Below are positions 1 to 55,066 of a stretch of 55,066 nucleotides of DNA, piece by piece. The stretch lies in the IMG/VR virus record IMGVR_UViG_3300014790_000001; one strand, written 5' to 3'. The DNA is from a virus. The translations under genes and the position numbers were made by a program. The notes beneath the pieces are model-generated. The model had not been told where the DNA came from. It made no database searches and saw nothing but the letters and a program-made list of their open reading frames with translations. How positions within the stretch are numbered: the stretch's first letter is position 1; the number at the start of each line of letters is the position of its first letter.

Positions 1-78
1 TAACAGGAGCGATACTTGTTCACTGTGGGAATGCCCGCAGTGCAAAAGAAGATTTACAACAACACATAAACCGGGAGT
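1..78. repeat. Terminal direct repeat, copy 1 (identical to 54989-55066); circular-assembly overlap or terminal redundancy
   Basis: Base-by-base comparison shows 1-78 equals 54989-55066, so the unique length is 54,988 bp. Confidence 0.95.
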
Positions 79-157
79 ACTTGATGGGACAGATATATAT
101 TATTGCCATAAATGTGGAAAAGCATTTGATTGGAGAGATTAATTATGCACATTGAAT
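2..157 (+). CDS. 3' part of the junction-spanning 4-Cys zinc-ribbon mini-protein (same gene as 54885-55066)
   Basis: The frame of ATG 54885 runs through the repeat into 79-157 (stop TGA 155-157). Motifs CPQC...CHKC. Confidence 0.6.
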
Positions 158-181
158 TAAAAAAAGATAGATAAAGACACA

Positions 182-538
182 TTGAAAGTCGGGGATGTGG
201 TAGGAGTTGCAAGAGAGGTGAGCTTCGGATGGAAATCATCATTCCGACACCAGTTAATTACTCCGGCAAAAATTACAAGAATTACTCCGAAACGGACAAA
301 GATTGAGACAGATCAATTCGGAGAACATGATAAGAATGAGATTTTTTATGAGTATGATGAAAATGCGGAAAAAGAAAATGAATTAGCTATCATGTTTAAA
401 CAAATTAAAGATAGAAGACGTGCGTTTGAGGACTTTGACAGGAAATACGGTCTTGGTTCGATTAAAGATGAAGATATCCAAAACATGGCATATCACATGA
501 AAGCAATTACAGAGATTTTGAAGAAATACAAGGAGTAG
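182..538 (+). CDS. hypothetical early protein
   Basis: 118-codon ORF with a TTG start as tracked (start uncertain). Co-directional and tightly packed. No motif recognised. Confidence 0.55.
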   Translation: MKVGDVVGVAREVSFGWKSSFRHQLITPAKITRITPKRTKIETDQFGEHDKNEIFYEYDENAEKENELAIMFKQIKDRRRAFEDFDRKYGLGSIKDEDIQNMAYHMKAITEILKKYKE

Positions 539-540
539 CA

Positions 541-678
541 ATGTTTGAAGAATTATATAAATTCATATTCAGATTGCATTACGGGATAAAGTTCATGCCG
601 GAAAAGGATTTTGACGAGCTTTTATCTCGGTGTGACTGGGAGCAAAAGATGTATGCATTGTGCTTTAGATATTTGTAA
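541..678 (+). CDS. hypothetical mini-protein (45 aa)
   Basis: ATG 3 nt after the upstream TAG. Hand-translated MFEELYKF...CFRYL. Below the ORF-track cutoff. Confidence 0.3.
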   Translation: MFEELYKFIFRLHYGIKFMPEKDFDELLSRCDWEQKMYALCFRYL

Positions 679-731
679 ACGTGGAGAAAAATCATGAAAG
701 CACCTTGACAATTGAATATTGATGGTTGGAA

Positions 732-740
732 TGGTATAAT
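732..740 (+). promoter_or_regulatory. extended -10 promoter element TGGTATAAT
   Basis: TGnTATAAT match. TTGACA at 705-710 lies 24 nt away, too far for a -35. The same TGnTATAAT form recurs at 7319-7327 and 8503-8511. Confidence 0.4.
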
Positions 741-773
741 TTTCGTATCAAATATACGGGGAGGAAAATGCCA

Positions 774-995
774 ATGAAATGTCCATTTTGTAAAAGCGAA
801 AATACCGAAAGAATTAGTGGAAGTACAGCCTTAACAAAACGAATTCCAGAAAAAGTAAGTGTGCAAGGGAATGTAACCTGTACAGAACCTGCAAATATAA
901 TGTCGGTTGAAACGCAAAGGTATATATGTCTTGATTGCGGATTTGTTTTTGAAAAACTAAGCGAATCAGATTTGAAACAGTATAAAGAAGCATAA
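774..995 (+). CDS. zinc-ribbon protein
   Basis: CPFC...CLDC motifs. GGAGG at 760-764 is 9 nt before ATG 774. The tracked TTG 726 start would lie upstream of the putative promoter. Confidence 0.65.
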   Translation: MKCPFCKSENTERISGSTALTKRIPEKVSVQGNVTCTEPANIMSVETQRYICLDCGFVFEKLSESDLKQYKEA

Positions 996-1002
996 TTTCA
1001 TC

Positions 1003-1038
1003 TACCAACCATCAGTATTCGGTGGTTGGTATTTTTTT
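1003..1038 (+). terminator. rho-independent terminator
   Basis: 9-bp stem TACCAACCA/TGGTTGGTA with an 11-nt loop, followed by T7. Confidence 0.75.
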
Positions 1039-1069
1039 ACTCATTTTTAAGGAGAAAGGAAGGATTATA

Positions 1070-1690
1070 ATGGCGAAATTTAATATTGAGGTAGAATTGG
1101 ACTGGGTGGATGTAGAAGACGGATATACAATTGATGAAGAAATCAAGGAGCAAGTTGTTAGTGGTATTAAGGATGCACTTCTAAAAAAAGCAACAACAGA
1201 AGCTGTGGAAGCAGTTGATGATAAAATCGCAGAAAAGATTCTTGAAGCAGAAGGAACGATACAGGCAACCGTAGACCAGTTCGTTGCGAATGTGTGTGAG
1301 GAGAAGATTGGAAAGATTATTATTCCGGAAAAGAAGAACACTTGGAGTGAAGAGGTAACGTATAAACCTCTGTCCGAGTATGTAGGAGAAAGGTTTGAAT
1401 TGTTCCTTACAGAAAAGAGATACGATAGAGATGGATGCATTGCAAGTTTTTCTAGTGACAGAAAATTATCGGCTGCCGATCTTATTACGAGACAATATTT
1501 GGAAAAAGAACTTGGCACAAAAGTAGAAAATATGATTGCTACTGCAAAAAGAGAAGTGGAAGAAAGTCTTGTGAAGTCACTGGAACAGAAATTGAAAGAG
1601 AATCTTGCGAAAGAAACAATTGAGAGAATGAATATTCCAGATGTTTTGAAGAGATTCAGTGAGATGGCACTTGAAGATAAAGATGAATAG
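1070..1690 (+). CDS. hypothetical acidic protein
   Basis: ATG 1070 preceded by GGAGAAAGGAAGG. ORF-track frame of 1022..1690. Confidence 0.7.
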   Translation: MAKFNIEVELDWVDVEDGYTIDEEIKEQVVSGIKDALLKKATTEAVEAVDDKIAEKILEAEGTIQATVDQFVANVCEEKIGKIIIPEKKNTWSEEVTYKPLSEYVGERFELFLTEKRYDRDGCIASFSSDRKLSAADLITRQYLEKELGTKVENMIATAKREVEESLVKSLEQKLKENLAKETIERMNIPDVLKRFSEMALEDKDE

Positions 1691-1715
1691 ATGGCCAGGG
1701 AGAAAGGAACGAATT

Positions 1716-2456
1716 ATGAGTACATTTGAAGAAAGAATAGTGAAAGCAGTAACAGATAAATTGAATGACGGAACAGTTGAAGAGCTTGTATCCGATGCCG
1801 TAACAAAAGCACTGAAAAGCAGTATTGAAGATCAGTTCAACTGGAAAGGTGAAGCAAAGAAGATTATAGATGAGAAAGTAAAAGAAGTAATGACACCGGT
1901 AATCGAAAGAGTAAATCTGGACGAATATACAGTGAAACTCGATGCAGTTCTCACGGAAATTATTAACAGCACAAATCTGATTGACAACAAAGAAATCTTA
2001 GGAAACTTCAAGAGTCTTATGACAGAGCCGGATAAAGATACAATCAGCTTAAAAGAAGTGTTCGAAAAATACAAGGAATATGTCAGCGAGAGTGTTGATA
2101 CATCAAAACTTGAAATAAATGTAGATGAAACGCCGTCATATCAGAATGTTACGGCCGATGTAACAGTCGAAATGAGAGATTCTATGTTTGGTAGAAGATA
2201 TTGCGACTTATTGTTCAAATGCTATGAAGACGAGAATCTCACAAAGAAAATTCATCTTCATGAATCAAAACTGCATGGCAGATTCCGCATTACATCATTT
2301 AGAGGTGAAATTGATCTTAATTCATTAAGATATGTAGATAAGTTTGACATTTTCATGATGAGATTAGACAGGGCGTTCTGTGATATCACGGATGTTATGG
2401 ATATGTATGATGATGATATCGAGGTTGAAGCAGAACCAGAAGTATCGTGGAGCTAA
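1716..2456 (+). CDS. hypothetical protein
   Basis: ATG 1716 preceded by GGAGAAAGGA. 246 codons. Confidence 0.7.
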   Translation: MSTFEERIVKAVTDKLNDGTVEELVSDAVTKALKSSIEDQFNWKGEAKKIIDEKVKEVMTPVIERVNLDEYTVKLDAVLTEIINSTNLIDNKEILGNFKSLMTEPDKDTISLKEVFEKYKEYVSESVDTSKLEINVDETPSYQNVTADVTVEMRDSMFGRRYCDLLFKCYEDENLTKKIHLHESKLHGRFRITSFRGEIDLNSLRYVDKFDIFMMRLDRAFCDITDVMDMYDDDIEVEAEPEVSWS

Positions 2457-2474
2457 AAGGGAGAGAAAAAACTT

Positions 2475-2777
2475 ATGAGATTGGCATATTGCATTGTTAT
2501 GATTATTCTCTTATGTACGTATATAGCAGTAGAGGAAAGAGAGACAAGAATTGCAAAGGAAGAAGCGTATCAGGACGGATACCGAAAAGGACTGAAAGAA
2601 TGCCACAAACTTCCGACACGACCGATTATCTTGGATGATTCTACGGAAGACATTGATTTTAAATGTTCATGCTGCGGACAGGAATATATAGTGCCGGAAG
2701 AGGAAAAACCGAAATACTGTAGCAAATGCGGAAGAGAGATTGACTGGGAGGATAAAGCGTATGGGATGCAGATATGA
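2475..2777 (+). CDS. membrane-anchored zinc-ribbon protein
   Basis: N-terminal hydrophobic helix (LAYCIVMIILLCTYIAV), then CSCCG...CSKCG. Confidence 0.65.
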   Translation: MRLAYCIVMIILLCTYIAVEERETRIAKEEAYQDGYRKGLKECHKLPTRPIILDDSTEDIDFKCSCCGQEYIVPEEEKPKYCSKCGREIDWEDKAYGMQI

Positions 2778-2931
2778 ATGCAAAAAGTACGGAAAGCAGA
2801 GGTTCAAATGTTGCATAGAATGCGAGCATTACAAATACTGCAATAATCGCAATAGTGTGTGCGACAGAATACATTTTCATGAATACATGGAAGAATGCCC
2901 GGATTATGTAAAGGAGGATGAAGATGAGTAG
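2761..2931 (+). CDS. Cys-rich mini-protein
   Basis: GGGAGG 8 nt before ATG 2761. 11 Cys in 56 aa. Overlaps the upstream stop. Confidence 0.55.
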   Translation: MGCRYECKKYGKQRFKCCIECEHYKYCNNRNSVCDRIHFHEYMEECPDYVKEDEDE

Positions 2932-3091
2932 AATCGGAATAGGAGCAAATGTCACACAGCCAGATGCAAAATGTATGAGCTGTAAATATTGGAAACAAGC
3001 AGAAAAAGAAAGATTTGGTTTTGGACGAGGTGGGTACTGCTCAACCGGATATTGCAAGAAAGATTTTCGGAAGAAAGGTAAGAAAAAATGA
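2924..3091 (+). CDS. Cys-rich, Lys-tailed mini-protein (55 aa)
   Basis: AAGGAGG 6 nt before ATG 2924. Hand-translated. ATGA overlap with the next gene. Confidence 0.5.
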   Translation: MSRIGIGANVTQPDAKCMSCKYWKQAEKERFGFGRGGYCSTGYCKKDFRKKGKKK

Positions 3092-3417
3092 GAATAATTA
3101 GCCAAGATGGATGTTGTGATATACCTTATGAACAAGCCGTGGTTGCTCGCCTTGACAGAACGGTGGTTGCATATCCATTAAACGATTTGGGAAGTTCGGA
3201 TTATATTCAGCTCGCCGATTATTCCACCGAAGAGAAAGCTATTAAGGCTATGGAAATGTGCAGAAACAGGTATGCATGGTGCAAAACGAGAAACAACGGA
3301 ATGAACTCACTCACTATGGCTATGAGCTTTCGAAGAACAGATGAAATAGAACAACTTTTAGAAACGTTTGCGGAGGAAAATATTTTTCAATTCCCGGCAG
3401 ATGAAGATGTGGAATAA
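3088..3417 (+). CDS. hypothetical protein
   Basis: 109-codon ORF with an ATGA overlap to the upstream gene. Confidence 0.65.
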   Translation: MRIISQDGCCDIPYEQAVVARLDRTVVAYPLNDLGSSDYIQLADYSTEEKAIKAMEMCRNRYAWCKTRNNGMNSLTMAMSFRRTDEIEQLLETFAEENIFQFPADEDVE

Positions 3418-3732
3418 ATGTACTGGGTAGACAGAAGCACTGGCGAGATCGTATCTGAAAAAGACAAAAGCAAACCTCTATGGGCATATTATGAATATTT
3501 AAGAGGTTATGGGGACGGAGTTATTATCGAGACTTACATAATAGGAGAGAACCCGCTCTGCCTGATAGATTTTGCATATTGTGTCGGCGATAAGTATGTA
3601 AATCTAAAAAGAGATTGCCATTTCAAAAATCACGGCGTGGATAGAAACAATGTTAGATTGTGCGCCATAATCGTTCCGACTAAAGAATATGACGAAAAGA
3701 TAAAAGAGATAAAGAGAGGTGTAGAAAAGTGA
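3418..3732 (+). CDS. hypothetical protein
   Basis: ATG directly follows the upstream TAA. 104 codons. Confidence 0.65.
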   Translation: MYWVDRSTGEIVSEKDKSKPLWAYYEYLRGYGDGVIIETYIIGENPLCLIDFAYCVGDKYVNLKRDCHFKNHGVDRNNVRLCAIIVPTKEYDEKIKEIKRGVEK

Positions 3733-4151
3733 ATAAAGAGATCAAAAATGCAGACATAGAAAAAATTACAGTTGATTATGCAACAAAAGTACGAGAAACG
3801 GAAGAAGAGTTTATTTTTCAGACAATAACACCTTTTTGTTTCAACATTTTACTAAAAATAATATCCAAAAAGGAATTAAAAGATACACTTTTAAGAGGAC
3901 AGCAAATGAAATGGATTCCATGCAGTGAGAGACTACCGGAAGAGCCGAAAGAAAATCCGGCGTTTGATGGAAAATGTCTTGAAGCGTATTTAGTAACGAA
4001 AAAATACGGAAGTAGCGCCCAAGACAAAGCATATCCATTTAGAGCTTTTTGGGATGGAATTAATTTCACGGATGGATGGCGAATTTTGGATGTAATAGCG
4101 TGGATGCCGTTGCCGGAACCATACAAAGGAGAAGGGGAAGATGCAGAATAA
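3729..4151 (+). CDS. DUF551-like phage protein
   Basis: C-terminal half has MKWIPCSERLPEE...VIAWMPLPEPY, the pattern I associate with DUF551. Confidence 0.6.
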   Translation: MNKEIKNADIEKITVDYATKVRETEEEFIFQTITPFCFNILLKIISKKELKDTLLRGQQMKWIPCSERLPEEPKENPAFDGKCLEAYLVTKKYGSSAQDKAYPFRAFWDGINFTDGWRILDVIAWMPLPEPYKGEGEDAE

Positions 4152-4347
4152 CGAAAGATTAAAGCTGTGTCCATTCTGCGGAGCGAAAGGATATATCCTT
4201 TCCAGAGAGTACCCAATAACATTAGGCGGTGGAACGGGATACTGGGTGATATGTAGCCGTTGCGGTGGGAGAGCTGGCGATGCGGATACGAAAGCAGGGG
4301 CGGTAAGAATGTGGAATTGGAGGACGGACAATGGGAAGACTGATTGA
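4141..4347 (+). CDS. lar: Lar-family restriction-alleviation-like protein
   Basis: LKLCPFCG...VICSRCG...AVRMWNWR, matching the Lar-family layout (2x CxxC plus a WN-R tail). Confidence 0.6.
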   Translation: MQNNERLKLCPFCGAKGYILSREYPITLGGGTGYWVICSRCGGRAGDADTKAGAVRMWNWRTDNGKTD

Positions 4348-4609
4348 TGCGGACAAGCTTATAAGAAGAATGAGAATTGATATGGATCGCATGAAATACC
4401 AATACAATCTTGATGTTATAGAGGGAATGAGTCTTGCGATAGGATACATTGTTGGAAGTCCGACAGTCTATTACATGGATAAAGTTGTTGAACAGTTGAA
4501 TGAACTGTTAGAAGAGAAAACATCAGATAGTGGAGAAGATTGGTACACAGCAGAATGTTTGGGTAGAGCCATTGAAATTGTTAAGCGGGGTGGAAGAGAT
4601 GAAGAATAA
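4331..4609 (+). CDS. hypothetical protein
   Basis: 92-codon ORF that overlaps both neighbours. Confidence 0.6.
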   Translation: MGRLIDADKLIRRMRIDMDRMKYQYNLDVIEGMSLAIGYIVGSPTVYYMDKVVEQLNELLEEKTSDSGEDWYTAECLGRAIEIVKRGGRDEE

Positions 4610-5057
4610 GGAGAAATACGCAAGTGAGATTATTGAGATCGCTTGCAGTGGGAATGTAGTTGCTGTCAGTAAAGTGACCGGAAAGCCGATCGCTTGCGAA
4701 AAGAACGATTGTAAAAACTGTTATCGTTATAATGATTTTTCGTTTTGTGACGAAGAACGTTTAAAAGAATGGGCAGAATCAGACTATATCGAAAAGCTGG
4801 TTATAAGCAAGAAAGATAGAGCGTTTTTGGAGTATCTTGGTAAAGAGCTCAAATATATTGTGAGAAGTAAAAGCAATAATTTGATGGCGTTCCAAAATAG
4901 TGCTGAAAAACGTGAAGATGGATGGGTGATTGGTTCCGGTGCGCTTAAATCACTACAAAAATTCAACATCGACTTTCCAATGGTCAAATGGTCAGATGAT
5001 TCACCGTGGCTTATTGAGGACTTGAAAAAATTGGAGGCAGTAGACAGCTATGAGTAG
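4599..5057 (+). CDS. hypothetical protein
   Basis: ATG 4599 after GGTGGAAGAG. An earlier tracked start at 4530 would overlap the upstream gene by 80 nt. Confidence 0.6.
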   Translation: MKNKEKYASEIIEIACSGNVVAVSKVTGKPIACEKNDCKNCYRYNDFSFCDEERLKEWAESDYIEKLVISKKDRAFLEYLGKELKYIVRSKSNNLMAFQNSAEKREDGWVIGSGALKSLQKFNIDFPMVKWSDDSPWLIEDLKKLEAVDSYE

Positions 5058-5196
5058 AGAAAATGATATTAAAGGATGCGCTTAATGATGAATGCATTGG
5101 AAGAAAAAACAAAGGAGAAGACGGTAAAAAGAAAGAAAAACTACTATTTGGTAAAAAGTGATGTATTAGGATATGCGAAAAGGAAGGGATTGATTA

Positions 5197-5580
5197 ATGG
5201 CCGGAGTAAGAGACAAATATCTGAGAGGGGCACATAAAGACATCTATTACATAAGCGAAGAGGACGAAAAAAAGATGTTGAATGAGTGCCAGAGGATGCG
5301 TGGAAACGATCAGCTTGAATTACTAAAATGGTGCCAAAATGCGAATAATGACTTATCGGGGATATTGTTCTTCTCACTTATCACAGGAATCGGATATGAC
5401 TATATAAGCAAAAGATACTGGATACCGATTGCAAGAAAAGACTTCCAAGGATATCGGAGAAAAGTCTTGGATGAAATGTATAGGTGGATACTTTGGGGAG
5501 AACATGACGATGGAAAGATGGCAGAAAGGCTATTCGGAATAAAAAAGCACAAACACGGGAATACTACCGAAAAGGAGTGA
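5197..5580 (+). CDS. hypothetical protein
   Basis: 127-codon ORF. A 50-codon ORF (5085-5237) overlaps its start in another frame. Confidence 0.6.
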   Translation: MAGVRDKYLRGAHKDIYYISEEDEKKMLNECQRMRGNDQLELLKWCQNANNDLSGILFFSLITGIGYDYISKRYWIPIARKDFQGYRRKVLDEMYRWILWGEHDDGKMAERLFGIKKHKHGNTTEKE

Positions 5581-5585
5581 TGCGG

Positions 5586-5702
5586 ATGGTAAGAGTTTTT
5601 GTGAACGGTAAACAGGTGACAAAAGAAGAACTTTCCAAATATGAAATCCATAACAATGCGGTAAAAAGGATTCTTTCAGAAAAGTTGACAAAAAATAAGT
5701 GA
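5586..5702 (+). CDS. hypothetical mini-protein
   Basis: AAAAGGAG upstream. Hand-translated MVRVFVNGKQVTKEEL.... Followed by a terminator. Confidence 0.4.
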   Translation: MVRVFVNGKQVTKEELSKYEIHNNAVKRILSEKLTKNK

Positions 5703-5708
5703 TATTTT

Positions 5709-5746
5709 AGAATTGACCTTGATAGAATCTTGGTCAATTCTTTTTT
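5709..5746 (+). terminator. rho-independent terminator upstream of the integrase
   Basis: Perfect 10-bp stem AGAATTGACC/GGTCAATTCT followed by T5. Confidence 0.8.
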
Positions 5747-5765
5747 AATTGAAAGGAGAATTGAC

Positions 5766-7121
5766 ATGAAAAAATTAAATGTAGGTTATATGAGAGTGTC
5801 TACAGAAGCACAGACCGAAAAGTATGGTCTTGATGTCCAAGAAGACAAGATAAATGAACTTGCCAAGAAAAGGGGCGTGAAGATAGCCAGATGGTATGTG
5901 GACGGGGGATATTCCGGGAGCAATATCCAAAGGCCAAACATACAGAAACTTCTGGAAGATGCAGAAGCCGGAGAAATACAGGCAGTATACATCTATAAGC
6001 TTGACAGAATGAGCCGTGATGTTGTAGATACTCTTACGCTTGTGAGTAAACTTTTGCCAAAATACAATGTAGAGGTGGTATCAGCTACAGAGGATTTGCG
6101 GAATGAAACACCGATGGATCGTGTGATGTTGGGCGTTAATGCAGTCATGGGGCAGTATGAGCGTGAGGTTATCTATATGCGTACAAGAGCCGGGATGGTG
6201 GAGCGTGTAAAGCGTGGACTGTGGATGGGTGGTGGTACGATACCGTACGGATATAGGTACGACAGGAACGATGGGATATTACATATCATCCCGGAAGAAG
6301 CGGAAAAGGTAAAAGCTATCTTTCAGATGTTCCGGGACGGATATTCGTGTGATAGGATTCAAAAAATCCTCGGGATGCATTCAGAGAAGCTTGTATCGAA
6401 CATTATTAGACGAATAGCTTATGTAGGTAAAATACAATATAAAGGAAAAACATACCAAGGCTTGCATGAACCAATCATAGACGAAAAACTATTCTACGAA
6501 GTACAGGAAGAGATAAAAAAGAGATCCACAAATGCTTATGTAAGCAACAGGTATATGCTTACCGGGTTGTGCTATTGCGGAAAATGCGGTACTAAAATGC
6601 GTATGCAGAAGTGGGGAAAGTACACCAAGATAGTATGTTACTCACAGTACAAGGAAAAAGAGCATATATCTAAGACAGGGAACCCTTGCAAGAATAAAAA
6701 GGTGAGGGCAGATGTGGTAGAAAAAGAAGTAGAGGACTGTTTTAAACGATTTATCGTTAATGTCGAAGAAAAAGAGAATGAATCTGAAAGCACTAGGAAG
6801 ATGATAGAAAAAGAGATATCACTAAGCGAAGCAAAACTGAAACGCCTATACACATTGTATGCAAGCGGTAGTTCCGGTACAGATACGCTTTTGGATGTTA
6901 TCCAGGCAGAAGAAAAAACACTAAAAAACCTACGGGAAGAACTAAAGGCAGAAGACATCCGGGAGAAAGCTGGACGGGGAGAAAAAATAGAGAAAATAAA
7001 AGAGATGTCCAACGTGTGGGATACACTGACGGATTCCGAGAAAAACAAGGTGCTAAAAGAGTGTGTTGAAAAGGTAGTTATCACAGGCGATGACATAGAC
7101 ATACATTTTAGCATATATTAA
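5766..7121 (+). CDS. int: large serine recombinase (integrase)
   Basis: N-terminal resolvase motif GYMRVSTEAQ...YIYKLDRMSRD, a recombinase domain, a CYCGKCG zinc ribbon and a C-terminal coiled coil. GAAAGGAG before the ATG. Confidence 0.93.
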   Translation: MKKLNVGYMRVSTEAQTEKYGLDVQEDKINELAKKRGVKIARWYVDGGYSGSNIQRPNIQKLLEDAEAGEIQAVYIYKLDRMSRDVVDTLTLVSKLLPKYNVEVVSATEDLRNETPMDRVMLGVNAVMGQYEREVIYMRTRAGMVERVKRGLWMGGGTIPYGYRYDRNDGILHIIPEEAEKVKAIFQMFRDGYSCDRIQKILGMHSEKLVSNIIRRIAYVGKIQYKGKTYQGLHEPIIDEKLFYEVQEEIKKRSTNAYVSNRYMLTGLCYCGKCGTKMRMQKWGKYTKIVCYSQYKEKEHISKTGNPCKNKKVRADVVEKEVEDCFKRFIVNVEEKENESESTRKMIEKEISLSEAKLKRLYTLYASGSSGTDTLLDVIQAEEKTLKNLREELKAEDIREKAGRGEKIEKIKEMSNVWDTLTDSEKNKVLKECVEKVVITGDDIDIHFSIY

Positions 7122-7298
7122 TAGGTACTTTCTCGCGTTCCAACCATCATCCCAACAGCGGTAGGAAGTGGAGAAAAGGAAGAAAAGACCGAGATTCTAT
7201 TATATGATTAAGAAAAATAAAGACGGACCTGTAAAAAGTAAATATATAGATTAAGAGAAAAAAGATTTTGAAAATAATCGAAATCTTTCATTTTTTAC

Positions 7299-7327
7299 TT
7301 GACTAGTGGACACCACTATGCTATAAT
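7299..7327 (+). promoter_or_regulatory. sigma-70-type promoter with a palindromic operator in the spacer
   Basis: TTGACT, a 17-nt spacer, then TATAAT (with TGc, i.e. an extended -10). The spacer holds AGTGG-ACA-CCACT. Confidence 0.7.
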
Positions 7328-7371
7328 AAAGACAGTTAAAGAACAGAGAACATCACAGGAGGTAAAGAAAG

Positions 7372-7611
7372 ATGATGAAAATCGATGAACTTAGAAAAAG
7401 TCTTGTAGAAGCAGGATTTTACAAGAAAGAAGACATTGAAAAGATATGCGAGATCGAAAGAGCATATCTTGAAGAATGTGCGGAGATTGAAGAGGACTGC
7501 GAAAAAGAGGGATATCCTTCTAATGGCAGTAACTACGATCTCAGATGTGAGGTTGCTCGTAAATATTATGACGAGCAGTTGGATCTAATTGATTCAAAGT
7601 ATGAGGTGTAA
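7372..7611 (+). CDS. hypothetical acidic protein
   Basis: AGGAGG 9 nt before the ATG. 79 codons. Confidence 0.7.
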   Translation: MMKIDELRKSLVEAGFYKKEDIEKICEIERAYLEECAEIEEDCEKEGYPSNGSNYDLRCEVARKYYDEQLDLIDSKYEV

Positions 7612-7628
7612 AAAATGGAGGAAGAAAA

Positions 7629-8051
7629 ATGAAAAAATATGATTTAGTAAAAAGAACGGCAGAAATTAAGTATAAAGATAGAAAAGAAATTGAAGAAGGA
7701 TGCACGGCTTTTGACGATTCGCCGGAATATATAAAAACATTCGATACACTGGAGGAAGCGAAAAAGGAACTTGCAAAACGTAAAACAGATGTTAGCAAAT
7801 TTTCTTACCACGGAATGACATTCTACAAGGTTGAAGAGTATGTAATTGAAGAAAATGAATTTGAATATGACGAAGACGAAAGCAAATTTGTACAGACAGA
7901 TTTTATTGACACATTAGAAAGCACAGAGATGAAAATTGAAGTCGTTGAAATACCTAGCCATGAAACAATAGCGATCTGCTCAAGCCTGGAAGAAGCGGAA
8001 GAAGCGGAAGACAATTACGAGGGCGAAAACGAAACATGCATAATGATTTAA
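7629..8051 (+). CDS. hypothetical acidic protein
   Basis: 140-codon ORF ending in tandem TAA TAA. Confidence 0.7.
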   Translation: MKKYDLVKRTAEIKYKDRKEIEEGCTAFDDSPEYIKTFDTLEEAKKELAKRKTDVSKFSYHGMTFYKVEEYVIEENEFEYDEDESKFVQTDFIDTLESTEMKIEVVEIPSHETIAICSSLEEAEEAEDNYEGENETCIMI

Positions 8052-8054
8052 TAA

Positions 8055-8273
8055 AGCATTTCAGACGGTCCTTATGTCGGATTCTACGACGGTGGAGAAC
8101 TTGACGGCACATGTGCACTTAAAGTATCTGAAAACAATATCGAAGAAATGATTGAAGCTGTAAAATCTTACGTAGAAAAAACATACTTAATCGGTGGAAA
8201 CATAATGCAATACGGAAACGATAAAGACGAAATCATTATAAGAAACGCGGAAGTGATTGCAATATTGCGATAA
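8055..8273 (+). other. start-less coding-like ORF (72 codons), in frame with 7629-8051
   Basis: No ATG/GTG/TTG before codon 32 (ATG 8148, which has no SD). The translation ...GFYDGGELDGTCALKVSENNIEEMIEAVKSYVEK... looks protein-like. Confidence 0.35.
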
Positions 8274-8287
8274 AAAAGGAGATAGTA

Positions 8288-8485
8288 ATGGAGAAAGCAA
8301 AAAGAAACGTCATGATAAACAAAGCCGGGGGAACATCTGGAAAGAATACAAAGAATTACCGTATTTCTATTCCGGTAGGGATGATAAAGGCACTTGGCGT
8401 GACGGAAGACGATAGAAGCGTTGTACTGGAAGAAAAAGACGGTGTGATAACTATTAAGAAAGAAAAAAGTACATGGAACAGATAG
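8288..8485 (+). CDS. AbrB/SpoVT/MazE-type DNA-binding protein
   Basis: YRISIPVGMIKALGVTEDDRSVVLEEKDGVITIKK fits the swapped-hairpin AbrB pattern. Confidence 0.6.
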   Translation: MEKAKRNVMINKAGGTSGKNTKNYRISIPVGMIKALGVTEDDRSVVLEEKDGVITIKKEKSTWNR

Positions 8486-8502
8486 AAAAAACATAGTTTT
8501 TG

Positions 8503-8511
8503 TGGTATAAT
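8503..8511 (+). promoter_or_regulatory. extended -10 promoter TGGTATAAT (weak -35 TAGAAA at 8483-8488)
   Basis: TGnTATAAT match in a 135-nt gap upstream of the packaging operon. Confidence 0.5.
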
Positions 8512-8543
8512 ATAAGTAATAAAACTAAATAACGGGGACAATG

Positions 8544-8596
8544 AAATAGCACTTCTGACGGTAAGATGTAATTATCGTGGGAGGTGCTATTTTTGT
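8544..8596 (+). terminator. leader hairpin / terminator-like attenuator
   Basis: Stem AAATAGCAC/GTGCTATTT enclosing 31 nt, followed by TTTGT. The 3' arm overlaps a GGGAGGTG. Confidence 0.5.
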
Positions 8597-8619
8597 ATGC
8601 GGAAAAGGTAGGTGAGTGT

Positions 8620-8877
8620 ATGGCAAATCTAAATAGCATTGCTAAGAAGTTACAGAAAGCAATACTACAAAAAGGATTAGTTATTAAGATGGGGACAAGT
8701 CAGTTTTATTCTGTGGAGCAAAATAGACTTATCACTATGCACATTCTATCTACTAGAGTGCTAGAGCGAAAGAAAAACGGGGAATGGAAATATTATGATT
8801 ATGAAATTATCCGAACAGCATCACAGATAGAGATTGTAAATTGTTTAAATGATATATGGAGGGCGGTGAAAGAATGA
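8620..8877 (+). CDS. hypothetical protein
   Basis: ATG 8620 after GGTAGGTGAG. 85 codons. Confidence 0.65.
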   Translation: MANLNSIAKKLQKAILQKGLVIKMGTSQFYSVEQNRLITMHILSTRVLERKKNGEWKYYDYEIIRTASQIEIVNCLNDIWRAVKE

Positions 8878-9206
8878 TTGGAGAAAAGACGATAATTCCG
8901 GCAGATGTAATACCAGAGAGCGACATTGCTCCGATTATGAGAAGAGCGAACGAACTCGAAGAAGAAAACGAAAAGCTGAAAGAAAAGAATGAGTATCTGC
9001 AAAAAGAGGTAGAAGACGCAAAGGCTGTCGAAAAACGGGCACTGTGCGAAGTACAGGAGCTTATTGCAAAGAATAAGAGACTGGTAGAAGAACACAACAG
9101 GCAGAATGGAACGATACAGGCACTTAACATTGCACTGGATGTCATTACAGACAGATACAGTAACCTAAGGAAGAGACTGTGTAGAACAGGCAAGGGCGGT
9201 GAGTAG
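8874..9206 (+). CDS. hypothetical coiled-coil protein
   Basis: ATGA overlap with the upstream gene. Heptad-like ELEEENEKLKEKNEYLQKEVE. Confidence 0.65.
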   Translation: MIGEKTIIPADVIPESDIAPIMRRANELEEENEKLKEKNEYLQKEVEDAKAVEKRALCEVQELIAKNKRLVEEHNRQNGTIQALNIALDVITDRYSNLRKRLCRTGKGGE

Positions 9207-9237
9207 CATGGATGGATATATGGAAGAGGGTGGGTAG

Positions 9238-9663
9238 ATGCCGAAAGGAAAAGAACTTACTCCGAAGCAGAAAGCGTTTGCCGATGAATATCTGACTGAT
9301 CTGAACGGGACAAGGGCGTATAAAGAAGTCTATAGAAATGTAAAAAATGATGCGACAGCAGCAGCAGCAGCTTCGAGATTGTTAAAAAACGTTAAAGTAA
9401 AAGCCTATATTGCTGAACGAATGAAAGAGATCCAGACCGAGAAGACAGCCGACCTTGAAGAAGTCATCCGATTCTTTTCATCTGTCATGCGTGGTGAAGT
9501 GAAAGACCAGTTTGATTTAGACGCTACTATCTCCGACCGCCTGTCTGCCGGACGTGAACTAATGCGTTGGTATGAGAAAGCCGATGGAGAAGAAAAAGAT
9601 ACTGGTGGAATCACAATCATAAATAACATTCCGAAACCGGAGGGCGCAGATGGGGGAGATTAA
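9238..9663 (+). CDS. terS: terminase small subunit
   Basis: LTPKQKAFADEYL...NGTRAYKEVY... matches the Terminase_2-type N-terminus. Lies immediately upstream of terL. Confidence 0.8.
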   Translation: MPKGKELTPKQKAFADEYLTDLNGTRAYKEVYRNVKNDATAAAAASRLLKNVKVKAYIAERMKEIQTEKTADLEEVIRFFSSVMRGEVKDQFDLDATISDRLSAGRELMRWYEKADGEEKDTGGITIINNIPKPEGADGGD

Positions 9664-10900
9664 GCTTACAGATGTGATAGCTCCGGCTTTTTACGGCGTA
9701 CATTGGGACATCATAGATGGAAAACATACGTATTATGATTTGTCCGGTGGCCGAGGTTCGACTAAATCTTCGTTTGTCGGTACAGAGATACCACTTGGAA
9801 TGATGCAAGACGCAGTAAATGGCATACATTCAAATGCGGTAGTGTTCCGAAAAGTCGGGAATACACTAAGAGAATCGGTATTTGAACAAATCGCATGGGG
9901 AATAGATGCACTTGGAGCATCGGACGAATGGACATCAAGCCTAAGTCCTATGCAATATGTGTATAAGCCGACAGGACAGAAGATAATCTTCCGTGGATTG
10001 GATAAGGCGAAAAAGACAAAATCAATAAAGATTAGCAAAGGATATTTTAAGTACCTATGGTTTGAGGAATTGGACGAATTTGCCGGAATGGAAGAGGTGC
10101 GAATGACACAACAGTCAGTTCTTCGTGGTGGCGAAAAATTCGTTGTTTTTAAATCGTTCAATCCACCGATCAGCAACAGCAACTGGGCGAATAAGTACGT
10201 ATCAGAGCCGAGAACAGACAGCTTAAGGCACAAAAGCGATTATAGATCTGTTCCGGTAGAATGGCTAGGGCAACAATTCATCGATGATGCTGAGTATCTG
10301 AAAGAAACAAACCCGAGAGCTTATGAGCACGAATATCTTGGAATTCCTGTAGGACTTGGAACAAATATTTTTGAACTCTTAGAGATCAGAGAAATCACTG
10401 ATGAAGAAATAAGTAGGATGCAATCTATCTACCAGGGCGAGGACTGGGGATGGTTCCCGGATCCGAAAGCGTTTTTACGTGTTGCTTATGTTCCGAACCA
10501 ACAGAAAGTATACGCACTGGATGAATTGGGTGGCTGCAAAATAAGGAACAGCGAGATGGCACGACAAATCAAAGAAAAGGGATATGATGATTGCGCTATC
10601 TACTGTGGAGTGGATGAAGAAGAGAGCATTGTTGACTTCCGTGATGCCGGACTTCCGGCACGTAAGGCAATCGTGACACCGGGTAGCCGGAAGTATACGT
10701 TTGAATGGTTGCAATGCCGTACATTGGTAATTGACCCAAGACGGACACCAAGACTGTACAAAGAGGTTATAGAGTATGAGCATGAGCGAGATGGCAATGG
10801 TGAAGTGATAGCAGATTATCCGGACGGGAATGACCACTGGATTGATGCATTGAGATATGCTACTAGTCCGATATCTATGAGACGTGGACAGAGTGCGTAG
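9650..10900 (+). CDS. terL: terminase large subunit (PBSX/Terminase_3-like)
   Basis: Walker A-like SGGRGSTKSS and Walker B-like LWFEELDEF. Size and position fit. Confidence 0.9.
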   Translation: MGEIKLTDVIAPAFYGVHWDIIDGKHTYYDLSGGRGSTKSSFVGTEIPLGMMQDAVNGIHSNAVVFRKVGNTLRESVFEQIAWGIDALGASDEWTSSLSPMQYVYKPTGQKIIFRGLDKAKKTKSIKISKGYFKYLWFEELDEFAGMEEVRMTQQSVLRGGEKFVVFKSFNPPISNSNWANKYVSEPRTDSLRHKSDYRSVPVEWLGQQFIDDAEYLKETNPRAYEHEYLGIPVGLGTNIFELLEIREITDEEISRMQSIYQGEDWGWFPDPKAFLRVAYVPNQQKVYALDELGGCKIRNSEMARQIKEKGYDDCAIYCGVDEEESIVDFRDAGLPARKAIVTPGSRKYTFEWLQCRTLVIDPRRTPRLYKEVIEYEHERDGNGEVIADYPDGNDHWIDALRYATSPISMRRGQSA

Positions 10901-10914
10901 GAAAAGGTGAGTAG

Positions 10915-12303
10915 ATGGGAATTATAGACAAGATAAAGGCGGTGTGGGATAAAGTGTTTAAAGTAAACGATGCAAAAAAAATATTCGGAATAGAAACAGG
11001 GCGGTCATCTGATATGGATACTGCCCTGTCGAAGTATAAAGACATGCGATCTGGTATTCCGTATTGGTGTACCGAGAGGATAAAGCCGACAAGGTTTTCA
11101 AACGTGATTTGCCGTGAGATAGCGAACCTCACACTGTTCAATGCAGATATACAGATTACAGGAAATGATGAACTGCAAAAGAGATTTGATAGCGTAATGA
11201 ACACCTTACAGGAGAAACAAGAGGAAAGCTGTGCAACCTGTGGGATGATGGTCAAGAGCAACGGTGATGATGTAGAATTTTTGGATCCGGATTACTTTCT
11301 GATTACAGACACCAACACGGATGGGGATGCGTTAGCAGCTATCTTTTTCTCATACCTCAAGAAAAATGACAAATACTACACAAAAGCTGAGTATCACAGA
11401 TTTGAGGATGTCGGACTGGAACGTGTATACCATATATCCAGTAAGGCTTTTAAATCTGACAACAAAGATATGATCGGTACAGAGATCACGCTTGACAGGG
11501 TAGATGAGTGGAAAGACATTGAGCCGGAAGTATACGTACATGGGTTAGAATATCCTCTGTTCGTCTACTGGCGAAATCCTTACGCAAATGCGATTGACAA
11601 GGAATCTCCACTGACCGTTCCGGCGTTTTCGGAATGCATCGAAGAATTGAGATGGCTTGACATTGCATTAAACATGATGGGAGATGAAACGGAAGACAGT
11701 AGACATATTACTTATGTACCGCAGACAGCTATTGAATATGCAAGCAATCACTCTATTGAATTGCCGAGATTTATTCAAGGAATCGAAATGGGAACGAACG
11801 AAGACAGCGTCAAAGAGCACGTTCCAACGTTATTAGTGGCCGAGCGTGTAGCCGGTATTAACTTCTTGTTGTCCATCATCGGATACAAATGTGGATTCTC
11901 AAACGGATATTTCTCTTTCGACCAAAATCAGGGCATACAGACAGCAACACAGGTAGAATCTGACGATAGGCGTACACTGCATACCATCCAGGCATTCCGA
12001 AACATTTTGGACGGAAAGAACCATGACGGAGTATTGCACAGAATCATCTATATCCTGTATGCAGTAGGCACAGCAAACGGAACTATTCCGGTAACGAACT
12101 ACCAAACGGCATGCGATTTTGAAGACCTTGTATATAACTTAGAGGATGATCGTGCACGGTGGTGGAACTATGTGGTACAGGGTAAGGTTCCGGCATGGAT
12201 GTATTTTGTGAAATTCGAGGGAATGACAGAAAGCGAAGCGAAAGCAATGATTGAAGAAGCGCAGGAACAGAACAAGCCGGACAGTGGATTGTACGAAGAA
12301 TAG
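10915..12303 (+). CDS. portal protein
   Basis: 462 aa, directly downstream of terL. Call rests mainly on position and size. Confidence 0.75.
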   Translation: MGIIDKIKAVWDKVFKVNDAKKIFGIETGRSSDMDTALSKYKDMRSGIPYWCTERIKPTRFSNVICREIANLTLFNADIQITGNDELQKRFDSVMNTLQEKQEESCATCGMMVKSNGDDVEFLDPDYFLITDTNTDGDALAAIFFSYLKKNDKYYTKAEYHRFEDVGLERVYHISSKAFKSDNKDMIGTEITLDRVDEWKDIEPEVYVHGLEYPLFVYWRNPYANAIDKESPLTVPAFSECIEELRWLDIALNMMGDETEDSRHITYVPQTAIEYASNHSIELPRFIQGIEMGTNEDSVKEHVPTLLVAERVAGINFLLSIIGYKCGFSNGYFSFDQNQGIQTATQVESDDRRTLHTIQAFRNILDGKNHDGVLHRIIYILYAVGTANGTIPVTNYQTACDFEDLVYNLEDDRARWWNYVVQGKVPAWMYFVKFEGMTESEAKAMIEEAQEQNKPDSGLYEE

Positions 12304-12320
12304 GAAAGAGGTGAACCAAA

Positions 12321-13664
12321 ATGGAATATCTTATCATAGACCCGTCAACAAGAAAAATTGCAGTCCCCAAAAGCGAACAACTTTTTGGAGTGTACGGAGA
12401 GGGCAATATTGAAAGAAAGTATTTCAAATGCCCTAAAATCGTAGGAGATAATGTCGACTTGTCTGACTGTTACATTTTCGTAAATTACTATACTGCAAAA
12501 GGATTGCCGGGGAAATATACCGTAAAAGATGTGAAGGTAGACGGGGAGAATATCACTTTTTCGTGGGAGTTAAAGCAACACATCTTTGACGCAAACGAGG
12601 ATACATCTATATATTTTGCAGTAGAAGCGAAAAACAAAGATAAAGTAGAAGTGTTCAGAACCAGCCCGGCTACCGGAAAGACCAAAGAGACGATAGACAC
12701 GGATAAAGAGATCGAAGAGACTCACGTCGATGTCATTCTTGACCTTATATCCAGAGTAGACACATTGGAGAAAAAGCCTATTTCCGAGGAGCAGATAGAG
12801 AAATCTGTAAAAAGCTATCTGGAAAAGAATCCTATAGAAGAGACGGATCCAACGGTACCAGCATGGGCAAAAGAGGAAGAAAAACCTACTTATACCGCAG
12901 AAGAAGTAGGAGCACTGCCGAGTACGACCGTGATTCCATCGAAACTTTCAGAACTGACAGCGGACGATGAACACGAAACTGTGACAAAGGAAGAGAAACA
13001 AGCTTGGAACGCAAAGAGTGACTTTTCAGGAGAGTATAGAGATTTAAAGGGAAAACCAGAACTTGCTGAATGGGTGTTGCAAAGTAGGAAACCAACATAT
13101 ACAGCAAGCGAAGTAGGGGCACTGCCTAGTACGACGGAAATTCCGAAAAAATTGTCCGATATGGGAGAAGACACCACGCACAGAACAGTTACAGACACAG
13201 AAAAACAGAGTTGGAACAACAAGAGCAATTTTTCCGGCAACTATGAAGACTTACAAGGAAAGCCAATAATTCCTACAGTACCAACCACTCTTCCAAACCC
13301 GCAAGCCCTAACCATCACATATGGCGGTAAAACACACATCTATGATGGAAGTGAAGCCCTTGCAATCACAATCGAAACAGGTGGCATCGAAAGAGTAGAA
13401 AAACTTGATACAGATACCACAGTAACGCTCGAACCGAATAAGCTATACGTATTCCCAGAGATGGAGTCACTTACCTACACCATCGGAGAGGGCACAGGTG
13501 AGATACATTTCATTTTTAAATCTGGTGCAACGGCTACAAGGGTGGTACACCCGGCAGGGGTCAATATCGGGAGCTTTATGGTAGAGGGCAACAAGATATA
13601 TGAGGTATCAATCTTAGAGGGATTACTTACATCCCAGAATTGGAGCGTGAGCGATGGAACGTAG
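12321..13664 (+). CDS. fibre-like structural protein with tandem KPTYTA-EVGA...FSG-Y-DL-GKP repeats
   Basis: The SGxYxDLxGKP and KPTYTAxEVGA motifs are typical of phage fibre/collar proteins. AGAGGTGA before the ATG. Confidence 0.65.
   Translation: MEYLIIDPSTRKIAVPKSEQLFGVYGEGNIERKYFKCPKIVGDNVDLSDCYIFVNYYTAKGLPGKYTVKDVKVDGENITFSWELKQHIFDANEDTSIYFAVEAKNKDKVEVFRTSPATGKTKETIDTDKEIEETHVDVILDLISRVDTLEKKPISEEQIEKSVKSYLEKNPIEETDPTVPAWAKEEEKPTYTAEEVGALPSTTVIPSKLSELTADDEHETVTKEEKQAWNAKSDFSGEYRDLKGKPELAEWVLQSRKPTYTASEVGALPSTTEIPKKLSDMGEDTTHRTVTDTEKQSWNNKSNFSGNYEDLQGKPIIPTVPTTLPNPQALTITYGGKTHIYDGSEALAITIETGGIERVEKLDTDTTVTLEPNKLYVFPEMESLTYTIGEGTGEIHFIFKSGATATRVVHPAGVNIGSFMVEGNKIYEVSILEGLLTSQNWSVSDGT
12882..13265 (+). 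repeat. two ~59-aa tandem repeat units inside the fibre-like gene
   Basis: aa 188-246 and aa 257-315 align (KPTYTAEEVGALPSTTVIPSKLSE... versus KPTYTASEVGALPSTTEIPKKLSD...). Confidence 0.85.
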
Positions 13665-13695
13665 AAGAACATTAGGAAGTGAGGTGGCAGAAAGT

Positions 13696-14136
13696 ATGAT
13701 AAATGAAGAGTTTGAATTATTAGGCGAAATTGATGTGTCAAATTTTGCATTTGTAAATTCTGTTATGTTTGAAAAGACATGCGACTGCTCAGAACTATTG
13801 CTGATATGGACAGATATGGAAAATTCGACTAATACAGATTCTACGGTTATGGTAAAGATTAATGATATTGTGGCAGATTGTGGAGCGCCTAGAACATCTA
13901 AGAGCGGAAGCAAAAAGAATGGATATACATTATATAAATGCTTAAATGGGTGCGGAACAATAGCAGTATCTCATACCGGAGCTAGTAGTAAAACAATGTA
14001 TAGTGGCAATGCAGGGAATGCTATGATTCCTTACAATTTGATGCCGATTGCAGAGAAATTTAGGAAAATAAAAATCTACAACAGTGGAACACAATACTAT
14101 GCAACATCTGGCACTATAAAAGTTTACGGGAGGTAA
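13696..14136 (+). CDS. hypothetical protein
   Basis: GAGGTGG 8 nt before ATG 13696. The tracked start 13654 is also possible. Confidence 0.6.
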   Translation: MINEEFELLGEIDVSNFAFVNSVMFEKTCDCSELLLIWTDMENSTNTDSTVMVKINDIVADCGAPRTSKSGSKKNGYTLYKCLNGCGTIAVSHTGASSKTMYSGNAGNAMIPYNLMPIAEKFRKIKIYNSGTQYYATSGTIKVYGR

Positions 14137-14169
14137 GTTGACATGAAATACAGAATGACACAAAATCTT

Positions 14170-14201
14170 GTCAGTCAGTCAGTCAGTCAGTCAGTCAGTC
14201 A
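14170..14201. repeat. tetranucleotide microsatellite (GTCA)8
   Basis: Eight perfect units counted base by base. Lies in the 158-nt gap between two genes, inside a 36-codon ORF (14143-14253). Confidence 0.97.
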
Positions 14202-14294
14202 CGGCTTAGTTGATTCTAAATCCTGTGTCAAGAATGCCGTGGATATATGTTAAGACGGCGAATGATGATGGCAAAGGCACAGGAGGTAGAAGAG

Positions 14295-14597
14295 ATGCTT
14301 GAATATGTAGGAGATATATCCGTACAAAACAAATGGGGTGCATTAGCTGTGAAAATTAATGCTGAAAACGATACACTGTACCTTTTACTCCCAAAGACTA
14401 ATAAATATATCAAAAATATAATTATAAATGTCTATGGGAATAAGTACGGATATTTAGCATGTAGCGAAAGCACAACAGCGGGAGCGATTGTAGCGAGTAA
14501 TTATACACTTTCTGACAATGCGGTGGATTTTTCGCTAAGAATTGGTGAAAGCAAGGTAGAAACTATTGATTTCGAAGTATACAAAAGAAGTTTATAA
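14295..14597 (+). CDS. hypothetical protein
   Basis: AGGAGG 8 nt before ATG 14295. The tracked start 14247 lacks an SD. Confidence 0.6.
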   Translation: MLEYVGDISVQNKWGALAVKINAENDTLYLLLPKTNKYIKNIIINVYGNKYGYLACSESTTAGAIVASNYTLSDNAVDFSLRIGESKVETIDFEVYKRSL

Positions 14598-14619
14598 AAG
14601 AAAGCGAGGTGATTAAAAA

Positions 14620-14913
14620 ATGTACGCAGAATTGCAAAACGGATTTCTGAGAAGTGCACCGAAGACCATAGTGTTAGACGGTCGCACTATCAATAATCCA
14701 TTGCCAGAAGAACTGGAACAGTTAGGCTACAAGCCTGTGGTGTACGTAGATATGCCCATCGAGGTAACAGAGGGCAAACACTGGGAATCTGGATGGACGG
14801 AAGAAGAGAATGCGATTAGGCAGGTGTGGACACTGGTAGACAACCCAATCTATCCAGAGCCAGAATTAAGCGCAGATGAAGCACTAAATATTATAATGGG
14901 GGTGGTACAGTGA
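14620..14913 (+). CDS. hypothetical protein
   Basis: 97-codon ORF with GCGAGGTGA upstream. Confidence 0.65.
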   Translation: MYAELQNGFLRSAPKTIVLDGRTINNPLPEELEQLGYKPVVYVDMPIEVTEGKHWESGWTEEENAIRQVWTLVDNPIYPEPELSADEALNIIMGVVQ

Positions 14914-15302
14914 CGAGGGAACAAGCAGAGCAGTTGCGGAAGCTGTTGGAAAACCAGACAGCCAACATGACCGATGAACAAATATTGAAGTATCCAGACT
15001 TTGTGGAGAAATGGCAGTCTGGCAAGGAATATGTAGTTGGCAAGCGGTTGGAATACGATGGTACTATCTACAAGGTATTACAAGCCCACACAAGCCAAGA
15101 GACATGGATACCACCGGATGCGCCGTCTTTGTTCGCCAAGGTGCTTATACCGGACACTGACACGATTCCAGAGTGGGAACAACCAGACAGCACGAATCCA
15201 TACAGCAAGGGCGATAAGGTTACACACAACGGCAAGACATGGCAGAGCACCATTGACAACAACGTCTGGGAGCCGGGTGTGTATGGATGGGAAGAGGTAT
15301 AA
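14910..15302 (+). CDS. protein with two CBM5/12-like carbohydrate-binding repeats
   Basis: GKRLEYDGTIYKVLQAHTSQETWIPP and KGDKVTHNGKTWQSTIDNNVWEPG fit the chitin-binding-type repeat. Confidence 0.55.
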   Translation: MTREQAEQLRKLLENQTANMTDEQILKYPDFVEKWQSGKEYVVGKRLEYDGTIYKVLQAHTSQETWIPPDAPSLFAKVLIPDTDTIPEWEQPDSTNPYSKGDKVTHNGKTWQSTIDNNVWEPGVYGWEEV

Positions 15303-15357
15303 GGGGACACGCCAATCCGAAAGATAAATGATAATGTCTGTAAAGGAGGACTAAAAA

Positions 15358-15651
15358 ATGGAACAGATTATTAGTTATGTAAAGCCGGAGTTAATGGTGG
15401 TTTCTTTTGCCTTGTATTTTCTTGGGAAATGGATGAAAAATTCAAAGAGAATTAAGGATAAAGACATTCCACTCTCTCTCGGAGGTATTGGAATTATTAT
15501 TTGCGGAATGTATGTAACAGCAACTTGCGATTTGGACAGCATGAAAAACGTTTTTATGGCACTGTTCACGTCTATAGTACAAGGCATCATGGTAGCCGGA
15601 CTGAGTACATACGTTAATCAGATTATTAAGCAGATTGGAAAGGACGAATAA
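15358..15651 (+). CDS. holin-like membrane protein
   Basis: Three hydrophobic segments and a charged C-terminus (KQIGKDE). AAAGGAGG before the ATG. Confidence 0.5.
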   Translation: MEQIISYVKPELMVVSFALYFLGKWMKNSKRIKDKDIPLSLGGIGIIICGMYVTATCDLDSMKNVFMALFTSIVQGIMVAGLSTYVNQIIKQIGKDE

Positions 15652-15653
15652 AG

Positions 15654-15737
15654 ATGGCAACAAGTACGATTAATATTATTGTGATTTGTGTGTTTTTCTT
15701 AATTCTTCTTGCATGGCCAGATGGAAAGGGTAAGTAA
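15654..15737 (+). CDS. hydrophobic mini-peptide (27 aa)
   Basis: Hand-translated MATSTINIIVICVFFLILLAWPDGKGK. Its stop overlaps the MuF ATG. Confidence 0.35.
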   Translation: MATSTINIIVICVFFLILLAWPDGKGK

Positions 15738-16969
15738 TGCTTACGCCGGAATATCTCTTTCATGTGACCGAGGGAGCCGAAAAGATAACGTCAGACATGC
15801 ATAAGAACATTATGGACATGATCGTTGAGCGTATAATGGTACGCATAGGTCGTGGAGAAGACTATATGCTTACAGCTACGGACAGGTGGCAGATACAGGT
15901 GTTACAGGAATCCGGCTACTTATTGGAAGACATACAAAAAGAGATTGCTGACAAAACGAAGAAGCAAGAGAACGAGCTGAAAAGCGCATTTGAAGAAGCC
16001 GGAATAAAAGCTATCGAGAGAGACGATGCGATATATAGGGCGGTAGGACTATCACCTACGCCCTTATTGCAATCTCCGGCATTGCTCAGAATACTGGAAA
16101 GAGATTATAACGCTACGTGTGGAGAATGGAGAAACCTTACACGAACAACGGCAGATGAAGCACAGAAGTTGTTTTTGAAAGAGGTCGACACAGCTTACCG
16201 CATGACATCAAGCGGTGCCGTATCATACACACAAGCTGTCAGGAATGCTGTTGACAAGATGATAAAGCAAGGTGTTAAAGTATCCTATCCGTCCGGTAGA
16301 GAAATGAGCATTGAATCAGCCACAATGATGACTGTCCGCACAGGGATAAGCCAGTGCGCCGGAGCAATCGCATTAAAACGAATGGAAGAATTGGAATGGG
16401 ATACTATCTTAGTATCTGCACATGTGGGCGCACGAATTGGTGATGGCGGTAACAATCCAACGAACCACTTTTGGTGGCAAGGAAAATTCTATTCCCGGAC
16501 AGGCAAAGACAAGAGGTTCCCGGACTTCCGAACATCAACAGGCTACGGAACGGTGACAGGGTTGTGTGGCGTGAACTGCCGACACTCTTTCGGGTCCGGT
16601 GACGGTGAAAACAATCCGTATGCAGATATCAATCTGTCAAGCGAAGACAATATCAAAGCGGAAGAACGTGCGAAAAAACAACGTCTTATGGAAAGGCATA
16701 TTCGCAACAGCAAGAGAGAGATTCAGAATTTGCAGACTGCTATAGATGCAAGCGGAGATGATAAGCTTAAATTCGAATTGCAACAGATGTATGACCGCAA
16801 ATCAGCGGTACTCAGACGGCAGAATAAGCAATACCGTGAGTTCTGCAAAGATAATGGTCTTAAAGAATATTCGGAACGTCTACGGGTAGCACAGTGGGAT
16901 AGGTCGCAGGCTGTGAAATCTGCAAAAGCAGCACAAAGATATCTTAATACGAAAGGTGATGTAAAATGA
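15737..16969 (+). CDS. head morphogenesis protein (SPP1 gp7 / Mu F family)
   Basis: Contains the ...GLCGVNCRHSF... motif characteristic of the Phage_Mu_F domain. 410 aa. Confidence 0.8.
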   Translation: MLTPEYLFHVTEGAEKITSDMHKNIMDMIVERIMVRIGRGEDYMLTATDRWQIQVLQESGYLLEDIQKEIADKTKKQENELKSAFEEAGIKAIERDDAIYRAVGLSPTPLLQSPALLRILERDYNATCGEWRNLTRTTADEAQKLFLKEVDTAYRMTSSGAVSYTQAVRNAVDKMIKQGVKVSYPSGREMSIESATMMTVRTGISQCAGAIALKRMEELEWDTILVSAHVGARIGDGGNNPTNHFWWQGKFYSRTGKDKRFPDFRTSTGYGTVTGLCGVNCRHSFGSGDGENNPYADINLSSEDNIKAEERAKKQRLMERHIRNSKREIQNLQTAIDASGDDKLKFELQQMYDRKSAVLRRQNKQYREFCKDNGLKEYSERLRVAQWDRSQAVKSAKAAQRYLNTKGDVK

Positions 16970-17238
16970 GTGGATTGACAAGAATGGCAAAAATGTGCAG
17001 AGAGTGTCCGTTTAAAGACAAGTGCAAAAATAAGCGGTTGGAGAAAGAAGCGTATCTTACTCCTGTTATCTCACCGATTATTGAAGATGTGGCATCACCT
17101 GTATTAAAGGCTCATGATTACAGAAATGTAAAGGTTGCAGAAAAAACGACAATCACTATTGATGTAGAGGACCTGAAAGAAAGAATGCGAAAAGAGATAT
17201 ACAGGCAAGCCGGAATCGGATTGAATTATGGAGCGTAA
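16966..17238 (+). CDS. hypothetical Cys-containing protein
   Basis: 90-codon ORF with CRECPFKDKC at the N-terminus. Confidence 0.6.
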   Translation: MSGLTRMAKMCRECPFKDKCKNKRLEKEAYLTPVISPIIEDVASPVLKAHDYRNVKVAEKTTITIDVEDLKERMRKEIYRQAGIGLNYGA

Positions 17239-17241
17239 CAC

Positions 17242-17601
17242 ATGGAACTAATAACACAGATACTTGCTATATGCGGTGCTATATCTGTTATCGGTGGTGC
17301 TGTTGCGGTGCTTTCCGGGTGGTACAAATCATGGAAAGCACCAAAGCAAAAACAGGACAACCGTATAGAACAGATTGAAAAACGAATAACGAACATTGAA
17401 ACATCTATCACAGGGATTAATCAGAAACTTGATAACGATTATAAGAACATAAGGAATACGAGGGATGATATGAATCTATTAATGAGAAGTATGTTTAATT
17501 TGATCGAAAACAAAATCACAGGGAATAACATTGAGGGTTTAAAAAAAACTCGGGAAGAGCTTGTAAATGCTATGACGGACAAGAAACCAAAGGAATTATG
17601 A
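17242..17601 (+). CDS. membrane-anchored coiled-coil protein
   Basis: N-terminal TM segment (ILAICGAISVIGGAVAVL), then heptad-rich sequence. Confidence 0.6.
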   Translation: MELITQILAICGAISVIGGAVAVLSGWYKSWKAPKQKQDNRIEQIEKRITNIETSITGINQKLDNDYKNIRNTRDDMNLLMRSMFNLIENKITGNNIEGLKKTREELVNAMTDKKPKEL

Positions 17602-17798
17602 AAATATACTCTTTTACACGACCAGAACTTGACTATTTTGAATTAGAATGCAACTTTACATCGGATGAATTGAAACTGTTCCGGCTCCGTGCTAAAGCTA
17701 TGCCTTTAGAGGACTGTGCGGAAGAAATGAATGTGAGTGTGTCTACGGTCAAGAGATTGAGTAGAAGAGTAAATGATAAGATTGAAAGGGTGGTATAG
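17598..17798 (+). CDS. small sigma-70 region-4-like HTH regulator
   Basis: LFRLRAKAMPLEDCAEEMNVSVSTVKRLSRRVNDKI fits a region-4/LuxR-type HTH. Confidence 0.55.
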   Translation: MKIYSFTRPELDYFELECNFTSDELKLFRLRAKAMPLEDCAEEMNVSVSTVKRLSRRVNDKIERVV

Positions 17799-17800
17799 GC

Positions 17801-18427
17801 ATGAACTTCGGAGAAGCCATAAAATGCATGAAAAAGGGAAAGAAAGTTACACGCAATGTATGGAAAGAAAGCTTTTTCAATGGGAGAAAACAGTTTATTT
17901 TTATTGGGAAAAACAAAGGTTTAACAACGAATACGTTTCTTGCAATTCTACCAGAAGAAGAATGCTTTTCGGACTGCATTATGGGGTATACGCGAAAAGG
18001 AATCTTTCAGCCAAACTGGACACCAACACAAGAAGATATGCTTGCGGAAGATTGGGAAATGTATCCGGCAGAGGAAACGGTAGTCGATGAAACGCCGAAC
18101 ATTACGGCAGATGAAATGATTGATCTCAAAAACCGTATCGGGTGGAACATTAAATTTTATTCTACCGGGGAAACAATTATTTCTGAGCACATGGACTATC
18201 AAAAACTCTTAACCGGGGCAGAAAATACATATACGCTGTCGTTTGCTATCCCTAAAAAAAGTCTTGATGGTTTGTCAATGACAAATAAATGCCAAAACGT
18301 TATTGTTTCTGGACTTTTATTCAAAGTATATGCTTCTAGGAATATTGCTGACGATAGCCTTTGGCTCGTGACGGAAAGTGCCTTATCTGAAAAAGAATTT
18401 CACACAATTATAAGATTGGAGAGGTGA
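17801..18427 (+). CDS. DUF2829 (Tad2-like) N-terminal domain protein with an unknown C-terminal extension
   Basis: MNFGEAIKCMKKGKKVTR..W...WTPTQEDMLAEDWEMY matches the DUF2829 hallmark. About 120 extra residues follow. Confidence 0.6.
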   Translation: MNFGEAIKCMKKGKKVTRNVWKESFFNGRKQFIFIGKNKGLTTNTFLAILPEEECFSDCIMGYTRKGIFQPNWTPTQEDMLAEDWEMYPAEETVVDETPNITADEMIDLKNRIGWNIKFYSTGETIISEHMDYQKLLTGAENTYTLSFAIPKKSLDGLSMTNKCQNVIVSGLLFKVYASRNIADDSLWLVTESALSEKEFHTIIRLER

Positions 18428-18431
18428 TTGT

Positions 18432-18893
18432 ATGATACCTAAGATTTTTAAAATAAGCGGATACCTCATAGACCCGACAGGAAGACTTGAGCCACACCAC
18501 ATTAAGGCGAAAATGCTTTATGGCTGTGGATTTCCACTTGTAGGACAGCACATTCACGTACAGAAAGCAGAGATTAAGAAGCTGAATGAAAAGCATCCGC
18601 TTATGAGAGAGAACTGTGATTTGGCAGAATGCGAGAAGTATTTCAATGACGAACCGCCGACAGTGAGCAATAGAAAAGTTGAACCCGGACAGGTGTACAG
18701 GCACTTCAAGGGCGAGACAGTAAAAGTCCTGTATATTGCACAGGATAGCGAAATGCCTGGGCAGTTCAAAGTAGTCTATGAATGTTCTGGTGGCGTGTGG
18801 TGCAGACCTTACGGAATGTTCGTAAGCAAAGTAGACAGGAAGAAATACCCGGATGTCAAGCAGAAGTATAGATTTGAGTTAGTTGAGGAATAA
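18432..18893 (+). CDS. protein with a C-terminal DUF1653-like domain
   Basis: YRHFKGETVKVLYIAQDSE...VVYE...WCRPYGMFVSKV...RFELV. Confidence 0.55.
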   Translation: MIPKIFKISGYLIDPTGRLEPHHIKAKMLYGCGFPLVGQHIHVQKAEIKKLNEKHPLMRENCDLAECEKYFNDEPPTVSNRKVEPGQVYRHFKGETVKVLYIAQDSEMPGQFKVVYECSGGVWCRPYGMFVSKVDRKKYPDVKQKYRFELVEE

Positions 18894-19214
18894 ATGCAAA
18901 AGGTAAATATTCTTGGAACGGAATACGAAATAATTAGAGAAGCGTTTGAAGAAGAAACGATTGATGGCTTTTGCGACTACACAGCGCATATAATAAAAGT
19001 CAGAAATAATAATGTAAACGAAGTTGGTGATTTTGAAAAACTTATGAAAAAGCAATTAAGGCATGAAATCATACATGCTTTTCTTGCTGAAAGCGGATTA
19101 CAGGCAAACTTTGAACATTATAAACAGTTCGGACATGAAGAAACAATCGTTGACTGGTTCGCCATTCAGTTTCCTAAAATTATGAAAACATTTGAAGAAA
19201 TAGGAGCATTGTAA
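18894..19214 (+). CDS. minimal HExxH metallopeptidase-like protein
   Basis: LRHEIIHAF contains HEIIH. 106 aa. Confidence 0.45.
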   Translation: MQKVNILGTEYEIIREAFEEETIDGFCDYTAHIIKVRNNNVNEVGDFEKLMKKQLRHEIIHAFLAESGLQANFEHYKQFGHEETIVDWFAIQFPKIMKTFEEIGAL

Positions 19215-19232
19215 GAAAAGGAGAATGTTATA

Positions 19233-19553
19233 ATGAAAGCAATGTTAAGTCAGCCAATGGCTGGAAAGACAGATCAAGAAATTGTAGAAACAAGAGAAAA
19301 AGCAATTAAGGTTCTTGAGGGAAAAGGGTATGAGATTGTAAATACTCTTTTTACAGATGAATGGTACAGTAATGAATCTATGAAAGAACGTGGAGTAGTT
19401 CAGATTCCATTATGTTTCCTTGCTAAGTCCTTAGAGAATATGTCTCTGTGCCATGCAGCGTACTTCTGTAAAGGCTGGGAAAATGCAAGAGGATGCAAGA
19501 TTGAGCATGATGCTGCGGTTGCTTATGGTTTGGATATTATTTATGAGGAATAA
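19233..19553 (+). CDS. DUF4406 / nucleoside-deoxyribosyltransferase-like protein
   Basis: SQPMAGKT...N...C..AYFCKGWENARGCKIEHDAA pattern. Assignment is tentative. Confidence 0.4.
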   Translation: MKAMLSQPMAGKTDQEIVETREKAIKVLEGKGYEIVNTLFTDEWYSNESMKERGVVQIPLCFLAKSLENMSLCHAAYFCKGWENARGCKIEHDAAVAYGLDIIYEE

Positions 19554-19572
19554 ATAATAAGTGATACTTTTT

Positions 19573-19606
19573 AGAGACTTTAACGAACTGTTAAGGTCTC
19601 TTTTTT
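19573..19606 (+). terminator. rho-independent terminator
   Basis: 11-bp stem AGAGACTTTAA/TTAAGGTCTCT (one G-U pair) with a 7-nt loop, then T5. Confidence 0.8.
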
Positions 19607-19662
19607 ATGCGTAAAATGAAAGCATAGAGAACAACAAATACTAATTTACAGGAGGTATGAGT

Positions 19663-20088
19663 ATGAATCCATATATGCCATATACACCGTACATGCCACA
19701 GGATGCTTATATGCAAGATCAGATGGCATTACGACAACGGATAGACAACTTATCACAAGCTCAGCAGCAATACAAGGCACAGCCACAGCCGAATGTAAAC
19801 TGGATACAGGTAACCGGAATTGACGGGGCAAGGAATCAGATTGTACAGCCGGGAACAACGGCTTGGATGATGGATAACAATGCACCGTATTTCTATGTTA
19901 AATCTGTTGACGGTGTGGGAAGTGTTACGTTTAAAGCTTTTGAATTCCATGAGGTACAGGCGAACAATCCACAACCTGTAGTGGAAAACATGGACGCTAA
20001 GTACGTAACAAGAGAAGAATTCAACAAATTACTGGATACATTGAAACCTCAGCCGGAAGAACAGAAAGGGGAGCTGACACATGAGTAA
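19663..20088 (+). CDS. protein with a P/Y/M/Q-rich N-terminus
   Basis: AGGAGG 7 nt before ATG 19663. MNPYMPYTPYMPQDAYMQDQ..., then a globular NWIQVTGIDGARNQ... domain. Confidence 0.65.
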   Translation: MNPYMPYTPYMPQDAYMQDQMALRQRIDNLSQAQQQYKAQPQPNVNWIQVTGIDGARNQIVQPGTTAWMMDNNAPYFYVKSVDGVGSVTFKAFEFHEVQANNPQPVVENMDAKYVTREEFNKLLDTLKPQPEEQKGELTHE

Positions 20089-20335
20089 TCCACTAATGGG
20101 AATGATGGGCGGTATGCCGGGTGGCAACGGCCCATTCGGAATGATTCAAAGAATGATGGGGATGATGCAAAATACACAGAATCCCGGAGCAATGCTACAG
20201 AATATGGCACAGAGCAACCCGAACATCAAAAAAGCTATGGATATGTGCCAAGGAAGAAACCCGAAAGATGTATTTATGGAGATGTGTCAGCAAAATGGCA
20301 TGAATCCAAACGACATTATCAATAAAATAAAGTGA
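20081..20335 (+). CDS. Met/Gly/Asn/Gln-rich small protein
   Basis: MSNPLMGMMGGMPGGNGPFGMIQRMMGMMQN.... 84 codons. Confidence 0.6.
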   Translation: MSNPLMGMMGGMPGGNGPFGMIQRMMGMMQNTQNPGAMLQNMAQSNPNIKKAMDMCQGRNPKDVFMEMCQQNGMNPNDIINKIK

Positions 20336-20387
20336 TATCCGGACGGAGTGCACACGTCTTGATAAATAAAAGAAAAGGAGAACCAAC

Positions 20388-20787
20388 ATGAACGAGGGAT
20401 TAAACACACTTAGCGCTGCCGATGTAGCAGCGGTCACAAGAAACAACGATGGAAACATGTGGGGTGACGGTGGATGGTTTTGGATCATCATTCTTGCTTT
20501 CCTGTTTTGCGGTAACGGATGGGGAAACAACAAAGGAGCACAGGACGCTTTTGTCTCTGACGAATTCGTGAAAAGAGATATCTTTAACACAAATCAGAAT
20601 GTGTCCAACACAGCTTGCGAGACACAGAGAGACGTATTAGAGAACCGCTATACCACACAGCTCGGCTTGCAGAACTTACAGGCTCAGCAGGCTCAGTGTT
20701 GCTGTAACACACAGAAAGAAATCTTACAGAGTAGATATGACGCGGCATTACAGGCACAGAACATGCAGGCACAGATGGCACAGTGCT
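20388..20787 (+). CDS. exon 1 of an intron-split membrane / Cys-triplet protein
   Basis: TM segment WFWIIILAFLFCG, then Q-rich repeats with a CCC motif. The sequence becomes unrelated after 20787. Confidence 0.75.
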
Positions 20788-21880
20788 TAAAGAGATTCTT
20801 TAAAGCCATAAGGAATCTGTTTACCAAAAAAGTAAACACAGTAGGCACTTACGCATAGTAATATGCGTTGGCAACCGGGAGAATTGCTGGAAAATCTAAG
20901 TTTACTTTTACTTTCGCATTAAAATAATGTATAATTAAAATATCAATAATACTTATGCGGAGGTAAGAATATGTTTTATGTATATGAATGGTTTATAGTT
21001 TCAACTGGAGAAATAATATATGTTGGAAAAGGTCATAAGAAAAGATATAAGGTTAGAAAGCACAATCGTCTTTTTAATGAAATGATAAAAAGATTTGAAT
21101 GTGATAGCCGTATTATCAAAGAATTTGAAGACGAAAGGGAAGCTTTTCTTTACGAGGACATCAGAATTGCCGAACTGAAAAAGAAAGGTCAATGTGTATG
21201 TAATATCAACCGAGGTGGAACCGGCGGTGATACAGAGTGGTGGAACGAAAAAAGAAGAAAAGAATATTCTGAACATAATGTTATGAAATCTAAAAGCCAG
21301 AGACAAAGAATGTCTGAAAAAAATCCGATGAAAGACAAAAAAACAGCCATGAAAGTTGGGAAAACAAAGTGGAGAGGTGTAATGGTCGGAGATGAAGAAT
21401 ATGAAAGTCTGGCACAAGCTGCAAAACATTATGGAGTAACTGTTCAAGCCATATCGTATTGGTTAAAAAGAAAGCAGACACCAGATTTAAGACCTTGCTA
21501 TTATGTCGGAGAAGAAAAACCTATTCCACACAAAATAAAGTATTCATTTTGTAAGCCAGTATATATTGATGGGAAACATTTTGAAAGCGTAAAGAGCGCA
21601 GCTGAATACATTAACGTAACGCAAAACTCTTTGATAGCAGCACTAAAAAATAATAGACCATGTAAAGGACATATTTGTAAATATGACAATCAGCAGCCTA
21701 GTCAGACGAATACCGATAAGAGTAGTTTGAAAGGTTCAGAGACTAACGAGTGAGGACGGAAACCAATAATCTCGACACGAGTACCCGGCTCCTACCCGAA
21801 TGGTAGGATGAAGATATAGTCCGAACTATCGAGGAAACCGATAGAAATGTAGAATAAAGAGTCTACATGTTAACAAAATG
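20788..21880 (+). mobile_element. group I intron (1,093 nt) carrying a GIY-YIG homing endonuclease
   Basis: P-like AATTGCTGGAAAA (20882-94), Q-like AATCAGCAGC (21688-97), R-like GTTCAGAGACTAAC (21734-47) and S AAGATATAGTCC (21811-22), in canonical order. The exon ends in U and the intron ends in G. Splicing restores the reading frame. Confidence 0.85.
20971..21753 (+). CDS. GIY-YIG homing endonuclease with C-terminal NUMOD/IENR-like DNA-binding repeats
   Basis: FYVYEW...GEIIYVGKG...R...E...NINRGG, plus two repeats (YESLAQAAKHYGVTVQAISYW and FESVKSAAEYINVTQNSLIAAL). Confidence 0.85.
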   Translation: MFYVYEWFIVSTGEIIYVGKGHKKRYKVRKHNRLFNEMIKRFECDSRIIKEFEDEREAFLYEDIRIAELKKKGQCVCNINRGGTGGDTEWWNEKRRKEYSEHNVMKSKSQRQRMSEKNPMKDKKTAMKVGKTKWRGVMVGDEEYESLAQAAKHYGVTVQAISYWLKRKQTPDLRPCYYVGEEKPIPHKIKYSFCKPVYIDGKHFESVKSAAEYINVTQNSLIAALKNNRPCKGHICKYDNQQPSQTNTDKSSLKGSETNE

Positions 21881-22149
21881 GCTGTGACATTAAAGAAAGC
21901 ATCTTAGCAGATGGACAGGCTACACGCCAGTTAATCCAGGATAACACGATTCAGAACTTGAGAGACAAGCTCGCTGATCGTGACAGAGATTTGCAGACAG
22001 CATACTGGCAGATCTCACAGGTATCACAGACCAATAACATTATTGATGCAGTGAGACCGACACCAAAACCGGCTTATATGTCTTGCAGTCCATATTTTGC
22101 GTATAACGCATTTGGTAATGGTTGCTGTGCAAGTGGGAATGTGATGTAA
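21881..22149 (+). CDS. exon 2 of the intron-split Cys-triplet protein
   Basis: The frame is open only from 21874. Joining 20787 to 21881 gives ...QMAQCCCDIKESIL..., for a total of 669 nt (222 aa). Confidence 0.75.
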
Positions 22150-22356
22150 GTGAATGATATATCACTACTTGACTTTCTGACAGTGTACGGAGTTGCTTTA
22201 CAGATAGCGAATTTTAACAGTGATCTATCACAGGCAAGTAATTCCGACATCGAAAAACACTTGCACGAGCAAGACAGTAAGTATTTTTTAAAAATAATTG
22301 AAAACCAAAACAAAATCATAAGCATGTTGGAAGAATCCATATCTACAAAAAAGTAG
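22150..22356 (+). CDS. hypothetical small protein
   Basis: GTG start abutting the upstream TAA. 68 codons. Confidence 0.5.
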   Translation: MNDISLLDFLTVYGVALQIANFNSDLSQASNSDIEKHLHEQDSKYFLKIIENQNKIISMLEESISTKK

Positions 22357-22370
22357 TCTTGCGAACATCA

Positions 22371-22402
22371 AAGAGAGTAGGCATGCGCTTGCTCTCTTTT
22401 TT
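22371..22402 (+). terminator. rho-independent terminator
   Basis: 12-bp stem (AAGAGAGTAGGC/GCTTGCTCTCTT, with G-U pairs) and a T-run. Confidence 0.8.
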
Positions 22403-22419
22403 AAGAAAGGAGAAAAAAT

Positions 22420-22848
22420 ATGTTAAATTCTATTGCTAAAAACGCTCAGACAGTAGCAACAAATCAGAATGTATTATTTACGGAAACAAGAGTGAAAAGC
22501 CGTAGATGTGCTTGTAACACAGGATGGCTTTCACATGACAACGGCAGTGGACTTTTTGAAATCACAAACCGTGGGAATCTGCCGATGGCGGTCGAAGTTG
22601 AGTTTAATGGAAATGTAACGTTATCAGCAATAGGCGCAGTAGCGTTATCTATCAAACAGAACGGAGAACCGATTTCCGGTACTGAAATGGACTATACAGT
22701 AGCAACGGCAAATGTGTATCAGAATGTCGGTGCTACTACATTGATTGCAGTTCCGGCCGGAAGTAGCGTCACTATATCGGTTGGCAACGTTGGCACAGTT
22801 GACACATTGGTTAAGGATGCGAATATCATCATTAAAAAACTCTCATAG
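22420..22848 (+). CDS. BclA C-terminal-domain-like (C1q/TNF-like jelly-roll) protein
   Basis: The alternating beta-strand pattern and the ...DANIIIKKLS C-terminus resemble exosporium BclA-CTD. No collagen repeats. Confidence 0.45.
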   Translation: MLNSIAKNAQTVATNQNVLFTETRVKSRRCACNTGWLSHDNGSGLFEITNRGNLPMAVEVEFNGNVTLSAIGAVALSIKQNGEPISGTEMDYTVATANVYQNVGATTLIAVPAGSSVTISVGNVGTVDTLVKDANIIIKKLS

Positions 22849-22865
22849 AAAAGGGGTGAGTTTCT

Positions 22866-23456
22866 ATGATTGATTTTAAAAGCAACCTAGATGTCAAAAC
22901 TCCGAAAGAAATCTTTGCCGAAATCAACGAACGGTTTATCGGAGCTGTTATGATGCACGGACAGTTTGCGGACTACTTCGATTTCCTTGGCTTAAAAGGC
23001 TTTAAGCGGATGCATGAGTACCAGCACATTTCGGAAAGCTTGGAACGTAGGAAAGTGTGCCGATATTTTATAAACCATCACAATCAGCTTATTGATGATG
23101 TATTTGATGGAAAAGTGAATGTTATCCCGGATGCGTGGAGAACGGCCAAACGGTTAAGCGTTGGGAAAAGCACAAAGCAGAAAGCCGTAGAAGATGGCTT
23201 TGTCGAGTATCACAATTGGGAATCCGAAACAAAGGAAGTGTACGAACAGTACGCACACACGCTAAGAGAAAACGGCCATGTGGCTGATGCTATGTTCGTG
23301 GAATGTTTGGTAGAGGATGTAAGCGAAGAATTAAAAACTGTAGAATGCATGATTAACGACCTCATATCTACCGGATACGACATGGTATACATCACAGAAA
23401 TTCAATCGGAGATTCACGACAAATACAAAAAGAAAATGAAAGGAATCGAGGTGTAA
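22866..23456 (+). CDS. ferritin-like four-helix-bundle protein (metal ligands apparently degenerate)
   Basis: HGQFADYFDFLGLKGFKRMHEYQHISESLERRK parallels the ferritin helix A/B region (...LKGFAKFF..QS.EE.EHA). Confidence 0.4.
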   Translation: MIDFKSNLDVKTPKEIFAEINERFIGAVMMHGQFADYFDFLGLKGFKRMHEYQHISESLERRKVCRYFINHHNQLIDDVFDGKVNVIPDAWRTAKRLSVGKSTKQKAVEDGFVEYHNWESETKEVYEQYAHTLRENGHVADAMFVECLVEDVSEELKTVECMINDLISTGYDMVYITEIQSEIHDKYKKKMKGIEV

Positions 23457-23459
23457 TAA

Positions 23460-23882
23460 ATGAGCGAGATCAAAAAGATTTTGGAAGAACAGCTTGAACG
23501 TGAGAAAGCATCTGCAAAAAAAGACTTAAATATGTCTAACTTACAGGCAATGTACATGATTACATCTACATTGTGCAATATGAAATCTTTGGAATGCGAA
23601 AGCGTACCGGGGATGATTGCGGATGCATCGGAAAACCTTATCAAGAAGTACAGTAACGGAAAGTACGACAAAAACATTGATGCACTATATGACCAGTACA
23701 TTATGGCGAAAGAGATGTATCAACAGAACGGAGATCAGGCACACAGAGACAAACTGATGGAAAGTGTCGGGAAACTTATGGTAGAAGTGTACGACATGCT
23801 TTCCTCTATGGTGATGGATTCAGATTTTGCAGAAGAACGGAAAGAGATTCAAAGGCAAATCAAGAAGCTTGCGGAAATGTAA
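23460..23882 (+). CDS. hypothetical helical protein
   Basis: TAA TAA ATG junction with the upstream gene. 140 codons. Confidence 0.6.
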   Translation: MSEIKKILEEQLEREKASAKKDLNMSNLQAMYMITSTLCNMKSLECESVPGMIADASENLIKKYSNGKYDKNIDALYDQYIMAKEMYQQNGDQAHRDKLMESVGKLMVEVYDMLSSMVMDSDFAEERKEIQRQIKKLAEM

Positions 23883-24114
23883 AAACATGGGTACGGAGTA
23901 CTATATATATTAATGTTACGATATATACGGTGAATCACATAGGACATTTTCTTTTCTTGCTTGATACACCTCCTTTCATTAAAGCCTAATAGCGGAATGC
24001 TGATTAAAGGGCGGCCAAACGCCCGTTAGGCTTTCCACTAAGGTTGCGGACTTGGGGAATCGTCATCTTATGTTACCTACTAAAAAATATAATATGATAA
24101 ATTTTCATCCCGCA

Positions 24115-24164
24115 AAGGATAGTGCACAGTATGGTGCATGGATTCATATCCGGCTATCCTTTTT
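24115..24164 (+). terminator. branched terminator-like structure
   Basis: Outer stem AAGGATAG/CTATCCTT encloses two hairpins (TGCAC..GTGCA and GGAT..ATCC), followed by TTTTC. Confidence 0.5.
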
Positions 24165-24263
24165 CTGTATAGAGTTAGTTACGGAACAATATGCAGATTG
24201 ACCGTCAAATAGCCGTAACAGTGGTTGGAACTGTATAGAGGGAACACTTACACCAACCACTAA

Positions 24264-24350
24264 CGGGATATAGTTCAATGGTAGAACAAAAGTCACAATC
24301 ATCTCTTTAAAAAAAGACTTATGTCCACGGTTCGATTCCGTGTATCCCGA
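24264..24350 (+). tRNA. tRNA-like element with an aberrant anticodon arm (anticodon not assignable)
   Basis: Perfect 7-bp acceptor stem CGGGATA/TATCCCG, then U8 A9. D arm GTTC-AATGGTA-GAAC and T arm CACGG-TTCGATT-CCGTG. The AAGTC/GACTT stem closes a 21-nt loop instead of a 7-nt one. Confidence 0.5.
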
Positions 24351-24431
24351 TTACCCCGACAGAGGTTCATCTGTCTGAATCCCTACCGCAGACGAAGCGG
24401 TTAATAAGAGACGTTGAGGAGGATATGCAAC

Positions 24432-25040
24432 ATGAAAAATATTATTCAGATTATCAAAGATGCCGGTCTTGAAATTACAGACGAGCAGAAAAAGACAATC
24501 GAAGATTCAGTGAAAGAGAATTACAAAAGCGTATCTGACTATGAAAAGCAGACACGAAAAGTAGAAACTCTGACACAGGAACGTGACAACTTTAAAACAC
24601 AGTATGAAACAGCGAAAGAGACTTTGGACGGGTTCGAGGGAAAAGACTTCGATGCGATCACAAGAGAACGTGATGAGTGGAAGACGAAAGCTGAGAATGC
24701 AGAAAAAGAATGGAAAGACAAGCTTGATGCCAGTGAAAAAGAGTACAACCAGAAGATTGAAGAAAGAGACTTCAATGACGTTCTGACAAAGGCTCTTGCG
24801 GGCGAAAAATTCAGTTCTGATTTTGCCAAGACTGGCATTATCAACATGATTAAGGATAAAGGCCTGAAACGTGAGGGCGAAAAGATTCTTGGTCTTGATG
24901 ATTACATGAAAGAATTGAAAGAATCTCAGAAAGATGCTTTCGTGACGGATGGCAAGACACCGCCAGTATTCACTACACCTACAGAAAAAGGTGGAAGTGA
25001 ACCGAAAGCAGAGCCGTTTGTTCCTGGAACTGTTTGGTAA
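24432..25040 (+). CDS. scaffolding protein (phage GP20-like)
   Basis: Acidic coiled-coil protein immediately upstream of the capsid gene. GAGGAGG before the ATG. Confidence 0.7.
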   Translation: MKNIIQIIKDAGLEITDEQKKTIEDSVKENYKSVSDYEKQTRKVETLTQERDNFKTQYETAKETLDGFEGKDFDAITRERDEWKTKAENAEKEWKDKLDASEKEYNQKIEERDFNDVLTKALAGEKFSSDFAKTGIINMIKDKGLKREGEKILGLDDYMKELKESQKDAFVTDGKTPPVFTTPTEKGGSEPKAEPFVPGTVW

Positions 25041-25108
25041 AACCATACTGTTATCCGGCTATTGATAGAGGATAGTCGTTGACCTTAAAGAATTAAAGGA
25101 GAACAAAA

Positions 25109-25960
25109 ATGGCAGAAACAACAAGAATTACATCATTAAACATGTTACTTGACCCAACCGGAAAAATGCTTCTTGCAGAAGAGTACGGAAAGGTCATTGA
25201 AAACGTCCAGAAGAACACTATTTCTGGGAAAATGAAGAATACCGAACTTTCCGGTGATCCGTCAGCTGGAACCGTAGAAGCAAAAAGATTTGCAAATGCG
25301 ACATCTAAGAATTACGGAACTGCCAGAGGTGCAGCTAAAGGTGACGGAGTAAAAGGAAAGCCGGTTACGATTCCGATTAATGTAGATAAGGAAATTGTAG
25401 AAGAGGTTGAACAGAAAGATGTATCTCTTCTCGGAGTAGAGGGACTTATCGCAAAAAGAACAGCAAATCATGCACTTAGAATGATCGCAGAACTCGACAC
25501 TGAGTTCTTCAAAGTTGCCGGAACAGATGCGACTGAAGTTGATCTGACAGGTATTACAGCTATTGAGGAACAGGCTGAAACAATGATTCAGCAGTGCGAA
25601 ACTACCAAGAATGAATATGTGGACGGAGTACCACGTTCTATGATGAACATGATCTGTACACCGAAATTCTACGGAAAAATCCGCACATATCTGGACAAAG
25701 TTACAGTGCCGGGCGTTGGCGTGGCTGACGAAGAGTTCTACGCTTATCATGGCGTAAAAACATTCTCATGCGTGCACATGCCGACAGACGTTGATGTGAT
25801 CGTGATGGTGGATGGATCCATCGCACAGCCTGTTAAATCCACACCATACAGTGCTGAGAAGATTCCTCTTTCAGAAGCGTACGGTATCGAACTCTTCTAC
25901 CATTACGGAACAAAATCTGTAATGCCAGACCTTATCTTCAAAAACAAGAAAGGTGAGTAA
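25109..25960 (+). CDS. major capsid protein
   Basis: 283 aa, follows the scaffold gene, AAAGGAG before the ATG. Call rests on position and composition. Confidence 0.7.
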   Translation: MAETTRITSLNMLLDPTGKMLLAEEYGKVIENVQKNTISGKMKNTELSGDPSAGTVEAKRFANATSKNYGTARGAAKGDGVKGKPVTIPINVDKEIVEEVEQKDVSLLGVEGLIAKRTANHALRMIAELDTEFFKVAGTDATEVDLTGITAIEEQAETMIQQCETTKNEYVDGVPRSMMNMICTPKFYGKIRTYLDKVTVPGVGVADEEFYAYHGVKTFSCVHMPTDVDVIVMVDGSIAQPVKSTPYSAEKIPLSEAYGIELFYHYGTKSVMPDLIFKNKKGE

Positions 25961-25962
25961 GC

Positions 25963-26115
25963 ATGAGACGGTTTGAAGACTTGGAAACAGGAAGAATTTT
26001 ATCAACTGGGCATGAAACGAGTGCTCAGTTGATGGAGAACAATCCACAAAAATATAAAGAAATTTCAGTTGGAAAAACTAAAGCCAGATCAAATTCTAGT
26101 AAACAGGAAAATTAG
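25963..26115 (+). CDS. hypothetical mini-protein (50 aa)
   Basis: Hand-translated MRRFEDLETGRIL.... Fills the capsid-connector gap. Confidence 0.35.
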   Translation: MRRFEDLETGRILSTGHETSAQLMENNPQKYKEISVGKTKARSNSSKQEN

Positions 26116-26125
26116 GTGGAACACT

Positions 26126-26596
26126 ATGGCGTACACAGATTATAAGTTTTATACAAAAAAATTTTTTGGAAAAACAATTCCAGAAAGTGAATTTCGTGAA
26201 TATGCAGAGCGAGCCAGTGACTGCGTAGATAACTACACGATGGATCGTCTTGTCGATGGACTTCCAGAAAATGAGCGAGCAGAAATAAAAGTTCAAAAAG
26301 CTGTATGCGCAGTAGCTGATGCAATGTATAAGATAGATCAATCTAAAAAAGCTTCTATGGATGCCATAGGAACCATACAGAGAGAAGATGGGACGGTCGT
26401 AAATAAGACCGTCTCTTCTGTTTCTTCTGGAAATGAAAGCATATCTTACGCTAACGGGAACAGCCAGAGCAATCAGTATACCGTAGCAGCTACCGATGTG
26501 CAAGAAGAAAAAAGAACACTTCTTGAAGCAGCAGTCAGCTATCTTTTTAACGTTACCGATGATAACGGAGTGTACTTGCTATATAGAGGGATTTGA
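26126..26596 (+). CDS. head-tail connector (gp6-like) protein
   Basis: Position after the capsid gene. AGGTGG before ATG 26126. Family assignment is tentative. Confidence 0.55.
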   Translation: MAYTDYKFYTKKFFGKTIPESEFREYAERASDCVDNYTMDRLVDGLPENERAEIKVQKAVCAVADAMYKIDQSKKASMDAIGTIQREDGTVVNKTVSSVSSGNESISYANGNSQSNQYTVAATDVQEEKRTLLEAAVSYLFNVTDDNGVYLLYRGI

Positions 26597-26599
26597 ACA

Positions 26600-26737
26600 A
26601 TGGGAATTATTAAAAGATTATTTTGCAAACACAAAAAGAAAATCCATGCTGGAACGTATCTGGAAGATATCGGAAATGGGATAAAAGAAACAAGGCACAT
26701 ATGGAAGTGTGAAAAATGCGGTAAGAAGTTTTATTAA
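26600..26737 (+). CDS. small Cys-containing (zinc-ribbon-like) mini-protein (45 aa) inside the head-tail module
   Basis: Hand-translated ...FCKHK...WKCEKCGKKFY. Confidence 0.4.
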   Translation: MGIIKRLFCKHKKKIHAGTYLEDIGNGIKETRHIWKCEKCGKKFY

Positions 26738-26752
26738 CGAGAGGTGGTACCA

Positions 26753-27205
26753 ATGTATGACAAAACCATAACTGTATTCAACAAATATGTGAATCAAAAG
26801 GATGAAATATTTTGGTATCCGACCGTAATTAAAGGTGTTCAACTCATTGTTGATAAATCCGCAAACATCGAAAAGACAGGACTTGATACGGCTGACACGG
26901 CAACGCTCCATGTTCTGTATCGCATGGCATCCGATGAAAAAGTAGTAGCTGGCAAAAAGTATCTTGAGCCTAAAAAATGGGCGAAACAAATTAACGATAC
27001 GCTTGGACATACCGTCACATTTGCAAGCGGTGACTTTTTCATTGAAGGCGAACATGACGAAAAGATGATAGCAGACGAAGACTATCAGAGCCGGAGAGAC
27101 GGTGGCTTTTACGATTATATGAACAAAAATCACGACAATGTATTCTTAATCACCAATGTCGGAACATACACACTTATCCCACATTTTGAGATAGGGGGAA
27201 AGTAA
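26753..27205 (+). CDS. head-tail adaptor / head-closure protein
   Basis: Call by position. GAGAGGTGG before ATG 26753. Confidence 0.5.
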   Translation: MYDKTITVFNKYVNQKDEIFWYPTVIKGVQLIVDKSANIEKTGLDTADTATLHVLYRMASDEKVVAGKKYLEPKKWAKQINDTLGHTVTFASGDFFIEGEHDEKMIADEDYQSRRDGGFYDYMNKNHDNVFLITNVGTYTLIPHFEIGGK

Positions 27206-27664
27206 ATGGCACGTAGCAGAATGTTCCATTTTCCGAACATCTCGATAGTTGAAGCTGACATCAAAGTAAATGTGAACCTTGACCGATTCGAAAAGCAATT
27301 CCAAGATGCTCAACTTTGGTTAGATGAACAGGTATGGACAGGCACAAAAAAGTATATTCCACAAAGAGACGGGATGCTGATTGATACAACCAATACGCAG
27401 AACGAAGCCTTGAAAGGTAGTGGAAAGGTTTATGCCGGATATGGTCCTTACGCCAGATACCTGTACATGGGGAAAGTTATGGTAGACCCGGAAACAGGAT
27501 CACCGTGGGCGAGACCGGGGGCGAAAAAGGTGGTAACAGACCGTGATATTCAGTTCTCGAAAGTGCCAAATCCTTTTGCAACAGACCATTGGTTTGATTC
27601 TGCTAAAGATGAATTTGGTGATACATGGGTAAAAGGAGTGAAGAAACGTGCAGGCGGTGGATAG
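27206..27664 (+). CDS. minor capsid / head-tail joining protein
   Basis: ...YIPQRDGMLIDT...YAGYGPYARYLYMGKVMVDPETG... resembles the minor-capsid (neck) family of Gram-positive siphophages. Confidence 0.55.
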   Translation: MARSRMFHFPNISIVEADIKVNVNLDRFEKQFQDAQLWLDEQVWTGTKKYIPQRDGMLIDTTNTQNEALKGSGKVYAGYGPYARYLYMGKVMVDPETGSPWARPGAKKVVTDRDIQFSKVPNPFATDHWFDSAKDEFGDTWVKGVKKRAGGG

Positions 27665-28166
27665 TAAAAAAATAGTGAAATACGATGTTGACGGATACGA
27701 CATTGTAACAAATGCACTTAAAGATTTGCTGAATCAGTATCCGGGATTGGAAACCGGAGAAGTGTTTAAATTCTCCACACTCAAAGAAGATGACGGAATG
27801 GCATTCTATCCGGTATCAGGTGCGGTGATTGCACAGGAGAAAAAATCGGTAACAGGTAAGGTGAATCAGCTTTGTAACTACCCATTTTATATCGTGTACA
27901 GGACATCCCGTGATTCTCCGAATATGAAAGCGGATATCAAGGAATTTCTTGATAGTGTAGGTAAATGGCTGGAACGACAAACAGTCGTGATTGATGGCGA
28001 AAAGCATAGGCTTACATCTTACCCAACACTTACAGAAGAACGAAAAATAGAAGAGATTACAAGAATCACACCATCATACCTTGACAAAACTTACGAAAAC
28101 AATGTGCAAGACTGGGTGATTAGTATGTCTCTTAAATACAGAAATGTATTCATAAGAACTAATTAA
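27648..28166 (+). CDS. tail terminator / neck protein (by position)
   Basis: 172-codon ORF with a GTG start, immediately upstream of the major tail gene. Confidence 0.5.
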   Translation: MQAVDSKKIVKYDVDGYDIVTNALKDLLNQYPGLETGEVFKFSTLKEDDGMAFYPVSGAVIAQEKKSVTGKVNQLCNYPFYIVYRTSRDSPNMKADIKEFLDSVGKWLERQTVVIDGEKHRLTSYPTLTEERKIEEITRITPSYLDKTYENNVQDWVISMSLKYRNVFIRTN

Positions 28167-28230
28167 CCGGACATCAATTGGAGATGTTCGCTGACCGTAA
28201 AAAGTTAACGGTAGAAAGGACTATAATATG
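28161..28230 (+). repeat. intergenic two-hairpin RNA motif, copy A (upstream of the major tail gene)
   Basis: About 82 percent identical to 29817-29885. Every stem difference is compensatory or G-U to G-C. Confidence 0.8.
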
Positions 28231-28764
28231 GGAAATCTTAGTAGAGAAGCACTCGCGCATTACCTGGACTATAGTTTCAAACAGACAGAAGCAAGTGCTA
28301 CGTGGGAAATCCTTGGTGATGACATTGACGATATGTCGGTTGATCTGAACCCGGATACAGAGACAAAGAAGAACATTCTTGGTCAGACAAAAACAACAGA
28401 TAATGGATATGAACCGTCTATGGATGCAGATACATACTATGCAAACCCGGACAAAAAGCTGTATCCGAAGATTAGGGATATTGCAATGAAACGATTGAAA
28501 GGAGCAGACTGCAAAACACTTATGTTGGAAGTCCTTGTGGAAGATACAAGCGCAGAAAACCACCTTGCGTATGTCGAAGAGGTTATGGTAAAGCCTCAGT
28601 CTTATGGTGGAGATACATCTGGCGTAAACATTCCGTTCAAGGTGTCTTCCGATGGAAAGAGGACAGAGGGATATGTAAGTGCCACTTCGCTCGCTTCTGG
28701 AAACCCAGAATTTACAGCCGGAACAATCCCACATAGTCTTTCTACAGGAAAAGAAGTACTGTAA
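28228..28764 (+). CDS. major tail protein
   Basis: 178 aa, sits upstream of the chaperone pair and tape measure. Sequence type resembles siphovirus major tail proteins. Confidence 0.65.
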   Translation: MGNLSREALAHYLDYSFKQTEASATWEILGDDIDDMSVDLNPDTETKKNILGQTKTTDNGYEPSMDADTYYANPDKKLYPKIRDIAMKRLKGADCKTLMLEVLVEDTSAENHLAYVEEVMVKPQSYGGDTSGVNIPFKVSSDGKRTEGYVSATSLASGNPEFTAGTIPHSLSTGKEVL

Positions 28765-28788
28765 CGCTTTATTAACAGGAGGAATAAT

Positions 28789-29232
28789 ATGAGCAACAAG
28801 TTACCAAAAAAAAGAAATGATAGCGAACTGGTTATTAAGATAAATGATGGCCGAGTCAAAATTCCGATCAAAAACCAGTTTGGTGAAACTCTTGGAAGTA
28901 TAGTGTTCGCACCGACTGACACTAACATTGTTGACAGATACGAAGAAGTCGTTCGATTTTGGAAAAATTACAAGATGCCGGAAGATGACAGCATTGAAGC
29001 TGCCAGAAAAGCAGAAAAAGAAATTTCAGAGAAAATGTCTTATCTGATTAATGGAGATGCAGAAAAAGCATTTTTCCAGGTTCTCGGACCGTTTTCGCCA
29101 ATGGATGATGGAAGAATTTTCCTCGAAATTGTAATTGACAGTGTTGCAAAAGTCATTGAAACAAAACTGAACACAAACGTAACAAAGGTACAGCGCCGTG
29201 TAAATAAGTACGTGGCCAAGTACCATAACTAA
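28789..29232 (+). CDS. tail assembly chaperone (first of pair)
   Basis: Position between the major tail and tape-measure genes. Confidence 0.55.
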   Translation: MSNKLPKKRNDSELVIKINDGRVKIPIKNQFGETLGSIVFAPTDTNIVDRYEEVVRFWKNYKMPEDDSIEAARKAEKEISEKMSYLINGDAEKAFFQVLGPFSPMDDGRIFLEIVIDSVAKVIETKLNTNVTKVQRRVNKYVAKYHN

Positions 29233-29822
29233 TGGATGTCTGGAAACTTCCGAAATCCGTTAACGTAAACGGCAAAGAATATCGAATACGCTCAGATTAC
29301 AGAGCCGTGTTAGATATTCTTTGTGCTATTAATGATCCCGATATAGTAGCCGGAATGTCCGAAGAAGAAAAAAACTTGGAGATATACACAACGATTCTGG
29401 CTATATTCTACGAAGACTTTGATAATCTTCCAACGGAAGACTGGGAAGAAGCTTTAAAGACAGCGAAAGAGTTTATTGACTGCGGATTTAAGGAAGATAA
29501 GAAAAAACCGCAACTTATGGATTGGAAAAAAGATGCAAAGATTCTAATTCCGGCCATTAATAAAGTGGCACATGAGGATATTCGTGATAAAGAGTACTTA
29601 CATTGGTGGACGTTCATGGGACTTTTTATGGAGATTGGAGAATCTCTGTTCAGCACAATAACTAACATTCGTGAAAAAGTCTCAAAAGGGAAGAAATTGG
29701 ATAGTTGGGAAAAAGAATTCTATTCTAGCAACAAAGAACTTGTTGACCTTAAAGCGACACCAGAGCGAAGCGAAGAAGAAAAAAAAGAATTAAGAAGAGT
29801 ATTCGGACTCTTAAATAATTAA
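29232..29822 (+). CDS. Gp15-family tail assembly protein
   Basis: ...LPKSVNVNGKEYRIRSDYRAVLDIL... fits the Phage_Gp15 N-terminus. Has its own ATG overlapping the upstream TAA. Confidence 0.6.
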   Translation: MDVWKLPKSVNVNGKEYRIRSDYRAVLDILCAINDPDIVAGMSEEEKNLEIYTTILAIFYEDFDNLPTEDWEEALKTAKEFIDCGFKEDKKKPQLMDWKKDAKILIPAINKVAHEDIRDKEYLHWWTFMGLFMEIGESLFSTITNIREKVSKGKKLDSWEKEFYSSNKELVDLKATPERSEEEKKELRRVFGLLNN

Positions 29823-29885
29823 CCGGGTATCATGTGGAGATACCCGCTGACCGCAAATATTTAGCGGTAGAAAGGACAATACATG
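29817..29885 (+). repeat. intergenic two-hairpin RNA motif, copy B (upstream of the tape-measure gene)
   Basis: See copy A. Same AATTAACCGG start and the same GGTAGAAAGGAC SD context. Confidence 0.8.
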
Positions 29886-32639
29886 ACAGAAGATGGAAGT
29901 ATTGTTATTAACACAAAAATCAGAACTGATGGTATAAAGGCGGGTTCACAAGAAATTGAAGCCGGATTGCGAAGAGCAGCAGACAGGGTGGATAATTTGG
30001 GAACGTCTGCAAAAAACGCCATCAACAAGCAAATAGATGCTTTTGCAAAACTGAATAACGAATACAGCGCACAAGAACAAAAGGTAGAATCGTTACGGCA
30101 AAAGGTAGCATCCTATGCAAATCAGCGCATCCCAACCACGGAATACAAGGAAATATCCGACCAAATTTCAAAAGCAGAAGCAAAACTCAATCAGCTTATG
30201 TCATCACAGGAACGTTTTGTAGCAAACGGAGGGAAAAAGAACACTTCGACTTATAAAAAAATGCAGTATGACATAGATGAACTTGCAAACACTATTAAAT
30301 ACGCAAGGTCGGAGCTTATTGATCTGGAAGTTTCTGGAAAAGCCTTTTCGACTGGTGTGAACACCAAAGAAGCACAGGCAGACATGGAAAGACTTGCGAC
30401 CGCAGAAAGAAAACTTGCTGATATGCAGAACCGATTAAACACATCGTATTCTGGCATTAAAAGCAAACTTGCAAGTTACGGTACTGGTTTGGTCTCTTTG
30501 AAGGAGAAACTTTTTGGTGTAAACAGTGCGAATAACAAAACAGCGAATTCAAATTCAAAATTAAGCAAATCCTTTAAAGATACAAGTAAATCAGCCGGAT
30601 CAGCAAGAATGAGTATCGGAAGAATGCTTACGATGTCTGTGTTGTTTAGCAGTGTTTTTCGAATTCTTAGTGCTCTTACACAAGGAATAATAGGTGGATT
30701 CAATAATCTCGCTCAATATTCCAAAACCACAAACGCAAATATATCTACTTTGTGGGGGAGCCTTATCAGATTGCAAAATGCATTTGCTACAGCTTTCAGT
30801 CCGATTCTGGAAGTTGTGACACCGATACTGTCACGATTCATTGACCTTATCAGTACAGCCATAACCTATGTAGGAATGTTTTTCGGGTATCTTGCCGGGA
30901 ATAAAACATACACAAAGGCACTGGCAGTACAAAAAAATTATGCTGCCAGTCTGGACAAGACCGCCAAGTCTACGAAGAAAGCCACAAAAGCAGCGAAAGA
31001 CTACCTGTCACCGCTCGATGAAATTAATCGGTACACAACAAATAAGGATACCGACACAACACCGTCTGGATCCGATGTAAACGGAACACCGATCAGCAAA
31101 ATGTTTGAAGAAGTTCCAATAGATGCACCGCCGATTTTCGAAAAAATCAAGGATGTACTGGGGCAGATATTCCAACCGTTCAAAGAAGCGTGGGAGCGTG
31201 AGGGAAAGAACACAATTGATGCTGCTAAGTATGCATTATCGGAGCTTGGAGCACTTGCAAAGAGTGTCGGCAGTAGTATGTTGGAAGTCTGGACGAATGG
31301 TACAGGCACACAGATACTGTCTACCATGTTACAGATCGCACAGGGACTGCTTACAACGGTCGGGAATATCGCAAGGCAATTAGATATAGCTTGGAATAAA
31401 AATGCCGTAGGAACGGCCATTATACAGGCTATAGCAGATGCTTTCCAAAAGGTACTTGATATCATCAATCGTCTTGTGTGGGATACGGCTCAGTGGGCGG
31501 GATCGTTGAACTTTTACCCGTTACTTAATTCGATTAAGAATCTGTTTGAATCTATGTCACCGCTGATAGAAGCTATTGGAAGTTTCTTAGAAAGATTGTA
31601 TACGAACATTATATTGCCGATGCTTACATGGCTGATAGAGAGCGGCCTTCCGGCACTTATTAATGTACTTGCTGGCTTGTTTAATTTCCTCGGTGAACAT
31701 CAGTGGATTGTTGATGCCATTGGGACAGCATTAGTTACAGCGTTTGCTACATCAAAGATAGTTCCTTTAATTGCAACTATATCAAGCGCAGTTCTTGGAT
31801 TTGCTGGACACATAGGAACATTAATTGACATTCTAAAAGGCGGTGGTGGATTAATTGGCGTTATCGGTCAAGTAGTTTCTACGTTTGGCATTGTTCCTAT
31901 TGCAATAGCAACAGCAATAGCAGCAATCATATTAATAGCTACTCACTGGAATCAACTTAAAGCTGTAATGCTGAAGCTTATGGACTGGATAAAAGGAGTA
32001 TTTGCCACTGACTGGCACGCTCAATTCGGAGTATTTGGAGATGTAGTAGAAGTTTTTCTTAACAGCTTTAAAGGGATTTTTAACAGCATTAAACAGATCT
32101 GCTCTGGGTTTGTCACATTTTTAAAAGGAGTATTTACAGGGAATGTAAATATGGCGCTAAAAGGAATACTAAACATACTCCGTGGAGCTGCTAACTTAAT
32201 CTACTCAATTTTTAAAGCACCTGTAAATATGGTTATCGCTTTATTTAATGGATTGAATCAAGCAATCATTAATGCCATTAATGGATTAGTGGACGGACTG
32301 AATCACATTAAAGTACCGGATTGGGTTCCAGGTATCGGCGGTAAAGGAATTAATCTTTCCCATGCAAATTACACCAGAATTCCATATCTTGCACAAGGGG
32401 CAGTTATTCCGGCCGGAAATCCGTTCTTGGCGGTTCTTGGTGACCAGACAAAGGGAAACAACTTGGAGATGCCGGAAAATCTGTTAAGAAAAATCGTAAG
32501 TGAAGAAAGTGGCAAAGGTACAGGAATGATAAAACTTGTGGTAAATCTGGACAGCAGAACGGTACTTGAACAGCTTATTAATACAGCAAAAGAAATGCAG
32601 ATGTCCAACGGACAGAATGTATTCGAACTTGGGAGGTAG
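29883..32639 (+). CDS. tape measure protein
   Basis: 918 aa with a coiled-coil N-terminus and a long hydrophobic/Gly-rich centre. Canonical position. Confidence 0.88.
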   Translation: MTEDGSIVINTKIRTDGIKAGSQEIEAGLRRAADRVDNLGTSAKNAINKQIDAFAKLNNEYSAQEQKVESLRQKVASYANQRIPTTEYKEISDQISKAEAKLNQLMSSQERFVANGGKKNTSTYKKMQYDIDELANTIKYARSELIDLEVSGKAFSTGVNTKEAQADMERLATAERKLADMQNRLNTSYSGIKSKLASYGTGLVSLKEKLFGVNSANNKTANSNSKLSKSFKDTSKSAGSARMSIGRMLTMSVLFSSVFRILSALTQGIIGGFNNLAQYSKTTNANISTLWGSLIRLQNAFATAFSPILEVVTPILSRFIDLISTAITYVGMFFGYLAGNKTYTKALAVQKNYAASLDKTAKSTKKATKAAKDYLSPLDEINRYTTNKDTDTTPSGSDVNGTPISKMFEEVPIDAPPIFEKIKDVLGQIFQPFKEAWEREGKNTIDAAKYALSELGALAKSVGSSMLEVWTNGTGTQILSTMLQIAQGLLTTVGNIARQLDIAWNKNAVGTAIIQAIADAFQKVLDIINRLVWDTAQWAGSLNFYPLLNSIKNLFESMSPLIEAIGSFLERLYTNIILPMLTWLIESGLPALINVLAGLFNFLGEHQWIVDAIGTALVTAFATSKIVPLIATISSAVLGFAGHIGTLIDILKGGGGLIGVIGQVVSTFGIVPIAIATAIAAIILIATHWNQLKAVMLKLMDWIKGVFATDWHAQFGVFGDVVEVFLNSFKGIFNSIKQICSGFVTFLKGVFTGNVNMALKGILNILRGAANLIYSIFKAPVNMVIALFNGLNQAIINAINGLVDGLNHIKVPDWVPGIGGKGINLSHANYTRIPYLAQGAVIPAGNPFLAVLGDQTKGNNLEMPENLLRKIVSEESGKGTGMIKLVVNLDSRTVLEQLINTAKEMQMSNGQNVFELGR

Positions 32640-32643
32640 GTAA

Positions 32644-33018
32644 ATGGCACAGCAAGTGATTAAGATTAATGGTCGGACTATTCATCAGCCAGACACATTC
32701 AAATTCAGTTTTGCCACTACCTCTACAGAGGGAACAGAGCGATTAATGAGTGGCGTTATGTGCAATGAACCGATGTTCACGGTAGAATCTTACGCTTATG
32801 AGGGAAGTGACATAAGTATATCGGAAATGGCAAACCTTTTGCAGATGATTGTAAATCAGAGACAGGTGCAACTATATTATTTTTCCGTGTATTACGGAAG
32901 ATGGAGAGAAGCACCGTTTTACGTCACACAAGGAAGTGTAGATATCGGGACATTAAAAGAGGGAGAAGAAAAGTACAAATCCCTTAGTTTTAACATAATC
33001 GGGGTGAATCCACTATGA
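32644..33018 (+). CDS. distal tail protein-like (short)
   Basis: Position directly after the tape measure. Only 124 aa. Confidence 0.4.
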   Translation: MAQQVIKINGRTIHQPDTFKFSFATTSTEGTERLMSGVMCNEPMFTVESYAYEGSDISISEMANLLQMIVNQRQVQLYYFSVYYGRWREAPFYVTQGSVDIGTLKEGEEKYKSLSFNIIGVNPL

Positions 33019-35300
33019 TACACATTAGCAATGCATATAAGAAAGCTATATACGGACGTAGTGACTGGTATCCATCTGCAAGGGTTACTTTCTTGGATGG
33101 CACAGTGTTAAATCTTGGCCGATCCGAATTTTTAATATCTGGCAACAACATTGTTGATGGAGCTGGTACACAAAGTTTGCCACTCGGCAATGTTGTTTCC
33201 AGAAAAATTACAGTAAAGCTGTATAACGCAGATGACAGATATAGAGTTCATAGCTTTCTTGGTGCCAAGATAACATTGTACAAGTCAATTAGCACGGATA
33301 TAGGTGATCTGACTATAAAAAGTGGCACTTATACCGTAATTGACCCGGAAAGCTATGGGGATACCGTAAGCTTTTCTGCTTATGACGATGCATACAAACT
33401 TGACAGAGATTATACCACACATTTAACGTATCCGCTCAGCTTAAAGGATATTCTGAAAGATTCTTGCAGAACGTGCGGTGTGCAGATGGATGTTACTTCG
33501 TTTTCTGATGATAACATCATGGTAAAGGAAAAACCCACAAATACCACTCACAGACAGGTGATCGGATGGATTGCAATGATTGCTGGCGGTAATGCGTGGA
33601 TGAATGCGGATAACCACTTACAGATTTCGCAGTATGACATGTCACTTTTTGACAATATAGCAGATACTGACGGTGGATGGTTTGATGATCCGAGACAGAA
33701 CTATGATGGTGGGCAGTTTGAGACAGACATGATATCAGAAAAGTATTCAACTTATGCGGAAATGTCCGGCGGTACATTTTCTGAAAACATTAGCGAATAT
33801 TACTACGACGACTTGGACTGGAGTTCCGAAAAATATTCAAGCGGTTCGAATGTTGACGGTGGATGGTTCGATGATGGATTGGAACTTCTTACAGATGATT
33901 CTTATGGAATTATGTACAGGTCTGTTGAAAGAAAGCAGAGAAATACATATCAACTGATAGGGAAAAAAGATAACCTGTTCTTGCTTAAAAGCGGGAATGT
34001 GCTTGGAGTACATTCGGTAGATGTAGAAGAAGCAAGTGGATACATTCTGACGGATGCCACGAACGTGTATACAAGCGGTGACATTTTGGATGATGGTAGT
34101 TTCAAATTGGTTGATAATTTCCACTTTTTAACCCAGTGGAAGACGGGGCTGACAACAGGAGTAGAGCCTATAGTAATCACAGGAATCCAAACTACAGAGA
34201 ATGAAAAAACGTACACATATGGTTCTGACGGATACATATTGAGTATAGAGAATTCACTAATCAAAGATAAGAGCTTACTGGTTAATACAGTCGGAGCAAA
34301 ACTTACGGGCGTATCATTTATGAATTTTTCCGGCGAACATCTTTCTTATCCTCTTGCAGACTTTATGGATCTTGCCTATGTTATCGACAGGAACGGAAAA
34401 GTAAACAAAACCATCTTGACTGATATTACTTTTAACTTTCTCGGTTTTACTTCGCTGAAATGTTCGGCCGAAAATGCAATCAGAAATAGCAGTAAGTACG
34501 TGACTTCTGAAACGAAAGCAGTACAAAAGGCTTCTGCAATGGCCGATAAAAAAATCAGCAAATACGATGAAGCTGTTCAATCCCTTACGGCATTAATGAC
34601 ACAAGGGATGGGATTTTTCAAGACGGAAAAGATACAGGATGATAAATCCATTGTATTTTATCTCCACAACAAAGAAAAACTGGAAGATTCGAACATTATC
34701 TGGAAAATGGTCGGGGATGCTTTTGCGGTATCTACAGACGGTGGAAAAACGTGGAATGCCGGACTTGATTCTAACGGAAACGCAGTAGTTAATGTACTTT
34801 CTGCCGTAGGTATTAACTGCGATTGGATACATTCTGGAACATTGACACTTGGTGGCTATAACAACCAAAATGGTGTACTTTCGATGCAAGATTCAGACGG
34901 AAATGAAATAGGGAGATGGAATAATCAAGGTGTGTATGCAAAAGGACATTATGTATCCGAAGATTCTATAGGTAGAAAAATAGATTTGCATAATGCAAAA
35001 ATTGATCTTTACTCATCTGGAGGAAAATATACAGGTTACATTTCTGGAGAATTAGATGGTATAGAAGCGAGAGCTACGTCTACGGATTACCTAAACATCG
35101 GAAAAGGTTATTCCGAATTTAATGTTTCAAAAAGATTACAACTTTTAAGTAAAAATCAAATTGCCATTTCTGCAAAGGAGATTGTGATTAATGGAAATAA
35201 AGCAAAAACAGGAACTGCCGTGTTTAGCGATGGAAGTTACTTAAAATTTGTGAATGGCAATTTAGTCGGTGGAAGAACTGCAAGTGGCACAACATTTTAA
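33015..35300 (+). CDS. tail-associated / baseplate hub protein (Tal-like)
   Basis: 761 aa in the position following the Dit-like gene. Confidence 0.6.
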   Translation: MIHISNAYKKAIYGRSDWYPSARVTFLDGTVLNLGRSEFLISGNNIVDGAGTQSLPLGNVVSRKITVKLYNADDRYRVHSFLGAKITLYKSISTDIGDLTIKSGTYTVIDPESYGDTVSFSAYDDAYKLDRDYTTHLTYPLSLKDILKDSCRTCGVQMDVTSFSDDNIMVKEKPTNTTHRQVIGWIAMIAGGNAWMNADNHLQISQYDMSLFDNIADTDGGWFDDPRQNYDGGQFETDMISEKYSTYAEMSGGTFSENISEYYYDDLDWSSEKYSSGSNVDGGWFDDGLELLTDDSYGIMYRSVERKQRNTYQLIGKKDNLFLLKSGNVLGVHSVDVEEASGYILTDATNVYTSGDILDDGSFKLVDNFHFLTQWKTGLTTGVEPIVITGIQTTENEKTYTYGSDGYILSIENSLIKDKSLLVNTVGAKLTGVSFMNFSGEHLSYPLADFMDLAYVIDRNGKVNKTILTDITFNFLGFTSLKCSAENAIRNSSKYVTSETKAVQKASAMADKKISKYDEAVQSLTALMTQGMGFFKTEKIQDDKSIVFYLHNKEKLEDSNIIWKMVGDAFAVSTDGGKTWNAGLDSNGNAVVNVLSAVGINCDWIHSGTLTLGGYNNQNGVLSMQDSDGNEIGRWNNQGVYAKGHYVSEDSIGRKIDLHNAKIDLYSSGGKYTGYISGELDGIEARATSTDYLNIGKGYSEFNVSKRLQLLSKNQIAISAKEIVINGNKAKTGTAVFSDGSYLKFVNGNLVGGRTASGTTF

Positions 35301-35312
35301 GGAGACAGGCAT

Positions 35313-35828
35313 ATGACAAAAACAGAAAGTGCGGTTCAATGGGCTATTAATATCGCAAACGATAACAGACATGGATACAGCCAAGCGAACCGGTGGGGGA
35401 ATCCAGACTATGATTGCTCATCACTCGTAATATCTGCATGGCAACAAGCCGGAGTTCCGGTAAAATCAAATGGAGCTACTTATACGGGAAATATGTACAA
35501 TGTTTTTCGTGCTTGCGGATTTACGGATGTAACGGCAAGCTGCAACAGAGCCACTGGTGCTGGAATGCAAAGAGGGGATGTACTGCTAAATGTTAAATAT
35601 CACACTGCAATGTACATCGGTGGTGGTCAGATGGTGCAAGCATCATCTACAAGAGGACATCCAGAAGCCGGGGATCAGACGGGAACAGAGATATGGGTGT
35701 GCAGATATTATAATTATTCGAGAGGATGGGATTACGTTTTACGGTATACAAAAGGCGGTTCTGCTGGCGGTGGAGGGACACCGACACAACCATCTGGTGT
35801 TTCTCTTGTAAGATGGATCCCTGGATAG
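35313..35828 (+). CDS. cysteine-peptidase-type cell-wall hydrolase (NlpC/P60- or CHAP-like)
   Basis: DYDCSSLVISAW (candidate Cys) and KYHTAMYIGGG (candidate His). Confidence 0.55.
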   Translation: MTKTESAVQWAINIANDNRHGYSQANRWGNPDYDCSSLVISAWQQAGVPVKSNGATYTGNMYNVFRACGFTDVTASCNRATGAGMQRGDVLLNVKYHTAMYIGGGQMVQASSTRGHPEAGDQTGTEIWVCRYYNYSRGWDYVLRYTKGGSAGGGGTPTQPSGVSLVRWIPG

Positions 35829-35840
35829 AAAGGAGAAAAT

Positions 35841-36260
35841 ATGGCTATACAGATGCGTAGGGGACTACTTGCAGATTTTGACGCAAGTAAGATGCTCCCC
35901 GGTGAATTTGCGGTAACTATAGACGAAGTGGCCGAAAACCAAAAAGTATTTATCTGTTTTTCAGCCGGAACATTTAAGACGTTGGCTACAAGAGAAGATT
36001 TTGAGCAAGACTTGGCGAATATCCAACAGGCTATCGAAGACGCAAGAGAAGCGTCAAAGACAGCGAATGAAGCTATCGACAAGGCTAACCAAATCATAGC
36101 CGGAAAGGTCGGAATCGATGATACACAGTTGAGTGGATCCACAGTGTATTCTTCGGAAAAGACAGATCAGCTGTACGTTAAAAAAACAGAATACGACAAA
36201 CTTGTTGAAAAAGTAAACTCTTTGGTAAGCGATTTGTCGAATGCTCTAGTAAGTAGGTGA
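35841..36260 (+). CDS. tail fibre protein with an Mtd_N-like N-terminus
   Basis: MAIQMRRGLLADFDASKMLPGEFAVTIDE resembles the fibre N-terminal (Mtd_N-type) motif. A coiled coil follows. Confidence 0.5.
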   Translation: MAIQMRRGLLADFDASKMLPGEFAVTIDEVAENQKVFICFSAGTFKTLATREDFEQDLANIQQAIEDAREASKTANEAIDKANQIIAGKVGIDDTQLSGSTVYSSEKTDQLYVKKTEYDKLVEKVNSLVSDLSNALVSR

Positions 36261-36264
36261 TAGT

Positions 36265-36996
36265 ATGGACCAGATATACATTGAAGCGTTGAACGAAGCG
36301 AAAACATTGTCAGATAATGATTACTTGCTCATAGAAACAAGCACAGAAGATCTAAAGATTTCTGTCGGGACTTTAAAACAACTGCTTTCCGTTGCTACAG
36401 CGGATAAATTAACAAATCCGTTTGAACTAACTCTTTCCGGCGATGCTACAGGGACAGCAACTATAGAGGGCAGTGAATCTGTTGATATTGATGTGTCTCA
36501 AATCAAAGCATCTTCGCTAAAAAACGATATTAAAATCAATGGTACACCGTTTGATGGGCAGGACGGAATAGTAACTGATCAATGGGGGAAAGAAAGACAG
36601 ATTACTATCGGTGGATGCAGTAGGAGCGTAAATGGCGAATCTGATATTGAATTTCCGGCAAACGAAGTCTTTTCAGGATCTGGACAGCCTTACGTCCCGA
36701 CCGCTGGTGGAGCTATGACAGGAGATTTAAAAAGGAACATTAATGATGCTGATTATACTGTTTACAGTGCTACTACAGAAACGACAGAATCTGGAACGTC
36801 TGTAAATATTAAATTTGGAGATGTTAATGCAAATCCAGTCATGCTCGGATTAAGCCAGCCAATTTGGAACAATGGCATAAATGTAAAAAAACTGCTTACA
36901 GAGGACGATATTTACGAGTTAGAAAGACGTATTAGTGAATTAGAAAGTATGGCTACACAAACATTATTTATTAAGGAGGAAGATATAAATGGCTGA
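36265..36996 (+). CDS. tail fibre protein
   Basis: ...FELTLSGDATGTATIEGSESVDIDV... and YVPTAGGAMTGDL are typical fibre motifs. Confidence 0.6.
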   Translation: MDQIYIEALNEAKTLSDNDYLLIETSTEDLKISVGTLKQLLSVATADKLTNPFELTLSGDATGTATIEGSESVDIDVSQIKASSLKNDIKINGTPFDGQDGIVTDQWGKERQITIGGCSRSVNGESDIEFPANEVFSGSGQPYVPTAGGAMTGDLKRNINDADYTVYSATTETTESGTSVNIKFGDVNANPVMLGLSQPIWNNGINVKKLLTEDDIYELERRISELESMATQTLFIKEEDING

Positions 36997-37471
36997 TGAA
37001 AAAGCGCAGAAAATCTATGGAAAATATATAAAAGAACTTCCACAAGTTACAGAAGTAAATGATACAGATGATATCATCGTTGAAGATTCTACACCGATTA
37101 CAAATCGAACAAAACTTGGTGTTATTTTCGATACGATTAAAAGCAGAATTGCATCTACGTGGAAGTTTTCAGAATTAGGGAACAAAACAATTCTGACGTA
37201 TATTACGGAATTAAAAGCAAAAGCCCCAGTATTTGGCACAACGTCTCTTATCGAAACACCTGCAAATACTTACAAAGATACTACTGTAAAATTCGGAAAA
37301 ACTTTTTCAAAGGCTCCGACTGTACTTGTATCTCTTTCCGGTGGATCACAAAATACAAAATCGTTCGGAGTGCAGGTTTTAAGTACGACCACCAGTAGTT
37401 GCGTTATTCGTACTGTTAACGGAAACAATTCAAGTGTGTCTATTATTGTTAACTGGTGCGCATTAGCCTAA
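36989..37471 (+). CDS. fibre-tip protein with an H-type-lectin-like C-terminal domain
   Basis: ...VKFGKTFSKAPTVLVSLSG.....GVQVLSTTTSSCVIRT......VNWCA fits the H_lectin pattern. Confidence 0.45.
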   Translation: MADEKAQKIYGKYIKELPQVTEVNDTDDIIVEDSTPITNRTKLGVIFDTIKSRIASTWKFSELGNKTILTYITELKAKAPVFGTTSLIETPANTYKDTTVKFGKTFSKAPTVLVSLSGGSQNTKSFGVQVLSTTTSSCVIRTVNGNNSSVSIIVNWCALA

Positions 37472-37542
37472 AAATGTGGGGAACATTGCCAACCGAAAAA
37501 CATGAGATGATTTCCTTATCAAACAGGGAAGGAGAAAAAAAT

Positions 37543-37728
37543 ATGGCAGCTATGAGCGAAGAAACCATGTGCGAAGTGATCAAAAGCTGTGCCTACGGTT
37601 ATACCGTAAACGAATTGGCAGAACACTACAGCATGGAAAAAACAGATGCAGAAAAGTTTGCGAAAGATCATGCATCAGAGATTACAGAAACGAAAGAACA
37701 CTTAAAACAGGAGGGATATATTGAATAG
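37543..37728 (+). CDS. hypothetical soluble mini-protein
   Basis: GGAAGGAG before ATG 37543. No TM segment, so not a holin. Confidence 0.5.
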   Translation: MAAMSEETMCEVIKSCAYGYTVNELAEHYSMEKTDAEKFAKDHASEITETKEHLKQEGYIE

Positions 37729-38716
37729 GATAGTCGATGTTTCTGAACACAACGGGAACATCGACTGGGCGAAAGTAAAAGCATCCGGCATTGTAGGTGC
37801 TATCATCAGATGCGGATATGGACAAGATCAGACAGGACAGGATGACAAAAAATGGCTGAGAAATGTATCTGAATGTGAGCGACTTGGCATCCCTTACGGT
37901 GTATATCTGTATTCTTACGCAAAGACTACAGGTGCAGTACATGGAGAAATCAACCATGCATTAAGACTTTTAAAAGGACATTCTCCGGCATGGCCTGTAT
38001 ATTTCGACAGCGAACAGCGAGGAACACAGGGCGTTGCAAAAGCCAACGCAAAAGCATTTTGTGACGCAATGGTGGCACATGGCTATAAAGCCGGAATCTA
38101 TGCATCTACATCTTGGTATAAGAACTATATCGGTCAGACATGGGGATATTCTCTGTGGATTGCATCTTACGGCTCTAAGTCCGCCGGAGTAGACGGAATC
38201 GACATGTGGCAGTACACGTCAAGAGGTTCTATTCCAGGCATTCCAGGTTATGTGGATGTGAACTATGTGTATAAGAATCTTGGTGGTACTGCAAAGCCTG
38301 TGCAGAAACCGAATTCTACACAGACCACAACAGCAAAACCGGTAGATGAATCTTGGAAAGGTGACAAGAGATATTACCTGGAAAACACCCGTGTAGGGGC
38401 ATGGCAGAAAGCTATGAACATAGGATTTGACACTAAAGTATTATCTGAGGATAACAAATTCGGTGTCGGCTCACAGGATTTTGCTAAAAAACATATCTTA
38501 TGGTCGGGGCAGACGCACAACTGTATCACGGCTATTAGATGGCTTAGACGTACCCTCAGAGACGTATATGGCTTTACGAAGTTGTCTTATAATGAGGGGT
38601 GGACAGACTACCTCGGGAAGTGCGTAGAAGTATTCCAGAGGAACAGAGGACTTACACCGGATAGAAAAGTAGGACTTATCACGACCTACTGGCTCTTATC
38701 CGGCATCGTGAAATAA
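37721..38716 (+). CDS. endolysin: GH25 muramidase plus C-terminal peptidoglycan-binding repeats
   Basis: VDVSEHNGNIDWAKVKASGIVGAIIRCGYG...WQYTSRGSIPGIPGYVDVNY (GH25). C-terminal PG_binding_1-like helices. TTG start after AGGAGGG. Confidence 0.88.
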   Translation: MNRIVDVSEHNGNIDWAKVKASGIVGAIIRCGYGQDQTGQDDKKWLRNVSECERLGIPYGVYLYSYAKTTGAVHGEINHALRLLKGHSPAWPVYFDSEQRGTQGVAKANAKAFCDAMVAHGYKAGIYASTSWYKNYIGQTWGYSLWIASYGSKSAGVDGIDMWQYTSRGSIPGIPGYVDVNYVYKNLGGTAKPVQKPNSTQTTTAKPVDESWKGDKRYYLENTRVGAWQKAMNIGFDTKVLSEDNKFGVGSQDFAKKHILWSGQTHNCITAIRWLRRTLRDVYGFTKLSYNEGWTDYLGKCVEVFQRNRGLTPDRKVGLITTYWLLSGIVK

Positions 38717-38750
38717 AATTAAGAGCAAATATTCTTTACATACAATACCA

Positions 38751-38789
38751 AAAATCCCACTACTGTTTTCTCGCCAGTAGTGGGATTTT
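38751..38789. terminator. bidirectional terminator between convergent genes
   Basis: Perfect 15-bp stem AAAATCCCACTACTG/CAGTAGTGGGATTTT. Confidence 0.85.
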
Positions 38790-38792
38790 GAA

Positions 38793-39368
38793 TCATTTAT
38801 TAATTACATATTTTATATCTTTTGTTGACCAGAAATCCGGCGCAACATTAATTTCGAAGCTCTTAAAATCTGTAGGTACTTGATATACGATGATTCCATT
38901 CATTTTCTTTCCGGAAGCAACTGATCCGTCTAATTGCGTTTTTCCCTCTGCTTCTGGGGCTTGCTGTCCGAGAATGTCTTGATTCAACGAATAATCATCG
39001 CAATAAGCTTCAAAGTTCGCTGCAGAACTAATATTGATATCTTTGGATGAATTGTTCTCGATGTTAAATTCAAGTATCAAAAACTCTTTTCCATCATCCG
39101 GTTTCACATATTCACTTCCGGCTGATTCTGTAGAACTTACTAATGTTACATTAACGTCTTTAAGAGATACTGTTTCACCGACCTGAAATTCTTTTTTCTC
39201 ATCCACTGTTCCCGATTGAGAACTTTCATCGTTTTTATCAGAAGAAGAGCTTACTTTTTTTGGTTCACTTTTGTCTCCTCCTGCCAACGATCCTATAGCT
39301 CCAATTACTACGAATACTCCGAACACTATAAGTATAGTTTTGAGACATCCACCTTTTTCCTTTTTCAC
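38793..39368 (-). CDS. membrane-anchored DUF4352-like extracellular protein
   Basis: GTG 39368 after GGGAGGA. TM segment, Ser-rich linker, then a beta-rich domain (...FLILEFNIENNSSKDINI...). The tracked start 39470 would overlap its neighbour. Confidence 0.6.
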   Translation of the reverse strand: MKKEKGGCLKTILIVFGVFVVIGAIGSLAGGDKSEPKKVSSSSDKNDESSQSGTVDEKKEFQVGETVSLKDVNVTLVSSTESAGSEYVKPDDGKEFLILEFNIENNSSKDINISSAANFEAYCDDYSLNQDILGQQAPEAEGKTQLDGSVASGKKMNGIIVYQVPTDFKSFEINVAPDFWSTKDIKYVINK

Positions 39369-39402
39369 TTTAATTCCTCCCTCATTATATAGTATGCTAT
39401 GA

Positions 39403-39888
39403 TTATATTCTATTAAGTATTTTCCTTTTCTTTTCTTCGTATTCTTGCTTATTGATTGCTCCACAGTCAAGAAGTTCTTTCAATGTTTTCAGCTGATTTA
39501 GATCATTTGCAACTTCTGCGGTAGATTCTGGTTTTTCGCTTATCTTTTTGTTTAGAAAATCCATAAATTCTTTATATCTTTTTTTGTAATCTTTTCCTAT
39601 AACCGAAAGAAGTAAAGAATTTGGATCATTTTTAACCGTCTTCTTCCAGCCTTTGTCCATCCATTTTATTTGCTTGGCCTGTTCTCCCGGAATTATAAAT
39701 TGTATATATCCAGGCCCCCACCAAACACTTGGCTCCTTGCATGTTATACCACTAATGTTTTGATAATAGAATTTTCTCCCTTGTTTTCGAGAATCTGTTA
39801 CATACATAGGAATAATCTCTACATATTCATCACAAGCAACAAGTTTCCCGAAAAAGCTATCTAATTCCAAGACCTTTTTATTCTGCAT
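39403..39888 (-). CDS. PH-like domain protein with a C-terminal SHOCT motif
   Basis: GGAGG before ATG 39888. C-terminal LKELLDCGAINKQEYEEKKRKIL matches SHOCT. Confidence 0.55.
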   Translation of the reverse strand: MQNKKVLELDSFFGKLVACDEYVEIIPMYVTDSRKQGRKFYYQNISGITCKEPSVWWGPGYIQFIIPGEQAKQIKWMDKGWKKTVKNDPNSLLLSVIGKDYKKRYKEFMDFLNKKISEKPESTAEVANDLNQLKTLKELLDCGAINKQEYEEKKRKILNRI

Positions 39889-39914
39889 ATAAGTACCTCC
39901 GCATACATAGTATG

Positions 39915-40649
39915 CTATCTTCTTAATACCGCAATCACAACTCCAAACCTTACCCATTGTTCCATGTCTTCAAAACTATTCGGATCAACTTCTATGACAT
40001 CACCGAAGCCGTTGATCGGGACTAACTTTATCTTACCTCTCTGTACATACCGCCTTATATACGCACGTCCTGTTTCTTTGTGTATAATAATCACGGTATC
40101 ACCGTTTCTTGGTACTCTTTTGGATATGCAAATGATATCACCCTTTACATATACAGGAAGCAAGTTGTTGCTCGTTATCCTTATACCACAATGTAACGTC
40201 TCACCGTACTTTTTTATGTATTCCGGACAGTATATCCGCTCTTCGTGTGAGGAATCCAATATCATACCGTCAGCCATCTCACCAGTGAGGAATAGAACAT
40301 CCAACATGTTTTCGGGATCCGTTTCCAACACTTTCATAGAGATTTCATAATCCATCTTACCAAGAATATACGCACGTTGCCTGTCAGTCAATTGCCTGTA
40401 CTTTCCCAATACCTCGTATTCCTTAGAAGAATACCCTAAGAGATCAGGGATAGATTTATGAGTTAGTTCCGACAACCTTAGTGCTAAGAAAACGTCAAGA
40501 TTATTAGTCTTTCGTGAAACGATGTTTTTGTATGTGGACACAGACACACCAAGCATCTTAGAAAAGAGAACTTGCGTAAAATCAAGGCTTTTCCGCTCTT
40601 CTTCGATGTTATGTGCGAAGTTATCCAACATTTCATTTTTCGTCAACAT
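39915..40649 (-). CDS. CI-type repressor: XRE HTH plus an S24/LexA-like C-terminal domain
   Basis: N-terminal FTQVLFSKMLGVSVSTYKNIVS (HTH). C-terminal ...VKGDIICISKRVPRNGDTVIIIH...IRRY...LVPIN. The canonical Ser/Lys dyad is not evident. Confidence 0.75.
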   Translation of the reverse strand: MLTKNEMLDNFAHNIEEERKSLDFTQVLFSKMLGVSVSTYKNIVSRKTNNLDVFLALRLSELTHKSIPDLLGYSSKEYEVLGKYRQLTDRQRAYILGKMDYEISMKVLETDPENMLDVLFLTGEMADGMILDSSHEERIYCPEYIKKYGETLHCGIRITSNNLLPVYVKGDIICISKRVPRNGDTVIIIHKETGRAYIRRYVQRGKIKLVPINGFGDVIEVDPNSFEDMEQWVRFGVVIAVLRR

Positions 40650-40830
40650 TATGTCACATCCTGTCGAAAAGGCTAATATCTTGGCTATTTTTCATTCTTT
40701 TTAATAAGAAAAATACGATAATTTAGCCAACATCTTGACTATAGTTTCGAGTTATAATCTATATAAATATTACATGTATAATTATAAAATAAAAATGGCA
40801 CTTGTCAAGCCATTGATAGGAGGTAATCTA

Positions 40831-40989
40831 ATGGGAAAGGACGAAATGAACAGCAAGAGCATCAAAACATGGACTGATACTTATGAAAACGAAATCAAGC
40901 GGATGATAAAAGGCATCCGTGACCCTCGCCTAATGCGGTACATCTATCTTGTGGTAAAAGATGCTATCAGTGAAAACATTGACAGATAA
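40831..40989 (+). CDS. hypothetical mini-protein
   Basis: AGGAGG before ATG 40831. Divergent from the CI gene. Confidence 0.5.
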   Translation: MGKDEMNSKSIKTWTDTYENEIKRMIKGIRDPRLMRYIYLVVKDAISENIDR

Positions 40990-41057
40990 CAAACATATGT
41001 TCTATAATGTAGGTAATCGCTACTGGAATGACGTGTCGGTATATTGGAGGGATTTAT

Positions 41058-41174
41058 GTGGATGAAGAAAAACGCAAAGAAGAACTTATTAAAATGATAG
41101 AAAACATAAAAGATGCAGATACAATCAAGTATCTGCATACATTCATAAAAACTTTTTTGGAAGAGTGGGGTTAA
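41058..41174 (+). CDS. hypothetical mini-protein (38 aa)
   Basis: GGAGGG 7 nt before GTG 41058. Hand-translated. Resembles the C-terminus of 40831-40989. Confidence 0.35.
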   Translation: MDEEKRKEELIKMIENIKDADTIKYLHTFIKTFLEEWG

Positions 41175-41524
41175 TCCTCGCTCTTTCTTTTTAACATTGA
41201 ATCGACCATATCAATAATAATTTTTCTGTCCCTTTCGGTTAGAAGAGCTATCTTTTTTAGAAGTTTAGCGTCTTGCTCTGCTAAACTTTCGGGCGGTGCG
41301 TCTTTTTTTTTCATTGGCACATCGAACCCCATAAGCCATAACGGTTCAACTTTTAGTACCTTTGCCATCTTCCCACTGCTTATGTTCGATGGTGCATGCA
41401 TACCGCTTAAATATTGGCTGATAGAAGCTTTTGAGACTTCGCTTTTCTCGGCTAATTCCTGTGGTATCATATTATTGTTATCCAAGGCTTTTTTCAGTCG
41501 TTTCGCTGTGATTTCATTCTTCAT
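41171..41524 (-). CDS. second XRE-family HTH repressor (no peptidase domain)
   Basis: IPQELAEKSEVSKASISQYLSG HTH. AAGGAGG before ATG 41524. Confidence 0.75.
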   Translation of the reverse strand: MKNEITAKRLKKALDNNNMIPQELAEKSEVSKASISQYLSGMHAPSNISSGKMAKVLKVEPLWLMGFDVPMKKKDAPPESLAEQDAKLLKKIALLTERDRKIIIDMVDSMLKRKSED

Positions 41525-41560
41525 TTTGTATACCTCCTTTCCTCTATATAGTAGCATAAC

Positions 41561-41640
41561 AAAGTTAAACTTTCAACACAAAAAGTTTAATTATTTTAAA
41601 CTAAAGTGTTGACAAAATAGTTAAATGGCGTTAAACTATA
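41561..41640. promoter_or_regulatory. divergent promoter / operator region
   Basis: TTGACA (41609-14), a 17-nt spacer, then TAAACT. At least 5 GTTAAAC/GTTTAAC-type half-sites, with two more at 41878-41894. Confidence 0.6.
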
Positions 41641-41669
41641 GTCAGAAACAAACGAAAGGAGGAAAGCAA

Positions 41670-41876
41670 ATGCCTTACACTTATAACAAACTTAGAGGTA
41701 GAATTATTGAAAAATATGGTTCACAGTCAGCTTTTGCCGATGAAATCGGAAGAAGCCAAGTATCTGTATCAAGAAAGTTGCAGTGTAAATCCGAATTTTC
41801 ACAAGAAGATATGAACACATGGGCGAGATTTCTTGACATTGGGTTAAGTGAATATGGGGTATATTTTTTTACCTAA
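41670..41876 (+). CDS. Cro-like DUF739-family HTH protein
   Basis: YNKLRGRIIEKYGSQSAFADEIGRSQVSVSRKL...YFF fits DUF739. AAAGGAGG before the ATG. Confidence 0.65.
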   Translation: MPYTYNKLRGRIIEKYGSQSAFADEIGRSQVSVSRKLQCKSEFSQEDMNTWARFLDIGLSEYGVYFFT

Positions 41877-41922
41877 AAGTTTAACATCGTTAAACTGCGA
41901 TTGGGTATTAGGAGGTGATAGC

Positions 41923-42276
41923 GTGGAATACAGTCCATTAGGTAATGGAAAGCCAATATCCCAGAAAGTGAGCGGTAATTGTGTAGAAACTACTTTCGAA
42001 AGAACGAACGGATTAAAGTCGGAATACGATATTTACGTAAACTGGATGAATCCGAATCAGTTAGCAGAAGTTTCATTTCAGTTGCCTTTCCGCGATTGGA
42101 AGATACTTGAAAACTCTGAGGTTTGGAAAAATCTGGATGAATTTCTGGCGGGAGTTCAAATCGAATATATTCCGAAGTACCACCGAGCCCCACCAATTGT
42201 AGCGGAAAAGGTTGTGTATAGAAGTCTGTTAGGTTCTTTAATCGCATTCGTTCGTGATAAATTGACTCGCCAATAG
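41923..42276 (+). CDS. hypothetical protein
   Basis: TAGGAGGTGAT 7 nt before GTG 41923. Purine-rich first codon positions. Overlaps the 3' end of the minus-strand ORF by 287 nt. Confidence 0.5.
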   Translation: MEYSPLGNGKPISQKVSGNCVETTFERTNGLKSEYDIYVNWMNPNQLAEVSFQLPFRDWKILENSEVWKNLDEFLAGVQIEYIPKYHRAPPIVAEKVVYRSLLGSLIAFVRDKLTRQ

Positions 42277-42544
42277 CACGCTCTTTTGAGCATGAGTAAT
42301 GGACACCATCATACAAGTAAGAGATATTCACGATTGATATAGCGATTCTGGAATGATTGATGATTTCGAAGTGAACGATCAGTTCATTATCATCTTTCAG
42401 CTTGAAGCCGATAGGAATAAATTCTATCTTTCTCCGAGATTGAAACAAGTTCCATGCAGTACCGACAGCACCGAAAACTGCGATAGCAAAAGTTACATTT
42501 TCTCTTGTGAATAATTCTTGCATGAAATTAAAAATGGCGTGCAT
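41990..42544 (-). CDS. membrane-anchored hypothetical protein
   Basis: ATG 42544. TM segment VTFAIAVFGAVGTAWNLF, then a beta-rich domain. Its last ~95 codons are antisense to 41923-42276 and look like shadow sequence. Confidence 0.45.
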   Translation of the reverse strand: MHAIFNFMQELFTRENVTFAIAVFGAVGTAWNLFQSRRKIEFIPIGFKLKDDNELIVHFEIINHSRIAISIVNISYLYDGVHYSCSKERAIGESIYHERMRLKNLTDFYTQPFPLQLVGLGGTSEYIRFELPPEIHPDFSKPQSFQVSSNRGKATEMKLLLTDSDSSSLRKYRIPTLIRSFFRK

Positions 42545-42606
42545 TATACAACCTCTTTTCTTTAGTATTTGAAAAATTATAACACAAAAAAGGGGTGATA
42601 ACAAAG

Positions 42607-42798
42607 ATGATAACTGCATCGGTTATTTGCGCGGTATACGGGATAACTGCATTGATTGTGGCGTTTATCGTAACAGAAATCGAAAAACCGTTCTGGTTGT
42701 TCTTGAGAGTGCCATATTTGACTTGCAGTTCACAGATGTCAATAAATCTGGCAATGGCATTACTTCTGTTTTACTACATTGGACAAGTCAATGCATAA
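42607..42798 (+). CDS. small two-TM membrane protein
   Basis: Hydrophobic segments ASVICAVYGITALIVAFIV and INLAMALLLFYYI. Confidence 0.5.
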   Translation: MITASVICAVYGITALIVAFIVTEIEKPFWLFLRVPYLTCSSQMSINLAMALLLFYYIGQVNA

Positions 42799-42826
42799 CA
42801 TAAATTGAATACAGGGAGGTGACAAC

Positions 42827-42991
42827 ATGGAACAGGACAAACTTTTAAAAGTAGATAAAACCATTGAAAAACTGTGTGACTTTTTGCAGAAAGAAACAGA
42901 ACGTGCTGAATCTATTTATGAAAGTCAGGAATTGGCCGAAATGACAAAAGCTCTGGCTGAGCTGATGTCTGCCAGAGCAAAGTTTGATTAA
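42827..42991 (+). CDS. hypothetical helical mini-protein (54 aa)
   Basis: AGGGAGGTG before ATG 42827. Hand-translated. Confidence 0.5.
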   Translation: MEQDKLLKVDKTIEKLCDFLQKETERAESIYESQELAEMTKALAELMSARAKFD

Positions 42992-43004
42992 AGGAGGTTA
43001 CAAC

Positions 43005-43283
43005 ATGAATCCTAAATTTGCATTGGTGCAGATAGGAAAGAGCACAAACGTTTTCATTGATGGTAAATACATCACAAATGGCATAGAAGACTTGAACTAT
43101 CACGCAAGAAATGAAAGCGGAGAGTTGTGTCCGACCGTAGAAATGAGAATCAATATTCAAGAATTTTCTTTTGATGATGGTATTACGTTTGAACAGTTTG
43201 TGGAATCAGTAAACAGTAAAAGAAAAACCCTGAGTGAAGTTGCTGAAATGGCTGATAGCAAGGACACTCAGGGAAATGATTAA
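43005..43283 (+). CDS. hypothetical protein
   Basis: AAAGGAGG before ATG 43005. Confidence 0.6.
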   Translation: MNPKFALVQIGKSTNVFIDGKYITNGIEDLNYHARNESGELCPTVEMRINIQEFSFDDGITFEQFVESVNSKRKTLSEVAEMADSKDTQGND

Positions 43284-43486
43284 AGAAGAATATCTTCTGA
43301 GATTTTGATACATCCATTGATGCTATTTGTTTTATGGATGCAGTGATTCTCGACTAATTCCTCTATTGCAGAATCATGATTAGGGAAATCCATGTAAGAG
43401 AAATAATAAAACTTATTTTCTTTCGTGTCTCTGTAAATATCCAAAAGGTATTTTAAGAAATTTTCTGCATTAGTACTTAATACCAT
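43280..43486 (-). CDS. hypothetical mini-protein
   Basis: AAAGGAG before ATG 43486. 4-nt tail-to-tail overlap with 43005-43283. Confidence 0.45.
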   Translation of the reverse strand: MVLSTNAENFLKYLLDIYRDTKENKFYYFSYMDFPNHDSAIEELVENHCIHKTNSINGCIKISEDILL

Positions 43487-43663
43487 AATTGAAACTCCTT
43501 TCTGGATTACTCGGCATGGCAGTGCCTGTATAAACAGTATAGGAGAATCCAGAAGAAAAGACAAGGAGAGTGATGGCAAAGATGAAAAGAAAGCTAGATC
43601 AATCAACGGTGGCAATAATCATCGGAGTTACATCAATAGTCAAAAATGTTATTGGAGGAAGTA

Positions 43664-44320
43664 ATGTCGTTAAGAAGTGAGAACAAAAATATTTATTGGG
43701 CGTGGAAATCTATGAAGCAACGTTGCAAAAATCCTAATTGTAAAGCTTACAAAAACTACGGAGAGCGTGGGATAAAAGTATGCGAAGAATGGGAAGAATT
43801 TGAGCCATTTTTAAGTTGGAGTTTGTCTAATGGATATTCAAAAGGACTTGATCTCGACAGGAAAGATAATGACGGAGATTATACGCCGGATAATTGCAGA
43901 TGGATATCGAGAGAAGAAAACATAAACAACCGAAGAAATACAATTAAAATTTCTGTCAATGGTGAAACACTTCCAGAAACTGTATGGGCAAGAAAAATAG
44001 GGGTTGACCGTGCACTTATAAAATATTGGATTCGATCAAATGGAGAACGATATGCAGAAAAGAGAATTAGCGAAATTTTAGAGAATGGATATACCCCTAA
44101 AGATTACGGATATAGTCACAGGAAGCCTGTAAGGCATTTGGAATCCGGAAAGACATTTCCTTCCATTAGAGAAGCAGCTAAATATTTCAAAATTACACCT
44201 TGCACAATTTCAAATGCGTTAAGGCAGAACCGTGCTACAGGCAAAGGCAGATTCGAGCTGGAAGAAACTTCAGAAACATCCGGCAACGTTGTAAGACAAA
44301 AAGGCAGTAAAAAAGCCTAA
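43664..44320 (+). CDS. free-standing HNH-family homing endonuclease with IENR/NUMOD-like repeats
   Basis: YGERGIKVCEEW...LDLDRKDNDGDYTPDNCRWISREENINN plus a C-terminal KTFPSIREAAKYFKITPCTISNAL. Confidence 0.7.
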   Translation: MSLRSENKNIYWAWKSMKQRCKNPNCKAYKNYGERGIKVCEEWEEFEPFLSWSLSNGYSKGLDLDRKDNDGDYTPDNCRWISREENINNRRNTIKISVNGETLPETVWARKIGVDRALIKYWIRSNGERYAEKRISEILENGYTPKDYGYSHRKPVRHLESGKTFPSIREAAKYFKITPCTISNALRQNRATGKGRFELEETSETSGNVVRQKGSKKA

Positions 44321-44395
44321 AAATATTTATTTTTCAATGTATTCAAATTATTGGAAAGGTAAATGTGAAAATGGTAGTTGATTTTTGGTCAAATC

Positions 44396-44650
44396 GCAAG
44401 CCACTTAGCAAGCCACAACCCTTGAAAAATAAGGGCAAAACGGTAACTGGTCGCAAGCCAAACGTTACTCAGATAACAATCAATTGACAAGCCAAAATTA
44501 AAGAAATTTTCAAAAAATCTAAAATTTCGACAAGCCACTTGACAAGCAAATGACAAGCTAAAACCCTTGAAAAATAAGGCAAAACCGCTTGTCAAGTGAA
44601 AACGGTTAGCAAGCCACATAACAATCCATTAACAATCAATTCGCAAGCCA
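44396..44650. repeat. iteron array (putative origin of replication)
   Basis: 9 direct copies of RCAAGCYA (44396, 44408, 44453, 44487, 44530, 44542, 44553, 44609, 44643) and 1 inverted copy (about 44588). Two copies each of AACCCTTGAAAAATAAGG(G)CAAAAC and AACAATCAATTSRCAAGCCA. AT-rich tract at 44651-44706. Confidence 0.7.
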
Positions 44651-44871
44651 GTTAACAACAATAGAAGAATATAAAGAAGAATAAGAATAAAAAGAATATA
44701 GATATATGTCAGACGCAAACGGTCTGACGATAAAAGGGACATAAAAAGTGCCCCGCTGGTACTGGCATACCAGACAGGGCGGTGTACCGCTAAAGAACGC
44801 TTAGCGAATACAGGTTGATTATAACACATTCTCCTGTAATTCGCAAATCTGAAGAACAGGAGGAAGCACAC

Positions 44872-44979
44872 ATGACAATGGCAACAGAGATTATCCGCAA
44901 GCTGAAAAGAAAAATAATTTTTTGGCGTTGCTTATGGTTTGTCACATTCATCGCAATGCTGACACTTATGATCGGGTAG
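44872..44979 (+). CDS. hydrophobic mini-peptide (35 aa)
   Basis: AGGAGGAAG before the ATG. One TM segment. Confidence 0.4.
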   Translation: MTMATEIIRKLKRKIIFWRCLWFVTFIAMLTLMIG

Positions 44980-44989
44980 GAGGTAGCGC

Positions 44990-45073
44990 ATGGAAGACAA
45001 GCTTAACTACTACAGGATAGCACTTGTGATTACGCTATACGCATTGGCGGTTATGATAGCCGGATGTGTATAA
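44990..45073 (+). CDS. hydrophobic mini-peptide (27 aa)
   Basis: TAGGAGGT before the ATG. One TM segment. Confidence 0.4.
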   Translation: MEDKLNYYRIALVITLYALAVMIAGCV

Positions 45074-45154
45074 AAAAGAGTGCCGATGGAAAATCCAATC
45101 AAGCACTCAGAAAAACATTCAAGAAAATTATAACACATGAAAGGAGATTTGAAC

Positions 45155-45358
45155 ATGGGAGAAGAGAAAAAAGATAGCTTACAGAGCGTAATGGATGCAG
45201 TGGCATATATCGTGAGCGACTACGAAAATTCAGTACACGGATATGCCTACCAGAAAGCGCAACTGGACACGTTGAAAAGATTTGTCCGCAAAAACAGCTA
45301 TGTTGAGCGAGACATGATTTTAAAGTTAATGGGGTGGGATGAAGATGGAAAGCATTAA
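45155..45358 (+). CDS. hypothetical protein
   Basis: AAAGGAG before ATG 45155. Confidence 0.6.
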   Translation: MGEEKKDSLQSVMDAVAYIVSDYENSVHGYAYQKAQLDTLKRFVRKNSYVERDMILKLMGWDEDGKH

Positions 45359-45587
45359 AGGCTATGACCATTGGAAGACCATACCGCCGGAGCCGTAAGA
45401 AGAAAAACAAGAATATTGCACATGCTGTGGAAGACCTGTATACAGTGGTTACAGCTTATACACGTTTGACGGACAGGTGCTATGCGAAGAATGCGTGAAA
45501 GAGATCACAGGAGGGAAAGAAGATGGCAGAGATATGGATGATCTGCAAACCGGACTTAGAATACCGTATCGGGGCATATGCCTATGA
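45345..45587 (+). pseudogene. zinc-ribbon ORF interrupted by an in-frame TAA (45396-45398)
   Basis: MESIKGYDHWKTIPPEP-TAA-EEKQEYCTCCGRPVY...LCEECVKE. The downstream part has no start codon before the first CxxC. Confidence 0.55.
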
Positions 45588-45675
45588 AACAGATATGGAC
45601 AAGGCTTATGTGCATAAGCTTGCCGACAAGGTAGCAGAAAAAAACAAGTGTAAAACAATCGTGAAAGAACTTTAG
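45523..45675 (+). CDS. hypothetical mini-protein (50 aa)
   Basis: GGAGGG before ATG 45523. Hand-translated. Confidence 0.45.
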   Translation: MAEIWMICKPDLEYRIGAYAYETDMDKAYVHKLADKVAEKNKCKTIVKEL

Positions 45676-45687
45676 GAGGTAAACGAA

Positions 45688-46605
45688 ATGCAAAAATTGG
45701 AATTGACCATAAATCAGACGATGGGGGTTATCACCGGAAACTTTGAGGACATTAAGAAATCTCTTGAAACAGAGATGGCAGTGTATGAGACAAAGCAGTT
45801 TGCAGAAGAGGATAAGCAGAAAGCCAAAGGTGATTTGGCAGACCTCAGAAAGCTGAGAAAGGCAGTGAACGACCGCAAGGTTGAAGTGAAGAAAGAGTAC
45901 ATGAAGCCTTATGAAGTGTTTGAGGGCAAGGTGAAAGAGCTGATCGGAGTGATTGATAAACCTATCGCACTGATTGACGGACAGGTGAAAGAGTTTGAAG
46001 CAAAACGTGTAGAAGAGAAAAAAGCAGAAATCCAGAACCTGTACAACGAATTTGTGGAAGAAGAACTGCATGATTACATCCCACTGGAAAAAATCTACGG
46101 TGAGAAGTGGACAAATGCATCCACCACGATGAAATCTATCCGGGAAGAGATAAACTCAAAGGTTATGCAGACCAGACAGGATATTGCAACCATTAAGGCT
46201 ATGAAGTCTGAAAAAGAGGAACAGGCGTTGAACCTGTACATGGAGAACAACAACCTTGCTCTTGCTATCCAGATTATTAACCGCTACGAACAGGAAAAAG
46301 CGGAAATCTTACGGAGAAAAGAGAAAGAGGAACAGGAAAGACGTGATCGTGAACTCGAAAGAGAACGCGAGAGGGTAAGAGAAGAAGAACGTGCCAGAAT
46401 CCGTGAAGAGGAAAGACTTAAGACAGAAGCAGAACAGAAAGTCATCGACCAGATCAAGACGGTGGACGAAGTGAAAGCAGCGGAATTCACCACGGAAGAT
46501 TCGAAGACGGTAGTATTTACGGTTAAGGCTACGGATGCAGAACTGGAAGAGATTGAAATGGCATTAACTTCTCTAGGCGTTTACTTTGAAAGGAAAGATG
46601 TGTAA
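45688..46605 (+). CDS. DUF1351-like coiled-coil protein (recombination-module partner)
   Basis: TAGGAGGT before the ATG. Long E/K/R coiled coil. Sits directly upstream of the ERF gene, as in many Gram-positive phages. Confidence 0.55.
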   Translation: MQKLELTINQTMGVITGNFEDIKKSLETEMAVYETKQFAEEDKQKAKGDLADLRKLRKAVNDRKVEVKKEYMKPYEVFEGKVKELIGVIDKPIALIDGQVKEFEAKRVEEKKAEIQNLYNEFVEEELHDYIPLEKIYGEKWTNASTTMKSIREEINSKVMQTRQDIATIKAMKSEKEEQALNLYMENNNLALAIQIINRYEQEKAEILRRKEKEEQERRDRELERERERVREEERARIREEERLKTEAEQKVIDQIKTVDEVKAAEFTTEDSKTVVFTVKATDAELEEIEMALTSLGVYFERKDV

Positions 46606-47258
46606 TGGCAGAAGAAAAGAGCAAACGTGAACTTGATATCACAGAGAAGCTTTCCGAGATCCAGACAAGAATGGATGTACCGAAAGACAAGCATAACGAT
46701 TTTGGTGGATACGATTACAGAAGCGCAGAGAGTATCTTGAATGAGTTCAAGAAATATTCAAGGGAATACAATGTATCTCTTACGCTGAAAGATGAAATCG
46801 TGGAGATAGCCGGAAGAGTATACGTGAAATCGACAGCAACATTTATCGACTGCGAAAATGGTGGAGAAATATCTGTTCCGGCGTATGCACGGGAGCCGGA
46901 GACGAAACCGAAGATGGACGAATCACAGGTTACGGGATCCGCATCAAGCTACGCCAGAAAGTACGCCATGAACGCATTATTTCTTCTGGATGATGTAAAG
47001 GATCCTGAAACGAACGAATACGCGCAGCAGACGGGAGCCGATAAAAAGAGCGGTGGAAAGAAAGAACAGAAAGCCAATGACGGAAAGATTACACAAGGGC
47101 AGATAAAAGAACTTCGGAAGATATTTGAAAAAAACAAAATTGATGAAGTAAAGGCTATAGCCGGATACAGTGCACAGAAGATTGAAGATCTGACGCAACA
47201 GCAGTACGGGTGGTTCCGTGATAATCAGGAAGAAGCCAGAAAGATGTTTGGTGTGTAA
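46605..47258 (+). CDS. erf: ERF-family single-strand annealing protein
   Basis: ...FGGYDYRSAESILNEFK... and ...TGSASSYARKYAMNALFLLDD fit the ERF core. Confidence 0.7.
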   Translation: MAEEKSKRELDITEKLSEIQTRMDVPKDKHNDFGGYDYRSAESILNEFKKYSREYNVSLTLKDEIVEIAGRVYVKSTATFIDCENGGEISVPAYAREPETKPKMDESQVTGSASSYARKYAMNALFLLDDVKDPETNEYAQQTGADKKSGGKKEQKANDGKITQGQIKELRKIFEKNKIDEVKAIAGYSAQKIEDLTQQQYGWFRDNQEEARKMFGV

Positions 47259-47819
47259 ATGGACTATACAGGTACTTTTGATAGCTTGGCGGTGGATTTT
47301 GCCACCAATAAGCAAAAAGCCAGTCTAACGCTAAACGAAGACGCGAGACAGGCATTTGAGAACCTTAGAGGTAAGCAGATTACAATAACGATTAAGGCAT
47401 ACAAGAAAAAAAGAAGCCTCGATGCAAACTCTTATTTCCATGTACTGGTTGGAAAGATTGCAGATGCGACCGGGAACAGCAAGGTGTACATAAAGAATAA
47501 GCTAATAGCGGAATATGGACAGTACGAAACCATTAACGGTGCATTAGTTCCGCTCCCATTGGACGATGATATAGACGCATACAATGTGGAATTTGTTCAT
47601 CTGCAACCTACGTCTAGGACAACCACCAATCAGAAAGGAAAAGTATTCCGGGTGAATCTGGTAATGCGAGGTTCACATACTTACGATACCGATGAAATGT
47701 CAAAACTGATTGACGGGACTGTGTACGAAGCGAAAGAACTTGGAATAGAGACAATGACACCGAACCAGATTCAAGAGATGAAAGAAAGATGGGGTATGAA
47801 GATTGGCGAAAAGACTTAA
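47259..47819 (+). CDS. NinB/Orf-like protein (tentative)
   Basis: KKRSLDANSYFH resembles the NinB RSLDQN motif, and it lies in the recombination module. Confidence 0.35.
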   Translation: MDYTGTFDSLAVDFATNKQKASLTLNEDARQAFENLRGKQITITIKAYKKKRSLDANSYFHVLVGKIADATGNSKVYIKNKLIAEYGQYETINGALVPLPLDDDIDAYNVEFVHLQPTSRTTTNQKGKVFRVNLVMRGSHTYDTDEMSKLIDGTVYEAKELGIETMTPNQIQEMKERWGMKIGEKT

Positions 47820-48099
47820 AAGTGTATTCACTGACGATATGGAACACTGCTACTTTACAGGAAGCCCAAACTGCCACAGACACCACATTTTCTATGGTCC
47901 GTACAGAAAAAAATCGGAAGAATACGGATTTGTGATTCCGTTAGCACCACATTTACATGAATTTACGCCCGAGAGCGTACACGGGAACCCAAACAGTGGG
48001 TTGGACTTAGAACTTAAGCAAATGGCACAGAGATATTTTGAAGAACACTACGGAACAAGAGAAGAGTTCATACAGGTGTTCGGAAAGAACAGGTTGTAA
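47803..48099 (+). CDS. conserved-looking His/Cys-motif phage protein
   Basis: HCYFTGSPNCHRHHIFYG...HLHEF...VHGNPN. Family not recognised. Confidence 0.55.
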   Translation: MAKRLKSVFTDDMEHCYFTGSPNCHRHHIFYGPYRKKSEEYGFVIPLAPHLHEFTPESVHGNPNSGLDLELKQMAQRYFEEHYGTREEFIQVFGKNRL

Positions 48100-48241
48100 C
48101 TAAATAAATATAGATTCATGTGGCAAAAGGAACTATTAACAGGTTCTAACGCATATCATCTCACCCATTCGATATGCGTTAGAACAAGATATTGTATCAC
48201 GGCCGGAGAAGCCACACTCCGGCAGAAAGGAGAAAAAGCGT

Positions 48242-48604
48242 TTGGGAAAGAATAGAGAGACGGCAGAAAGCTATTTTATTCGAATACCGGATGGACATAG
48301 AAACGCAATACAACGTCCGTGCAACATGAATGTTGATAGAATCTTTCGAAGAATGATAGAGCATGCGAATAACAATGGTGACTGTATTGTGAATATTGGA
48401 GATGGCGTATTCAGACCGATTCCGGGTGATCCGGTAGATGAAAAAGCATTCCATGAATACATTGGGAAAGAATTACATAGAGCCAGAGCGATCCAGTATA
48501 AACGGCTCTGCATGAAGCAGACGTTTGAGAGTTGGAAAAAGATAGGTAGGGATTACAATGCATTACATTTTGATGGTGAAAGGCAAAATGAACAACATGA
48601 ATGA
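48242..48604 (+). CDS. hypothetical protein
   Basis: TTG start 9 nt after AAAGGAG. 120 codons. Confidence 0.5.
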   Translation: MGKNRETAESYFIRIPDGHRNAIQRPCNMNVDRIFRRMIEHANNNGDCIVNIGDGVFRPIPGDPVDEKAFHEYIGKELHRARAIQYKRLCMKQTFESWKKIGRDYNALHFDGERQNEQHE

Positions 48605-48929
48605 TTATATCCGGGCACTGAATACCAACAGGTACAAGGGAGCGGATATGAAGAAAGATAATGAATCCCGTGTGATGCAAGCTATATATGAGCAATTCGG
48701 AAGATTGCGAATAACAAGAAAAGTACGGATGCACTACCGATGGTATGAGCCGGACAAGAGACGGGATTTGGATAATGTGAGCGCATTTGGGCGAAAGTGT
48801 ATCCAAGATGCATTAGTAGATACCAAAGTCTTACAGGACGATGGATGGAAAAACATAGTTGGATTCACGGATGAATTCTATGTTGATAAGAAAAATCCGA
48901 GAATTGAGGTGGATATTGAAGAGGTGTGA
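48558..48929 (+). CDS. rusA: RusA-family Holliday-junction resolvase
   Basis: ...RRDLDNVSAFGRKCIQDALVDTKVLQDDGWKNI... fits the RusA catalytic Asp region. Start uncertain. Confidence 0.6.
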   Translation: MHYILMVKGKMNNMNDYIRALNTNRYKGADMKKDNESRVMQAIYEQFGRLRITRKVRMHYRWYEPDKRRDLDNVSAFGRKCIQDALVDTKVLQDDGWKNIVGFTDEFYVDKKNPRIEVDIEEV

Positions 48930-49648
48930 GCGAGAATTACATAAAACTTAGCAGAAAAATACTGGAATGGGACTGGTATCCAGATATAAAGACGTGTCGG
49001 TTATTCTTGCATATGTTACTAAAAGCCAACTGGAAAGATGCAAGCTTTCGGGGAGAAGAGATCAAAAGAGGATCATTTGTTTCTTCGACATCCGTTCTTT
49101 CGAAAGAAACAGGGTTGTCTGAGAGCGAACTGAGGACAGCACTTTCACATTTGAGAAAAACAGGTGAGATTACATGCAAAACAACAAACCGATATACCGT
49201 ATATACGGTGAATAACTATGCAAGATACCAGACCGAACAGAAGAATGAAAAAAAAGATAAGCCGATAAGACAGGAAGAAAAGCCGGAGAAAGACAATGGA
49301 TCCGTTGAAGCTGTCATAAAAGCTTGGAACGATTTGGAAAGCTACGGGATAAAACCTGTAAAGAAGATAGAAAAGACTTCCAAGAGATATCAGAATTTAC
49401 AAGCGAGATTAGAAAGCAACGGATTGGATGATGTCTTGAAAGCAGTGGACAATGTGAAGAAAAGCAAGTACTTACAAGGAAAAGTGAAGAACTGGAAGAT
49501 AACATTCGACTGGTTTGTGTTACCGAACAATTTCACAAAAGTTTTTGAGGGACAGTACGAGGATAGCGGACAGGAGAAAAAAGGATTTAATAATTTCGAT
49601 GGCCGGAACTATGACATGAATGATCTAGAGAGAAAGCTTATTACATAG
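48926..49648 (+). CDS. replisome-organizer / DnaD-like protein with a conserved phage C-terminal domain
   Basis: N-terminal winged-helix-like region (...SESELRTALSHLRKTGEI...). C-terminal ...VIKAWNDL...SKYLQGK...WKITFDWFVLPNNFTKV. Confidence 0.6.
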   Translation: MSENYIKLSRKILEWDWYPDIKTCRLFLHMLLKANWKDASFRGEEIKRGSFVSSTSVLSKETGLSESELRTALSHLRKTGEITCKTTNRYTVYTVNNYARYQTEQKNEKKDKPIRQEEKPEKDNGSVEAVIKAWNDLESYGIKPVKKIEKTSKRYQNLQARLESNGLDDVLKAVDNVKKSKYLQGKVKNWKITFDWFVLPNNFTKVFEGQYEDSGQEKKGFNNFDGRNYDMNDLERKLIT

Positions 49649-49658
49649 GAGGAAGAAT

Positions 49659-49820
49659 ATGGAAAAACCGGATGGATGCACTTATCCAAACTGTTTTATC
49701 TGTCCTTTGGCAGACTGTAGTTGGGCGAGTGCTAAAGCTGAATTACCTGGAGAAACAAAGAAAAAGCGGAGAATAGTAAGACGTAGCAAAAAAGAACGAT
49801 GTTCGGAGGTGACTTTGTGA
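49659..49820 (+). CDS. Cys-rich mini-protein (53 aa)
   Basis: TAGGAGGAAG before the ATG. CTYPNCFICPLADC. Confidence 0.45.
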   Translation: MEKPDGCTYPNCFICPLADCSWASAKAELPGETKKKRRIVRRSKKERCSEVTL

Positions 49821-49922
49821 CAAGACAGGAACTGGAAGACAAAGAGCAAGAGGAATATCTTGCGGAGTGGTTAAGAAAAAAGAAAGAGAAAAAGAAGAAA
49901 TTTAATTTTAGGAGGAACAAAA

Positions 49923-50550
49923 GTGGGAGAAGTAATAAAAGCTTATAAAGGATTAAACAAAGATATGACTTGCAGAGATTTCCAGTATGAAGAGGGGAAA
50001 GAATACGAAGAAGAAAAAGCCGAAGCGTGCAACTGCGGATTTCATGCATGCGAGCACCCGTTAGATTGCCTTGGATATTATGATCCGGCACACAGTGTAT
50101 ATCATGAAGTCGAACAGAGTGGAGAGATATCGAAAAGATCTGATGATACGAAAGTAGCATCTACGAAGATTAAGATTGGGGGCAAGAGTGAGCATTGCCG
50201 GATTGGTACAGGCAGCTATCGAATATACGAAAGAAAGAGTTAAGCCAGAAGCAGAAGCTAATAAGGACTATGGGGCATCCAGTGCGACAGCCTACAAGGG
50301 AAAGTCGGCAGCAGAAAACCAAAATAGCGTAGCTGTAGCTTGGGGGCCAGAAGCAATGGCAAAAGGTGTAAAAGGATCCACACTTGTCCTTGCGGAATGG
50401 AAACGGATTGATAATGATGCATGGTACTGGGAAGAAGAAGCGTGGGAATTCGTAGAATCGTTAATGGTTCGTGTGGATGGAGAAAAAGTAAAAGAAAACA
50501 CATGGTACACATTAAAGAATGGTGAACTCGTGGAGGTAGAAGATGAATAA
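49923..50550 (+). pseudogene. phage protein (GFHAC-motif family) split by a +1 frame change at a G5 run
   Basis: Frame 1 reads ...TKIKIGG and then junk. Frame +1 from 50176 reads ARVSIAGLVQAAIEY.... The G5 run is at 50178-50182. AGGAGG before GTG 49923. Confidence 0.55.
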
Positions 50551-51136
50551 AAAAGAATTGTTAGAAGCAACTTTTGAAGAGGAAAACCAGAAAGACAAAG
50601 TAATGCTGAAAGATATTCCGGTTGGAGGGAAGTTTGACACAGGCATTGGAAGATTTATTGTCTTGGATCAGAAAGGAGATTGCACAGCGGTTATCACAGA
50701 GGGATTATACCATAACCAAGAAGAATTTGATGGTTATAGTGCGAATTATTCATTATCAAAACTAAGAAAGCATTTTTATAAAGGAATTTATCCGGCATTC
50801 TTAGAAGAATTTGGTGACGAGAATCTTTGCTATACACCAGCAAGTCTTATATCGGTTGATATGCAGAAAAAATACGGCTCTATAGATGACAAGGTCAGAC
50901 CACTGACATTTGAGGAAGCAAGGAAATATAATGACCTGTTGATAAATAAATGGCTGACAAATTGCTACTGGACATGCACACCTTGGAGTACAAAAGAGAG
51001 AGGATGTGGGAGCTTAGTAGCGATTGTCACACCGTCCGGTCGCATTGACTACACACGATGCGACTATGGTAAAGGGGCTCGCCCATTCTGCATCCTAAAA
51101 TCTAACATCTTTGCATCTAAAATTGAGGAGGAATAA
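50543..51136 (+). CDS. hypothetical protein
   Basis: 197-codon ORF overlapping the upstream stop. Confidence 0.65.
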   Translation: MNKKELLEATFEEENQKDKVMLKDIPVGGKFDTGIGRFIVLDQKGDCTAVITEGLYHNQEEFDGYSANYSLSKLRKHFYKGIYPAFLEEFGDENLCYTPASLISVDMQKKYGSIDDKVRPLTFEEARKYNDLLINKWLTNCYWTCTPWSTKERGCGSLVAIVTPSGRIDYTRCDYGKGARPFCILKSNIFASKIEEE

Positions 51137-51139
51137 ACA

Positions 51140-52224
51140 GTGAATAGAAAAGAAGTATTGGAAATCAGAAAGCAGTTCTCACCAGAGAATTGTGCGATCA
51201 CCCGTATAGCCGGATGCTATGTAGATGGAGAAAAAGAAAAGCGCATGGAAAGAGAAGAAGCGTTTCTTTCACTGCCGGAAGAACAGGCATTTAAGTATTT
51301 TGACATCTTTAAAAAGACCTTATCCGGGAAAATCGGAAAGAACCTGTTGAACCTGGAATACAAGCTGAAAGAAAGTAGAAGCAGTGACCCAGAGGGCGAA
51401 GAACATGAATTGTTGATGAATTCTACGAAAAGATTCTTACATCTTATGACTGCGCTGAGAATTACTACATCATACTTATCCACGCAGTATATGACGTACC
51501 GGGAAAGACATCGGACGGAGAAGTGTTGGAAGATGCATCTGAGGAAGTATACGATTTCATTCTTTGTTGCATCTGCCCGGTGAAACTTTCAAAAGCCGGT
51601 CTTACTTACAACGGGAAAGATGAACGGATGGAAGAGAGAACCCGTGATTGGGTAGTAGGTATGCCGGACAAAGGATTTCTATTCCCGGCATTTAACGACC
51701 GGAAGACGGATGTACATAGCGTACTTTATTACACCCGGAAGTCTGCCGAGGTACAAGAAGAAATGGTCCGAGAGGTACTTGGAATTGATTTGGTTGTATC
51801 TGCCGATGGAGAGAAAGATAAATTCGGTAAGTTGTTAAAGGATGTACTTGGAGAAGATGCAGACAGCAAGACCGTGAAAGACATCTTTGAGGGCATATCC
51901 GAAGAGATGGAACGCCATGCAGAAGACCCGGAGCCATACAAAATGTGTGAAAACGAACTGAAAAAGATATTCTGTAACAGCGGTGTACCGGATGAAAAGA
52001 TGGAAATGTTTGAGGATGCTTACTGGGAGAACATCGGGAATGTACCTGTTATGGCAAGTAACATTTGCGACAACAAGGTGGTTAATATCCAGGTTTCAGA
52101 GGGGAAGATAACTATCAATGCAGATTTCATCAGTAATCTTGAAATCAAGGAAGTTGACGGAAGAAAATGCATGGTACTGCCAGTGGATTATGTAAAAGTT
52201 AACGGAATTTCAACGAAAGCGTAG
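51140..52224 (+). pseudogene. DUF4317-family protein split by a -1 frame change near 51416-51420
   Basis: Frame 1 reads ...EEHELLM and then junk. The -1 frame reads EFYEKILTSYDCAENYYIILIHAVYDVPGKTSDGE...EEVYDFILCCICPVK...GFLFPAFNDR...LYY. Confidence 0.6.
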
Positions 52225-52233
52225 GTGAGGAAG

Positions 52234-52815
52234 ATGAAATATAAGGTTGGAGACAAGGTAAGAGTAAAAGAAAACTTACCTTTGTATATGAAAGCTCACT
52301 GCGTATCTACTTTTAGTCCAGAAACATTGGAGTATAACGGAATGATAGTTACGGTTAGTGAAGTGAAAAAAGATCAATACAAAATTGATGAGGATAACGG
52401 CTTTTACGATTGGTATGAAGATATGCTTGAACCAGTAGAAGAAATGAGTGCGGAAGAAGCATTGAAAACGTATACGGAATTTTGTAGTGAGCATAGTTGC
52501 AATGACTGCCCTATTCAAAAACTCGATACTACTTATTATTGTCCTGATATTAGAAAAGAATATCCAGAAGACGTTGTTAAAGTACTTAAGCAGTGGAAAG
52601 CCGACCATGAGAAAAAGCCGATTGAGACAAAATGGGTATGGTATGTGAAAATCATTGAAGCTGATACGCATTTGCTGAAACACGAAGAGCTTTTAGAACT
52701 TGATTTCAGTATCCCGATGGATCGGAAAAAAGAAGAAATTCTCAAGAAATACTGTGCTGAACACGATGGAAAATATTATGTAACCGATGAACGTAGATGC
52801 GTAGTAAAGGAGTAG
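52234..52815 (+). CDS. hypothetical protein
   Basis: GGTGAGGAAG before ATG 52234. Confidence 0.65.
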   Translation: MKYKVGDKVRVKENLPLYMKAHCVSTFSPETLEYNGMIVTVSEVKKDQYKIDEDNGFYDWYEDMLEPVEEMSAEEALKTYTEFCSEHSCNDCPIQKLDTTYYCPDIRKEYPEDVVKVLKQWKADHEKKPIETKWVWYVKIIEADTHLLKHEELLELDFSIPMDRKKEEILKKYCAEHDGKYYVTDERRCVVKE

Positions 52816-52817
52816 CC

Positions 52818-53006
52818 ATGAACACAGGAGAAAAGATAGATTACATGATTCAGTGTTTACAGGTAGCAAAAGGAGAATATGAATACGAAGCTGAACGTTA
52901 TGCACATGAATGTGCTGAGGATTACGAATGGCTTAATAAGCACCATATTACCAACAAAGCACTGATAAGAGAAAATCTAAGGAATGTGGCAAGGATGGGA
53001 TTTTAG
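52818..53006 (+). CDS. hypothetical mini-protein
   Basis: AAGGAG before ATG 52818. Confidence 0.55.
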   Translation: MNTGEKIDYMIQCLQVAKGEYEYEAERYAHECAEDYEWLNKHHITNKALIRENLRNVARMGF

Positions 53007-53023
53007 GTAGCAAACGAGGTGAA

Positions 53024-53431
53024 ATGATGGATGGACTAATTGCAAAAAAGAGATGGTTAAATCTTATCCTTAGTGGGAAGAAAACTATTGAAATAAGAGG
53101 TAGTAATACCAAGAAAATAGGACAGCCGATCTATTTACTGGAAAGTGGGACAAACCTTGTAAAAGGCACATGTATTATAGACTCTACATATCCAATATCC
53201 TGTTCTGATTGGTCTGAGGAAAGAGAAAAACACTGTGTTGACATATCTTATTCAGAGTTGAAGAAAAGGTATAAAAGACCTCATGCGTGGGTACTGAGAA
53301 ATGTGAAACTGACGGAAGAAGAATGGAAGTACGAACATCCAAAGGGTGCGATTATATGGGTAAAAGATGTAATGCCGGCATATGAACTGCAAACTGGATA
53401 TATAGACGTAATTCTTAGAAACAATATGTAA
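53024..53431 (+). CDS. ASCH-domain protein
   Basis: IAKKRWLNLILSGKKTIEIRGSN...IYLLESG...VKGTCII fits the ASCH N-terminal beta-barrel motif. Confidence 0.6.
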   Translation: MMDGLIAKKRWLNLILSGKKTIEIRGSNTKKIGQPIYLLESGTNLVKGTCIIDSTYPISCSDWSEEREKHCVDISYSELKKRYKRPHAWVLRNVKLTEEEWKYEHPKGAIIWVKDVMPAYELQTGYIDVILRNNM

Positions 53432-53492
53432 TTTACAGAAAGGAGTACGGAGCTCCGGCCGGGCAAAGATATATCGGCTCCTTTCGAGAAGA

Positions 53493-53762
53493 ATGAAAAA
53501 AGAAGAATTCATAAAACTTGCACCGAAATGCGGATATGGCAGTGAAGACCGGGCAAGAGATTATACAGAGCGAAATCCTAAAATGCATTATAGCGTGGAT
53601 GATTTTATAAAACTCTACCATGAACCAATAGATTCTATGCACTGGAACGGCATACGTGCTACGAAAGGATTGTATGAAATGTACGGGATTAACGGAAGAA
53701 CTACGGCTAAGAGGAATGGAGTAGCTGGAAATGACAGTACGAGACAGGATTGGGGGATGTGA
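53493..53762 (+). CDS. hypothetical protein
   Basis: 89-codon ORF. Confidence 0.6.
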   Translation: MKKEEFIKLAPKCGYGSEDRARDYTERNPKMHYSVDDFIKLYHEPIDSMHWNGIRATKGLYEMYGINGRTTAKRNGVAGNDSTRQDWGM

Positions 53763-53764
53763 GA

Positions 53765-54871
53765 GTGAAATTTATAGACTGGTTCGCCGGAATAGGTGGT
53801 TTCCGAAGAGGAATGGAACTTGCCGGACATGAATGCGTTGGTTTTTGCGAATTTGATAAATTTGCTACAGCGAGTTATATTTCCATGCATCTTCTGACGG
53901 ACGAACAAAGAAAGAGGCTGGATGAATTACCACAGAAGAAAAGACAGAAGGAGATTTTAAACGATGAATACAGAAATGGAGAATGGTACGCAAATGACGT
54001 TAGAAGAGTGTGTGCCGATGATATTCCAAAAGCAGACTGTTGGTGTTTCGGATTCCCATGCCAAGACATCTCAGTCGCAGGAAAGCAACTTGGATTTCAA
54101 GGAAACCGTTCGAGCTTGTTTTTCAGAGTTATGTACCTTATCGGACAGCTCAAAGAAGAAGATAAACCCACTTACCTTTTCATTGAGAACGTTAAGAATT
54201 TGCTTAGTGTTAATGGAGGATGGGATTTCGCCAGATTGCTCATTGAAATGGAGCAGGGGGGGTATGATGCAGAATGGCAGGTGCTCAACTCCAAAGATTT
54301 CGGAGTGCCACAAAACAGAGAAAGGTGCTTCATTATCGGACATCTTAGAAGCAGAGGTTCCACAGAAGTATTTCCTGCCGAAAGAGCAGACAGAGAAGAT
54401 AGTATTCAAATAATAGGTCACAGAGACGGTTACAGGAGAAATACACAAGTATTCTCACAGGAAGGAATCACAGAAGCATTAGACACAGCGGCCGGAGGAG
54501 GAAGAGGACATCACGTAGCAATGCCGTGTTTTATAGATTTGAGCTATCAAAAATCAGAGCTAACTAATAAGGCAAGAGGAAGAGTTGGGCGTGATGTTGC
54601 GAATACCTTAGACACCAGTTGCAATCAAGGGATTTTCGTGCAGGTATCCGAAGAATTGACCGTATATGCTGTATGGTATGAAAAATACCAATGCTACATA
54701 GCAATCAGGCGACTGACTCCGAAAGAGTGTTTTAGACTTCAAGGATGGACAGATGATTACTTTGAAAAAGCAGCATTTGTAAATTCTGACAGCCAGTTGT
54801 ATAAGCAAGCCGGAAATGGAGTAACTGTAAATGTGATCGAAGCAATTGCAGAAAAAATAAGATTTGCGTAG
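53765..54871 (+). CDS. dcm: DNA (cytosine-5)-methyltransferase, orphan
   Basis: Motif I FAGIGG, motif IV GFPCQDIS, ENV (FIENVKNL), QNRER and C-terminal GNGVTVNV. Start ambiguous (TTG 53750, GTG 53759 or GTG 53765). Confidence 0.9.
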   Translation: MKFIDWFAGIGGFRRGMELAGHECVGFCEFDKFATASYISMHLLTDEQRKRLDELPQKKRQKEILNDEYRNGEWYANDVRRVCADDIPKADCWCFGFPCQDISVAGKQLGFQGNRSSLFFRVMYLIGQLKEEDKPTYLFIENVKNLLSVNGGWDFARLLIEMEQGGYDAEWQVLNSKDFGVPQNRERCFIIGHLRSRGSTEVFPAERADREDSIQIIGHRDGYRRNTQVFSQEGITEALDTAAGGGRGHHVAMPCFIDLSYQKSELTNKARGRVGRDVANTLDTSCNQGIFVQVSEELTVYAVWYEKYQCYIAIRRLTPKECFRLQGWTDDYFEKAAFVNSDSQLYKQAGNGVTVNVIEAIAEKIRFA

Positions 54872-54884
54872 AAAGGTAAAAAAT

Positions 54885-55066
54885 ATGGCTAAAAGACCAG
54901 ATGTAGCAGTGAATAAAATTGAATTCGATTCAAGCGAGGTAGATATGGCACTTAGAAAACAAATTCCAGAAAAACCGATATTTCTACATAACAGGAGCGA
55001 TACTTGTTCACTGTGGGAATGCCCGCAGTGCAAAAGAAGATTTACAACAACACATAAACCGGGAGT
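54885..55066 (+). CDS. 5' part of the junction-spanning zinc-ribbon mini-protein (continues at 79-157 of the circle)
   Basis: GAAAGG before the ATG. The ORF runs off the window end inside the terminal repeat. Confidence 0.6.
   Translation, partial: MAKRPDVAVNKIEFDSSEVDMALRKQIPEKPIFLHNRSDTCSLWECPQCKRRFTTTHKPG
54989..55066. repeat. Terminal direct repeat, copy 2
   Basis: Identical to 1-78. Confidence 0.95.

Follow-up and report, generated by a model that had tools for sequence, protein, structure and literature searches.

Organization of the module

The window is the whole 55,066-nucleotide stretch of virus record IMGVR_UViG_3300014790_000001, and all features described here lie on its + strand. 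A conserved module is headed by a fibre-like gene (12321..13664) encoding 447 amino acids. The segment encoding its C-terminus (...LLTSQNWSVSDGT*) extends into the start of the gene that follows. The 447-aa protein has 3681 unannotated homologs, and in all module contexts its C-terminal part is found directly upstream of the MERRR gene. Comparison with PDB sequences returned only noise, and the AF2 model of this protein (pLDDT 39.7) was unusable. The next gene (13654..14136) is the first of the MxRRR family and encodes 160 amino acids (MERRRTLGSEVAESM..., C-terminus ...GTIKVYGR*). Its expression appears to be constitutive and coupled to the fibre gene. A short leader ORF containing a GTCA repeat and a second MxRRR gene, the putatively regulated cargo gene (14247..14597), follow. 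The rest of the module (14620..15651) encodes a 97-aa protein, a 130-aa CBM5/12 protein and a Hol44-type holin. None of the 447-aa, 160-aa, 116-aa and 97-aa proteins had a meaningful match in PHROGs, Pfam or NCBIfam, and megablast of positions 12300-16000 against the GenBank phage collection found no match and no annotated relative there.

The cargo gene encodes 116 amino acids from ATG 14247 or 100 amino acids from ATG 14295, with a MLRRRMMMAKAQEVEEM N-terminus and a variable core. An earlier note on this DNA had placed the downstream gene at 14295-14597. ATG 14295 and its SD are indeed present, but the ORF is already open from ATG 14247, and it is this upstream ATG that is conserved as the start across relatives. 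Judging from the conserved sequence, the real start of the regulated gene is 14247. The two flanking proteins do share the N-terminal likeness that had been noted as weak, and it is more extensive than described. Both start with MxRRR, and profile-profile comparison of the two gave E = 7.7e-5 over residues 1-45.

Behind this one conserved MxRRR N-terminus, 13 cargo cores were found that are unrelated by BLAST. The cargo family contains at least 13 unrelated beta-sandwich cores, and the cargo gene adjoins the fibre-like gene; in many phages it lies directly 3' of tail genes. The AF2 model of the 160-aa protein (pLDDT 74) combines an 8-strand beta-sandwich with an N-terminal arm that is disordered. 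Structurally it is closest to uncharacterised siphovirus proteins and to the C-terminal parts of tail-fibre or tail-spike proteins. Against BFVD this cargo paralogue matched C-terminal tail-fibre parts with E down to 4e-6, and structural matches in the PDB were limited to generic jelly-roll folds. These results suggest that the cargo proteins are probably alternative receptor-binding tips or distal subunits, and the label of host-recognition cassette is plausible for the module.

The repeat tract and its leader reading frame

A perfect tandem tract, (GTCA)8, occupies positions 14170-14201. The earlier note had singled out this 32-nt tract as the only perfect repeat of its length in the window, and two analyses agree. 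It is the best-scoring tandem repeat detected by TRF (score 64; the runner-up, with 53, is imperfect), and a 16-nt GTCA pattern has one site in the window and was seen in 0/100 dinucleotide shuffles. The tract is not attributable to chance. Approximately 100 related phage loci have 3–21 units at the same site, with perfect tracts of 5–21 units among the relatives.

The tract lies inside a 36-codon leader ORF (14143..14253) that begins at ATG 14143 and ends at TAA 14251-53, as had been claimed and as the ORF list bears out. The leader (...LVSQSVSQSVSH...) consists of a fixed 9-codon head, MKYRMTQNL, the repeat and then a tail. It is located upstream of the regulated gene and has its own ribosome-binding site, GGGAGG (14128..14133), within the last codons (YGR) of the upstream gene. 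An SD (GGAGG or AGGAG) is present 8–10 nt 5' of the leader ATG in 101/108 loci, including loci with different upstream genes. The tract lies exactly 27 nt 3' of the leader ATG in 106/108 loci, even behind unrelated upstream genes. When leaders were found without the repeat as query, 42/42 continued into a tetranucleotide tract or reached the end of the available sequence there. We propose from the SD and ATG at fixed spacing that the leader is translated. The 160-aa ORF and the leader share a frame in the window. Stop read-through joining the 160-aa protein to the leader was considered and rejected, the gap between stop and ATG being 5 nt in most relatives.

The leader tail is open only if the number of units (n) satisfies n mod 3 = 2, so that the window, with n = 8, is in the predicted ON phase. 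Removal of one unit brings the stop to TAG 14207-09 and addition of one unit to TGA 14211-13, in line with the earlier statement that the ORF stays open only at the present phase. These codons belong to a stop trap (14207..14219) with TAG 14207-09 in one frame and TGA 14211-13 and TAA 14217-19 in the other. Among 91 contigs, and in nearly all loci, the OFF-frame stops fall mostly 3–21 nt past the tract. The rule that one frame is open had no exception among the loci examined. The ON frame ends at ATGTTAA (14247..14253), a candidate termination-reinitiation site in which ATG 14247-49 overlaps the leader stop TAA 14251-53. Of the contigs, ~83/91 have their ON-frame stop on or directly next to the ATG of the downstream gene (ATGA, ATGTTAA-type or TAGttATG), an arrangement typical of translational coupling. 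The leader frame is fused to the downstream ORF in 6/91 contigs, and the open phase runs directly into the cargo ORF in L018, L034, L035, L042 and L084. Members of the fused family with intact tracts are all (5/5) in an OFF phase. Fusion of leader and cargo was rejected for the window, where it occurs in none of the three frames. Indels of +6 and +15 nt were observed in the leader tail, both in frame.

Unit number varies among genomes that are otherwise identical or nearly so. Other human-gut contigs with ±150-nt flanks identical to those of the window have n = 6, 7, 7, 7, 8, 8, 8, 9, 10 and 10. Further flank-identical groups include {8, 14, 14, 15, 15}, {9, 17}, {11, 16}, {6, 12} and more, giving nine groups with differing unit counts. 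Over 3.5 kb L017 matches the window at 100% identity and still differs in the tract, with n = 7, and other near-identical genomes differ in unit number with flanks that are 97–100% identical over 3 kb. L146 (n = 3) and L030 (n = 14) share the same immediate flanks, compared over ~50 nt upstream and ~150 nt downstream. The tract is hypermutable. Predicted ON and predicted OFF phases are both present in 8/9 polymorphic groups, which supports slipped-strand phase variation as first suggested. The earlier note had held that an invariant repeat number in relatives would speak against this reading and had proposed counting units in related metagenomic contigs. The opposite of invariance is seen, with 6–10 units in near-identical genomes. 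The predicted ON phase is found in 41/89 contigs, where one third is expected (p = 0.008), a modest excess among contigs that are not independent.

Could these length differences be assembly or sequencing artefacts at the repeat? SSRs are error-prone in Illumina data and assemblers, and some contigs break at the tract; contig ends fall there in 6/31 complete contigs compared with 0.96 expected, an excess that also fits hypermutability and is an indirect hint of length switching within populations. However, the tracts are 20–84 nt long, which is within read length and mostly within k-mer length, and the differences are always whole units in perfect repeats. They also span ENA, JGI, Logan and IMG/VR assemblies made by different assemblers, and differences such as 3 versus 14 and 9 versus 17 units are atypical of stutter. 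An artefact is extremely unlikely.

The tract might instead be a neutral microsatellite in a conserved linker that serves recombinational cargo swaps, its length having no regulatory effect. Phages that have otherwise diverged conserve the junction at nucleotide level, the window and L006 are similar exactly up to the second start (+96), and the same cargo core was found behind both junction types, as expected of such a linker. Neutrality fits poorly with the fate of the tract itself. Perfect tracts of at least 5 units are kept in essentially all loci with a cargo gene, whereas loci that have lost the cargo gene have a tract stuck at 3 units (L003, L117-119) or none (L124). In one lineage (L126/L139) the unit has turned to GTCG, and the tract, (GTCG)7 in place of GTCA, is still perfect with its frame logic unchanged. 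Neutrality also leaves the design of frame, stops and anti-SD unexplained. We consider a purely neutral tract quite unlikely, although roles as a switch and as a recombination linker are compatible rather than exclusive.

Predicted RNA structure and the proposed switch

The tail of the leader in its ON frame contains an anti-SD, UCCUGUGUC (14221..14229), that is predicted to pair with 14276-84. The pairing partner is part of GGCACAGGAGG, which is followed by a spacer and the second in-frame start (14276..14297). The SD AGGAGG (14281-86) precedes ATG 14295-97 and confirms the strong SD previously assigned to the downstream gene. The minimum-free-energy fold in the window is -33.3 kcal/mol with z = -4.45. 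The SD and anti-SD are predicted to pair in 46/47 distinct junction sequences, placing the downstream SD and start in a structure with sequence of the upstream ORF, and the median fold z across junctions is -2.56. An inner hairpin (14235..14273) is predicted around the first start codon, formed by UGCCGU 14235-40 with AUGGCA 14268-73 or alternatively by GCCGU with ACGGC 14255-59. Family B has GGCGGU/ACCGCC at this position. The second start is ATG or GTG in 44/47 aligned junctions, counting those with one at the aligned position, and is absent or displaced in L062, L087, L067, L038 and L079. A weaker nested fold of -10.8 kcal/mol is found at the junction of the fibre gene and the 160-aa gene (13610-13705).

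Consensus folds were derived from family-wise alignments and per-sequence folds in place of a combined alignment. The two sequence families pair in registers two columns apart, and RNAalifold predicted zero pairs in the combined 47-sequence MAFFT alignment. Run family by family, it recovered one nested fold shared by both families, in which at least 94% of pairs are retained. Covariation is weak. One compensatory replacement, U-A by C-G, was found in L077 and L126, whereas most stem changes affect one side only and are compatible with wobble pairing, and five lineages have a C.A without compensation. Because the 3' arm of the anti-SD helix is both SD and Gln-Glu codons, it is constrained regardless of pairing. 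No credible Rfam match was found over 13900-14500.

The same region contains a promoter-like pair. TTGACA (14138..14143), which overlaps the leader ATG, is followed after 17 nt by CAAAAT, and a promoter scan recovered this sigma-70-type candidate (14138-14166) with 10/12 matches. As the earlier note stated, the pair is present, and it is also conserved, with TTGACA kept in 104/108 loci and CAAAAT or CACAAT in 106/108. Its -10 is weak and coincides with conserved codons, and promoter-like matches across the region are not enriched (17 versus 19.6 expected from shuffles). TTGACA is also the inverted complement of TGTCAA 14226-31, but a functional helix between the two was rejected since no covariation was seen.

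The conserved hexamers speak for length-dependent control that is independent of frame. The tract would then be part of a 5' leader, transcribed from this promoter or from upstream, and would grade expression by altering RNA folding, RNA processing or promoter geometry. UGAC of the conserved hexamer could pair with GUCA units, and a precedent exists in Haemophilus influenzae hmw1A, which has a heptanucleotide SSR in its 5'-UTR and a hairpin processed by RNase III (PMC12721329). In hmw1A, as proposed for the phage locus, the SSR is transcribed ahead of the gene and exerts its effect after transcription, via RNA structure. They differ in that the hmw1A repeat is itself a hairpin arm with length-graded effect, whereas the phage repeat is proposed to be translated and it is the reading frame that counts. 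A transcript starting ~7 nt past CAAAAT would begin inside the tract and lack the leader ATG while retaining the hairpin, and CAAAAT/CACAAT double as Gln/His-Asn codons. Length-dependent control leaves unexplained the leader SD at 8–9 nt, the fixed 27-nt head, the two-frame stop trap, the overlap of the leader stop with the next ATG, the tail indels that keep the frame and the fused loci. Considering that the promoter-like matches are also not enriched, it is unlikely.

Another possibility is transcription attenuation, as in the (GCAGA)n leader-peptide switch of Streptococcus gallolyticus pil1 (Danne et al. 2014, PMC3894217). In both systems an SSR lies in a short leader ORF upstream of the regulated genes, translated in pil1 and predicted to be so here, and is followed by a hairpin. 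In both, frameshifts move the leader stop relative to the hairpin, and a ribosome that travels farther melts it and permits expression, as we propose for the phage. In the window the hairpin covers +14 to +91, and the leader stop lies before it in the OFF phases (ending at +8 and +12) but inside it in the ON phase (ending at +52), so that a frameshift can move the stop into the hairpin. If the hairpin were a terminator blocked by ribosomes on the long leader, RNA of the whole operon would be controlled, and untranslated RNA in the OFF phase could invite Rho-dependent polarity. The pil1 hairpin, which has a pentanucleotide unit upstream and resides in a bacterial chromosome, is an intrinsic transcription terminator. 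The phage hairpin is followed by AGAAGAGAUGCUUGAAUAUG with no U-run on its 3' side, a terminator scan there was negative, and the reading as an intrinsic terminator was rejected. The hairpin instead holds an SD as its 3' arm and a start codon in its loop, which points to translational control. Because SD and start are predicted to be sequestered and the leader stop overlaps the downstream ATG, translational coupling is the better description, and attenuation of the pil1 type is very unlikely. The phage locus differs further from pil1 in that it travels as a cassette ahead of interchangeable cargo genes.

The tract is probably a contingency locus in a short translated leader ORF that gates translation of the next gene. 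The earlier note had named upstream-ORF coupling, 5'-UTR length and a promoter effect as mechanisms. The first is strongly favoured on sequence evidence because the architecture of frame, stops and anti-SD is conserved. A promoter mechanism explains less, and a pure 5'-UTR-length effect fails to explain the conserved leader SD and ATG and the one-open-frame rule.

Under translational coupling, a late transcript would extend across the fibre gene and on past the first MxRRR gene, and ribosomes recruited by the SD GGGAGG (14128-33) would start on the leader at ATG 14143. Slipped-strand mispairing during DNA replication would add or remove GTCA units, and n mod 3 would set the frame past the tract. 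In two phases the ribosome would halt at 14207-13, short of the anti-SD, all OFF-phase stops of the window being upstream of it. The nested hairpin (14215-14292) would then remain folded with ATG 14247 buried in a loop and the SD at 14281-86 paired with the anti-SD, and the gene would be OFF or low. In the third phase, that of the window with n = 8, the ribosome would translate past the anti-SD, clear the inner stem's 5' arm and end at TAA 14251-53. The melted structure would permit reinitiation at 14247 and fresh initiation at 14295, turning the gene ON. An ON/OFF outcome of repeat phase for the next gene is most likely. OFF phases may be leaky or graded if a terminating ribosome reaches the base of the hairpin, and the strong SD with ATG or GTG at 14295 could permit some constitutive expression.

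A broader interpretation is possible but more tentative. The locus may be a portable switch cassette of gut temperate phages with five parts: the SD and 9-codon leader, the tetranucleotide tract, the two-frame stop trap, the anti-SD hairpin and a 17–20-codon N-terminal arm. Beta-sandwich tips would be exchanged behind this arm by recombination, and each burst or induced lysogen would release virions of two kinds, one bearing a second receptor-binding protein and one lacking it, as a heritable and reversible hedge on host range. The tract would be held by selection for mutability, because the unit turns over from GTCA to GTCG with the tract intact. Such a DNA-programmed translational attenuator would be new to viruses.

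Relation to known switches

Tetranucleotide contingency loci are familiar from bacteria. Haemophilus influenzae mod reportedly carries an (AGTC)n locus of this type, and lic1 is said to carry a (CAAT)n locus. The phage tract belongs to the same repeat class, AGTC of mod being a rotation of GTCA, follows the same n mod 3 logic and has a length in the range of frequent slippage. In lic1, alternative in-frame starts give graded output, and the phage cargo gene also has two in-frame starts. Unlike the phage tract, those of mod and lic1 are inside the regulated ORF and in a bacterial chromosome; the phage equivalent is only the fused minority (L018 group). Ribosome position on an upstream ORF opens a hairpin that hides an SD or start in leader-peptide attenuation of the ermC type and in MS2 coat-replicase coupling. 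Those devices respond to a ribosome stalled by a drug or to ordinary translation of the upstream ORF, whereas for the phage locus we propose a heritable, reversible change in DNA length as the trigger.

In phages, Campylobacter Fletchervirus has hypermutable polyG in receptor-binding protein genes (Sorensen et al. 2021, Cell Rep 35:109214), according to the accounts in papers that cite this work (PMC10877375, PMC10579305, bioRxiv 10.1101/2025.10.21.683753). As described there, it shares with the window a phage SSR, a phase-variable and probable host-recognition protein and heterogeneous progeny, although the receptor-binding role is our inference here. The same accounts describe homopolymers of 7–11 G that directly frameshift the receptor-binding coding sequence in virulent myoviruses of a Gram-negative host. 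The phage locus differs from that description in having a tetranucleotide tract of 5–21 units, a separate leader ORF and output through RNA structure. A G homopolymer in the receptor-binding ORF is absent here, and a tract within the cargo ORF occurs only in the fused minority. Contingency loci of T2/T4 and other coliphages (Gomez, Barrick and Waters 2025, bioRxiv 10.1101/2025.10.21.683753) are likewise phage SSRs acting as reversible frameshift hotspots for bet-hedging. They are homopolymers of at least 6 bp within ORFs (agt, rIIA), in contrast to the phage locus, and have no leader ORF, RNA switch or conserved portable cassette.

A literature search found no published description of this device of leader, tract and hairpin, which is a new variant of SSR contingency loci. 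SSR phase variation is a textbook bacterial strategy, and in phages it is recent and known only as homopolymer frameshifts inside genes. The virus locus joins a long tetranucleotide counter, a dedicated leader ORF and a proposed RNA switch that converts frame into ribosome access. The design is common to about a hundred gut-phage contigs and precedes genes for at least 13 cargo proteins that are unrelated to one another. Should the cargo be a receptor-binding subunit, the phage population would always mix virions with and without it. This would amount to an in-built generator of host-range heterogeneity in abundant temperate phages of the human gut, with a bearing on phage-host coexistence, on 'strain-level' virome variation and on phages designed with switchable specificity. 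The element, of ~150 nt, is proposed as a compact natural part for stochastic, heritable ON/OFF control of translation.

The carriers are temperate siphovirus-like gut phages. A scan of bacterial genome contigs returned three loci, and the only true instance was L054, at the end of a locus in a rumen Lachnospiraceae MAG with n ≥ 20. L055 and L056 were rejected as unrelated chance matches of 4 units. The host is tentatively placed within the Clostridia. In practice, gene callers overlook the leader ORF and miss where the cargo gene truly begins, and contigs are split at the tract during assembly.

Repeat-number variation at the tract

As the earlier note had reported, a perfect (GTCA)8 tract occupies 14170-14201. 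It is the top-scoring tandem repeat in the 55-kb window, and its claimed uniqueness is borne out: the 16-nt GTCA pattern occurs at no other site and was absent from 100/100 shuffles. AGTC tracts of Haemophilus mod genes have the same repeat unit. The tract lies in a 158-nt gap between the gene for a 160-aa protein (13654-14136) and the gene-caller start at 14295 of the predicted regulated gene, here called the cargo.

Counting of repeat units in related contigs, proposed in the earlier note, revealed variation. Contigs from independent human-gut assemblies were retrieved by exact-protein look-up of both flanking proteins. With identical 150-nt flanks on each side, they carry 6, 7, 7, 7, 8, 8, 8, 9, 10 and 10 units; across 3 kb to either side of the tract, identity among these genomes is 97-100%. 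One contig (L017) has 7 units despite 100% identity to the window over 3.5 kb. Pattern scanning of IMG/VR and JGI metagenome contigs yielded ~95 additional loci. Unit number (n) ranges from 3 to 21 in the 91 contigs with usable flanks and differs within eight more flank-identical groups (e.g. 8/14/15, 9/17, 11/16 and 6/12). L146 and L030 differ in n (3 and 14) but not in their immediate flanks, compared over ~50 nt upstream and 150 nt downstream. The tract is hypermutable.

Contig ends fall 1-3 nt past the tract in 6/31 complete contigs (L082, L086, L089, L102, L110 and L112) versus 0.96 expected, and the locus sequence of L007, a 54.6-kb contig, stops ~19 nt beyond it. Assemblers break at the tract, the pattern that within-sample heterogeneity would be expected to leave in an assembly graph.

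Two repeat-independent searches were anchored on the upstream protein and on the leader, the short ORF containing the tract, respectively. A tetranucleotide tract follows every leader unless the available sequence stops there. In L126/L139 (same contig) (GTCG)7 replaces GTCA at the same position (L126 2996-3023); repetitiveness is retained even where the unit sequence changes. In 4/4 contigs from which the cargo is deleted (L003, tract at 4517-4528, and L117-119) the tract has 3 units. L124 lacks leader, tract and cargo, and a 97-aa gene directly follows the upstream stop. These five are decayed versions of the switch. Since the tract is short or missing where the cargo is deleted, long perfect tracts accompany a gene to regulate.

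Leader frame, cargo start and RNA hairpin

The 36-codon leader ORF is present at 14143-14253 and depends on repeat phase as claimed: loss of one unit brings in a TAG stop at 14207-09, and gain of one a TGA stop at 14211-13. The order of elements is common to the loci: leader SD, TTGAC immediately 5′ of the leader ATG, head, tract, ~50-nt tail and cargo ATG. The leader SD (GGAGG or AGGAG) is 8-10 nt 5′ of the ATG in 101/108 loci, usually inside the last codons of the upstream gene (...YGR*), and is also found behind unrelated upstream ORFs. In 106/108 loci the head consists of exactly 9 codons, M-K/R/N-x-K/R-L/I/M-T/K-Q/H-N-L.

At every locus only one of the three repeat phases is open through the tail, a rule that the (GTCG)7 locus also obeys. 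Stops in the other two phases lie 3-21 nt past the tract in nearly all cases, often several consecutively. The open phase terminates on the downstream start, as ATGA in ~51 contigs, ATGTTAA-type in ~30, TAGttATG in 2 and other arrangements in 2. Tail indels in family A, one of two junction sequence types (A and B), are +6 and +15 nt and keep the open frame. In 6 contigs (L018, L034, L035, L042, L084 and L036) the open phase is fused straight to the cargo ORF, which itself contains the tract. The five fused members with an intact tract are all in a predicted OFF phase, and L036, its tract broken by GACA units, is locked in frame. One OFF frame of this family has a TAG stop 1 nt 5′ of an in-frame TTG.

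The promoter-like pair TTGACA-17-CAAAAT described earlier was found at 14138-66. TTGACA (14138-14143) also forms an inverted repeat with TGTCAA (14226-14231), flanking the tract on both sides. TTGACA is retained in 104/108 loci, and no covariation between TTGACA and TGTCAA was seen across the relatives. The conserved TTGACA could be a -35 box, part of an RNA helix or a DNA structure.

The downstream gene had been placed at 14295-14597 behind a strong SD. The SD stands (AGGAGG, 14281-86), but 14295 is not the beginning of the gene, as the ORF is open from ATG 14247. In relatives, the first 17-20 cargo codons, M-x-R-R-R-x-M-...-Q-E-x-x-E-M/V, are conserved as protein with differing Arg codons, and the stretch changes length in multiples of three. 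The second start is entirely missing in L062, L087, L038 and L079. The fused family carries its homologue of the conserved N-terminal stretch, SLRRRLLNAQEETSEW, inside the ORF starting at the leader ATG. On these grounds 14247 is taken as the universal cargo start. A strong SD precedes the second in-frame start (14295 in the window), for which 44/47 aligned junctions have ATG or GTG (none in L062, shifted in L067); this suggests that it too is used.

The predicted RNA fold of 14202-14310 is a nested stem-loop of -33.3 kcal/mol (z = -4.45; 0/200 shuffles as stable). In it UCCUGUGUC (14221-29), the anti-SD, pairs with the SD-overlapping GGCACAGGA (14276-84), the outer stem UUCUA/UAGAA pairs the spacer between SD and start, and the inner stem joins 14235-40 with 14268-73, placing ATG 14247 in its loop. 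The anti-SD is intact in the (GTCG)7 locus. When 47 distinct junction sequences were folded separately, the SD was paired to an upstream (C)UCCU(G) in 46; the median z was -2.56, with 28/47 below -2. RNAalifold of the combined junction alignment gave no consensus structure, since the pairing registers of families A and B are offset from each other. Applied to each family alone, it gave the same nested structure, with nearly every position paired in at least 15/16 and at least 30/31 sequences. Stem variation is chiefly wobble-compatible; a U-A to C-G double change occurs in two lineages (L077 and L126) and an uncompensated C.A in five. In the OFF phases the leader ORF stops before reaching the anti-SD; in the ON phase it runs across the anti-SD and the inner stem's 5′ arm.

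Proposed switch and known systems

That this is a contingency locus is well supported, and we infer for it a mechanism that is specific and testable. Repeat number modulo three would determine the point at which ribosomes leave the leader. A short leader would keep the hairpin in place, masking both start sites and holding the cargo OFF or low. Translation of a long leader would melt the hairpin; the ribosome terminating on ATG 14247 could then reinitiate, and the SD of 14295 would be freed, turning the cargo ON. With n=8 the window is in the predicted ON phase, as are 41/89 contigs (46% vs 33% expected, p = 0.008), and both predicted states occur within 8/9 polymorphic flank groups. Since the OFF frames stop at differing distances from the anti-SD, one may speculate that the three phases give three expression levels.

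Full-text literature searches found no description of this element. Of known mechanisms the closest is that of the Streptococcus gallolyticus pil1 leader peptide, which carries (GCAGA)n; a longer leader there enables ribosomes to destabilise a transcription terminator (PMC3894217). In contrast, the phage hairpin has no U-run 3′ of it and a terminator scan there was negative, so the element would work like pil1 with its output through translation. In phages, Fletchervirus RBP genes are phase-variable via polyG tracts (Sorensen 2021, as cited in PMC10877375, PMC10579305 and bioRxiv 10.1101/2025.10.21.683753), and those of T2/T4 vary via homopolymers (bioRxiv 10.1101/2025.10.21.683753). As cited there, these systems are without the tetranucleotide tract, leader ORF and RNA switch that are present or predicted here.

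Cargo proteins and the surrounding phage module

The 78 complete cargo proteins fall into 13 core families, BLAST-unrelated, behind a common N-terminal arm. An identical core type is found behind both junction types, and the point at which the window and L006 cease to be similar is exactly the second start. The cassette thus doubles as a recombination joint. The resemblance noted between the flanking proteins is real: the 160-aa protein has the same N-terminus, MERRRTLGSEVAESM, and the two families align over residues 1-45 (E = 7.7e-5). The junction between the fibre-like gene and the 160-aa gene (13640-13700) has the layout of the switch tail. The fibre gene stop overlaps the MxRRR start (ATGGAACGTAG), with a second in-frame ATG further on behind GAGGTGG. 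The ON-frame tail peptide of the leader (...DSLLSSWAVEL* in relatives) is similar to the fibre C-terminus (...GLLTSQNWSVSDGT*). The switch thus resembles a pared-down copy of this junction.

A model of the 160-aa paralogue (pLDDT 74) has a disordered arm, a short helix and an 8-strand beta-sandwich. Its PDB matches are generic jelly-roll, CBM36 and galectin folds only, and no family or solved structure directly supporting a receptor-binding role was found. In BFVD the paralogue best matches uncharacterised siphovirus proteins and the C-terminal portions of entries named tail fibre, Stf or tail spike. The cargo gene has as neighbours a fibre-like gene, the CBM5/12 gene and lysis genes, and in many phages it comes directly after the tail genes. 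Because of these matches and this position, the cargo is most likely an alternative distal or receptor-binding subunit.

The window covers essentially the entire genome of a temperate phage, and an ENA contig of 55,069 bp has the same locus. It encodes a large serine recombinase (5730-7121) and a CI-like repressor (HTH plus S24 peptidase; 39915-40649, minus strand), both temperate markers, a C-5 cytosine methyltransferase (53750-54871), a conventional tail module (29.9-37.5 kb) and an endolysin (37721-38716). Some carrier contigs are 117-192 kb, implying integrated phage copies; the sole true MAG match is a rumen Lachnospiraceae.

The tract-bearing module, 3.4 kb, is inserted between the portal (10915-12303) and minor capsid protein (15737-16969) genes. 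Its order is 447-aa fibre-like protein, 160-aa protein, tract, 116/100-aa protein, 97-aa protein, CBM5/12 protein and Hol44 holin (15358-15651). This order recurs in many phages, in some at the portal/minor-capsid position and in others directly after tape-measure and tail genes. Because the module (12321-15651) sits at the portal/minor-capsid site in the window lineage, the window holin is 22 kb from the endolysin. The 447-aa protein (12321-13664), with 3681 homologs and 0 annotated in the metagenome protein set, has two tandem repeats of ~69 aa each, KPTYTA[ES]EVGALPSTT...GKP; in close relatives it is either 378 aa long, with one repeat, or 444-447 aa.

A 208-aa ORF (17801-18427), immediately 3′ of the head genes, has a precomputed Pfam match to PF11195 (Tad2-like, anti-Thoeris family). 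A homing-endonuclease-like ORF (PHROG 314) lies within the structural region at 20971-21753, and in the contig L014 an HNH/NUMOD ORF adjoins the terminase.

Follow-up and report, generated by a model that had tools for sequence, protein, structure and literature searches.

A probable mobile group I intron with a putative GIY-YIG-like endonuclease gene in the Cys-Cys-Cys motif of a phage gene

The T4 td intron, which encodes I-TevI, is a group I intron of subgroup IA2 whose product is a GIY-YIG homing endonuclease. We analysed a 55,066-nucleotide stretch of virus DNA (IMG/VR record IMGVR_UViG_3300014790_000001; hereafter, the window) in which positions 20788 to 21880 are very probably a mobile group I intron of subgroup-IA-like architecture, located within a conserved Cys-Cys-Cys motif of a gene for a 222-aa phage protein. 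As in td, the classical P, Q, R, and S elements are accompanied by a P9.1 stem and by an additional stem separating P7 from P3′, and a peripheral hairpin loops out the endonuclease ORF. The predicted enzyme resembles I-TevI in combining a GIY-YIG-like N-domain, a linker, and HTH DNA-binding modules. Unlike the arrangement in td, the ORF occupies the loop of P5 rather than P6a, its last ~24 codons run over P5′ to P7 and end inside P7.1, and the P1 loop carries a two-hairpin insert of 56 nt in frame with exon 1. Moreover, the host gene encodes a membrane-anchored Cys-rich protein and not a protein of nucleotide metabolism, and direct sequence comparison with I-TevI fails to detect the GIY-YIG-like domain, owing to its divergence.

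On T4 read-through transcripts, the ribosome-binding site of I-TevI is sequestered, whereas an internal promoter yields transcripts without the inhibitory strand (PMC2988022). The window appears to have a similar arrangement, wherein a ribosome-binding site is held in an RNA helix and a candidate promoter is placed such that its own transcripts would escape. Group I introns are also known in Herelleviridae, including SPO1, Twort, and Bastillevirinae (PMC11878797). Among the introns of Firmicute phages, the 3′ core of the window intron (P7′–P9.1) is ~79% identical to sequences that lie within the DNA polymerase gene in the Bacillus phages Hakuna and OmnioDeoPrimus, and tape-measure genes of the Clostridium perfringens siphophages phiCP13O, phiCP34O, and vB_CpeS-17DYC carry a 3′ core (P7′–P9.1) of the same ~79% identity. 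However, the Herelleviridae and tape-measure introns reside in other host genes and at other insertion sites, and they are without the endonuclease family of the window.

That family has a single match among 50,697 phage records, which is Clostridium phage CPQ4 (MZ401006.1). CPQ4 shares with the window the host-gene family, the insertion site (between the first and second bases of the middle Cys codon of CCC), and the intron architecture, and its endonuclease is 47% identical; the intron-less counterpart is in Clostridium phage HMD-PC1. It differs in having a short P1 loop of 10 nt, and its internal promoter-like site (TTGACT-17-TATAAT) is nearer to consensus. In the CPQ4 record, the N-terminal fragment and the endonuclease are listed as "hypothetical proteins," and both exon 2 and the intron are unannotated. 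Recognizing the intron corrects this outcome of gene calling, in which one gene becomes an N-terminal piece, a "hypothetical" endonuclease, and an exon 2 without annotation, in many metagenomic phage contigs as well as in this isolated phage. A megablast search with positions 19600 to 22400 found no match in the 50,697 phage records, and thus no close isolate.

An intron with its own endonuclease gene is a well-known kind of selfish element, and the general principles of group I introns are unchanged by this one. The insertion site is previously undescribed, and our literature searches turned up neither a description of the window intron nor one of any intron in genes of this family from C. 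perfringens phages. New here are the Shine-Dalgarno sequestration around a promoter-like site, the overlap of ORF and ribozyme core, the dedication to a gene family, and the exon-1 frame that stays open through the enlarged P1 loop in all variants. The intron/endonuclease pair appears to be dedicated to one host-gene family, that of CPQ4 included. A large lineage (579 endonuclease homologues) would be tied to one short, highly conserved cluster of Cys codons, which marks this motif as functionally important.

An interrupted Cys-triplet gene and its intron-less alleles

The main features of the locus are as follows.

20388–20787, plus strand: exon 1 of the "Cys-triplet" gene, 400 nt, collinear with the intron-less alleles L003–L009
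20788–21880, plus strand: predicted group I intron, 1,093 nt, ending with G21880 (omega-G)
21881–22149, plus strand: exon 2, 269 nt including the stop codon; the BLAST alignment to the intron-less allele L003 restarts exactly at 21881

An ORF of 156 aa at 20388–20858 reads ...QAQNMQAQMAQC and then continues as LKRFFKAIRNLFTKKVNTVGTYA*. A first-pass annotation of this DNA had proposed that joining U20787 to G21881 restores a longer frame. Indeed, this join (400 + 269 = 669 nt) creates a 222-aa ORF reading ...QMAQCCCDIKESIL..., with a predicted ligated-exon junction of ...CAGUGCU|GCUGUGAC.... Exon 1 ends with the U that opens the second Cys codon in the second CCC motif; a look-alike site at the first CCC motif occupies 20694–20705. 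Every intron-bearing relative keeps exon 2 open, in frame, and conserved, and exon 2 of the window has no start codon or ribosome-binding site of its own upstream of 21958. The G+C content of the intron is 35%, as compared with 44–47% for the exons.

Related phages carry the same gene uninterrupted. The genes of L003–L009 are exactly 669 nt long and have the same neighbouring genes as in the window, which is the outcome of the search for intron-less alleles that the annotation had recommended. Between L003 and the joined exons there are 6 nt differences; the site in L003-type alleles reads ...GGCACAGTGTT|GCTGTGATATTAAAGAAAGC..., and the flanks are 97.1–97.5% identical to those of the window, with the BLAST alignment breaking at 20785/21881. 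Three 222-aa proteins (P0001–P0003) are 98–99.5% identical to the predicted spliced product. The first of these matches at 221 of 222 residues and differs only by G46V, far from the junction. Additional uninterrupted homologues are present in MT837318 and in phage HMD-PC1. At the DNA level, the two exons joined together correspond base for base to the intron-less alleles, and excision would therefore restore the uninterrupted gene. The junction 20787|21881 is unique, in that other cuts fail to give the uninterrupted sequence of the relatives. The presence or absence of the intron is a polymorphism between phages whose flanks are 97% identical.

The host-gene family is widespread in phages (>1,400 homologues). 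No function emerged from searches of the spliced protein against Pfam, NCBIfam, and PHROGs; the PHROGs matched, 16490 and 9288, are both "unknown," and the NCBIfam matches are noise. An AlphaFold2 model built with 22 homologues has a mean pLDDT of 43.6, displays only long helices after the transmembrane segment, and is unusable for fold searches.

Secondary structure and covariation of the intron RNA

The Rfam model Intron_gpI (RF00028) matches positions 21540–21844 with 38.3 bits (E = 2.8e-6; 55-kb window, both strands), its sole match in the window. This score is below the gathering threshold of 50 bits, such that a permissive search was needed; at the gathering threshold, the window search returned tRNA only and no intron. 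The low score is accounted for by an ORF-bearing insert of ~770 nt in the P5 loop, which the model is unable to span and into which it pushes its 5′ half. Its 3′ half aligns with high posterior probability to Q, P6, R, P3′, P8, S, and P9. In contrast, ORF-less introns of 279 nt at the same site (L086 and L114) are matched over their full length, with 106.4 and 93.4 bits. A broad scan of IMG/VR for the Q-R-S pattern recovered >120 contigs, mostly with ORF-less introns in other genes, which indicates that this pattern marks phage group I introns generally and not the window lineage.

The window sequence accommodates a complete group I core, comprising P1 to P10, the P3/P7 pseudoknot, and P, Q, R, and S in order.

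20782–20849, plus strand: P1, formed by exon AGUGCU (20782–87) and guide GGCACU (20844–49), with the U20787·G20844 wobble at the splice site
20793–98/20813–18 and 20819–24/20832–37, plus strand: hairpins P1a and P1b of the 56-nt P1 insert (L1); covariation helices 1–3
20837–20842, plus strand: P10 guide half CACAGU, pairing with GCUGUG (21881–86), the first 6 nt of exon 2
20851–20868, plus strand: P2 hairpin ACGCAUA/UAUGCGU, in which UAG (20856–58) of the loop ends the exon-1 read-through frame
20875–20879, plus strand: P3 5′ strand CCGGG, pairing with CCCGG (21784–88); compensatory changes in 3/5 pairs
20885–20890, plus strand: P4 5′ strand UGCUGG (in P), pairing with UCAGCA (21690–95, in Q); G-C becomes U-A in L035
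20900–20905, plus strand: P5 5′ strand GUUUAC, pairing with GUAAAU (21677–82); 98.6% paired, compensatory changes in 5/6 pairs
21696–21735, plus strand: P6, GCC (21696–98)/GGU (21733–35); covariation helices 8–9
within 21696–21735, plus strand: P6a, UCAGAC (21702–07)/GUUUGA (21725–30), with conserved loop GAAnnCnGAUAAnAGUA; compensatory changes in 5/6 pairs
21739–21745, plus strand: P7 5′ strand G(A)GACUA (in R), pairing with UAGUCC (21817–22, in S); pseudoknot with P3
21747–21774, plus strand: P7.1, CGAG (21747–50)/CUCG (21771–74), plus a nested stem; compensatory changes in 5/6 pairs
21791–21807, plus strand: P8 hairpin CCUACC/GGUAGG; covariation helix 13, also in the Rfam alignment
within 21826–21868, plus strand: P9, CUAUCG (21826–31)/CGAUAG (21839–44); covariation helices 14–15
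within 21826–21868, plus strand: P9.1, AUGUAGA (21847–53)/UCUACAU (21862–68); 100% paired, compensatory changes in 5/7 pairs

In an alignment of 12 homologous introns, 92.8% of the cells in these helices are paired, versus 31–41% when partners are slid. Changes on both sides of a pair occur in 44 of 82 pairs, a number reached by none of 500 shuffles. Helices P3, P4, P6a, P7, and P7.1 are 100% paired in the 12 relatives. For example, P3 takes the forms CCGGG/CCCGG, UUGGG/CCCAA, and UUCGG/CCGAA, and the P7 pair G21739-C21822 becomes A-U in seven of the 12. The pairings with the exons behave likewise. P1 has 6 bp with the U·G wobble in all 12 relatives, and the guide covaries with the 5′ exon (AGUGCU/GGCACU, ACUGCU/GGCAGU, GCUGUU/GACAGC). 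P10 comprises 4–6 bp in 12 of 12 and covaries with exon 2 (CGCAGU/GCUGCG, UGCAGU/GCUGCA, GUUUCA/UGAAAC).

The first-pass annotation had located P (20882–94), Q (21688–97), R (21734–47), S (21811–22), the guide GGCACT (20844–49), and the ORFs at 20388 and 20971–21753, and a check of the sequence returned the same positions for each. The helices above pass through the four core elements in the predicted order, the proposed GACTA/TAGTC pairing is P7, and the terminal U of exon 1 and terminal G of the intron take their places as the U·G pair at the 5′ splice site and G21880. The proposal of a group I intron therefore gains support from the intron-less alleles, the covariation of P1 to P10 and of guide with exon, and the Rfam scores of the ORF-less orthologues. 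Group II intron and intein readings were also considered and dropped: the former for want of a reverse transcriptase and a domain V, the latter for an insert that is not in frame as protein. Between P7 and P3′ there is one covarying stem, P7.1, plus a small nested stem; an extra element at this position is typical of subgroup IA, phage introns of the IA2 type having P7.1/P7.2 or P7.1/P7.1a pairings there.

Gene callers annotate such loci, for example in CPQ4, as two separate genes around a free-standing GIY-YIG endonuclease gene, in which case there would be no intron and the core elements would be chance matches or remnants. We consider this extremely improbable, as it is already contradicted by the relatives' single 669-nt gene in place of two, by covariation far above the controls, and by the strong Rfam matches of the ORF-less versions; the missing start codon and ribosome-binding site of exon 2 also weigh against it. 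There is slightly more to be said for a decayed relic, wherein the core no longer splices, the gene is effectively a pseudogene or is limited to the truncated 156-aa product, and the ORF of the endonuclease behaves as a free-standing selfish gene. The window copy is below the Rfam threshold, and the exon-1 frame stays open for 23 codons into the intron in all variants with a long P1 loop, such that the truncated product could be what matters. However, the core helices are all intact and are maintained in divergent copies through compensatory changes, the guide pairing follows changes in the exon, and exon 2 remains open and conserved. A relic would not be under such purifying selection in its RNA and in exon 2 alike, and we regard this reading as very unlikely.

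For a functional group I intron, we infer catalysis by the following route. Exon AGUGCU would pair with guide GGCACU to form P1 with its U·G wobble at the splice site, P10 would form between the adjacent guide segment and the six bases that open exon 2, and the P3–P9 core would fold with its P3/P7 pseudoknot. Exogenous guanosine would then attack after U20787, the freed exon would attack after the terminal G21880, and ligation would restore ...QMAQ-CCC-DIKESIL.

The predicted endonuclease gene and its putative control region

The P5 loop (20906–21676) contains most of the endonuclease ORF and a putative control region, at a position where the ORF-less introns L086 and L114 have a plain P5 hairpin.

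20906–20968, plus strand: putative control region, with helix UUUUACUUUCGCAU (20906–19)/AUGCGGAGGUAAGA (20955–68)
20971–21753, plus strand: predicted homing endonuclease ORF, 260 aa, with a GIY-YIG-like N-domain (~1–80), a NUMOD3-like linker, and two HTH/NUMOD1-like DNA-binding modules

The ORF had been reported to extend over Q and R, which is correct: its last ~24 codons (21677–21753) double as P5′, P4′, P6, P6a, the 5′ strand of P7, and P7.1, and the stop codon UGA (21751–53) lies inside P7.1.

The assignment of this protein as a divergent GIY-YIG/I-TevI-like homing endonuclease, also made in the earlier annotation, is supported, but less strongly than the intron itself. The protein matches PHROG 314 "homing endonuclease" (1.5e-8). 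Across 18 family members, residues Y3-V4-Y5, Y17-V18-G19, R25, H31, E62/E68, and N78 do not vary, and they fit the GIY-(10–11 aa)-YIG motif with its conserved Arg, Glu, and Asn at I-TevI-like spacing. In Pfam, the window protein gave no PF01541 GIY-YIG match at E ≤ 1, only LEM-3_GIY-YIG (0.02), together with weak matches to NUMOD1, I-TevI_DNA-bd, and I-HmuI_NUMOD-like. Four of 18 relatives (49–88% identical to it) match PF01541 (best 1.2e-5), five match I-TevI_DNA-bd, and six match NUMOD1. A profile search of PDB sequences with the family found the I-TevI DNA-binding domain (1i3j, E 0.038) as its sole match and none to a catalytic domain, and hhalign of the family against the I-TevI sequence aligned the C-terminal HTH alone and weakly. 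The AlphaFold2 N-domain has the order beta-beta-alpha-beta-alpha (pLDDT about 56–83). Top Foldseek matches for the whole protein were I-HmuI (1u3e), the I-TevI DNA-binding domain (1i3j), UvrC GIY-YIG (1yd6), and the I-TevI catalytic domain (1ln0), but with E of 0.07–0.3; the last two had a TM on target of 0.52–0.57 and a probability of about 0.9, with E of 0.2–0.3.

If active, the enzyme encoded in the P5 loop would cut intron-less alleles in co-infecting relatives, and repair would copy the intron into them (homing). Between the window and the distant phage L015, the intron is 76.6% identical and the flanking genes 65–69%. Better conservation than the flanks, together with the low G+C content, may be read as an indirect signature of mobility.

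The 14-bp helix of the control region encloses the Shine-Dalgarno sequence GGAGG (20959–63; MFE −15.7 kcal/mol), and an equivalent sequestering helix with compensatory changes is present in 10 of 11 ORF-carrying relatives. The best promoter-like site of the region, TTTACT-17-TATAAT (20907–35; 10/12), has no canonical extended TGn motif at its −10 box. By its position, transcripts begun there would be without the 5′ strand of the helix. These features are consistent with a mode of control in which the ribosome-binding site is locked in the helix on read-through pre-mRNA, which would also keep ribosomes off the 3′ end of the ORF and thereby off the ribozyme core, whereas in transcripts from the putative internal promoter in the helix loop this site would be free, by the same logic as in T4 td/I-TevI. 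If so, T4-style endonuclease control recurs in unrelated Firmicute-type gut phages. When the internal promoter-like site was compared with the homing site in search of an I-TevI-style operator, all that emerged, by eye, was a shared 7-mer, CATTAAA, which is not counted as evidence.

The enlarged P1 loop

The P1 loop is 10–13 nt in relatives, whereas the window lineage has the 56-nt insert that forms P1a and P1b. This insert explains why the guide lies far from the splice site. The guide pairing proposed in the first-pass annotation stands, and the unusual distance that had been noted as a concern does not count against it.

Among 15 distinct variants with a long L1, the exon-1 frame is always open through L1, and the read-through stop is always in P2. 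The length of L1 is always 2 mod 3 (50, 53, 56, 59, or 71 nt), and the variants contain no stops in the exon-1 frame versus 33 and 20 in the other two. A shuffled L1 has only an 8–17% chance per variant of being open, although the variants are related and their counts are not independent.

One speculative proposal, which we consider possible but unlikely, is that L1 is dual-purpose, combining covarying hairpins with an open extension of exon 1. Translation of unspliced message would then give a truncated isoform that is anchored in the membrane and ends in a basic amphipathic tail, with the intron acting as a splicing-dependent switch between two forms; alternatively, ordered folding of the ribozyme would depend on the ribosome first running to the P2 stop. 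Similarly doubtful is that L1 of an otherwise ordinary mobile intron is simply a short coding extension, wherein unspliced mRNA would give a functional truncated isoform (133 aa plus a basic amphipathic tail of 22–29 aa) and the efficiency of splicing would set the ratio of the forms. The lengths of 2 mod 3, the lack of in-frame stops, and the constant stop in P2 are as a coding extension would predict, and the read-through tails are alike in their basic, amphipathic character. On the other hand, the three codon positions show only weak periodicity in their variability (107/87/122), hairpins with compensatory changes place a constraint on L1 as RNA too, the 15 variants are related, and short-L1 relatives have no such tail.

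The natural ORF-plus, ORF-less, long-L1, and short-L1 variants offer material for studying the overlap of ORF and ribozyme and the coupling of translation to splicing. A point against the proposed splicing is that ribosomes translating exon 1 would read through the guide to the P2 stop, in competition with P1 formation.

Intron boundaries and intron-less alleles

The first-pass annotation had proposed that a group I intron carrying a GIY-YIG homing endonuclease splits a gene with cysteine triplets, and had suggested a search of related phages for intron-less alleles. On re-reading the sequence, the observation is real and its interpretation is right. The ORF at 20388-20858 reads ...QAQNMQAQMAQC and then runs into an unrelated tail of 23 residues, the frame that ends at 22149 is open upstream only to 21874, and a join between 20787 and 21881 produces 669 nt that encode 222 aa, including ...QMAQCCCDIKESIL.... 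The positions claimed for the core elements, the guide and the endonuclease ORF are also correct:

20388-20787, exon 1 of the host gene
20788-21880, group I intron
20844-49, guide sequence GGCACT
20882-94, core element P
20971-21753, endonuclease ORF (260 aa)
21688-97, core element Q
21734-47, core element R
21811-22, core element S
21881-22149, exon 2 of the host gene

With the predicted spliced protein as query, 1,452 homologues were recovered. The three best (P0001-P0003) are each 222 aa long and differ from the query at one (G46V), four and five residues, all distant from the junction. Their genes, uninterrupted and each exactly 669 nt, lie on contigs with the window's gene neighbours, in the shared order 141/143 aa, 84 aa, host gene, 142, 196 and 140 aa, and scaffold gene. 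The gene of the related contig L003 departs from the joined exons at 6 nt, and the contig is 97.1% identical to the window flanks over 1.2 kb and 97.5% over 2.0 kb. Its alignment to the window breaks at 20785 and restarts at 21881, and a single cut point recreates the uninterrupted sequence; the intron therefore comprises 1,093 nt, is preceded by U and has G as its last base. Flank divergence between intron-plus and intron-less forms is ~3%. Further uninterrupted homologues occur in MT837318 (73% identity) and Clostridium phage HMD-PC1.

Two synonymous differences adjoin the insertion site. Position 20786 is C in the window versus T in seven of seven close intron-less alleles (TGC versus TGT), and exon position 408 is C in the window and T in most of these seven. 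C20786 converts one U.G pair of P1 to C-G.

The host protein has a transmembrane segment near its N-terminus (WFWIIILAFLF), followed by long predicted helices that contain two Q-rich-CCC-xxxKEIL repeats; its C-terminus is rich in Cys and Gly. Searches of Pfam, NCBIfam and PHROGs found no family annotation, and AlphaFold2 gave no confident model. Among homologues the second CCC, where the intron lies, is almost invariant; the first is less conserved. Homologues P0005 and P0008-P0010 are 193 aa long; P0009, the single one of them in the host-protein alignment (A3), lacks precisely the 29 residues between the repeats (columns ~119-147), which from the sequence looks like a deletion through recombination between them. 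The gene sits in a block of unknown genes with minor capsid protein 2, Tad2-like and DUF1653 genes on one side and scaffold and capsid genes on the other. The Tad2-like (anti-Thoeris) gene lies upstream at 17801-18427 (PF11195, 3.6e-17), and a small protein with a weak, below-threshold BclA C-terminal-domain match (1.7e-5) is encoded directly downstream at 22420-22848.

Structure and covariation of the intron RNA

A covariance-model scan returned an Rfam Intron_gpI match (21540-21844; E = 6.5e-8 when a 1.3-kb stretch is scanned, 2.8e-6 over the whole window), although at 38.3 bits it falls below the threshold of 50. Its 3′ half (Q, P6, R, P3′, P8, S and P9) is well aligned, and its 5′ half is pushed into the ORF, since the real one is located 770 nt further upstream. 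The same model gives 106.4 and 93.4 bits for L086 and L114, natural ORF-less introns (279 nt, same motif) with P5 reduced to a plain hairpin.

We scored a hand-drawn structure, P1 to P9.1 with the P3/P7 pseudoknot included, on an alignment of 12 introns (A1) that were ORF-deleted or naturally ORF-less. Standard pairs occupy 92.8% of cells, versus 31-41% when partners are slid by 1-3 columns, and 44 of 82 pairs change on both sides; none of 500 shuffles matched the pair count, paired percentage or covariation score. P3, P4, P6a, P7, P7.1 and P9.1 are 100% paired with compensatory changes in each, as in the P7 pair G21739-C21822, which becomes A-U in seven relatives. Unpaired cells in P8 and P9 result from alignment gap placement.

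All 12 introns form P1 (6 bp, U.G at the splice site) and P10 (4-6 bp). The guide covaries with the 5′ exon in P1 (AGUGCU/GGCACU, ACUGCU/GGCAGU, GCUGUU/GACAGC) and with the 3′ exon in P10 (GCUGUG/CACAGU, GCUGCG/CGCAGU, GCUGCA/UGCAGU, UGAAAC/GUUUCA). An earlier reservation, that the guide lies unusually far from the splice site, can be dropped, since the P1 loop is 10-13 nt in relatives whereas here it is 56 nt and holds two hairpins, P1a and P1b.

Loop lengths in the window lineage (11, 50, 53, 56, 59 and 71 nt) are all 2 mod 3. The exon-1 frame is open across the enlarged loop and guide (20788-20858 in the window) in all 15 distinct long variants, with 0 stops, compared with 33 and 20 for the remaining two, and ends at UAG or UAA in P2 in every variant; the chance of an open frame after shuffling is 8-17% per variant. 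The resulting tails are basic, amphipathic and 22-29 aa long (window, LKRFFKAIRNLFTKKVNTVGTYA; L090, LKKVVQKVKDAFTFAKYEAVGTLAA). Variability by codon position shows only weak periodicity (107/87/122), and the same bases also form covarying hairpins. Judged from these patterns, selection may act on a truncated isoform made from unspliced mRNA, or the passage of ribosomes as far as the P2 stop may be important for folding.

The endonuclease and its reading frame

For the 260-aa protein, PHROG 314 'homing endonuclease' is a match at 1.5e-8, and the Pfam families NUMOD1, I-TevI_DNA-bd, I-HmuI_NUMOD-like and LEM-3_GIY-YIG match weakly (E 0.01-0.03). Scanned individually, 18 family members match PF01541 GIY-YIG in four cases (best 1.2e-5), I-TevI_DNA-bd in five and NUMOD1 in six. 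Residues Y3-V4-Y5, Y17-V18-G19, R25, H31, E62, E68 and N78 are invariant among the 18, which we take to be the GIY...YIG...R...E...N pattern with spacing close to that of I-TevI. A PDB search with the family profile recovers the DNA-binding domain of I-TevI (1i3j, E 0.038), and hhalign against I-TevI aligned the C-terminal HTH alone. The AlphaFold2 model (mean pLDDT 71.6) folds the N-domain as beta-beta-alpha-beta-alpha, with a helical linker and then two strand-strand-helix-helix modules (pLDDT ~90). Its top five Foldseek matches are I-HmuI, the I-TevI DNA-binding domain, the UvrC GIY-YIG domain and two chains of the I-TevI catalytic domain; the two matches to GIY-YIG domains have a target-normalised TM of 0.52-0.57. 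Probabilities are ~0.9 to 1.0; the E-values stay at 0.07-0.3, the query being a flexible protein of three parts. Together, the sequence, profile and structure matches give good but not conclusive support for a divergent GIY-YIG/I-TevI-like homing endonuclease, and we therefore call it so. Endonuclease forms of ~213, 260 and 326 aa differ by whole HTH/NUMOD-like DNA-binding modules (columns ~197-260 of the family alignment A2; L027, L035), and the catalytic domain and RNA-overlapping tail are constant.

As had been noted, the ORF extends over Q and R. It starts in the P5 loop and continues through P5′, P4′ (AAUCAGCAGCC, N-Q-Q-P), P6, P6a and the P7 5′ strand (GGUUCAGAGACUAAC, G-S-E-T-N) to a UGA stop at 21751-53 within P7.1. 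All aligned relatives keep the C-terminal tail ...C-K-Y-D-N-Q-Q-P-S-Q-x-N-T-D-x-S-x-L-E-G-S-T-T-N-E. Residues 242-260 are predicted to be disordered (pLDDT <50), a model that fits the RNA, not the protein, as the source of this conservation.

Upstream of the ORF, 20906-19 (UUUUACUUUCGCAU) pairs with 20955-68 (AUGCGGAGGUAAGA) in a helix (MFE -15.7 kcal/mol) that buries the Shine-Dalgarno sequence GGAGG, 8 bases 5′ of the AUG. An equivalent helix appears in the MFE fold of 10 of 11 ORF-carrying relatives, CPQ4 being the exception; it is kept through compensatory changes (CGCAU/AUGCG, CACAU/AUGUG) and is present in L068 and L105 despite unrelated sequences. Within this element lies the region's best sigma-70-like site (TTTACT-17-TATAAT, 20907-35, 10/12), and CPQ4 has an equivalent (TTGACT-17-TATAAT). 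In a transcript begun ~7 nt past the -10 box, the 5′ helix strand would be missing and the ribosome-binding site free. From sequence, we infer that ribosome-binding-site sequestration and an internal promoter control endonuclease expression. A plausible added benefit would be the exclusion of ribosomes from the 3′ end of the ORF while the same sequence folds as ribozyme core.

Distribution and insertion site

Through its endonuclease, the intron was traced to many further contigs, each time in the same gene, including L010-L022 (endonuclease identities of 88, 65 and 60%), IMG/VR contigs L023-L035, Clostridium phage CPQ4 (L036), and L068, L086, L105 and L114. In all examined endonuclease-homologue loci with a readable 3′ exon, the intron lies in the host-gene family at the Cys-Cys(-Cys) motif. 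Family members there are recognisable and often very divergent, with exon 2 starting G(C/T)TG(C/T)GA... and ending ...RP.P.PAY..C.PY... plus a Cys/Gly-rich tail. G+C content is 35% in the intron versus 44-47% in the exons, and the window and L015 share 76.6% identity in the intron versus 65-69% in flanking genes.

A looser Q-R-S pattern matches >120 IMG/VR contigs, mostly ORF-less introns in other genes; the core is therefore a general feature of phage group I introns. C. perfringens phage tape-measure genes and Bacillus phage DNA polymerase genes contain sequences ~79% identical to the 3′ core; PMC11878797 documents introns in related Bacillus phages. Elements of this kind are thoroughly known; this one in effect adds a lineage and an insertion site not recognised before.

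In the window and CPQ4, insertion is in the second Cys codon. In the sister clade with short P1 loops (L068, L086 and L114, also L069), the intron lies one codon 3′, in the third (TGC TGC T|GN). For CPQ4 (MZ401006.1, 2039-3700), GenBank lists the N-terminal exon and endonuclease as separate hypothetical proteins and annotates neither exon 2 nor the intron. The first CCC of the window (20694-20705) is encoded by CAGTGTTGCTGT, the same 12 nt as the intron-less insertion site, yet is unoccupied. Target choice must thus rest on flanking sequence, probably on the downstream side.

Beyond the split gene, a tRNA-like gene at 24264-24350 (+) scores 53.2 bits with Rfam tRNA; ARAGORN made no tRNA call there. 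The acceptor, D and T arms are of normal form, and the anticodon stem (AAAGTC/GACTT) carries a 21-nt loop versus the usual 7 nt. In close relatives the tRNA body is retained and loop length alone varies (21-26 nt); at this position more distant relatives have an ordinary tRNA-Ile(tat), tRNA-Met(cat) or tRNA-Tyr(gta).

Follow-up and report, generated by a model that had tools for sequence, protein, structure and literature searches.

The tRNA-derived element at positions 24264-24350 (+ strand) of a 55,066-nt viral DNA record (IMGVR_UViG_3300014790_000001, the whole of which is called the window below) combines the body of a tRNA with an anticodon loop three times the normal size, and it adjoins a conserved leader of the head scaffolding protein gene at a position where related phages carry tRNAs, their reduced derivatives or another small RNA. 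Phage tRNAs are usually discussed as decoders, implicated either in codon compensation or in escape from anticodon nucleases. The locus suggests a use of the tRNA shape other than decoding: one fixed leader position in a wide family of gut Clostridia phages accepts tRNAs, amputated tRNAs, minihelices and long-loop tRNA-like elements interchangeably, in front of the scaffold-capsid genes, which are the most highly expressed late genes. On the basis of sequence comparison we propose, with not quite even confidence, that the element is a tRNA-shaped processing module for RNase P and RNase Z, which would release a stable non-decoding RNA with an added role for its loop.

A tRNA body around an unreadable anticodon loop

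The true start of the scaffold gene is the ATG at 24432, preceded by the SD sequence GAGGAGG (24416-22), and the non-coding stretch is thus delimited as 23883-24431. Its description in the initial annotation as the longest non-coding stretch of the genome is accurate for stretches devoid of ORFs of at least 50-70 aa. The sole ORF inside it, encoding 52 aa on the minus strand (24144-24302), looks spurious and is not conserved, and no conserved ORF lies behind the RBS-like sequence GAAAGGAGGTG of the minus strand. Folding of the region as a whole (568 nt) gives z = -4.05 relative to shuffles. Scanning the entire 55-kb window with Rfam models returned a single match, that of the tRNA model RF00005 to 24264-24350 (53.2 bits at a gathering score of 29, E=1e-8, model positions 1-71). 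The covariance model does not turn the element into a tRNA with a normal loop, as its alignment requires an insertion of 22 nt in the anticodon loop; body match and insertion together agree with the original proposal of a tRNA-like element with an unreadable anticodon arm in a structured non-coding region.

The cloverleaf consists of a fully paired acceptor stem (CGGGATA/TATCCCG, 24264-70/24343-49, 7/7), TA at the positions of U8 and A9, a D arm with G18G19 (GTTC-AATGGTA-GAAC, 24273-87), an anticodon stem (AAGTC/GACTT, 24290-94/24316-20), a variable loop ATGTC (24321-25), a T arm with a TΨC-type loop (CACGG-TTCGATT-CCGTG, 24326-42, stem 5/5 paired) and the discriminator A24350, after which TTA comes in place of an encoded CCA, as had been pointed out before. 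The coordinates and sequences first given for these and the other helices of the region agree with the sequence. The anticodon stem closes the 21-nt loop ACAAUCAUCUCUUUAAAAAAA (24295-24315). A 7-nt loop with U33 and a purine at 37 on a 5-bp stem is absent from all 18 alleles, where the loop measures 21-27 nt, and hence the element cannot decode. The heptamer CUUUAAA, which would present the anticodon UUA, is present without a closing stem, as initially noted, and proved to be one allele of CUUU[A/G/U]AA. The default ARAGORN run does not call the element. Models arise only with introns allowed or thresholds lowered, and both are artefacts: a tRNA-Met(cat) has its 5-nt "intron" cut inside a stem, and a tRNA-Cys(aca) contains a 17-nt unpaired "variable arm". 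Such contrived models sustain the earlier view that neither a normal 7-nt loop nor a short intron can be drawn.

In folding calculations the cloverleaf lies no more than 1.1 kcal/mol above the minimum free energy, and the anticodon arm folds at -2.3 kcal/mol with a loop free of internal structure. The acceptor stem and T arm stack coaxially into a unit whose 5′ leader and 3′ trailer are free and single-stranded. Searches for other tRNA-related families gave neither ARAGORN nor Rfam matches of the element to tmRNA or two-piece tmRNA; for YrlA/Y RNA, no non-tRNA Rfam model matched the region at E<=10, the topology of the element is that of a standard tRNA, and a scan covering part of the ORFs found no Ro-like domain among the annotated proteins. 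ROOL and GOLLD, large ornate RNAs that often neighbour phage tRNAs, are not matched in the window at gathering score or in the region at E<=10, and models of GP20-a, GP20-b, RAGATH-21, ROOL and others have no match in the window; ROOL was found in the relatives L127, L129 and L133.

Comparison of 22 sister phages revealed that the element body is about 8-fold less diverse than synonymous sites (pi 0.007-0.012 versus 0.074-0.090 at third codon positions), being conserved to the same degree as first codon positions. Only two of its 66 nt segregate, A67G, which leaves a U-G wobble in the acceptor stem, and G22A, which weakens the D stem; over the D arm, the anticodon stem and the constant stretch of the loop together, about one site segregates in ~32 nt, at ~10 expected from the synonymous rate. 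The 18 alleles differ almost entirely in the loop, which itself has about 16 alleles. Its core AAUCAYCUCUUU is constant; the hypervariable features are a 4-nt indel, the nucleotide following CUCUUU and the length of an A-run (6-8). The comparison of loops in related phages that had been called for shows the expansion to be kept, with 21-27 nt in the sisters and pyrimidine-rich loops of 23-25 nt in the more distant L278, L280, L281 and L072 (87-90% scaffold identity), carried there on compensated stems (AAGUC/GACUU, CAGAUG/CAUCUG and CAAAUGA/UCAUUUG). Enlarged pyrimidine-rich loops occur also at the same locus of the distant phages L226, L243 and L258, on bodies unrelated to the one described here. 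Retention of a large pyrimidine-rich loop on compensated stems indicates that the loop probably has a further role besides processing. It resembles the 3′ tail of 16S rRNA; a search for antisense targets of the loop with AAAGAGATGAT at no more than one mismatch gave 7 matches at 3.9 expected, none of them at a noteworthy ribosome-binding site.

The slot, the leader and their surroundings

The scaffold gene (24432-25040, + strand; PHROG 194, 1.9e-22; homologues carry PF06810, formerly Phage_GP20) is served by a conserved leader at 24351-24431. It starts with UUACCCCG and hairpin A (24358-75, loop GGUUCA), continues through AAUCCC (24378-83) and hairpin B (24386-24400, loop AGACGAA), and ends with UUAAUAAG..ACG and the SD at 24416-22. 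In alignment A2 of 29 diverse leaders, 58 cells changed on both sides of a pair versus 14.5 in shuffles (0/500), and 93.9% of cells are paired versus 32-47% with partners slid. The covariance model R1 built for this leader has one match in the window (24340-24432, 83.5 bits) and 21 matches in non-training loci, all ending at the scaffold start, with 0 elsewhere in 290 kb. The suggestion that the tRNA-like element might be part of a larger non-coding RNA was thereby confirmed in the form of a conserved structured scaffold-gene leader. Its segments ACCCCG, AAUCC and CACCUCCUUUC are invariant and complementary to the SD, and such C-rich segments could occlude the ribosome-binding site, which makes the leader a candidate operator for scaffold autoregulation; post-transcriptional autoregulation of a scaffold has a precedent in phage P22.

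Located directly 5′ of a PF06810 gene, as is typical of GP20 motifs, the leader constitutes a covariation-supported variant, uncatalogued relative to GP20-a and GP20-b (RF02991, RF03003): neither model matches 23800-24500 at E<=10 nor, at gathering score, any of 20 loci that share this leader type. The GP20-b model does match other relatives and phage phiCD38-2, and the GP20-b RNA of relatives is preceded, at 4-6 nt, by the end of a tRNA or tRNA-like element. The scan of 23700-24600 for sigma-70-type sites found none between the element and the scaffold gene, the only + strand site being at 24247-24274, across the tRNA 5′ end; promoter and terminator consensus scans yielded nothing above shuffle expectation. 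Since no promoter-like site was found in the intervening space, which is filled by the leader, we infer that element and scaffold-capsid leader are co-transcribed.

The element occupies a conserved slot shared by a large Clostridia phage family (phages of Lachnospiraceae/Oscillospiraceae), where a tRNA-type unit or a RAGATH-21 RNA directly adjoins the two-hairpin leader and ends ~75-90 nt 5′ of the ATG of the scaffold (PF06810/GP20) gene. Among 62 GTDB loci, collected as scaffold homologues at 30-46% identity, a strict scan placed the end of an acceptor/T-arm unit 72-92 nt before the ATG in 24 and 105-152 nt before it in 8 further ones; the distance is 83 nt in the window and L125 and 85 nt in L203. 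The 5′ acceptor strand is separated from the T arm by 8, 20, 28 or 33 nt, by the canonical 37-43 nt or, in the window, by 55 nt. ARAGORN assigned the occupants of the GTDB loci to Gln, Ile, Thr, Lys, Gly, Ser and Sup-UUA or reported odd loops (Sup-UUA in L218, 8-nt loops in L206 and L207), and in an independent IMG/VR sample tRNAs of Ile-UAU, Tyr, Met and Lys type end 76-82 nt from the ATG. Some phages have tRNAs devoid of the anticodon arm in the slot, those of L125 type have bare acceptor/T-arm minihelices, L241 and L250 have RAGATH-21 immediately 5′ of the scaffold leader, and L199, L220, L240 and phiCD38-2 have no tRNA there, from which it follows that a tRNA is not required for scaffold gene expression. 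All tRNA-derived occupants have the tRNA "top half" in common. Among relatives with a normal loop, those nearest to the window carry tRNA-Lys(UUU): in L417 and L418 (93-94% scaffold identity) this canonical tRNA has the same 5′ half as the element, and its anticodon loop is CUUUUAA. The heptamer CUUUNAA thus hints at a lysine origin and is no evidence for a suppressor. The window-type element dominates its clade, with 44 distinct sequence contexts versus 2 for the canonical tRNA-Lys. L072 and L306 are chimeric relatives with two acceptor-stem mismatches, and in L474 the otherwise conserved slot tRNA-Ile has a deletion in the anticodon arm. A terminator-like hairpin is often seen just 5′ of the slot in relatives.

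In the literature we found no description of a tRNA slot upstream of scaffold genes. A blastn search with 23400-25100 found no match among 50,697 phage records, and cultured relatives (C. difficile phages phiCD38-2 and CDSH1, and slur17) are recognizable only distantly, at the protein level, with ~30% scaffold identity. The conserved-leader pattern has 0 matches in 185,579 representative genomes, so the assignment of hosts to Lachnospiraceae/Oscillospiraceae rests on distant scaffold homologues. A pattern derived from the D arm, TAGTTCAATGGNAGAAC, was too generic, matching >119 unrelated phage tRNAs of ~20 specificities, and its use uncovered the tRNA-Lys sister L306.

Upstream of the slot the region contains three further structures of the + strand, all of them proposed at the outset and found to be real. 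The nested helix at 23981-24034 is a conserved three-way junction composed of P1 (AAAGCCTAA/TTAGGCTTT, 23981-89/24026-34), P1a (AGC-GGAAT-GCT) and P2 (GGGCG-GCCAAA-CGCCC, 24009-13/24020-24) with junction nucleotides UAG...CUGnUAAA...G. In alignment A3, which comprises 14 diverse sequences, 26 cells changed on both sides versus 8.9 in shuffled ones (0/500), and 86% of cells are paired versus 32-47% with partners slid. All three helices are recovered by independent minimum-free-energy folds, the sequence of P2 differs wholly between lineages, and there is no Rfam match to the junction, which we regard as a small conserved motif. Just 5′ of it lies the anti-SD-like pyrimidine tract CACCTCCTTTC (23967-23977, + strand), whose sequence is that of the Firmicute 16S rRNA 3′ tail; L199, L203, L278 and L281 have the tract in the corresponding position, and L219, L235 and L254 have a weaker form of it. 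The branched terminator-like structure (24117-24164; GGATAG 24117-22 pairing with CTATCC 24154-59 around two inner hairpins, T5 at 24160-64) has pi 0.031 and is kept with altered inner hairpins in L278, L280 and L281; a simple terminator scan did not call it on the + strand. The 9-bp hairpin AGTGGTTGG/CCAACCACT (24220-28/24253-61) with the purine-rich loop AUAGAGGGAAC shows the strongest conservation within the region (pi 0.004, 24220-24261), and its counterpart in L280, AGTGGATAG/CTATTCACT, shows compensatory changes.

Further upstream, an accessory and anti-defence cargo island (16966-23882, + strand) separates the minor head gene (15737-16969) from the leader; it is missing from relatives such as L125. 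It encodes a Tad2-like protein (17801-18427; PF11195, 3.6e-17), DUF1653 and DUF4406 domains and a homing-endonuclease-like gene (20971-21753), and the genes found at this position in relatives include LemA, Tad2-like, RyR and Acb2_Tad1_hairpin.

Proposed processing and the competing explanations

The top half of tRNA is the part recognised by RNase P, RNase Z and the CCA-adding enzyme. If the element is transcribed within the scaffold-capsid leader, RNase P would cut at 24263/24264 and RNase Z after A24350, where the discriminator is followed by UUA. The scaffold-capsid mRNA would then be freed with a defined 5′ end at UUACCCCG and its structured leader, an upstream RNA would be left over and a stable tRNA-shaped RNA released. 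Model hairpins composed of acceptor and T stem-loop are efficient substrates of RNase P, which also cuts phage RNAs and mRNAs (PMC11143913). In this clade neither the D arm nor the anticodon stem nor the constant stretch of the loop drifts, as they should if only the top half mattered, and stems are compensated, hence processing alone is insufficient as an explanation. Points against the processing model are the tRNA-free slots, the toleration of two acceptor mismatches in L072 and L306 and the frequency of the terminator-like hairpin upstream. Of the possibilities listed in the initial annotation, the comparative data leave a processing signal and a mimic or decoy in contention.

As a mimic, the released RNA derived from tRNA-Lys(UUU) might titrate or absorb in trans a host anticodon nuclease, for instance one acting on tRNA-Lys like PrrC, RloC or AriB of PARIS, or another tRNA-binding defence protein, and the hypervariable loop would then be the trace of an arms race. 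We regard this anti-defence role as possible and rather unlikely. In its favour, the nearest normal-loop relatives have tRNA-Lys(UUU) with the same 5′ half in the same slot, the 3′ parts of the expanded-loop forms of L072 and L280 are clearly related to that tRNA, and the window-type loop contains CUUU[U/G/A]AA, a set that includes the Lys anticodon loop. Purifying selection extends over the entire L-shaped body instead of the top half alone, while the loop has ~16 alleles, and the element adjoins the anti-defence island, with the Tad2-like gene in the window and Acb2_Tad1_hairpin in L280. AriB was reported to cleave tRNA-Lys, with rescue by a phage tRNA-Lys variant (PMC11464382), and phage tRNAs were proposed to evade anticodon nucleases via loop changes (PMC10264068). 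On the other hand, the lineage of the window and L278 (stem AAGUC, T arm CACGG) is not demonstrably derived from tRNA-Lys, the shared 5′ half may stem from recombination within the D arm, and the variation of the loop, mostly homopolymer slippage and the 4-nt indel, could be mutational and not selected; enlarged loops on the unrelated bodies of L226, L243 and L258 suit a role in cis better than a Lys-specific decoy. A broader version, improbable to a similar degree, would have a tRNA-Lys-derived RNA excised from the capsid-operon leader, its loop mimicking the 16S 3′ tail, and acting in trans as an anticodon-nuclease decoy or an anti-SD sRNA, with the slot as a docking site for exchanged processed small RNAs. 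Exchange of tRNAs, decoys and RAGATH-21 between Clostridia phages could proceed via recombination between the conserved D-arm sequence and the leader. If either the decoy or the anti-SD reading is true, the element represents a new class of regulatory or anti-defence RNA built on a tRNA chassis.

Action in cis is more doubtful still. Here the tRNA body would be a rigid scaffold presenting the anti-SD-like loop AAUCAYCUCUUU for pairing with the loop of the 9-bp hairpin (AUAGAGGGAA) or with the scaffold SD, thereby tuning leader folding and scaffold translation. The recurrence of enlarged loops of CCUC/CUCUUU type at the anticodon-arm position in the window clade and in L226, L243 and L258 is compatible with this, as is conservation of the constant loop part. 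The best duplex with the hairpin loop uses a GAGGGAA or CGGGAA motif in each lineage, both partners being changed in L280 (UUCUCG with CGGGAA); with the downstream leader the best duplexes land on the SD, and the leader contains further invariant SD-complementary segments. However, for a few non-independent lineages, these duplexes are not significantly above loops shuffled at the same composition: complementarity between the hairpin loop and the pyrimidine tract exceeds them only marginally (P 0.04-0.33 per lineage), and for the leader P is 0.12-0.77. The same 9-bp hairpin and leader recur in relatives whose slot holds a canonical tRNA, so that loop pairing is not needed, and excision of the element would abolish it.

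As for the disrupted or pseudo tRNA of the initial annotation, a phage tRNA broken by insertion in the anticodon loop and drifting without function is improbable. In its favour, the loop is unreadable and polymorphic in length, fresh lesions of slot tRNAs do exist (the L474 deletion), and so do chimeras with mismatched acceptor stems. Against decay speak the body diversity far below that of synonymous sites and similar to that of first codon positions, the persistence of the expanded loop on compensated stems down to 87-90% scaffold identity and the dominance of the window type in its clade. As for the two body substitutions, A67G preserves acceptor pairing as a wobble and G22A weakens the D stem. 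We reject neutral pseudogenization, given purifying selection on the body and retention of the large loop on compensated stems.

A working decoder, from which a short intron is removed or which reads Lys, Gln or ochre with its long loop depending on the CUUU[U/G/A]AA allele, is very improbable. C32, U33, A37 and A38 are correctly placed in CUUUNAA, the intron mode of ARAGORN offers tRNA-Met(cat) i(31,5), and suppressor or odd-loop tRNAs occupy the slot elsewhere. Nevertheless no stem closes any 7-nt portion of the unstructured loop, and the insert (14-20 extra nt) is too short for a group I intron, with no match to an Rfam intron family. A bulge-helix-bulge cannot be drawn either, CUUUNAA is not closed by a stem after any excision, and the loop length of 21-27 nt changes through indels flanking the heptamer on both sides. 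No RNA ligase, kinase/phosphatase or splicing endonuclease occurs among the annotated genes, and read with the standard code the window's ORFs show nothing unusual. tRNA genes are frequent integration targets of temperate phages, whose genomes then carry a portion of the tRNA, and the present phage is temperate (serine integrase 5730-7121, CI-like repressor 39915-40649), yet we give next to no credence to an attP copy of a host tRNA gene, as the element has a complete tRNA shape and not that of a 3′ fragment, lies in the head-gene module 17 kb from the integrase, a large serine recombinase, the order of minor head gene, slot and scaffold gene is intact in integrated relatives (bacterial contigs of 173-394 kb and many GTDB genomes), and the conserved-leader pattern has no match in representative genomes.

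Comparison with known systems

Canonical phage tRNAs (RF00005), especially the tRNA-Lys(UUU) of L417, L418 and L306, are alike in cloverleaf, G18G19 and the T-loop TTCGATT, and the latter have the slot and the 5′ half CGGGATATAGTTCAATGGTAGAAC in common with the element; they differ in a loop of 7 nt, where the element has 21-27 nt and no closable U33/R37 loop. The tRNA-Lys of T5 opposed to PARIS AriB (PMC11464382) and loop-mutated tRNAs (PMC10264068) provide a parallel in tRNA-Lys kinship and altered loop, and the element stands beside anti-defence genes. Those anti-nuclease tRNAs still decode with 7-nt loops; with a loop three times normal, any such role of the element would have to be that of a decoy. 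A tRNA shape in a non-decoding role is known from tRNA-Other of Bacillus cereus (PMC3399842), the domain of YrlA/Y RNA (PMC4201824), which is also found in phages, and the domain of tmRNA. YrlA has a permuted tRNA domain on a long Ro-binding stem and is usually a neighbour of the rsr gene, and tmRNA lacks an anticodon arm and contains a tag ORF, whereas the element has standard tRNA topology with open acceptor ends. RAGATH-21 (RF03097), for which no text was found in the literature, is a small RNA with a long terminal closing stem in the same slot (L241, L250); its internal architecture differs and the window has no match to it.

GP20-a, GP20-b and six further candidate structured RNAs were reported upstream of GP20 genes, and the parts consulted contain no description of an adjoining tRNA slot (PMC10690425). 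The window leader may perhaps be one of the candidates left unnamed there. Like the GP20 motifs, which are candidate cis-regulatory RNAs directly 5′ of PF06810 genes, it precedes such a gene, and it shares with GP20-b the layout of two hairpins, an A-rich stretch and the SD, in spite of matching neither model even at E<=10.

For the putative processing role, the closest class is that of tRNA-shaped modules in longer transcripts, recognised by their top half and cut by RNase P and RNase Z, as in mitochondrial tRNA punctuation, MALAT1 mascRNA and the tRNA-mRNA co-transcript of E. coli tufB. The C4 RNA precursor of phages P1 and P7 and the acceptor/T-arm model substrates belong here as well. Conservation in the clade of the element extends to the D arm, the anticodon stem and a portion of the loop, beyond what pure processing signals call for. 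Should the processing model be true, the locus would parallel, in a bacterial virus, the tRNA punctuation of mitochondria and the tRNA/ribozyme insulators used in synthetic biology, and the natural allelic series found in nearly isogenic phages, from canonical tRNA-Lys through the long loop and the minihelix to none, suits experiments.

Anatomy and diversity of the tRNA-like element

The initial annotation described a 550-nt ORF-free structured region (23883-24431) with a tRNA-like element whose anticodon arm could not be read, and proposed Rfam covariance and ARAGORN scans; upon re-reading of the sequence all its listed features were found in place, and its interpretation was judged sound and the finding real. 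The Rfam scan recovers a tRNA body on the + strand at 24264-24350 (53.2 bits at a gathering score of 29, model positions 1-71), the sole Rfam match across the 55-kb window, but needs 22 nt inserted into the anticodon loop. ARAGORN by default reports neither tRNA nor tmRNA; two candidates returned when introns or a lower threshold were allowed are regarded as artefacts, namely a tRNA-Met with a 5-nt “intron” lying inside the stem and a tRNA-Cys whose long arm is unpaired. The cloverleaf with its 21-nt expanded loop (24295-24315, CAUCUCUUU) reaches -20.7 kcal/mol versus a minimum free energy of -21.8. Folding of the 568-nt stretch around the element gives z = -4.05 against dinucleotide shuffles, and no longer stretch is devoid of ORFs of at least 50-70 aa.

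Other helices of this region are conserved as well. The nested helix noticed initially belongs to a conserved three-way junction (23981-24034; P1, P1a and P2), supported by 26 both-side-changed cells versus 8.9 in shuffles (0/500), the sequence of P2 being entirely different between lineages. Three relatives (contigs L278, L280 and L281) keep, with compensating changes, the branched terminator-like structure (24115-24164) and the 9-bp hairpin (24220-28 with 24253-61), the loop of which is purine-rich (AGAGGGAA).

A 22-nt pattern taken from the element retrieved 59 near-identical gut-phage contigs from IMG/VR, in which the tRNA body is invariant and the loop varies by a 4-nt indel after ACAAU, by the base following CTCTTT (A, G or T) and by a homopolymer run of 6-8 A's. 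The final tally gave 18 alleles differing almost only in the loop (21-27 nt). Nucleotide diversity, computed on 22 distinct sequences in a 2.5 kb alignment, amounts to 0.074-0.090 at third codon positions of the scaffold and capsid genes and 0.009-0.012 at first codon positions, with 0.007-0.012 for the tRNA body (2 segregating sites in 66 nt), 0.004 for the 9-bp hairpin and 0.018 for the leader downstream of the tRNA. A67G, one of the body's two substitutions, preserves acceptor-stem pairing as U-G. The assumption of a decaying pseudogene is disfavoured by a diversity of the tRNA body far below that of third codon positions.

Retention and ancestry of the long loop

The big loop has been kept among relatives. 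Pyrimidine-rich loops of 23-25 nt are present in L278, L280 and L281, whose scaffold proteins are 87-90% identical to that of the window, and in the recombinant type represented by L072. They are closed by AAGUC/GACUU in L278 (loop ACAAUCACCUCUUUGUGUCAUAA), by CAGAUG/CAUCUG in L280 (CUUUCUCGUUUCAUCACCUAAGAA) and L072 (UUUCCUCUUUCGUUACAUAAUAG) and by CAAAUGA/UCAUUUG in L281 (UUCCCUUUCCUAUCAUCUCUUAGAA), where CAAAUGA in place of CAGAUG is matched by compensation on the opposite strand. The core common to long loops, (A)AUCAYCUCUU, is similar to the 3′ tail of 16S rRNA, AUCACCUCCUUUC; an exact CACCUCCUUUC is also found at 23967-77. Enlarged loops of CCUC type appear again at the anticodon-arm position of the distant loci L226, L243 and L258.

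Two contigs of the same clade, L417 and L418 (= L306), with scaffold 93-94% identical and an upstream leader identical to that of the window, share with the element the identical 5′ half CGGGATATAGTTCAATGGTAGAAC, followed by the canonical arm CAGAC(A/G)-CUUUUAA-(U/C)GUCUG; ARAGORN reads tRNA-Lys(UUU). Since the 3′ part of this tRNA-Lys is clearly related to that of the long-loop forms of L072 and L280, the latter derive from a tRNA-Lys, while for the lineage of the window and L278 a Lys origin is only suggested, by the CUUU[U/G/A]AA heptamer and the 5′ half held in common. Recombination is shown by the breakpoint inside the tRNA and by the acceptor stems of the chimeras, which have two mismatches; the exchange takes place between the D-arm sequence, which is widely shared, and the conserved leader.

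Occupants of the slot and their genomic surroundings

The position just before the scaffold leader may be considered as a slot with exchangeable occupants. In relatives with 87% identical capsid the cloverleaf is replaced by a hairpin and a bare acceptor/T-arm minihelix (CGUGGU..GAGGG-UUCGACU-CCCUC.ACCACG-A); L199 (79% scaffold identity) has the slot without any tRNA, L203 (69%) carries a canonical tRNA-Ile(UAU), and L206 and L207 (45%) a tRNA with an 8-nt loop. A profile search over 185,579 representative genomes yielded 62 loci, mostly from Lachnospiraceae and Oscillospiraceae. In about 25 of these ARAGORN places a tRNA shortly before the scaffold gene, with Gln, Ile, Thr, Lys, Gly and Ser identities, one Sup-UUA and odd loops. 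By strict scan, the acceptor/T-arm unit ends 72-92 nt before the ATG in 24 of the 62 loci and 105-152 nt before it in 8 further ones (83 nt in the window and in the close relative L125, 85 nt in L203), and the 5′ acceptor strand is separated from the T arm by an insert of 8, 20, 28, 33, 37-43 (canonical) or, in the window, 55 nt. The same picture emerges from an independent IMG/VR sample, in which the Ile, Tyr, Met and Lys tRNAs end at a distance of 76-82 nt from the ATG. In L241 (2352-2421) and L250 (2291-2377) the slot is filled by RAGATH-21 RNA directly adjoining the scaffold leader.

RAGATH-21 RNA (75-85 bits, L241 and L250 included) also occurs in or near the slot of L239, L248 and L256, and L236, L237 and L251 have Skipping-rope RNAs at a few hundred nt upstream. 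A canonical-looking suppressor tRNA with anticodon UUA, reading UAA, occupies the slot of L218 (2318-2389; uncultured Lachnospiraceae UMGS1368). In L474 (IMG/VR 3300045988_035545) a fresh deletion has removed the 3′ strand of the anticodon stem from an otherwise conserved tRNA-Ile(UAU), exemplifying how slot tRNAs start to lose their anticodon arm. A second odd tRNA is found in L125 (99-169; Rfam tRNA 49 bits, 6-nt anticodon loop, “tRNA-??? (aa)” by ARAGORN), and other non-canonical loops comprise 8 nt in L206, L207 and L245 and 6 nt in L231; odd anticodon-loop sizes seem frequent among these phages. Seven loci (L212, L222, L226, L236, L241, L247 and L260) have, immediately upstream of the slot, small zinc-ribbon-like ORFs (CxxC...CxxC) with two to four GAGCC repeats at their 3′ ends, then a hairpin ending in GGCTCTTTTT; as alternative partners for the terminator stem, these repeats look like an attenuator arrangement.

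The phage has a temperate, siphovirus-like genome encoding serine integrase (5730-7121), small (9238-9663) and large (9650-10900) terminase, minor head protein (15737-16969), lysin (37721-38716), CI-like repressor (39915-40649), ERF recombinase (46605-47258) and cytosine methylase (53750-54871). From the minor head gene to the leader extends a 7-kb cargo island (16966-23882), wholly absent from close relatives such as L125, with a Tad2-like (Thoeris anti-defence) domain protein (17801-18427), DUF1653 (18432-18893), DUF4406 (19233-19553) and a homing-endonuclease-like gene (20971-21753). In relatives this zone holds LemA, Tad2-like, RyR and Acb2/Tad1-hairpin genes, ROOL RNA and ordinary tRNAs. 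In L127 (1-491), L129 (1-556) and L133 (1-219), relatives whose capsid is 87% identical, ROOL RNA (up to 350 bits) and, after it, tRNA-Ile(UAU) and tRNA-Asn(GUU) precede the capsid gene by about 3.3 kb; the window has no ROOL match. Neither RNA ligase, polynucleotide kinase nor splicing endonuclease was found among its annotated genes. Elsewhere, the gap separating ORF 13654-14136 from ORF 14247-14597 contains a perfect (GTCA)x8 repeat (14170-14201), which could be prone to slippage and phase-variable, and DUF4317 is split into overlapping ORFs 51140-51583 and 51523-52224 (profile positions 1-93 and 140-370), which could reflect a frameshift, a sequencing error or a programmed shift.

The scaffold leader and possible fate of the element

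The scaffold gene (PHROG 194, PF06810) starts with ATG 24432 behind the SD GAGGAGG. Its leader (24351-24431) begins downstream of the slot with UUACCCCG and continues with hairpin A (covarying stem, loop nGGUUYAU), AAUCCA, hairpin B (covarying stem, loop GACGR), UUAAUAAA..ACG and, at its end, AGGAGGAU with the start codon. Across 29 diverse sequences 58 both-side-changed cells were counted versus 14.5 in shuffles (0/500), and 93.9% of cells are paired versus 32-47% with slid partners. The covariance model built from this alignment has one match in the window and 21 in non-training loci, all ending at the scaffold start, with no match elsewhere in 290 kb. The C-rich segments ACCCCG and AAUCC are complementary to the SD and either invariant or changed only from C to U; the data are compatible with this putative SD pairing.

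Since this conserved leader takes up the approximately 80 nt from slot to gene, a space in which no sigma-70-type promoter was detected, we infer that the slot element is co-transcribed within the scaffold-capsid primary transcript. RNase Z and the CCA-adding enzyme recognise the acceptor/T-arm domain, and in Firmicutes RNase Z matures CCA-less precursors. RNase P recognises the same domain in model substrates (PMC11143913). Because this top half is the only part common to the tRNA-derived occupants, the element is presumably cut out of the transcript; the scaffold-capsid mRNA would then start at UUACCCCG, and a stable tRNA-shaped RNA would be freed. In the window clade, conservation extends to the D arm, the anticodon stem and the constant loop portion, which excision does not explain; the long loop probably has a further role. 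As one candidate, the released RNA may act as a decoy for tRNA-Lys-directed anticodon nucleases, in accordance with the Lys ancestry, the anti-defence neighbourhood, the hypervariable loop and existing precedents (PMC11464382; PMC10264068). As another, the anti-SD-like loop may pair in cis, either with the SD or with the 9-bp hairpin at the purine-rich loop of the latter, although such duplexes are not significantly better than those of shuffled loops. The significance for phage RNA biology hinges mainly on the putative excision and on any trans role of the released RNA.

The literature and Rfam searched contained no description of the conserved tRNA slot, the series of degenerate occupants or the long-loop form; leaders of this gene have been noticed already. 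PF06810 was formerly named Phage_GP20, the Rfam motifs GP20-a and GP20-b sit upstream of GP20 genes, and a 2023 survey adds six further candidate RNAs (PMC10690425). GP20-b matches other relatives right after their tRNA or tRNA-like element, as well as C. difficile phage phiCD38-2. In the tRNA-less relatives L199-L201 a sub-threshold gut-2 RNA match (2775-2820; 32 bits, gathering score 39.8) falls within the leader, downstream of a 44-46-aa ORF. The leader of the window matches neither the GP20-a nor the GP20-b model and is treated here as a further variant of the same kind, set apart from these two Rfam models only. Thus, the element is a non-decoding tRNA-derived module inside a leader of the already noticed GP20-gene class.

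What the first reader, a model, noticed from the sequence alone, without database searches (positions are those of the whole stretch)
28161..29885. Duplicated about 70-nt two-hairpin intergenic RNA motif with compensatory base changes, upstream of the major tail and tape-measure genes
The gaps before the major tail gene (28161-28230) and the tape-measure gene (29817-29885) are homologous from the last sense codon and stop codon of the upstream genes (AAT TAA) to the SD (GGTAGAAAGGAC) and ATG.

I count 11 differences in the first 60 aligned positions:
- Four fall in hairpin loops.
- Seven fall in stems and all preserve pairing.

In hairpin 1, CGGACATC/GATGTTCG becomes CGGGTATC/GATACCCG, which is two double compensatory changes plus one G-U to G-C change. 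In hairpin 2, CCGT...ACGG becomes CCGC...GCGG, keeping the same internal A.A mismatch and the AA/TT pairs. This covariation argues for selection on RNA (or ssDNA) structure rather than on sequence.

Looser versions of the same layout (hairpin, CTGA/CGTTGACC linker, CCGC...GCGG or TTAA...TTAA hairpin, SD) precede the scaffold gene (24351-24431) and the capsid gene (25041-25108). There is no T-run, so these are not terminators. Candidate roles are translational operator or enhancer, an RNase processing site that sets differential stability, or a protein-binding site coordinating stoichiometry of abundant structural proteins. I do not recognise it as a named RNA family.
Basis: seen in the sequence. 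Interest (0 to 1): 0.7.

Follow-up and report, generated by a model that had tools for sequence, protein, structure and literature searches.

The report
Two-hairpin leader RNA of phage late genes
The duplicated intergenic element is real: it belongs to a widespread, unnamed two-hairpin RNA leader placed just before the ribosome-binding site of capsid, tail-tube and tape-measure genes in phages of gut Clostridia, and what it does is still unknown.

Summary
Copies at 28164-28220 and 29820-29876 differ at 11 of 60 positions: 4 in loops and 7 in stems, and every pair is kept.

A covariance model finds a third, diverged copy before the capsid-position gene (25052-25112). The scaffold-gene leader is not a member.

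The element is not a local duplication. An exact core pattern hits at least 118 viral contig stretches, and full-scoring copies lie in prophages of Lachnospiraceae and related Clostridia. It sits 6-9 nt before the start codon of non-homologous major head, major tail, tape-measure and occasional lysis genes, often 2-4 copies per contig.

Hairpin 1 covaries strongly (98-99% of cells paired, up to 5 pair types per position). A conserved G.U pair places the structure in sense-strand RNA. The linker CGCUGA, the hairpin-2 loop (AAAAGUUA-like) and UAGAAAGGA are near-invariant.

There is no Rfam match, pseudoknot, loop-loop contact or SD sequestration. Close relatives lack exactly the 48-nt hairpin core. 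In other phages a terminator-like hairpin directly precedes it.

Best guess (about 0.4): a portable leader that marks processed, 5'-protected, independently translated segments of late mRNA. A protein operator is the main rival.

The parts
28164..28220 (+). Copy 1 of the leader motif, running from the TAA stop of the upstream gene to the end of the SD
   Evidence: Covariance model R1: 78.4 bits, E 6.8e-21, full-length match. Sequence.
28168..28190 (+). Copy 1 hairpin 1: CGGACATC / loop AATTGGA / GATGTTCG (8 bp, with G.U at the third pair)
   Evidence: MFE fold. Pair counts across the family: 98.6-99.6% of cells paired, and 6-7 of 8 pairs show double changes.
28191..28214 (+). Copy 1 second hairpin: CUG, bulged A, CCGU / loop AAAAAGUUA / ACGG, UAG
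   Evidence: MFE fold. The inner pairs of hairpin 2 covary (CG/UA/AU/UG/GC), and the G.U pair of the extension is replaced by A-U in 6 distinct sequences.
28212..28220 (+). UAGAAAGGA, an extended Shine-Dalgarno sequence, 7 nt before ATG 28228
   Evidence: AGAAAGGA is the longest class of match to the complement of the 16S 3' end among SDs in this genome. It is invariant in canonical family members.
28228..28764 (+). Downstream gene 1: 178-aa protein at the major tail (tube) protein position
   Evidence: phrog_3099, E 4.7e-43, function unnamed. It lies between a tail-completion gene (phrog_3266) and Gp15-like/TMP genes.
29820..29876 (+). Copy 2 of the leader motif, running from the TAA stop of the Gp15-like gene to the end of the SD
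   Evidence: R1: 74.2 bits, E 1.1e-19. Sequence.
29824..29846 (+). Copy 2 hairpin 1: CGGGTATC / loop ATGTGGA / GATACCCG
   Evidence: Fold. Near-identical relatives show the path U-A, then U.G, then C-G at one pair.
29847..29870 (+). Copy 2 second hairpin: CUG, bulged A, CCGC / loop AAAUAUUUA / GCGG, UAG
   Evidence: Fold. Family pair counts.
29883..32639 (+). Downstream gene 2: tape-measure protein (918 aa)
   Evidence: phrog_1535, E 9e-108.
25052..25112 (+). Copy 3, diverged, as matched by R1. Hairpin 1 is CGGCTAT/ATAGTCG (25056-25078), the linker is TTGA, and hairpin 2 is CCTT/AAGG (25083-25099). The 3' strand of hairpin 2 overlaps the SD AAAGGAGA. The match runs 4 nt into the downstream gene (ATG 25109).
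   Evidence: R1: 28.6 bits, E 3.1e-6 with filters off. Homologous copies score 25-31 bits in relatives.
25109..25960 (+). Downstream gene 3: 283-aa protein in the major-capsid position, directly after the scaffold gene
   Evidence: Assigned by position only. There is no PHROG, Pfam or PDB sequence match. The scaffold gene is PF06810.

Best explanation
**What it is.** A cis-acting structured leader in the sense-strand late mRNA. It is a portable module of about 57 nt:
- an AU-rich lead-in and the conserved dinucleotide AC;
- an 8-bp hairpin with variable sequence but a conserved base (CGG...UCG, with a G.U pair);
- directly abutting it, a second hairpin (CUG, bulged A, CCGC, A-rich 9-nt loop, GCGG, UAG);
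- its 3' flank is the extended SD UAGAAAGGA, 6-9 nt before the start codon.

**Proposed mechanism (inferred, not shown).**
1. The module marks the 5' boundary of an independently expressed segment of the long late transcript.
2. Endonucleolytic cleavage, or decay arriving from upstream, stops in or at the AU-rich stretch just 5' of hairpin 1.
3. Hairpin 1 then sits at or near the new 5' end and blocks 5'-to-3' decay (RNase J type).
4. The strong SD next to hairpin 2 recruits 30S subunits de novo, so translation of the capsid, tail-tube and tape-measure cistrons no longer depends on upstream ribosomes.
5. The near-invariant junction (UCG-CUGA-CCGC) and hairpin-2 loop probably form the docking surface for one conserved host factor, either a ribonuclease or the 30S platform. 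Which one is unknown.
For: **Shown.**
- Both helices are real RNA helices. In a MAFFT alignment of 30 diverse copies, 99.1% of cells are paired, the covariation score is 0.451 against 0.155 in shuffles (0 of 500 reach it), and slid registers give at most 58% paired. The result is the same on 74 distinct sequences.
- G.U occupies the third pair of hairpin 1 in 22 of 30 and 46 of 72 sequences, and the extension pair in 61 of 70. These would be C.A mismatches on the other strand.
- The motif is always on the coding strand, 6-9 nt from an ATG.
- The downstream genes are non-homologous late genes: two tape-measure protein (TMP) families, several major tail families, at least three major head families and an endolysin.
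- Contigs often carry 2-4 copies at the same three junctions.
- UAGAAAGGA matches the complement of the 16S 3' tail that other genes of this phage also use as SD.

**Consistent with segment boundaries.**
- In at least 5 unrelated phage groups (20 of 103 distinct contexts), a terminator-like hairpin plus U-run ends 8-21 nt before hairpin 1.
- The 12 nt before hairpin 1 are 72-82% A+T, against 58% overall.
- In this phage the fourth gap of the structural module holds a tRNA-like element, which is a natural RNase P/Z substrate, directly before another two-hairpin leader.
- The stop codon sits 1 nt before hairpin 1 and 61 nt before the next ATG. In a motif-less relative the stop lies inside the SD, 14 nt from the ATG. 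This is the change expected from a decoupling module.

**From established knowledge.** 5'-proximal hairpins and strong SD-like sequences stabilise Firmicute mRNAs. Examples are the aprE leader, cryIIIA STAB-SD and the SP82 polypurine stabiliser.
Against: - There are no RNA-end data, so cleavage and protection are entirely inferred.
- A generic protective hairpin needs no conserved sequence. Yet the linker, the base of hairpin 1 and the loop of hairpin 2 are near-invariant across unrelated phages. That points to a specific partner which this model does not name.
- In silico the module does not make the SD more accessible. Unpaired probability is 0.65 native, 0.64 with the body shuffled and 0.67 with the body deleted (n=64, not significant).
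- The targets include low-copy proteins (TMP, endolysin), so 'high expression' is not the common denominator.
- The hairpin core is absent from close relatives with the same genes, so it is not essential.
- A terminator directly upstream fits a boundary, but it would equally fit a new transcription start that I could not detect.
Confidence: 0.4

Rival explanations
1. Operator for a trans-acting RNA-binding protein, either phage- or host-encoded. The protein binds the conserved junction, bulged A and A-rich loop next to the SD. It represses or activates translation of several late cistrons together, setting their timing or stoichiometry.
For: - Sequence conservation is concentrated in the base of hairpin 1, the linker CGCUGA, the bulged A and the hairpin-2 loop, while the top of hairpin 1 varies freely.
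- The architecture is simple, with no pseudoknot, which is typical of protein sites.
- The site abuts or overlaps the SD. In capsid-type copies the 3' strand of hairpin 2 is part of the SD.
- Several copies per genome sit before different genes, like a regulon.
Against: - No RNA-binding protein was recognised among about 60 window proteins scanned, though many have no family.
- The downstream gene products are non-homologous, so autoregulation by the product is excluded.
- Relatives do without the site.
Confidence: 0.25
2. Processive antitermination or anti-pausing RNA, working like HK022 put. The nascent two-hairpin RNA modifies RNA polymerase so that it reads through the next internal terminators of the late operon. 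Each copy re-arms the polymerase.
For: - It has two directly adjacent hairpins with conserved lower stems, as in put.
- Terminator-like hairpins occur inside these late operons, including one before the next motif copy.
- Several copies are spaced along the operon.
Against: - No copy lies at the start of the late operon, upstream of terS at 9238.
- The terminators lie immediately upstream of the motif, not downstream of it.
- The fixed juxtaposition with the SD and start codon (6-9 nt) has no role in this model.
- The motif is dispensable in relatives.
Confidence: 0.08
3. Passenger or recombination linker. A short conserved cassette spreads between mosaic phages by homologous recombination at gene boundaries. 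It is tolerated because it carries a stop codon and an SD, and it has no regulatory role of its own.
For: - There is a clean 48-nt presence/absence difference between collinear relatives.
- The same hairpin-1 variant (GGCTATC/GATAGTC) occurs before unrelated genes in unrelated contigs.
- Copies within one genome resemble each other.
Against: - Purifying selection on pairing is strong, with up to 5 pair types per position.
- Among near-identical genomes, variation falls mainly in loops or keeps pairing, with only isolated stem-breaking singletons, and a U-A, U.G, C-G path is visible.
- There are no terminal inverted repeats, and only 3 copies per genome.
Confidence: 0.07
4. A new small self-cleaving ribozyme that cuts the late transcript at the module.
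For: - It is about 57 nt, with variable stems around highly conserved junction nucleotides.
- It is phage-borne and sits directly upstream of an SD.
- Such placement would give a 5'-OH end that resists decay.
Against: - No match to any Rfam ribozyme model, even at E up to 10.
- No tertiary covariation or pseudoknot in a mutual-information scan that included the flanks.
- No loop-loop complementarity beyond chance.
- Two plain hairpins make a poor catalytic scaffold.
Confidence: 0.05
5. Ligand- or temperature-responsive switch that controls access to the SD.
For: - It lies in a 5' leader next to the SD.
- The 3-bp extension pairs with the first three SD nucleotides, and in capsid-type copies hairpin 2 overlaps the SD.
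Against: - The SD is mostly unpaired in the default ensemble (0.65-0.72), and no alternative anti-SD partner exists.
- The loop of hairpin 1 is not conserved.
- There is no complex junction.
Confidence: 0.03

Closest known systems
GP20-a / GP20-b RNA motifs (Rfam RF02991, RF03003): orphan cis-regulatory candidates upstream of phage scaffold (GP20) genes
   Same: - They are conserved structured leaders directly upstream of a late structural gene in phages and prophages, with unknown function.
- GP20-b actually occurs in a relative of this phage, before the scaffold gene and after a tRNA (L056, 41.6 bits).
   Different: - The sequence and structure are different, and neither model matches the motif regions.
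- GP20 motifs are tied to one gene family. This motif precedes many non-homologous genes and occurs 2-4 times per genome.
Firmicute 5' mRNA stabilisers: aprE leader hairpin, cryIIIA STAB-SD, phage SP82 polypurine stabiliser (own knowledge)
   Same: - A hairpin and/or strong SD-like sequence near the 5' end of a processed mRNA.
- A Gram-positive host with RNase J and RNase Y.
- A phage example exists (SP82).
   Different: - Those elements are single-locus and not conserved in sequence across genomes.
- Here the junction and loop sequences are conserved, and the 5' end has not been mapped.
T7 late-gene leaders and RNase III sites
   Same: - Repeated, related intergenic structures punctuate a polycistronic phage transcript.
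- They sit upstream of strong SDs of structural genes.
   Different: - T7 sites are single irregular hairpins of about 20 bp or more, cut by RNase III.
- Here the hairpins are 8 bp and 4-7 bp, too short for a classical RNase III substrate.
HK022 put RNA
   Same: - Two directly adjacent hairpins of about 60-70 nt in total.
- More than one copy per genome.
- Lower stems are conserved.
   Different: - put lies just downstream of early promoters and upstream of terminators, and has no link to an SD.
- This motif lies inside the late operon, right after stop codons or terminators and fused to an SD.
Candidate structured RNAs of the IMG/VR catalogue (Fremin et al. 2023, PMC10690425), e.g. DNAVirus_6425
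   Same: The paper reports a 64-nt candidate in Caudovirales of Blautia and Ruminococcus that is highly abundant in gut small-RNA-seq. Size, host group and habitat fit this motif.
   Different: Identity could not be checked, because the sequences and supplements are not held. The catalogue assigns no function.
Small intergenic repeat elements transcribed into hairpins (Neisseria Correia elements, pneumococcal BOX/RUP, ERIC; own knowledge)
   Same: - Short, multi-copy intergenic cassettes.
- Present or absent between close relatives.
- They can alter mRNA processing and stability.
   Different: - There are no terminal inverted repeats or target duplications, and the copy number is low.
- The motif is strictly oriented and fused to an SD.
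- Compensatory evolution is strong.

Membership tests
Any Rfam 15 family (including GP20-a/b, gut-2 and the known ribozyme and riboswitch classes) | Covariance-model score at or above the family's gathering threshold | tested here: not met
   - Whole window at gathering thresholds: only a tRNA hit at 24264-24350.
- Both copies at E up to 10: the best overlapping hit is gut-2 at 11.9 bits against a threshold of 39.8.
Intrinsic (Rho-independent) terminator | GC-rich hairpin followed directly by a U-run | tested here: not met
   - Hairpin 1 is followed by CUGACCG, and hairpin 2 by UAGAAAGGA.
- The terminator scan lists no + strand site at either copy.
RNase III processing site (T7 or SP82 type) | Long (about 20 bp), often irregular duplex | tested here: not met
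   The helices are 8 bp and 3+4 bp. Cleavage itself cannot be tested here.
HK022 put-type antiterminator RNA | Two adjacent hairpins located just downstream of a promoter and upstream of the terminators they suppress | tested here: inconclusive
   - The two-hairpin layout is met.
- The location is not: there is no copy at the operon start, and terminators lie directly upstream.
- Activity cannot be tested.
Lambda-type nut site | boxA (CGCUCUUUA-like) followed by a boxB hairpin with a GNRA-like pentaloop | tested here: not met
   The linker is CGCUGACC, and the hairpin-2 loop is 8-10 nt, AAAAAGUUA-like.
SD-sequestering riboswitch or RNA thermometer | The SD is base-paired in the default fold, with an alternative conformer | tested here: not met
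   - The mean unpaired probability of AGAAAGGA is 0.65 (median 0.72).
- The MFE structure leaves AAAGGA free.
5' mRNA stabiliser (aprE / STAB-SD type) | Strong SD-like sequence and/or a hairpin within a few nt of the mature 5' end | not testable with these tools
   A strong SD and a hairpin are present. The position of the mature 5' end is unknown.
MITE- or REP-like repeat element | Terminal inverted repeats, target-site duplication, many copies | tested here: not met
   - 3 copies in 55 kb.
- The ends TAACCGG and TAACGG are not inverted repeats.
- An indel polymorphism does exist.
DNA palindrome / protein operator on dsDNA | Symmetric half-sites with strict Watson-Crick symmetry on both strands | tested here: not met
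   G.U is the commonest state at two pairs and occurs at others. The opposite strand would carry C.A there.

The most novel reading that the evidence does not exclude
The module is an RNA 'punctuation mark' for late polycistronic mRNA in phages of gut Clostridia. It would be a portable cassette that directs site-specific cutting, either by a new small self-cleaving fold or by recruiting one dedicated nuclease. It would work alongside the tRNA-like element and the GP20-type leader at the scaffold gene, so that each major structural cistron becomes its own 5'-protected message.
Probability: 0.08. Interest if true: 0.85.

Novelty: new variant of a known kind. Interest (0 to 1): 0.55.

Why it matters
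**Biology.** Lachnospiraceae are dominant human gut bacteria, and almost nothing is known about how their phages express genes. One conserved RNA module sits before the capsid, tail-tube and tape-measure genes of many unrelated phages and prophages. This points to a shared post-transcriptional control step that could be studied once and applied widely. It also fills an Rfam gap.

**Practical uses.**
- The covariance model marks late structural genes in unannotated gut viromes. Several of the downstream proteins have no family hits.
- The module offers a compact, natural expression cassette for engineering Clostridia.

**Experimental access.** Cultured strains carry the motif in prophages, so the question is directly testable.

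Tried and rejected
1. **Recent local duplication.** Rejected. The motif occurs, with new compensatory changes, in distant relatives and in unrelated phages.
2. **Terminator.** No U-run follows either hairpin.
3. **Known RNA family.** None matched. Full-text searches for the sequence and for related descriptions found no named motif.
4. **Loop-loop kissing between the two hairpins.** True pairs are no better than permuted pairs: 3.07 against 3.02 nt, p = 0.23, and the duplex energies are positive.
5. **Pseudoknot or flank pairing.** A mutual-information scan with average-product correction, covering 20 nt upstream and 25 nt downstream, recovers only the two helices.
6. **SD insulation.** Predicted accessibility does not change when the body is shuffled or deleted.
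7. **SD-like loop in hairpin 1 as a universal standby or CsrA-type site.** An SD-like 4-mer occurs in 32 of 86 loops against 20.8 +/- 3.6 expected, and GGA is not enriched (27 against 25.6). The signal is enriched but far from universal.
8. **Antisense partner in the genome.** No extra complementary site appears beyond chance.
9. **Sigma-70-type promoter inside the motif.** The spacing does not fit, and the scan shows no enrichment.
10. **K-turn at CUGA/UAGA.** The bulge would be 2 nt rather than 3. The G-to-A variants keep Watson-Crick pairing, which favours a plain 3-bp helix.
11. **Shared phage-encoded regulator.** Pfam scans of about 60 window proteins found no RNA-binding domain. The fetched loci cover only structural modules, so co-occurrence could not be tested.
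12. **Cultured-phage homologue.** INPHARED gave only 4 partial hits, all in uncultured faecal phages.
Full report
**Observation**

The repeat finder groups them as one family, 81% identical over 69 nt. Counting position by position gives 11 differences in the first 60 positions. Four lie in the two loops and seven lie in stems, and all twelve pairs stay intact in both copies. In a million simulations of 11 random substitutions, the joint frequency of at least seven stem hits with no broken pair was 2.9e-5. Both copies fold into the two hairpins, at -14.3 and -19.5 kcal/mol with z-scores of -2.2 and -3.3. The second hairpin gains a 3-bp extension (CUG/UAG) with a bulged A, and it starts directly after the first hairpin. 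The window itself is a complete genome of about 55 kb with 78-nt identical ends. It has no close relative among deposited phages.

**It is a family, not a duplication**

A search with the 178-aa tail protein returned 61 IMG/VR loci.
- Near-identical phages carry both copies. Their variation falls mainly in loops or preserves pairing, apart from a few singleton variants with a stem mismatch. One pair shows the path U-A, U.G, C-G.
- Relatives at 68-74% protein identity (L056, L058) keep the element at both junctions, with new compensatory changes.
Most of these are unrelated to the window, and hairpin 1 has a different sequence in almost every lineage.
- The same pattern hit 38 stretches in bacterial genomes. 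Only those from Lachnospiraceae and related Clostridia score as full motifs (46-77 bits). They include Lachnotalea glycerini, Blautia, Butyrivibrio, Roseburia, Faecalicatena contorta and Lachnoclostridium. The rest are half-matches at 20-30 bits.
- Nearly all the full-scoring bacterial copies lie before recognisable prophage structural genes. The exception precedes a 70-aa membrane protein.

**Structure**

I aligned 30 diverse copies with MAFFT, without fitting them to any structure.
- 99.1% of cells form a pair, and six of the eight hairpin-1 pairs show changes on both sides.
- The covariation score is 0.451 against 0.155 in shuffles (0 of 500 reach it).
- Sliding the partner by 1-3 columns drops pairing to 24-58%.

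On 74 distinct sequences aligned to the model, the picture holds. The two inner pairs of hairpin 2 also covary (CG, UA, AU, UG, GC). The G.U pair of the extension is replaced by A-U in six sequences. G.U is the commonest state at the third pair of hairpin 1 and at the extension pair. The opposite strand would have C.A there, so the structure belongs to the sense RNA. It is neither a DNA palindrome nor an antisense transcript. A mutual-information scan that included both flanks recovers only these helices. Loop-loop complementarity is at chance level. The following parts are near-invariant in sequence:
- AC before hairpin 1;
- the base of hairpin 1;
- the linker CGCUGA;
- the hairpin-2 stem;
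- the A-rich loop ending in (A/G)(U/A)UA;
- UAGAAAGGA.

**Copies in the window**

Model R1, run with filters off, gives three hits and nothing else above 13 bits:
- 78.4 bits at 28164-28220;
- 74.2 bits at 29820-29876;
- 28.6 bits (E 3e-6) at 25052-25112, before the gene that follows the scaffold gene.

In the third copy the 3' strand of hairpin 2 (AAGG) is part of the SD. The scaffold leader (24351-24431) scores 3.6 bits. It is a separate conserved two-hairpin element with its own compensatory changes in L058. In L056 the same slot holds a tRNA followed by the Rfam motif GP20-b.

**Context**

The motif is always on the coding strand, with the start codon 6-9 nt after AAAGGA. Downstream proteins fall into unrelated clusters:
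- two tape-measure families;
- at least three major-tail groups (phrog_3099, phrog_158 and others);
- major head proteins (phrog_247, phrog_422 and the window type);
- a Gly/Cys-rich protein of unknown role (phrog_16490);
- one endolysin;
- one 70-aa membrane protein.

Many contigs carry 2-4 copies, typically at the head, tail-tube and tape-measure junctions.

Upstream there are two arrangements. In window-type phages the stop codon TAA is part of the 5' flank, 1 nt before hairpin 1. In at least five unrelated groups, a terminator-like hairpin with a U-run ends 8-21 nt before hairpin 1 (20 of 103 distinct contexts under strict criteria). The 12 nt before hairpin 1 are 72-82% A+T, against 58% overall. 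AGAAAGGA is one of the longest matches to the complement of the 16S 3' tail among SDs in this genome, and it is also used by other genes.

**A removable module**

Relatives L053-L055 have homologous flanking genes but lack exactly the 48 nt from TAA to the end of hairpin 2. In them the upstream gene stops at the TAG inside TAGAAAGGA, 14 nt before the ATG. The hairpin core is therefore a discrete, dispensable insertion or deletion, placed between a stop codon and a pre-existing SD.

**Mechanism**

The following are shown: a conserved sense-strand RNA structure, fused to an SD, before many unrelated late genes. Everything about its action is inferred.

I favour, at about 0.4, a boundary module for the late transcript. 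An AU-rich cleavage or decay-arrest zone is followed by a 5'-proximal protective hairpin and a strong, uncoupled ribosome-binding site. The supports are:
- the upstream terminator-like hairpins;
- the AU-rich lead-in;
- the tRNA-like element in the remaining gap of the structural module;
- the contrast with the coupled arrangement in L053;
- the known behaviour of 5' hairpins and SD-like stabilisers in Firmicutes (own knowledge).

The weaknesses are:
- the absence of any end-mapping data;
- the unexplained sequence conservation of the junction and loop;
- the lack of any predicted gain in SD accessibility (0.65 native, 0.64 shuffled, 0.67 deleted).

The sequence conservation is what keeps a trans-acting protein operator at about 0.25. 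The remaining readings are weaker:
- Put-like antitermination (0.08) fits the two-hairpin shape but not the placement.
- A neutral recombination cassette (0.07) fits the indel but not the strength of compensatory selection.
- A ribozyme (0.05) and a switch (0.03) lack any tertiary signal or sequestration.

**Known or new**

No Rfam 15 family matches, and no paper in the held library names the motif or contains its core sequence. The IMG/VR catalogue of Fremin et al. 2023 lists a 64-nt, highly expressed candidate in Blautia and Ruminococcus phages that may be the same element. The nearest named relatives in kind are the orphan GP20-a/b leaders. This motif differs from them in being independent of gene family, multi-copy and cassette-like. 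I therefore rate it a new variant of a known kind, with moderate interest.

Noticed in passing
window 24264-24350 (+): A tRNA-like element scores 53.2 bits against Rfam tRNA, but ARAGORN does not call it. Its anticodon arm carries a 22-nt loop (ACAATCATCTCTTTAAAAAAAG) in place of the usual 7 nt. The odd loop is kept, with length variation, in more than 60 related contigs. Relatives L056 and L058 have ordinary tRNAs in the same slot. It may act as a processing signal or a decoy rather than a decoding tRNA.
   Followed up: partly
window 24351-24431 (+); L058 1806-1890; L056 1873-1935: The leader of the scaffold gene (PF06810, formerly GP20) is a separate conserved two-hairpin element: GACAGA/TCTGTC and CCGC/GCGG. 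L058 has compensatory variants, GGCAGA/TCTGCC and CCGT/ACGG. In L056 the same position holds Rfam GP20-b (41.6 bits). The window version matches no Rfam model.
   Followed up: partly
L053 5980-6003 and 7554-8021: Relatives L053-L055 lack the motif at both junctions. At the tail-tube junction the stop codon TAG lies inside the SD. The 468-nt gap before their tape-measure gene instead holds a small hydrophobic ORF (MDNNKNHFDFKDLMAFGMFILALLTFVFTFIR), several hairpins and a terminator-like site.
   Followed up: no
window 1-78 and 54989-55066: The two ends are identical 78-nt sequences. The window is therefore a complete, circularly permuted or terminally redundant genome of 54,988 bp.
   Followed up: no
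window 17801-18427 (+): This protein has a Tad2-like (Thoeris anti-defence 2) domain, E 3.6e-17. It lies in a block of about 9 kb of accessory genes (about 13.7-22.4 kb), downstream of the terminase genes (9238-10900) and upstream of the scaffold/head genes. That block also contains a minor capsid protein 2 gene (15737-16969).
   Followed up: no
window 44409-44650: Two pairs of direct repeats lie about 150 nt apart (CAAGCCACAACCCTTGAAAAATAAGG..., 72-85% identical). The region lies between the lysogeny-control and replication/recombination genes, so these could be iterons or an origin.
   Followed up: no
window 5730-7121, 39915-40649 (-), 46605-47258, 53750-54871: The gene content indicates a temperate lifestyle: a large serine recombinase, a CI-like repressor (HTH plus S24 peptidase domains), an ERF recombinase and a C5 cytosine methylase.
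   Followed up: no
L134, L110, L149, L189, L207 and others (downstream of the motif): A recurrent target of the motif is a 244-329-aa protein of unknown function (phrog_16490). It is Gly-rich, has a Cys-rich C-terminus and starts MALTDD or MGLTDD. It appears in many Clostridia prophages.
   Followed up: no
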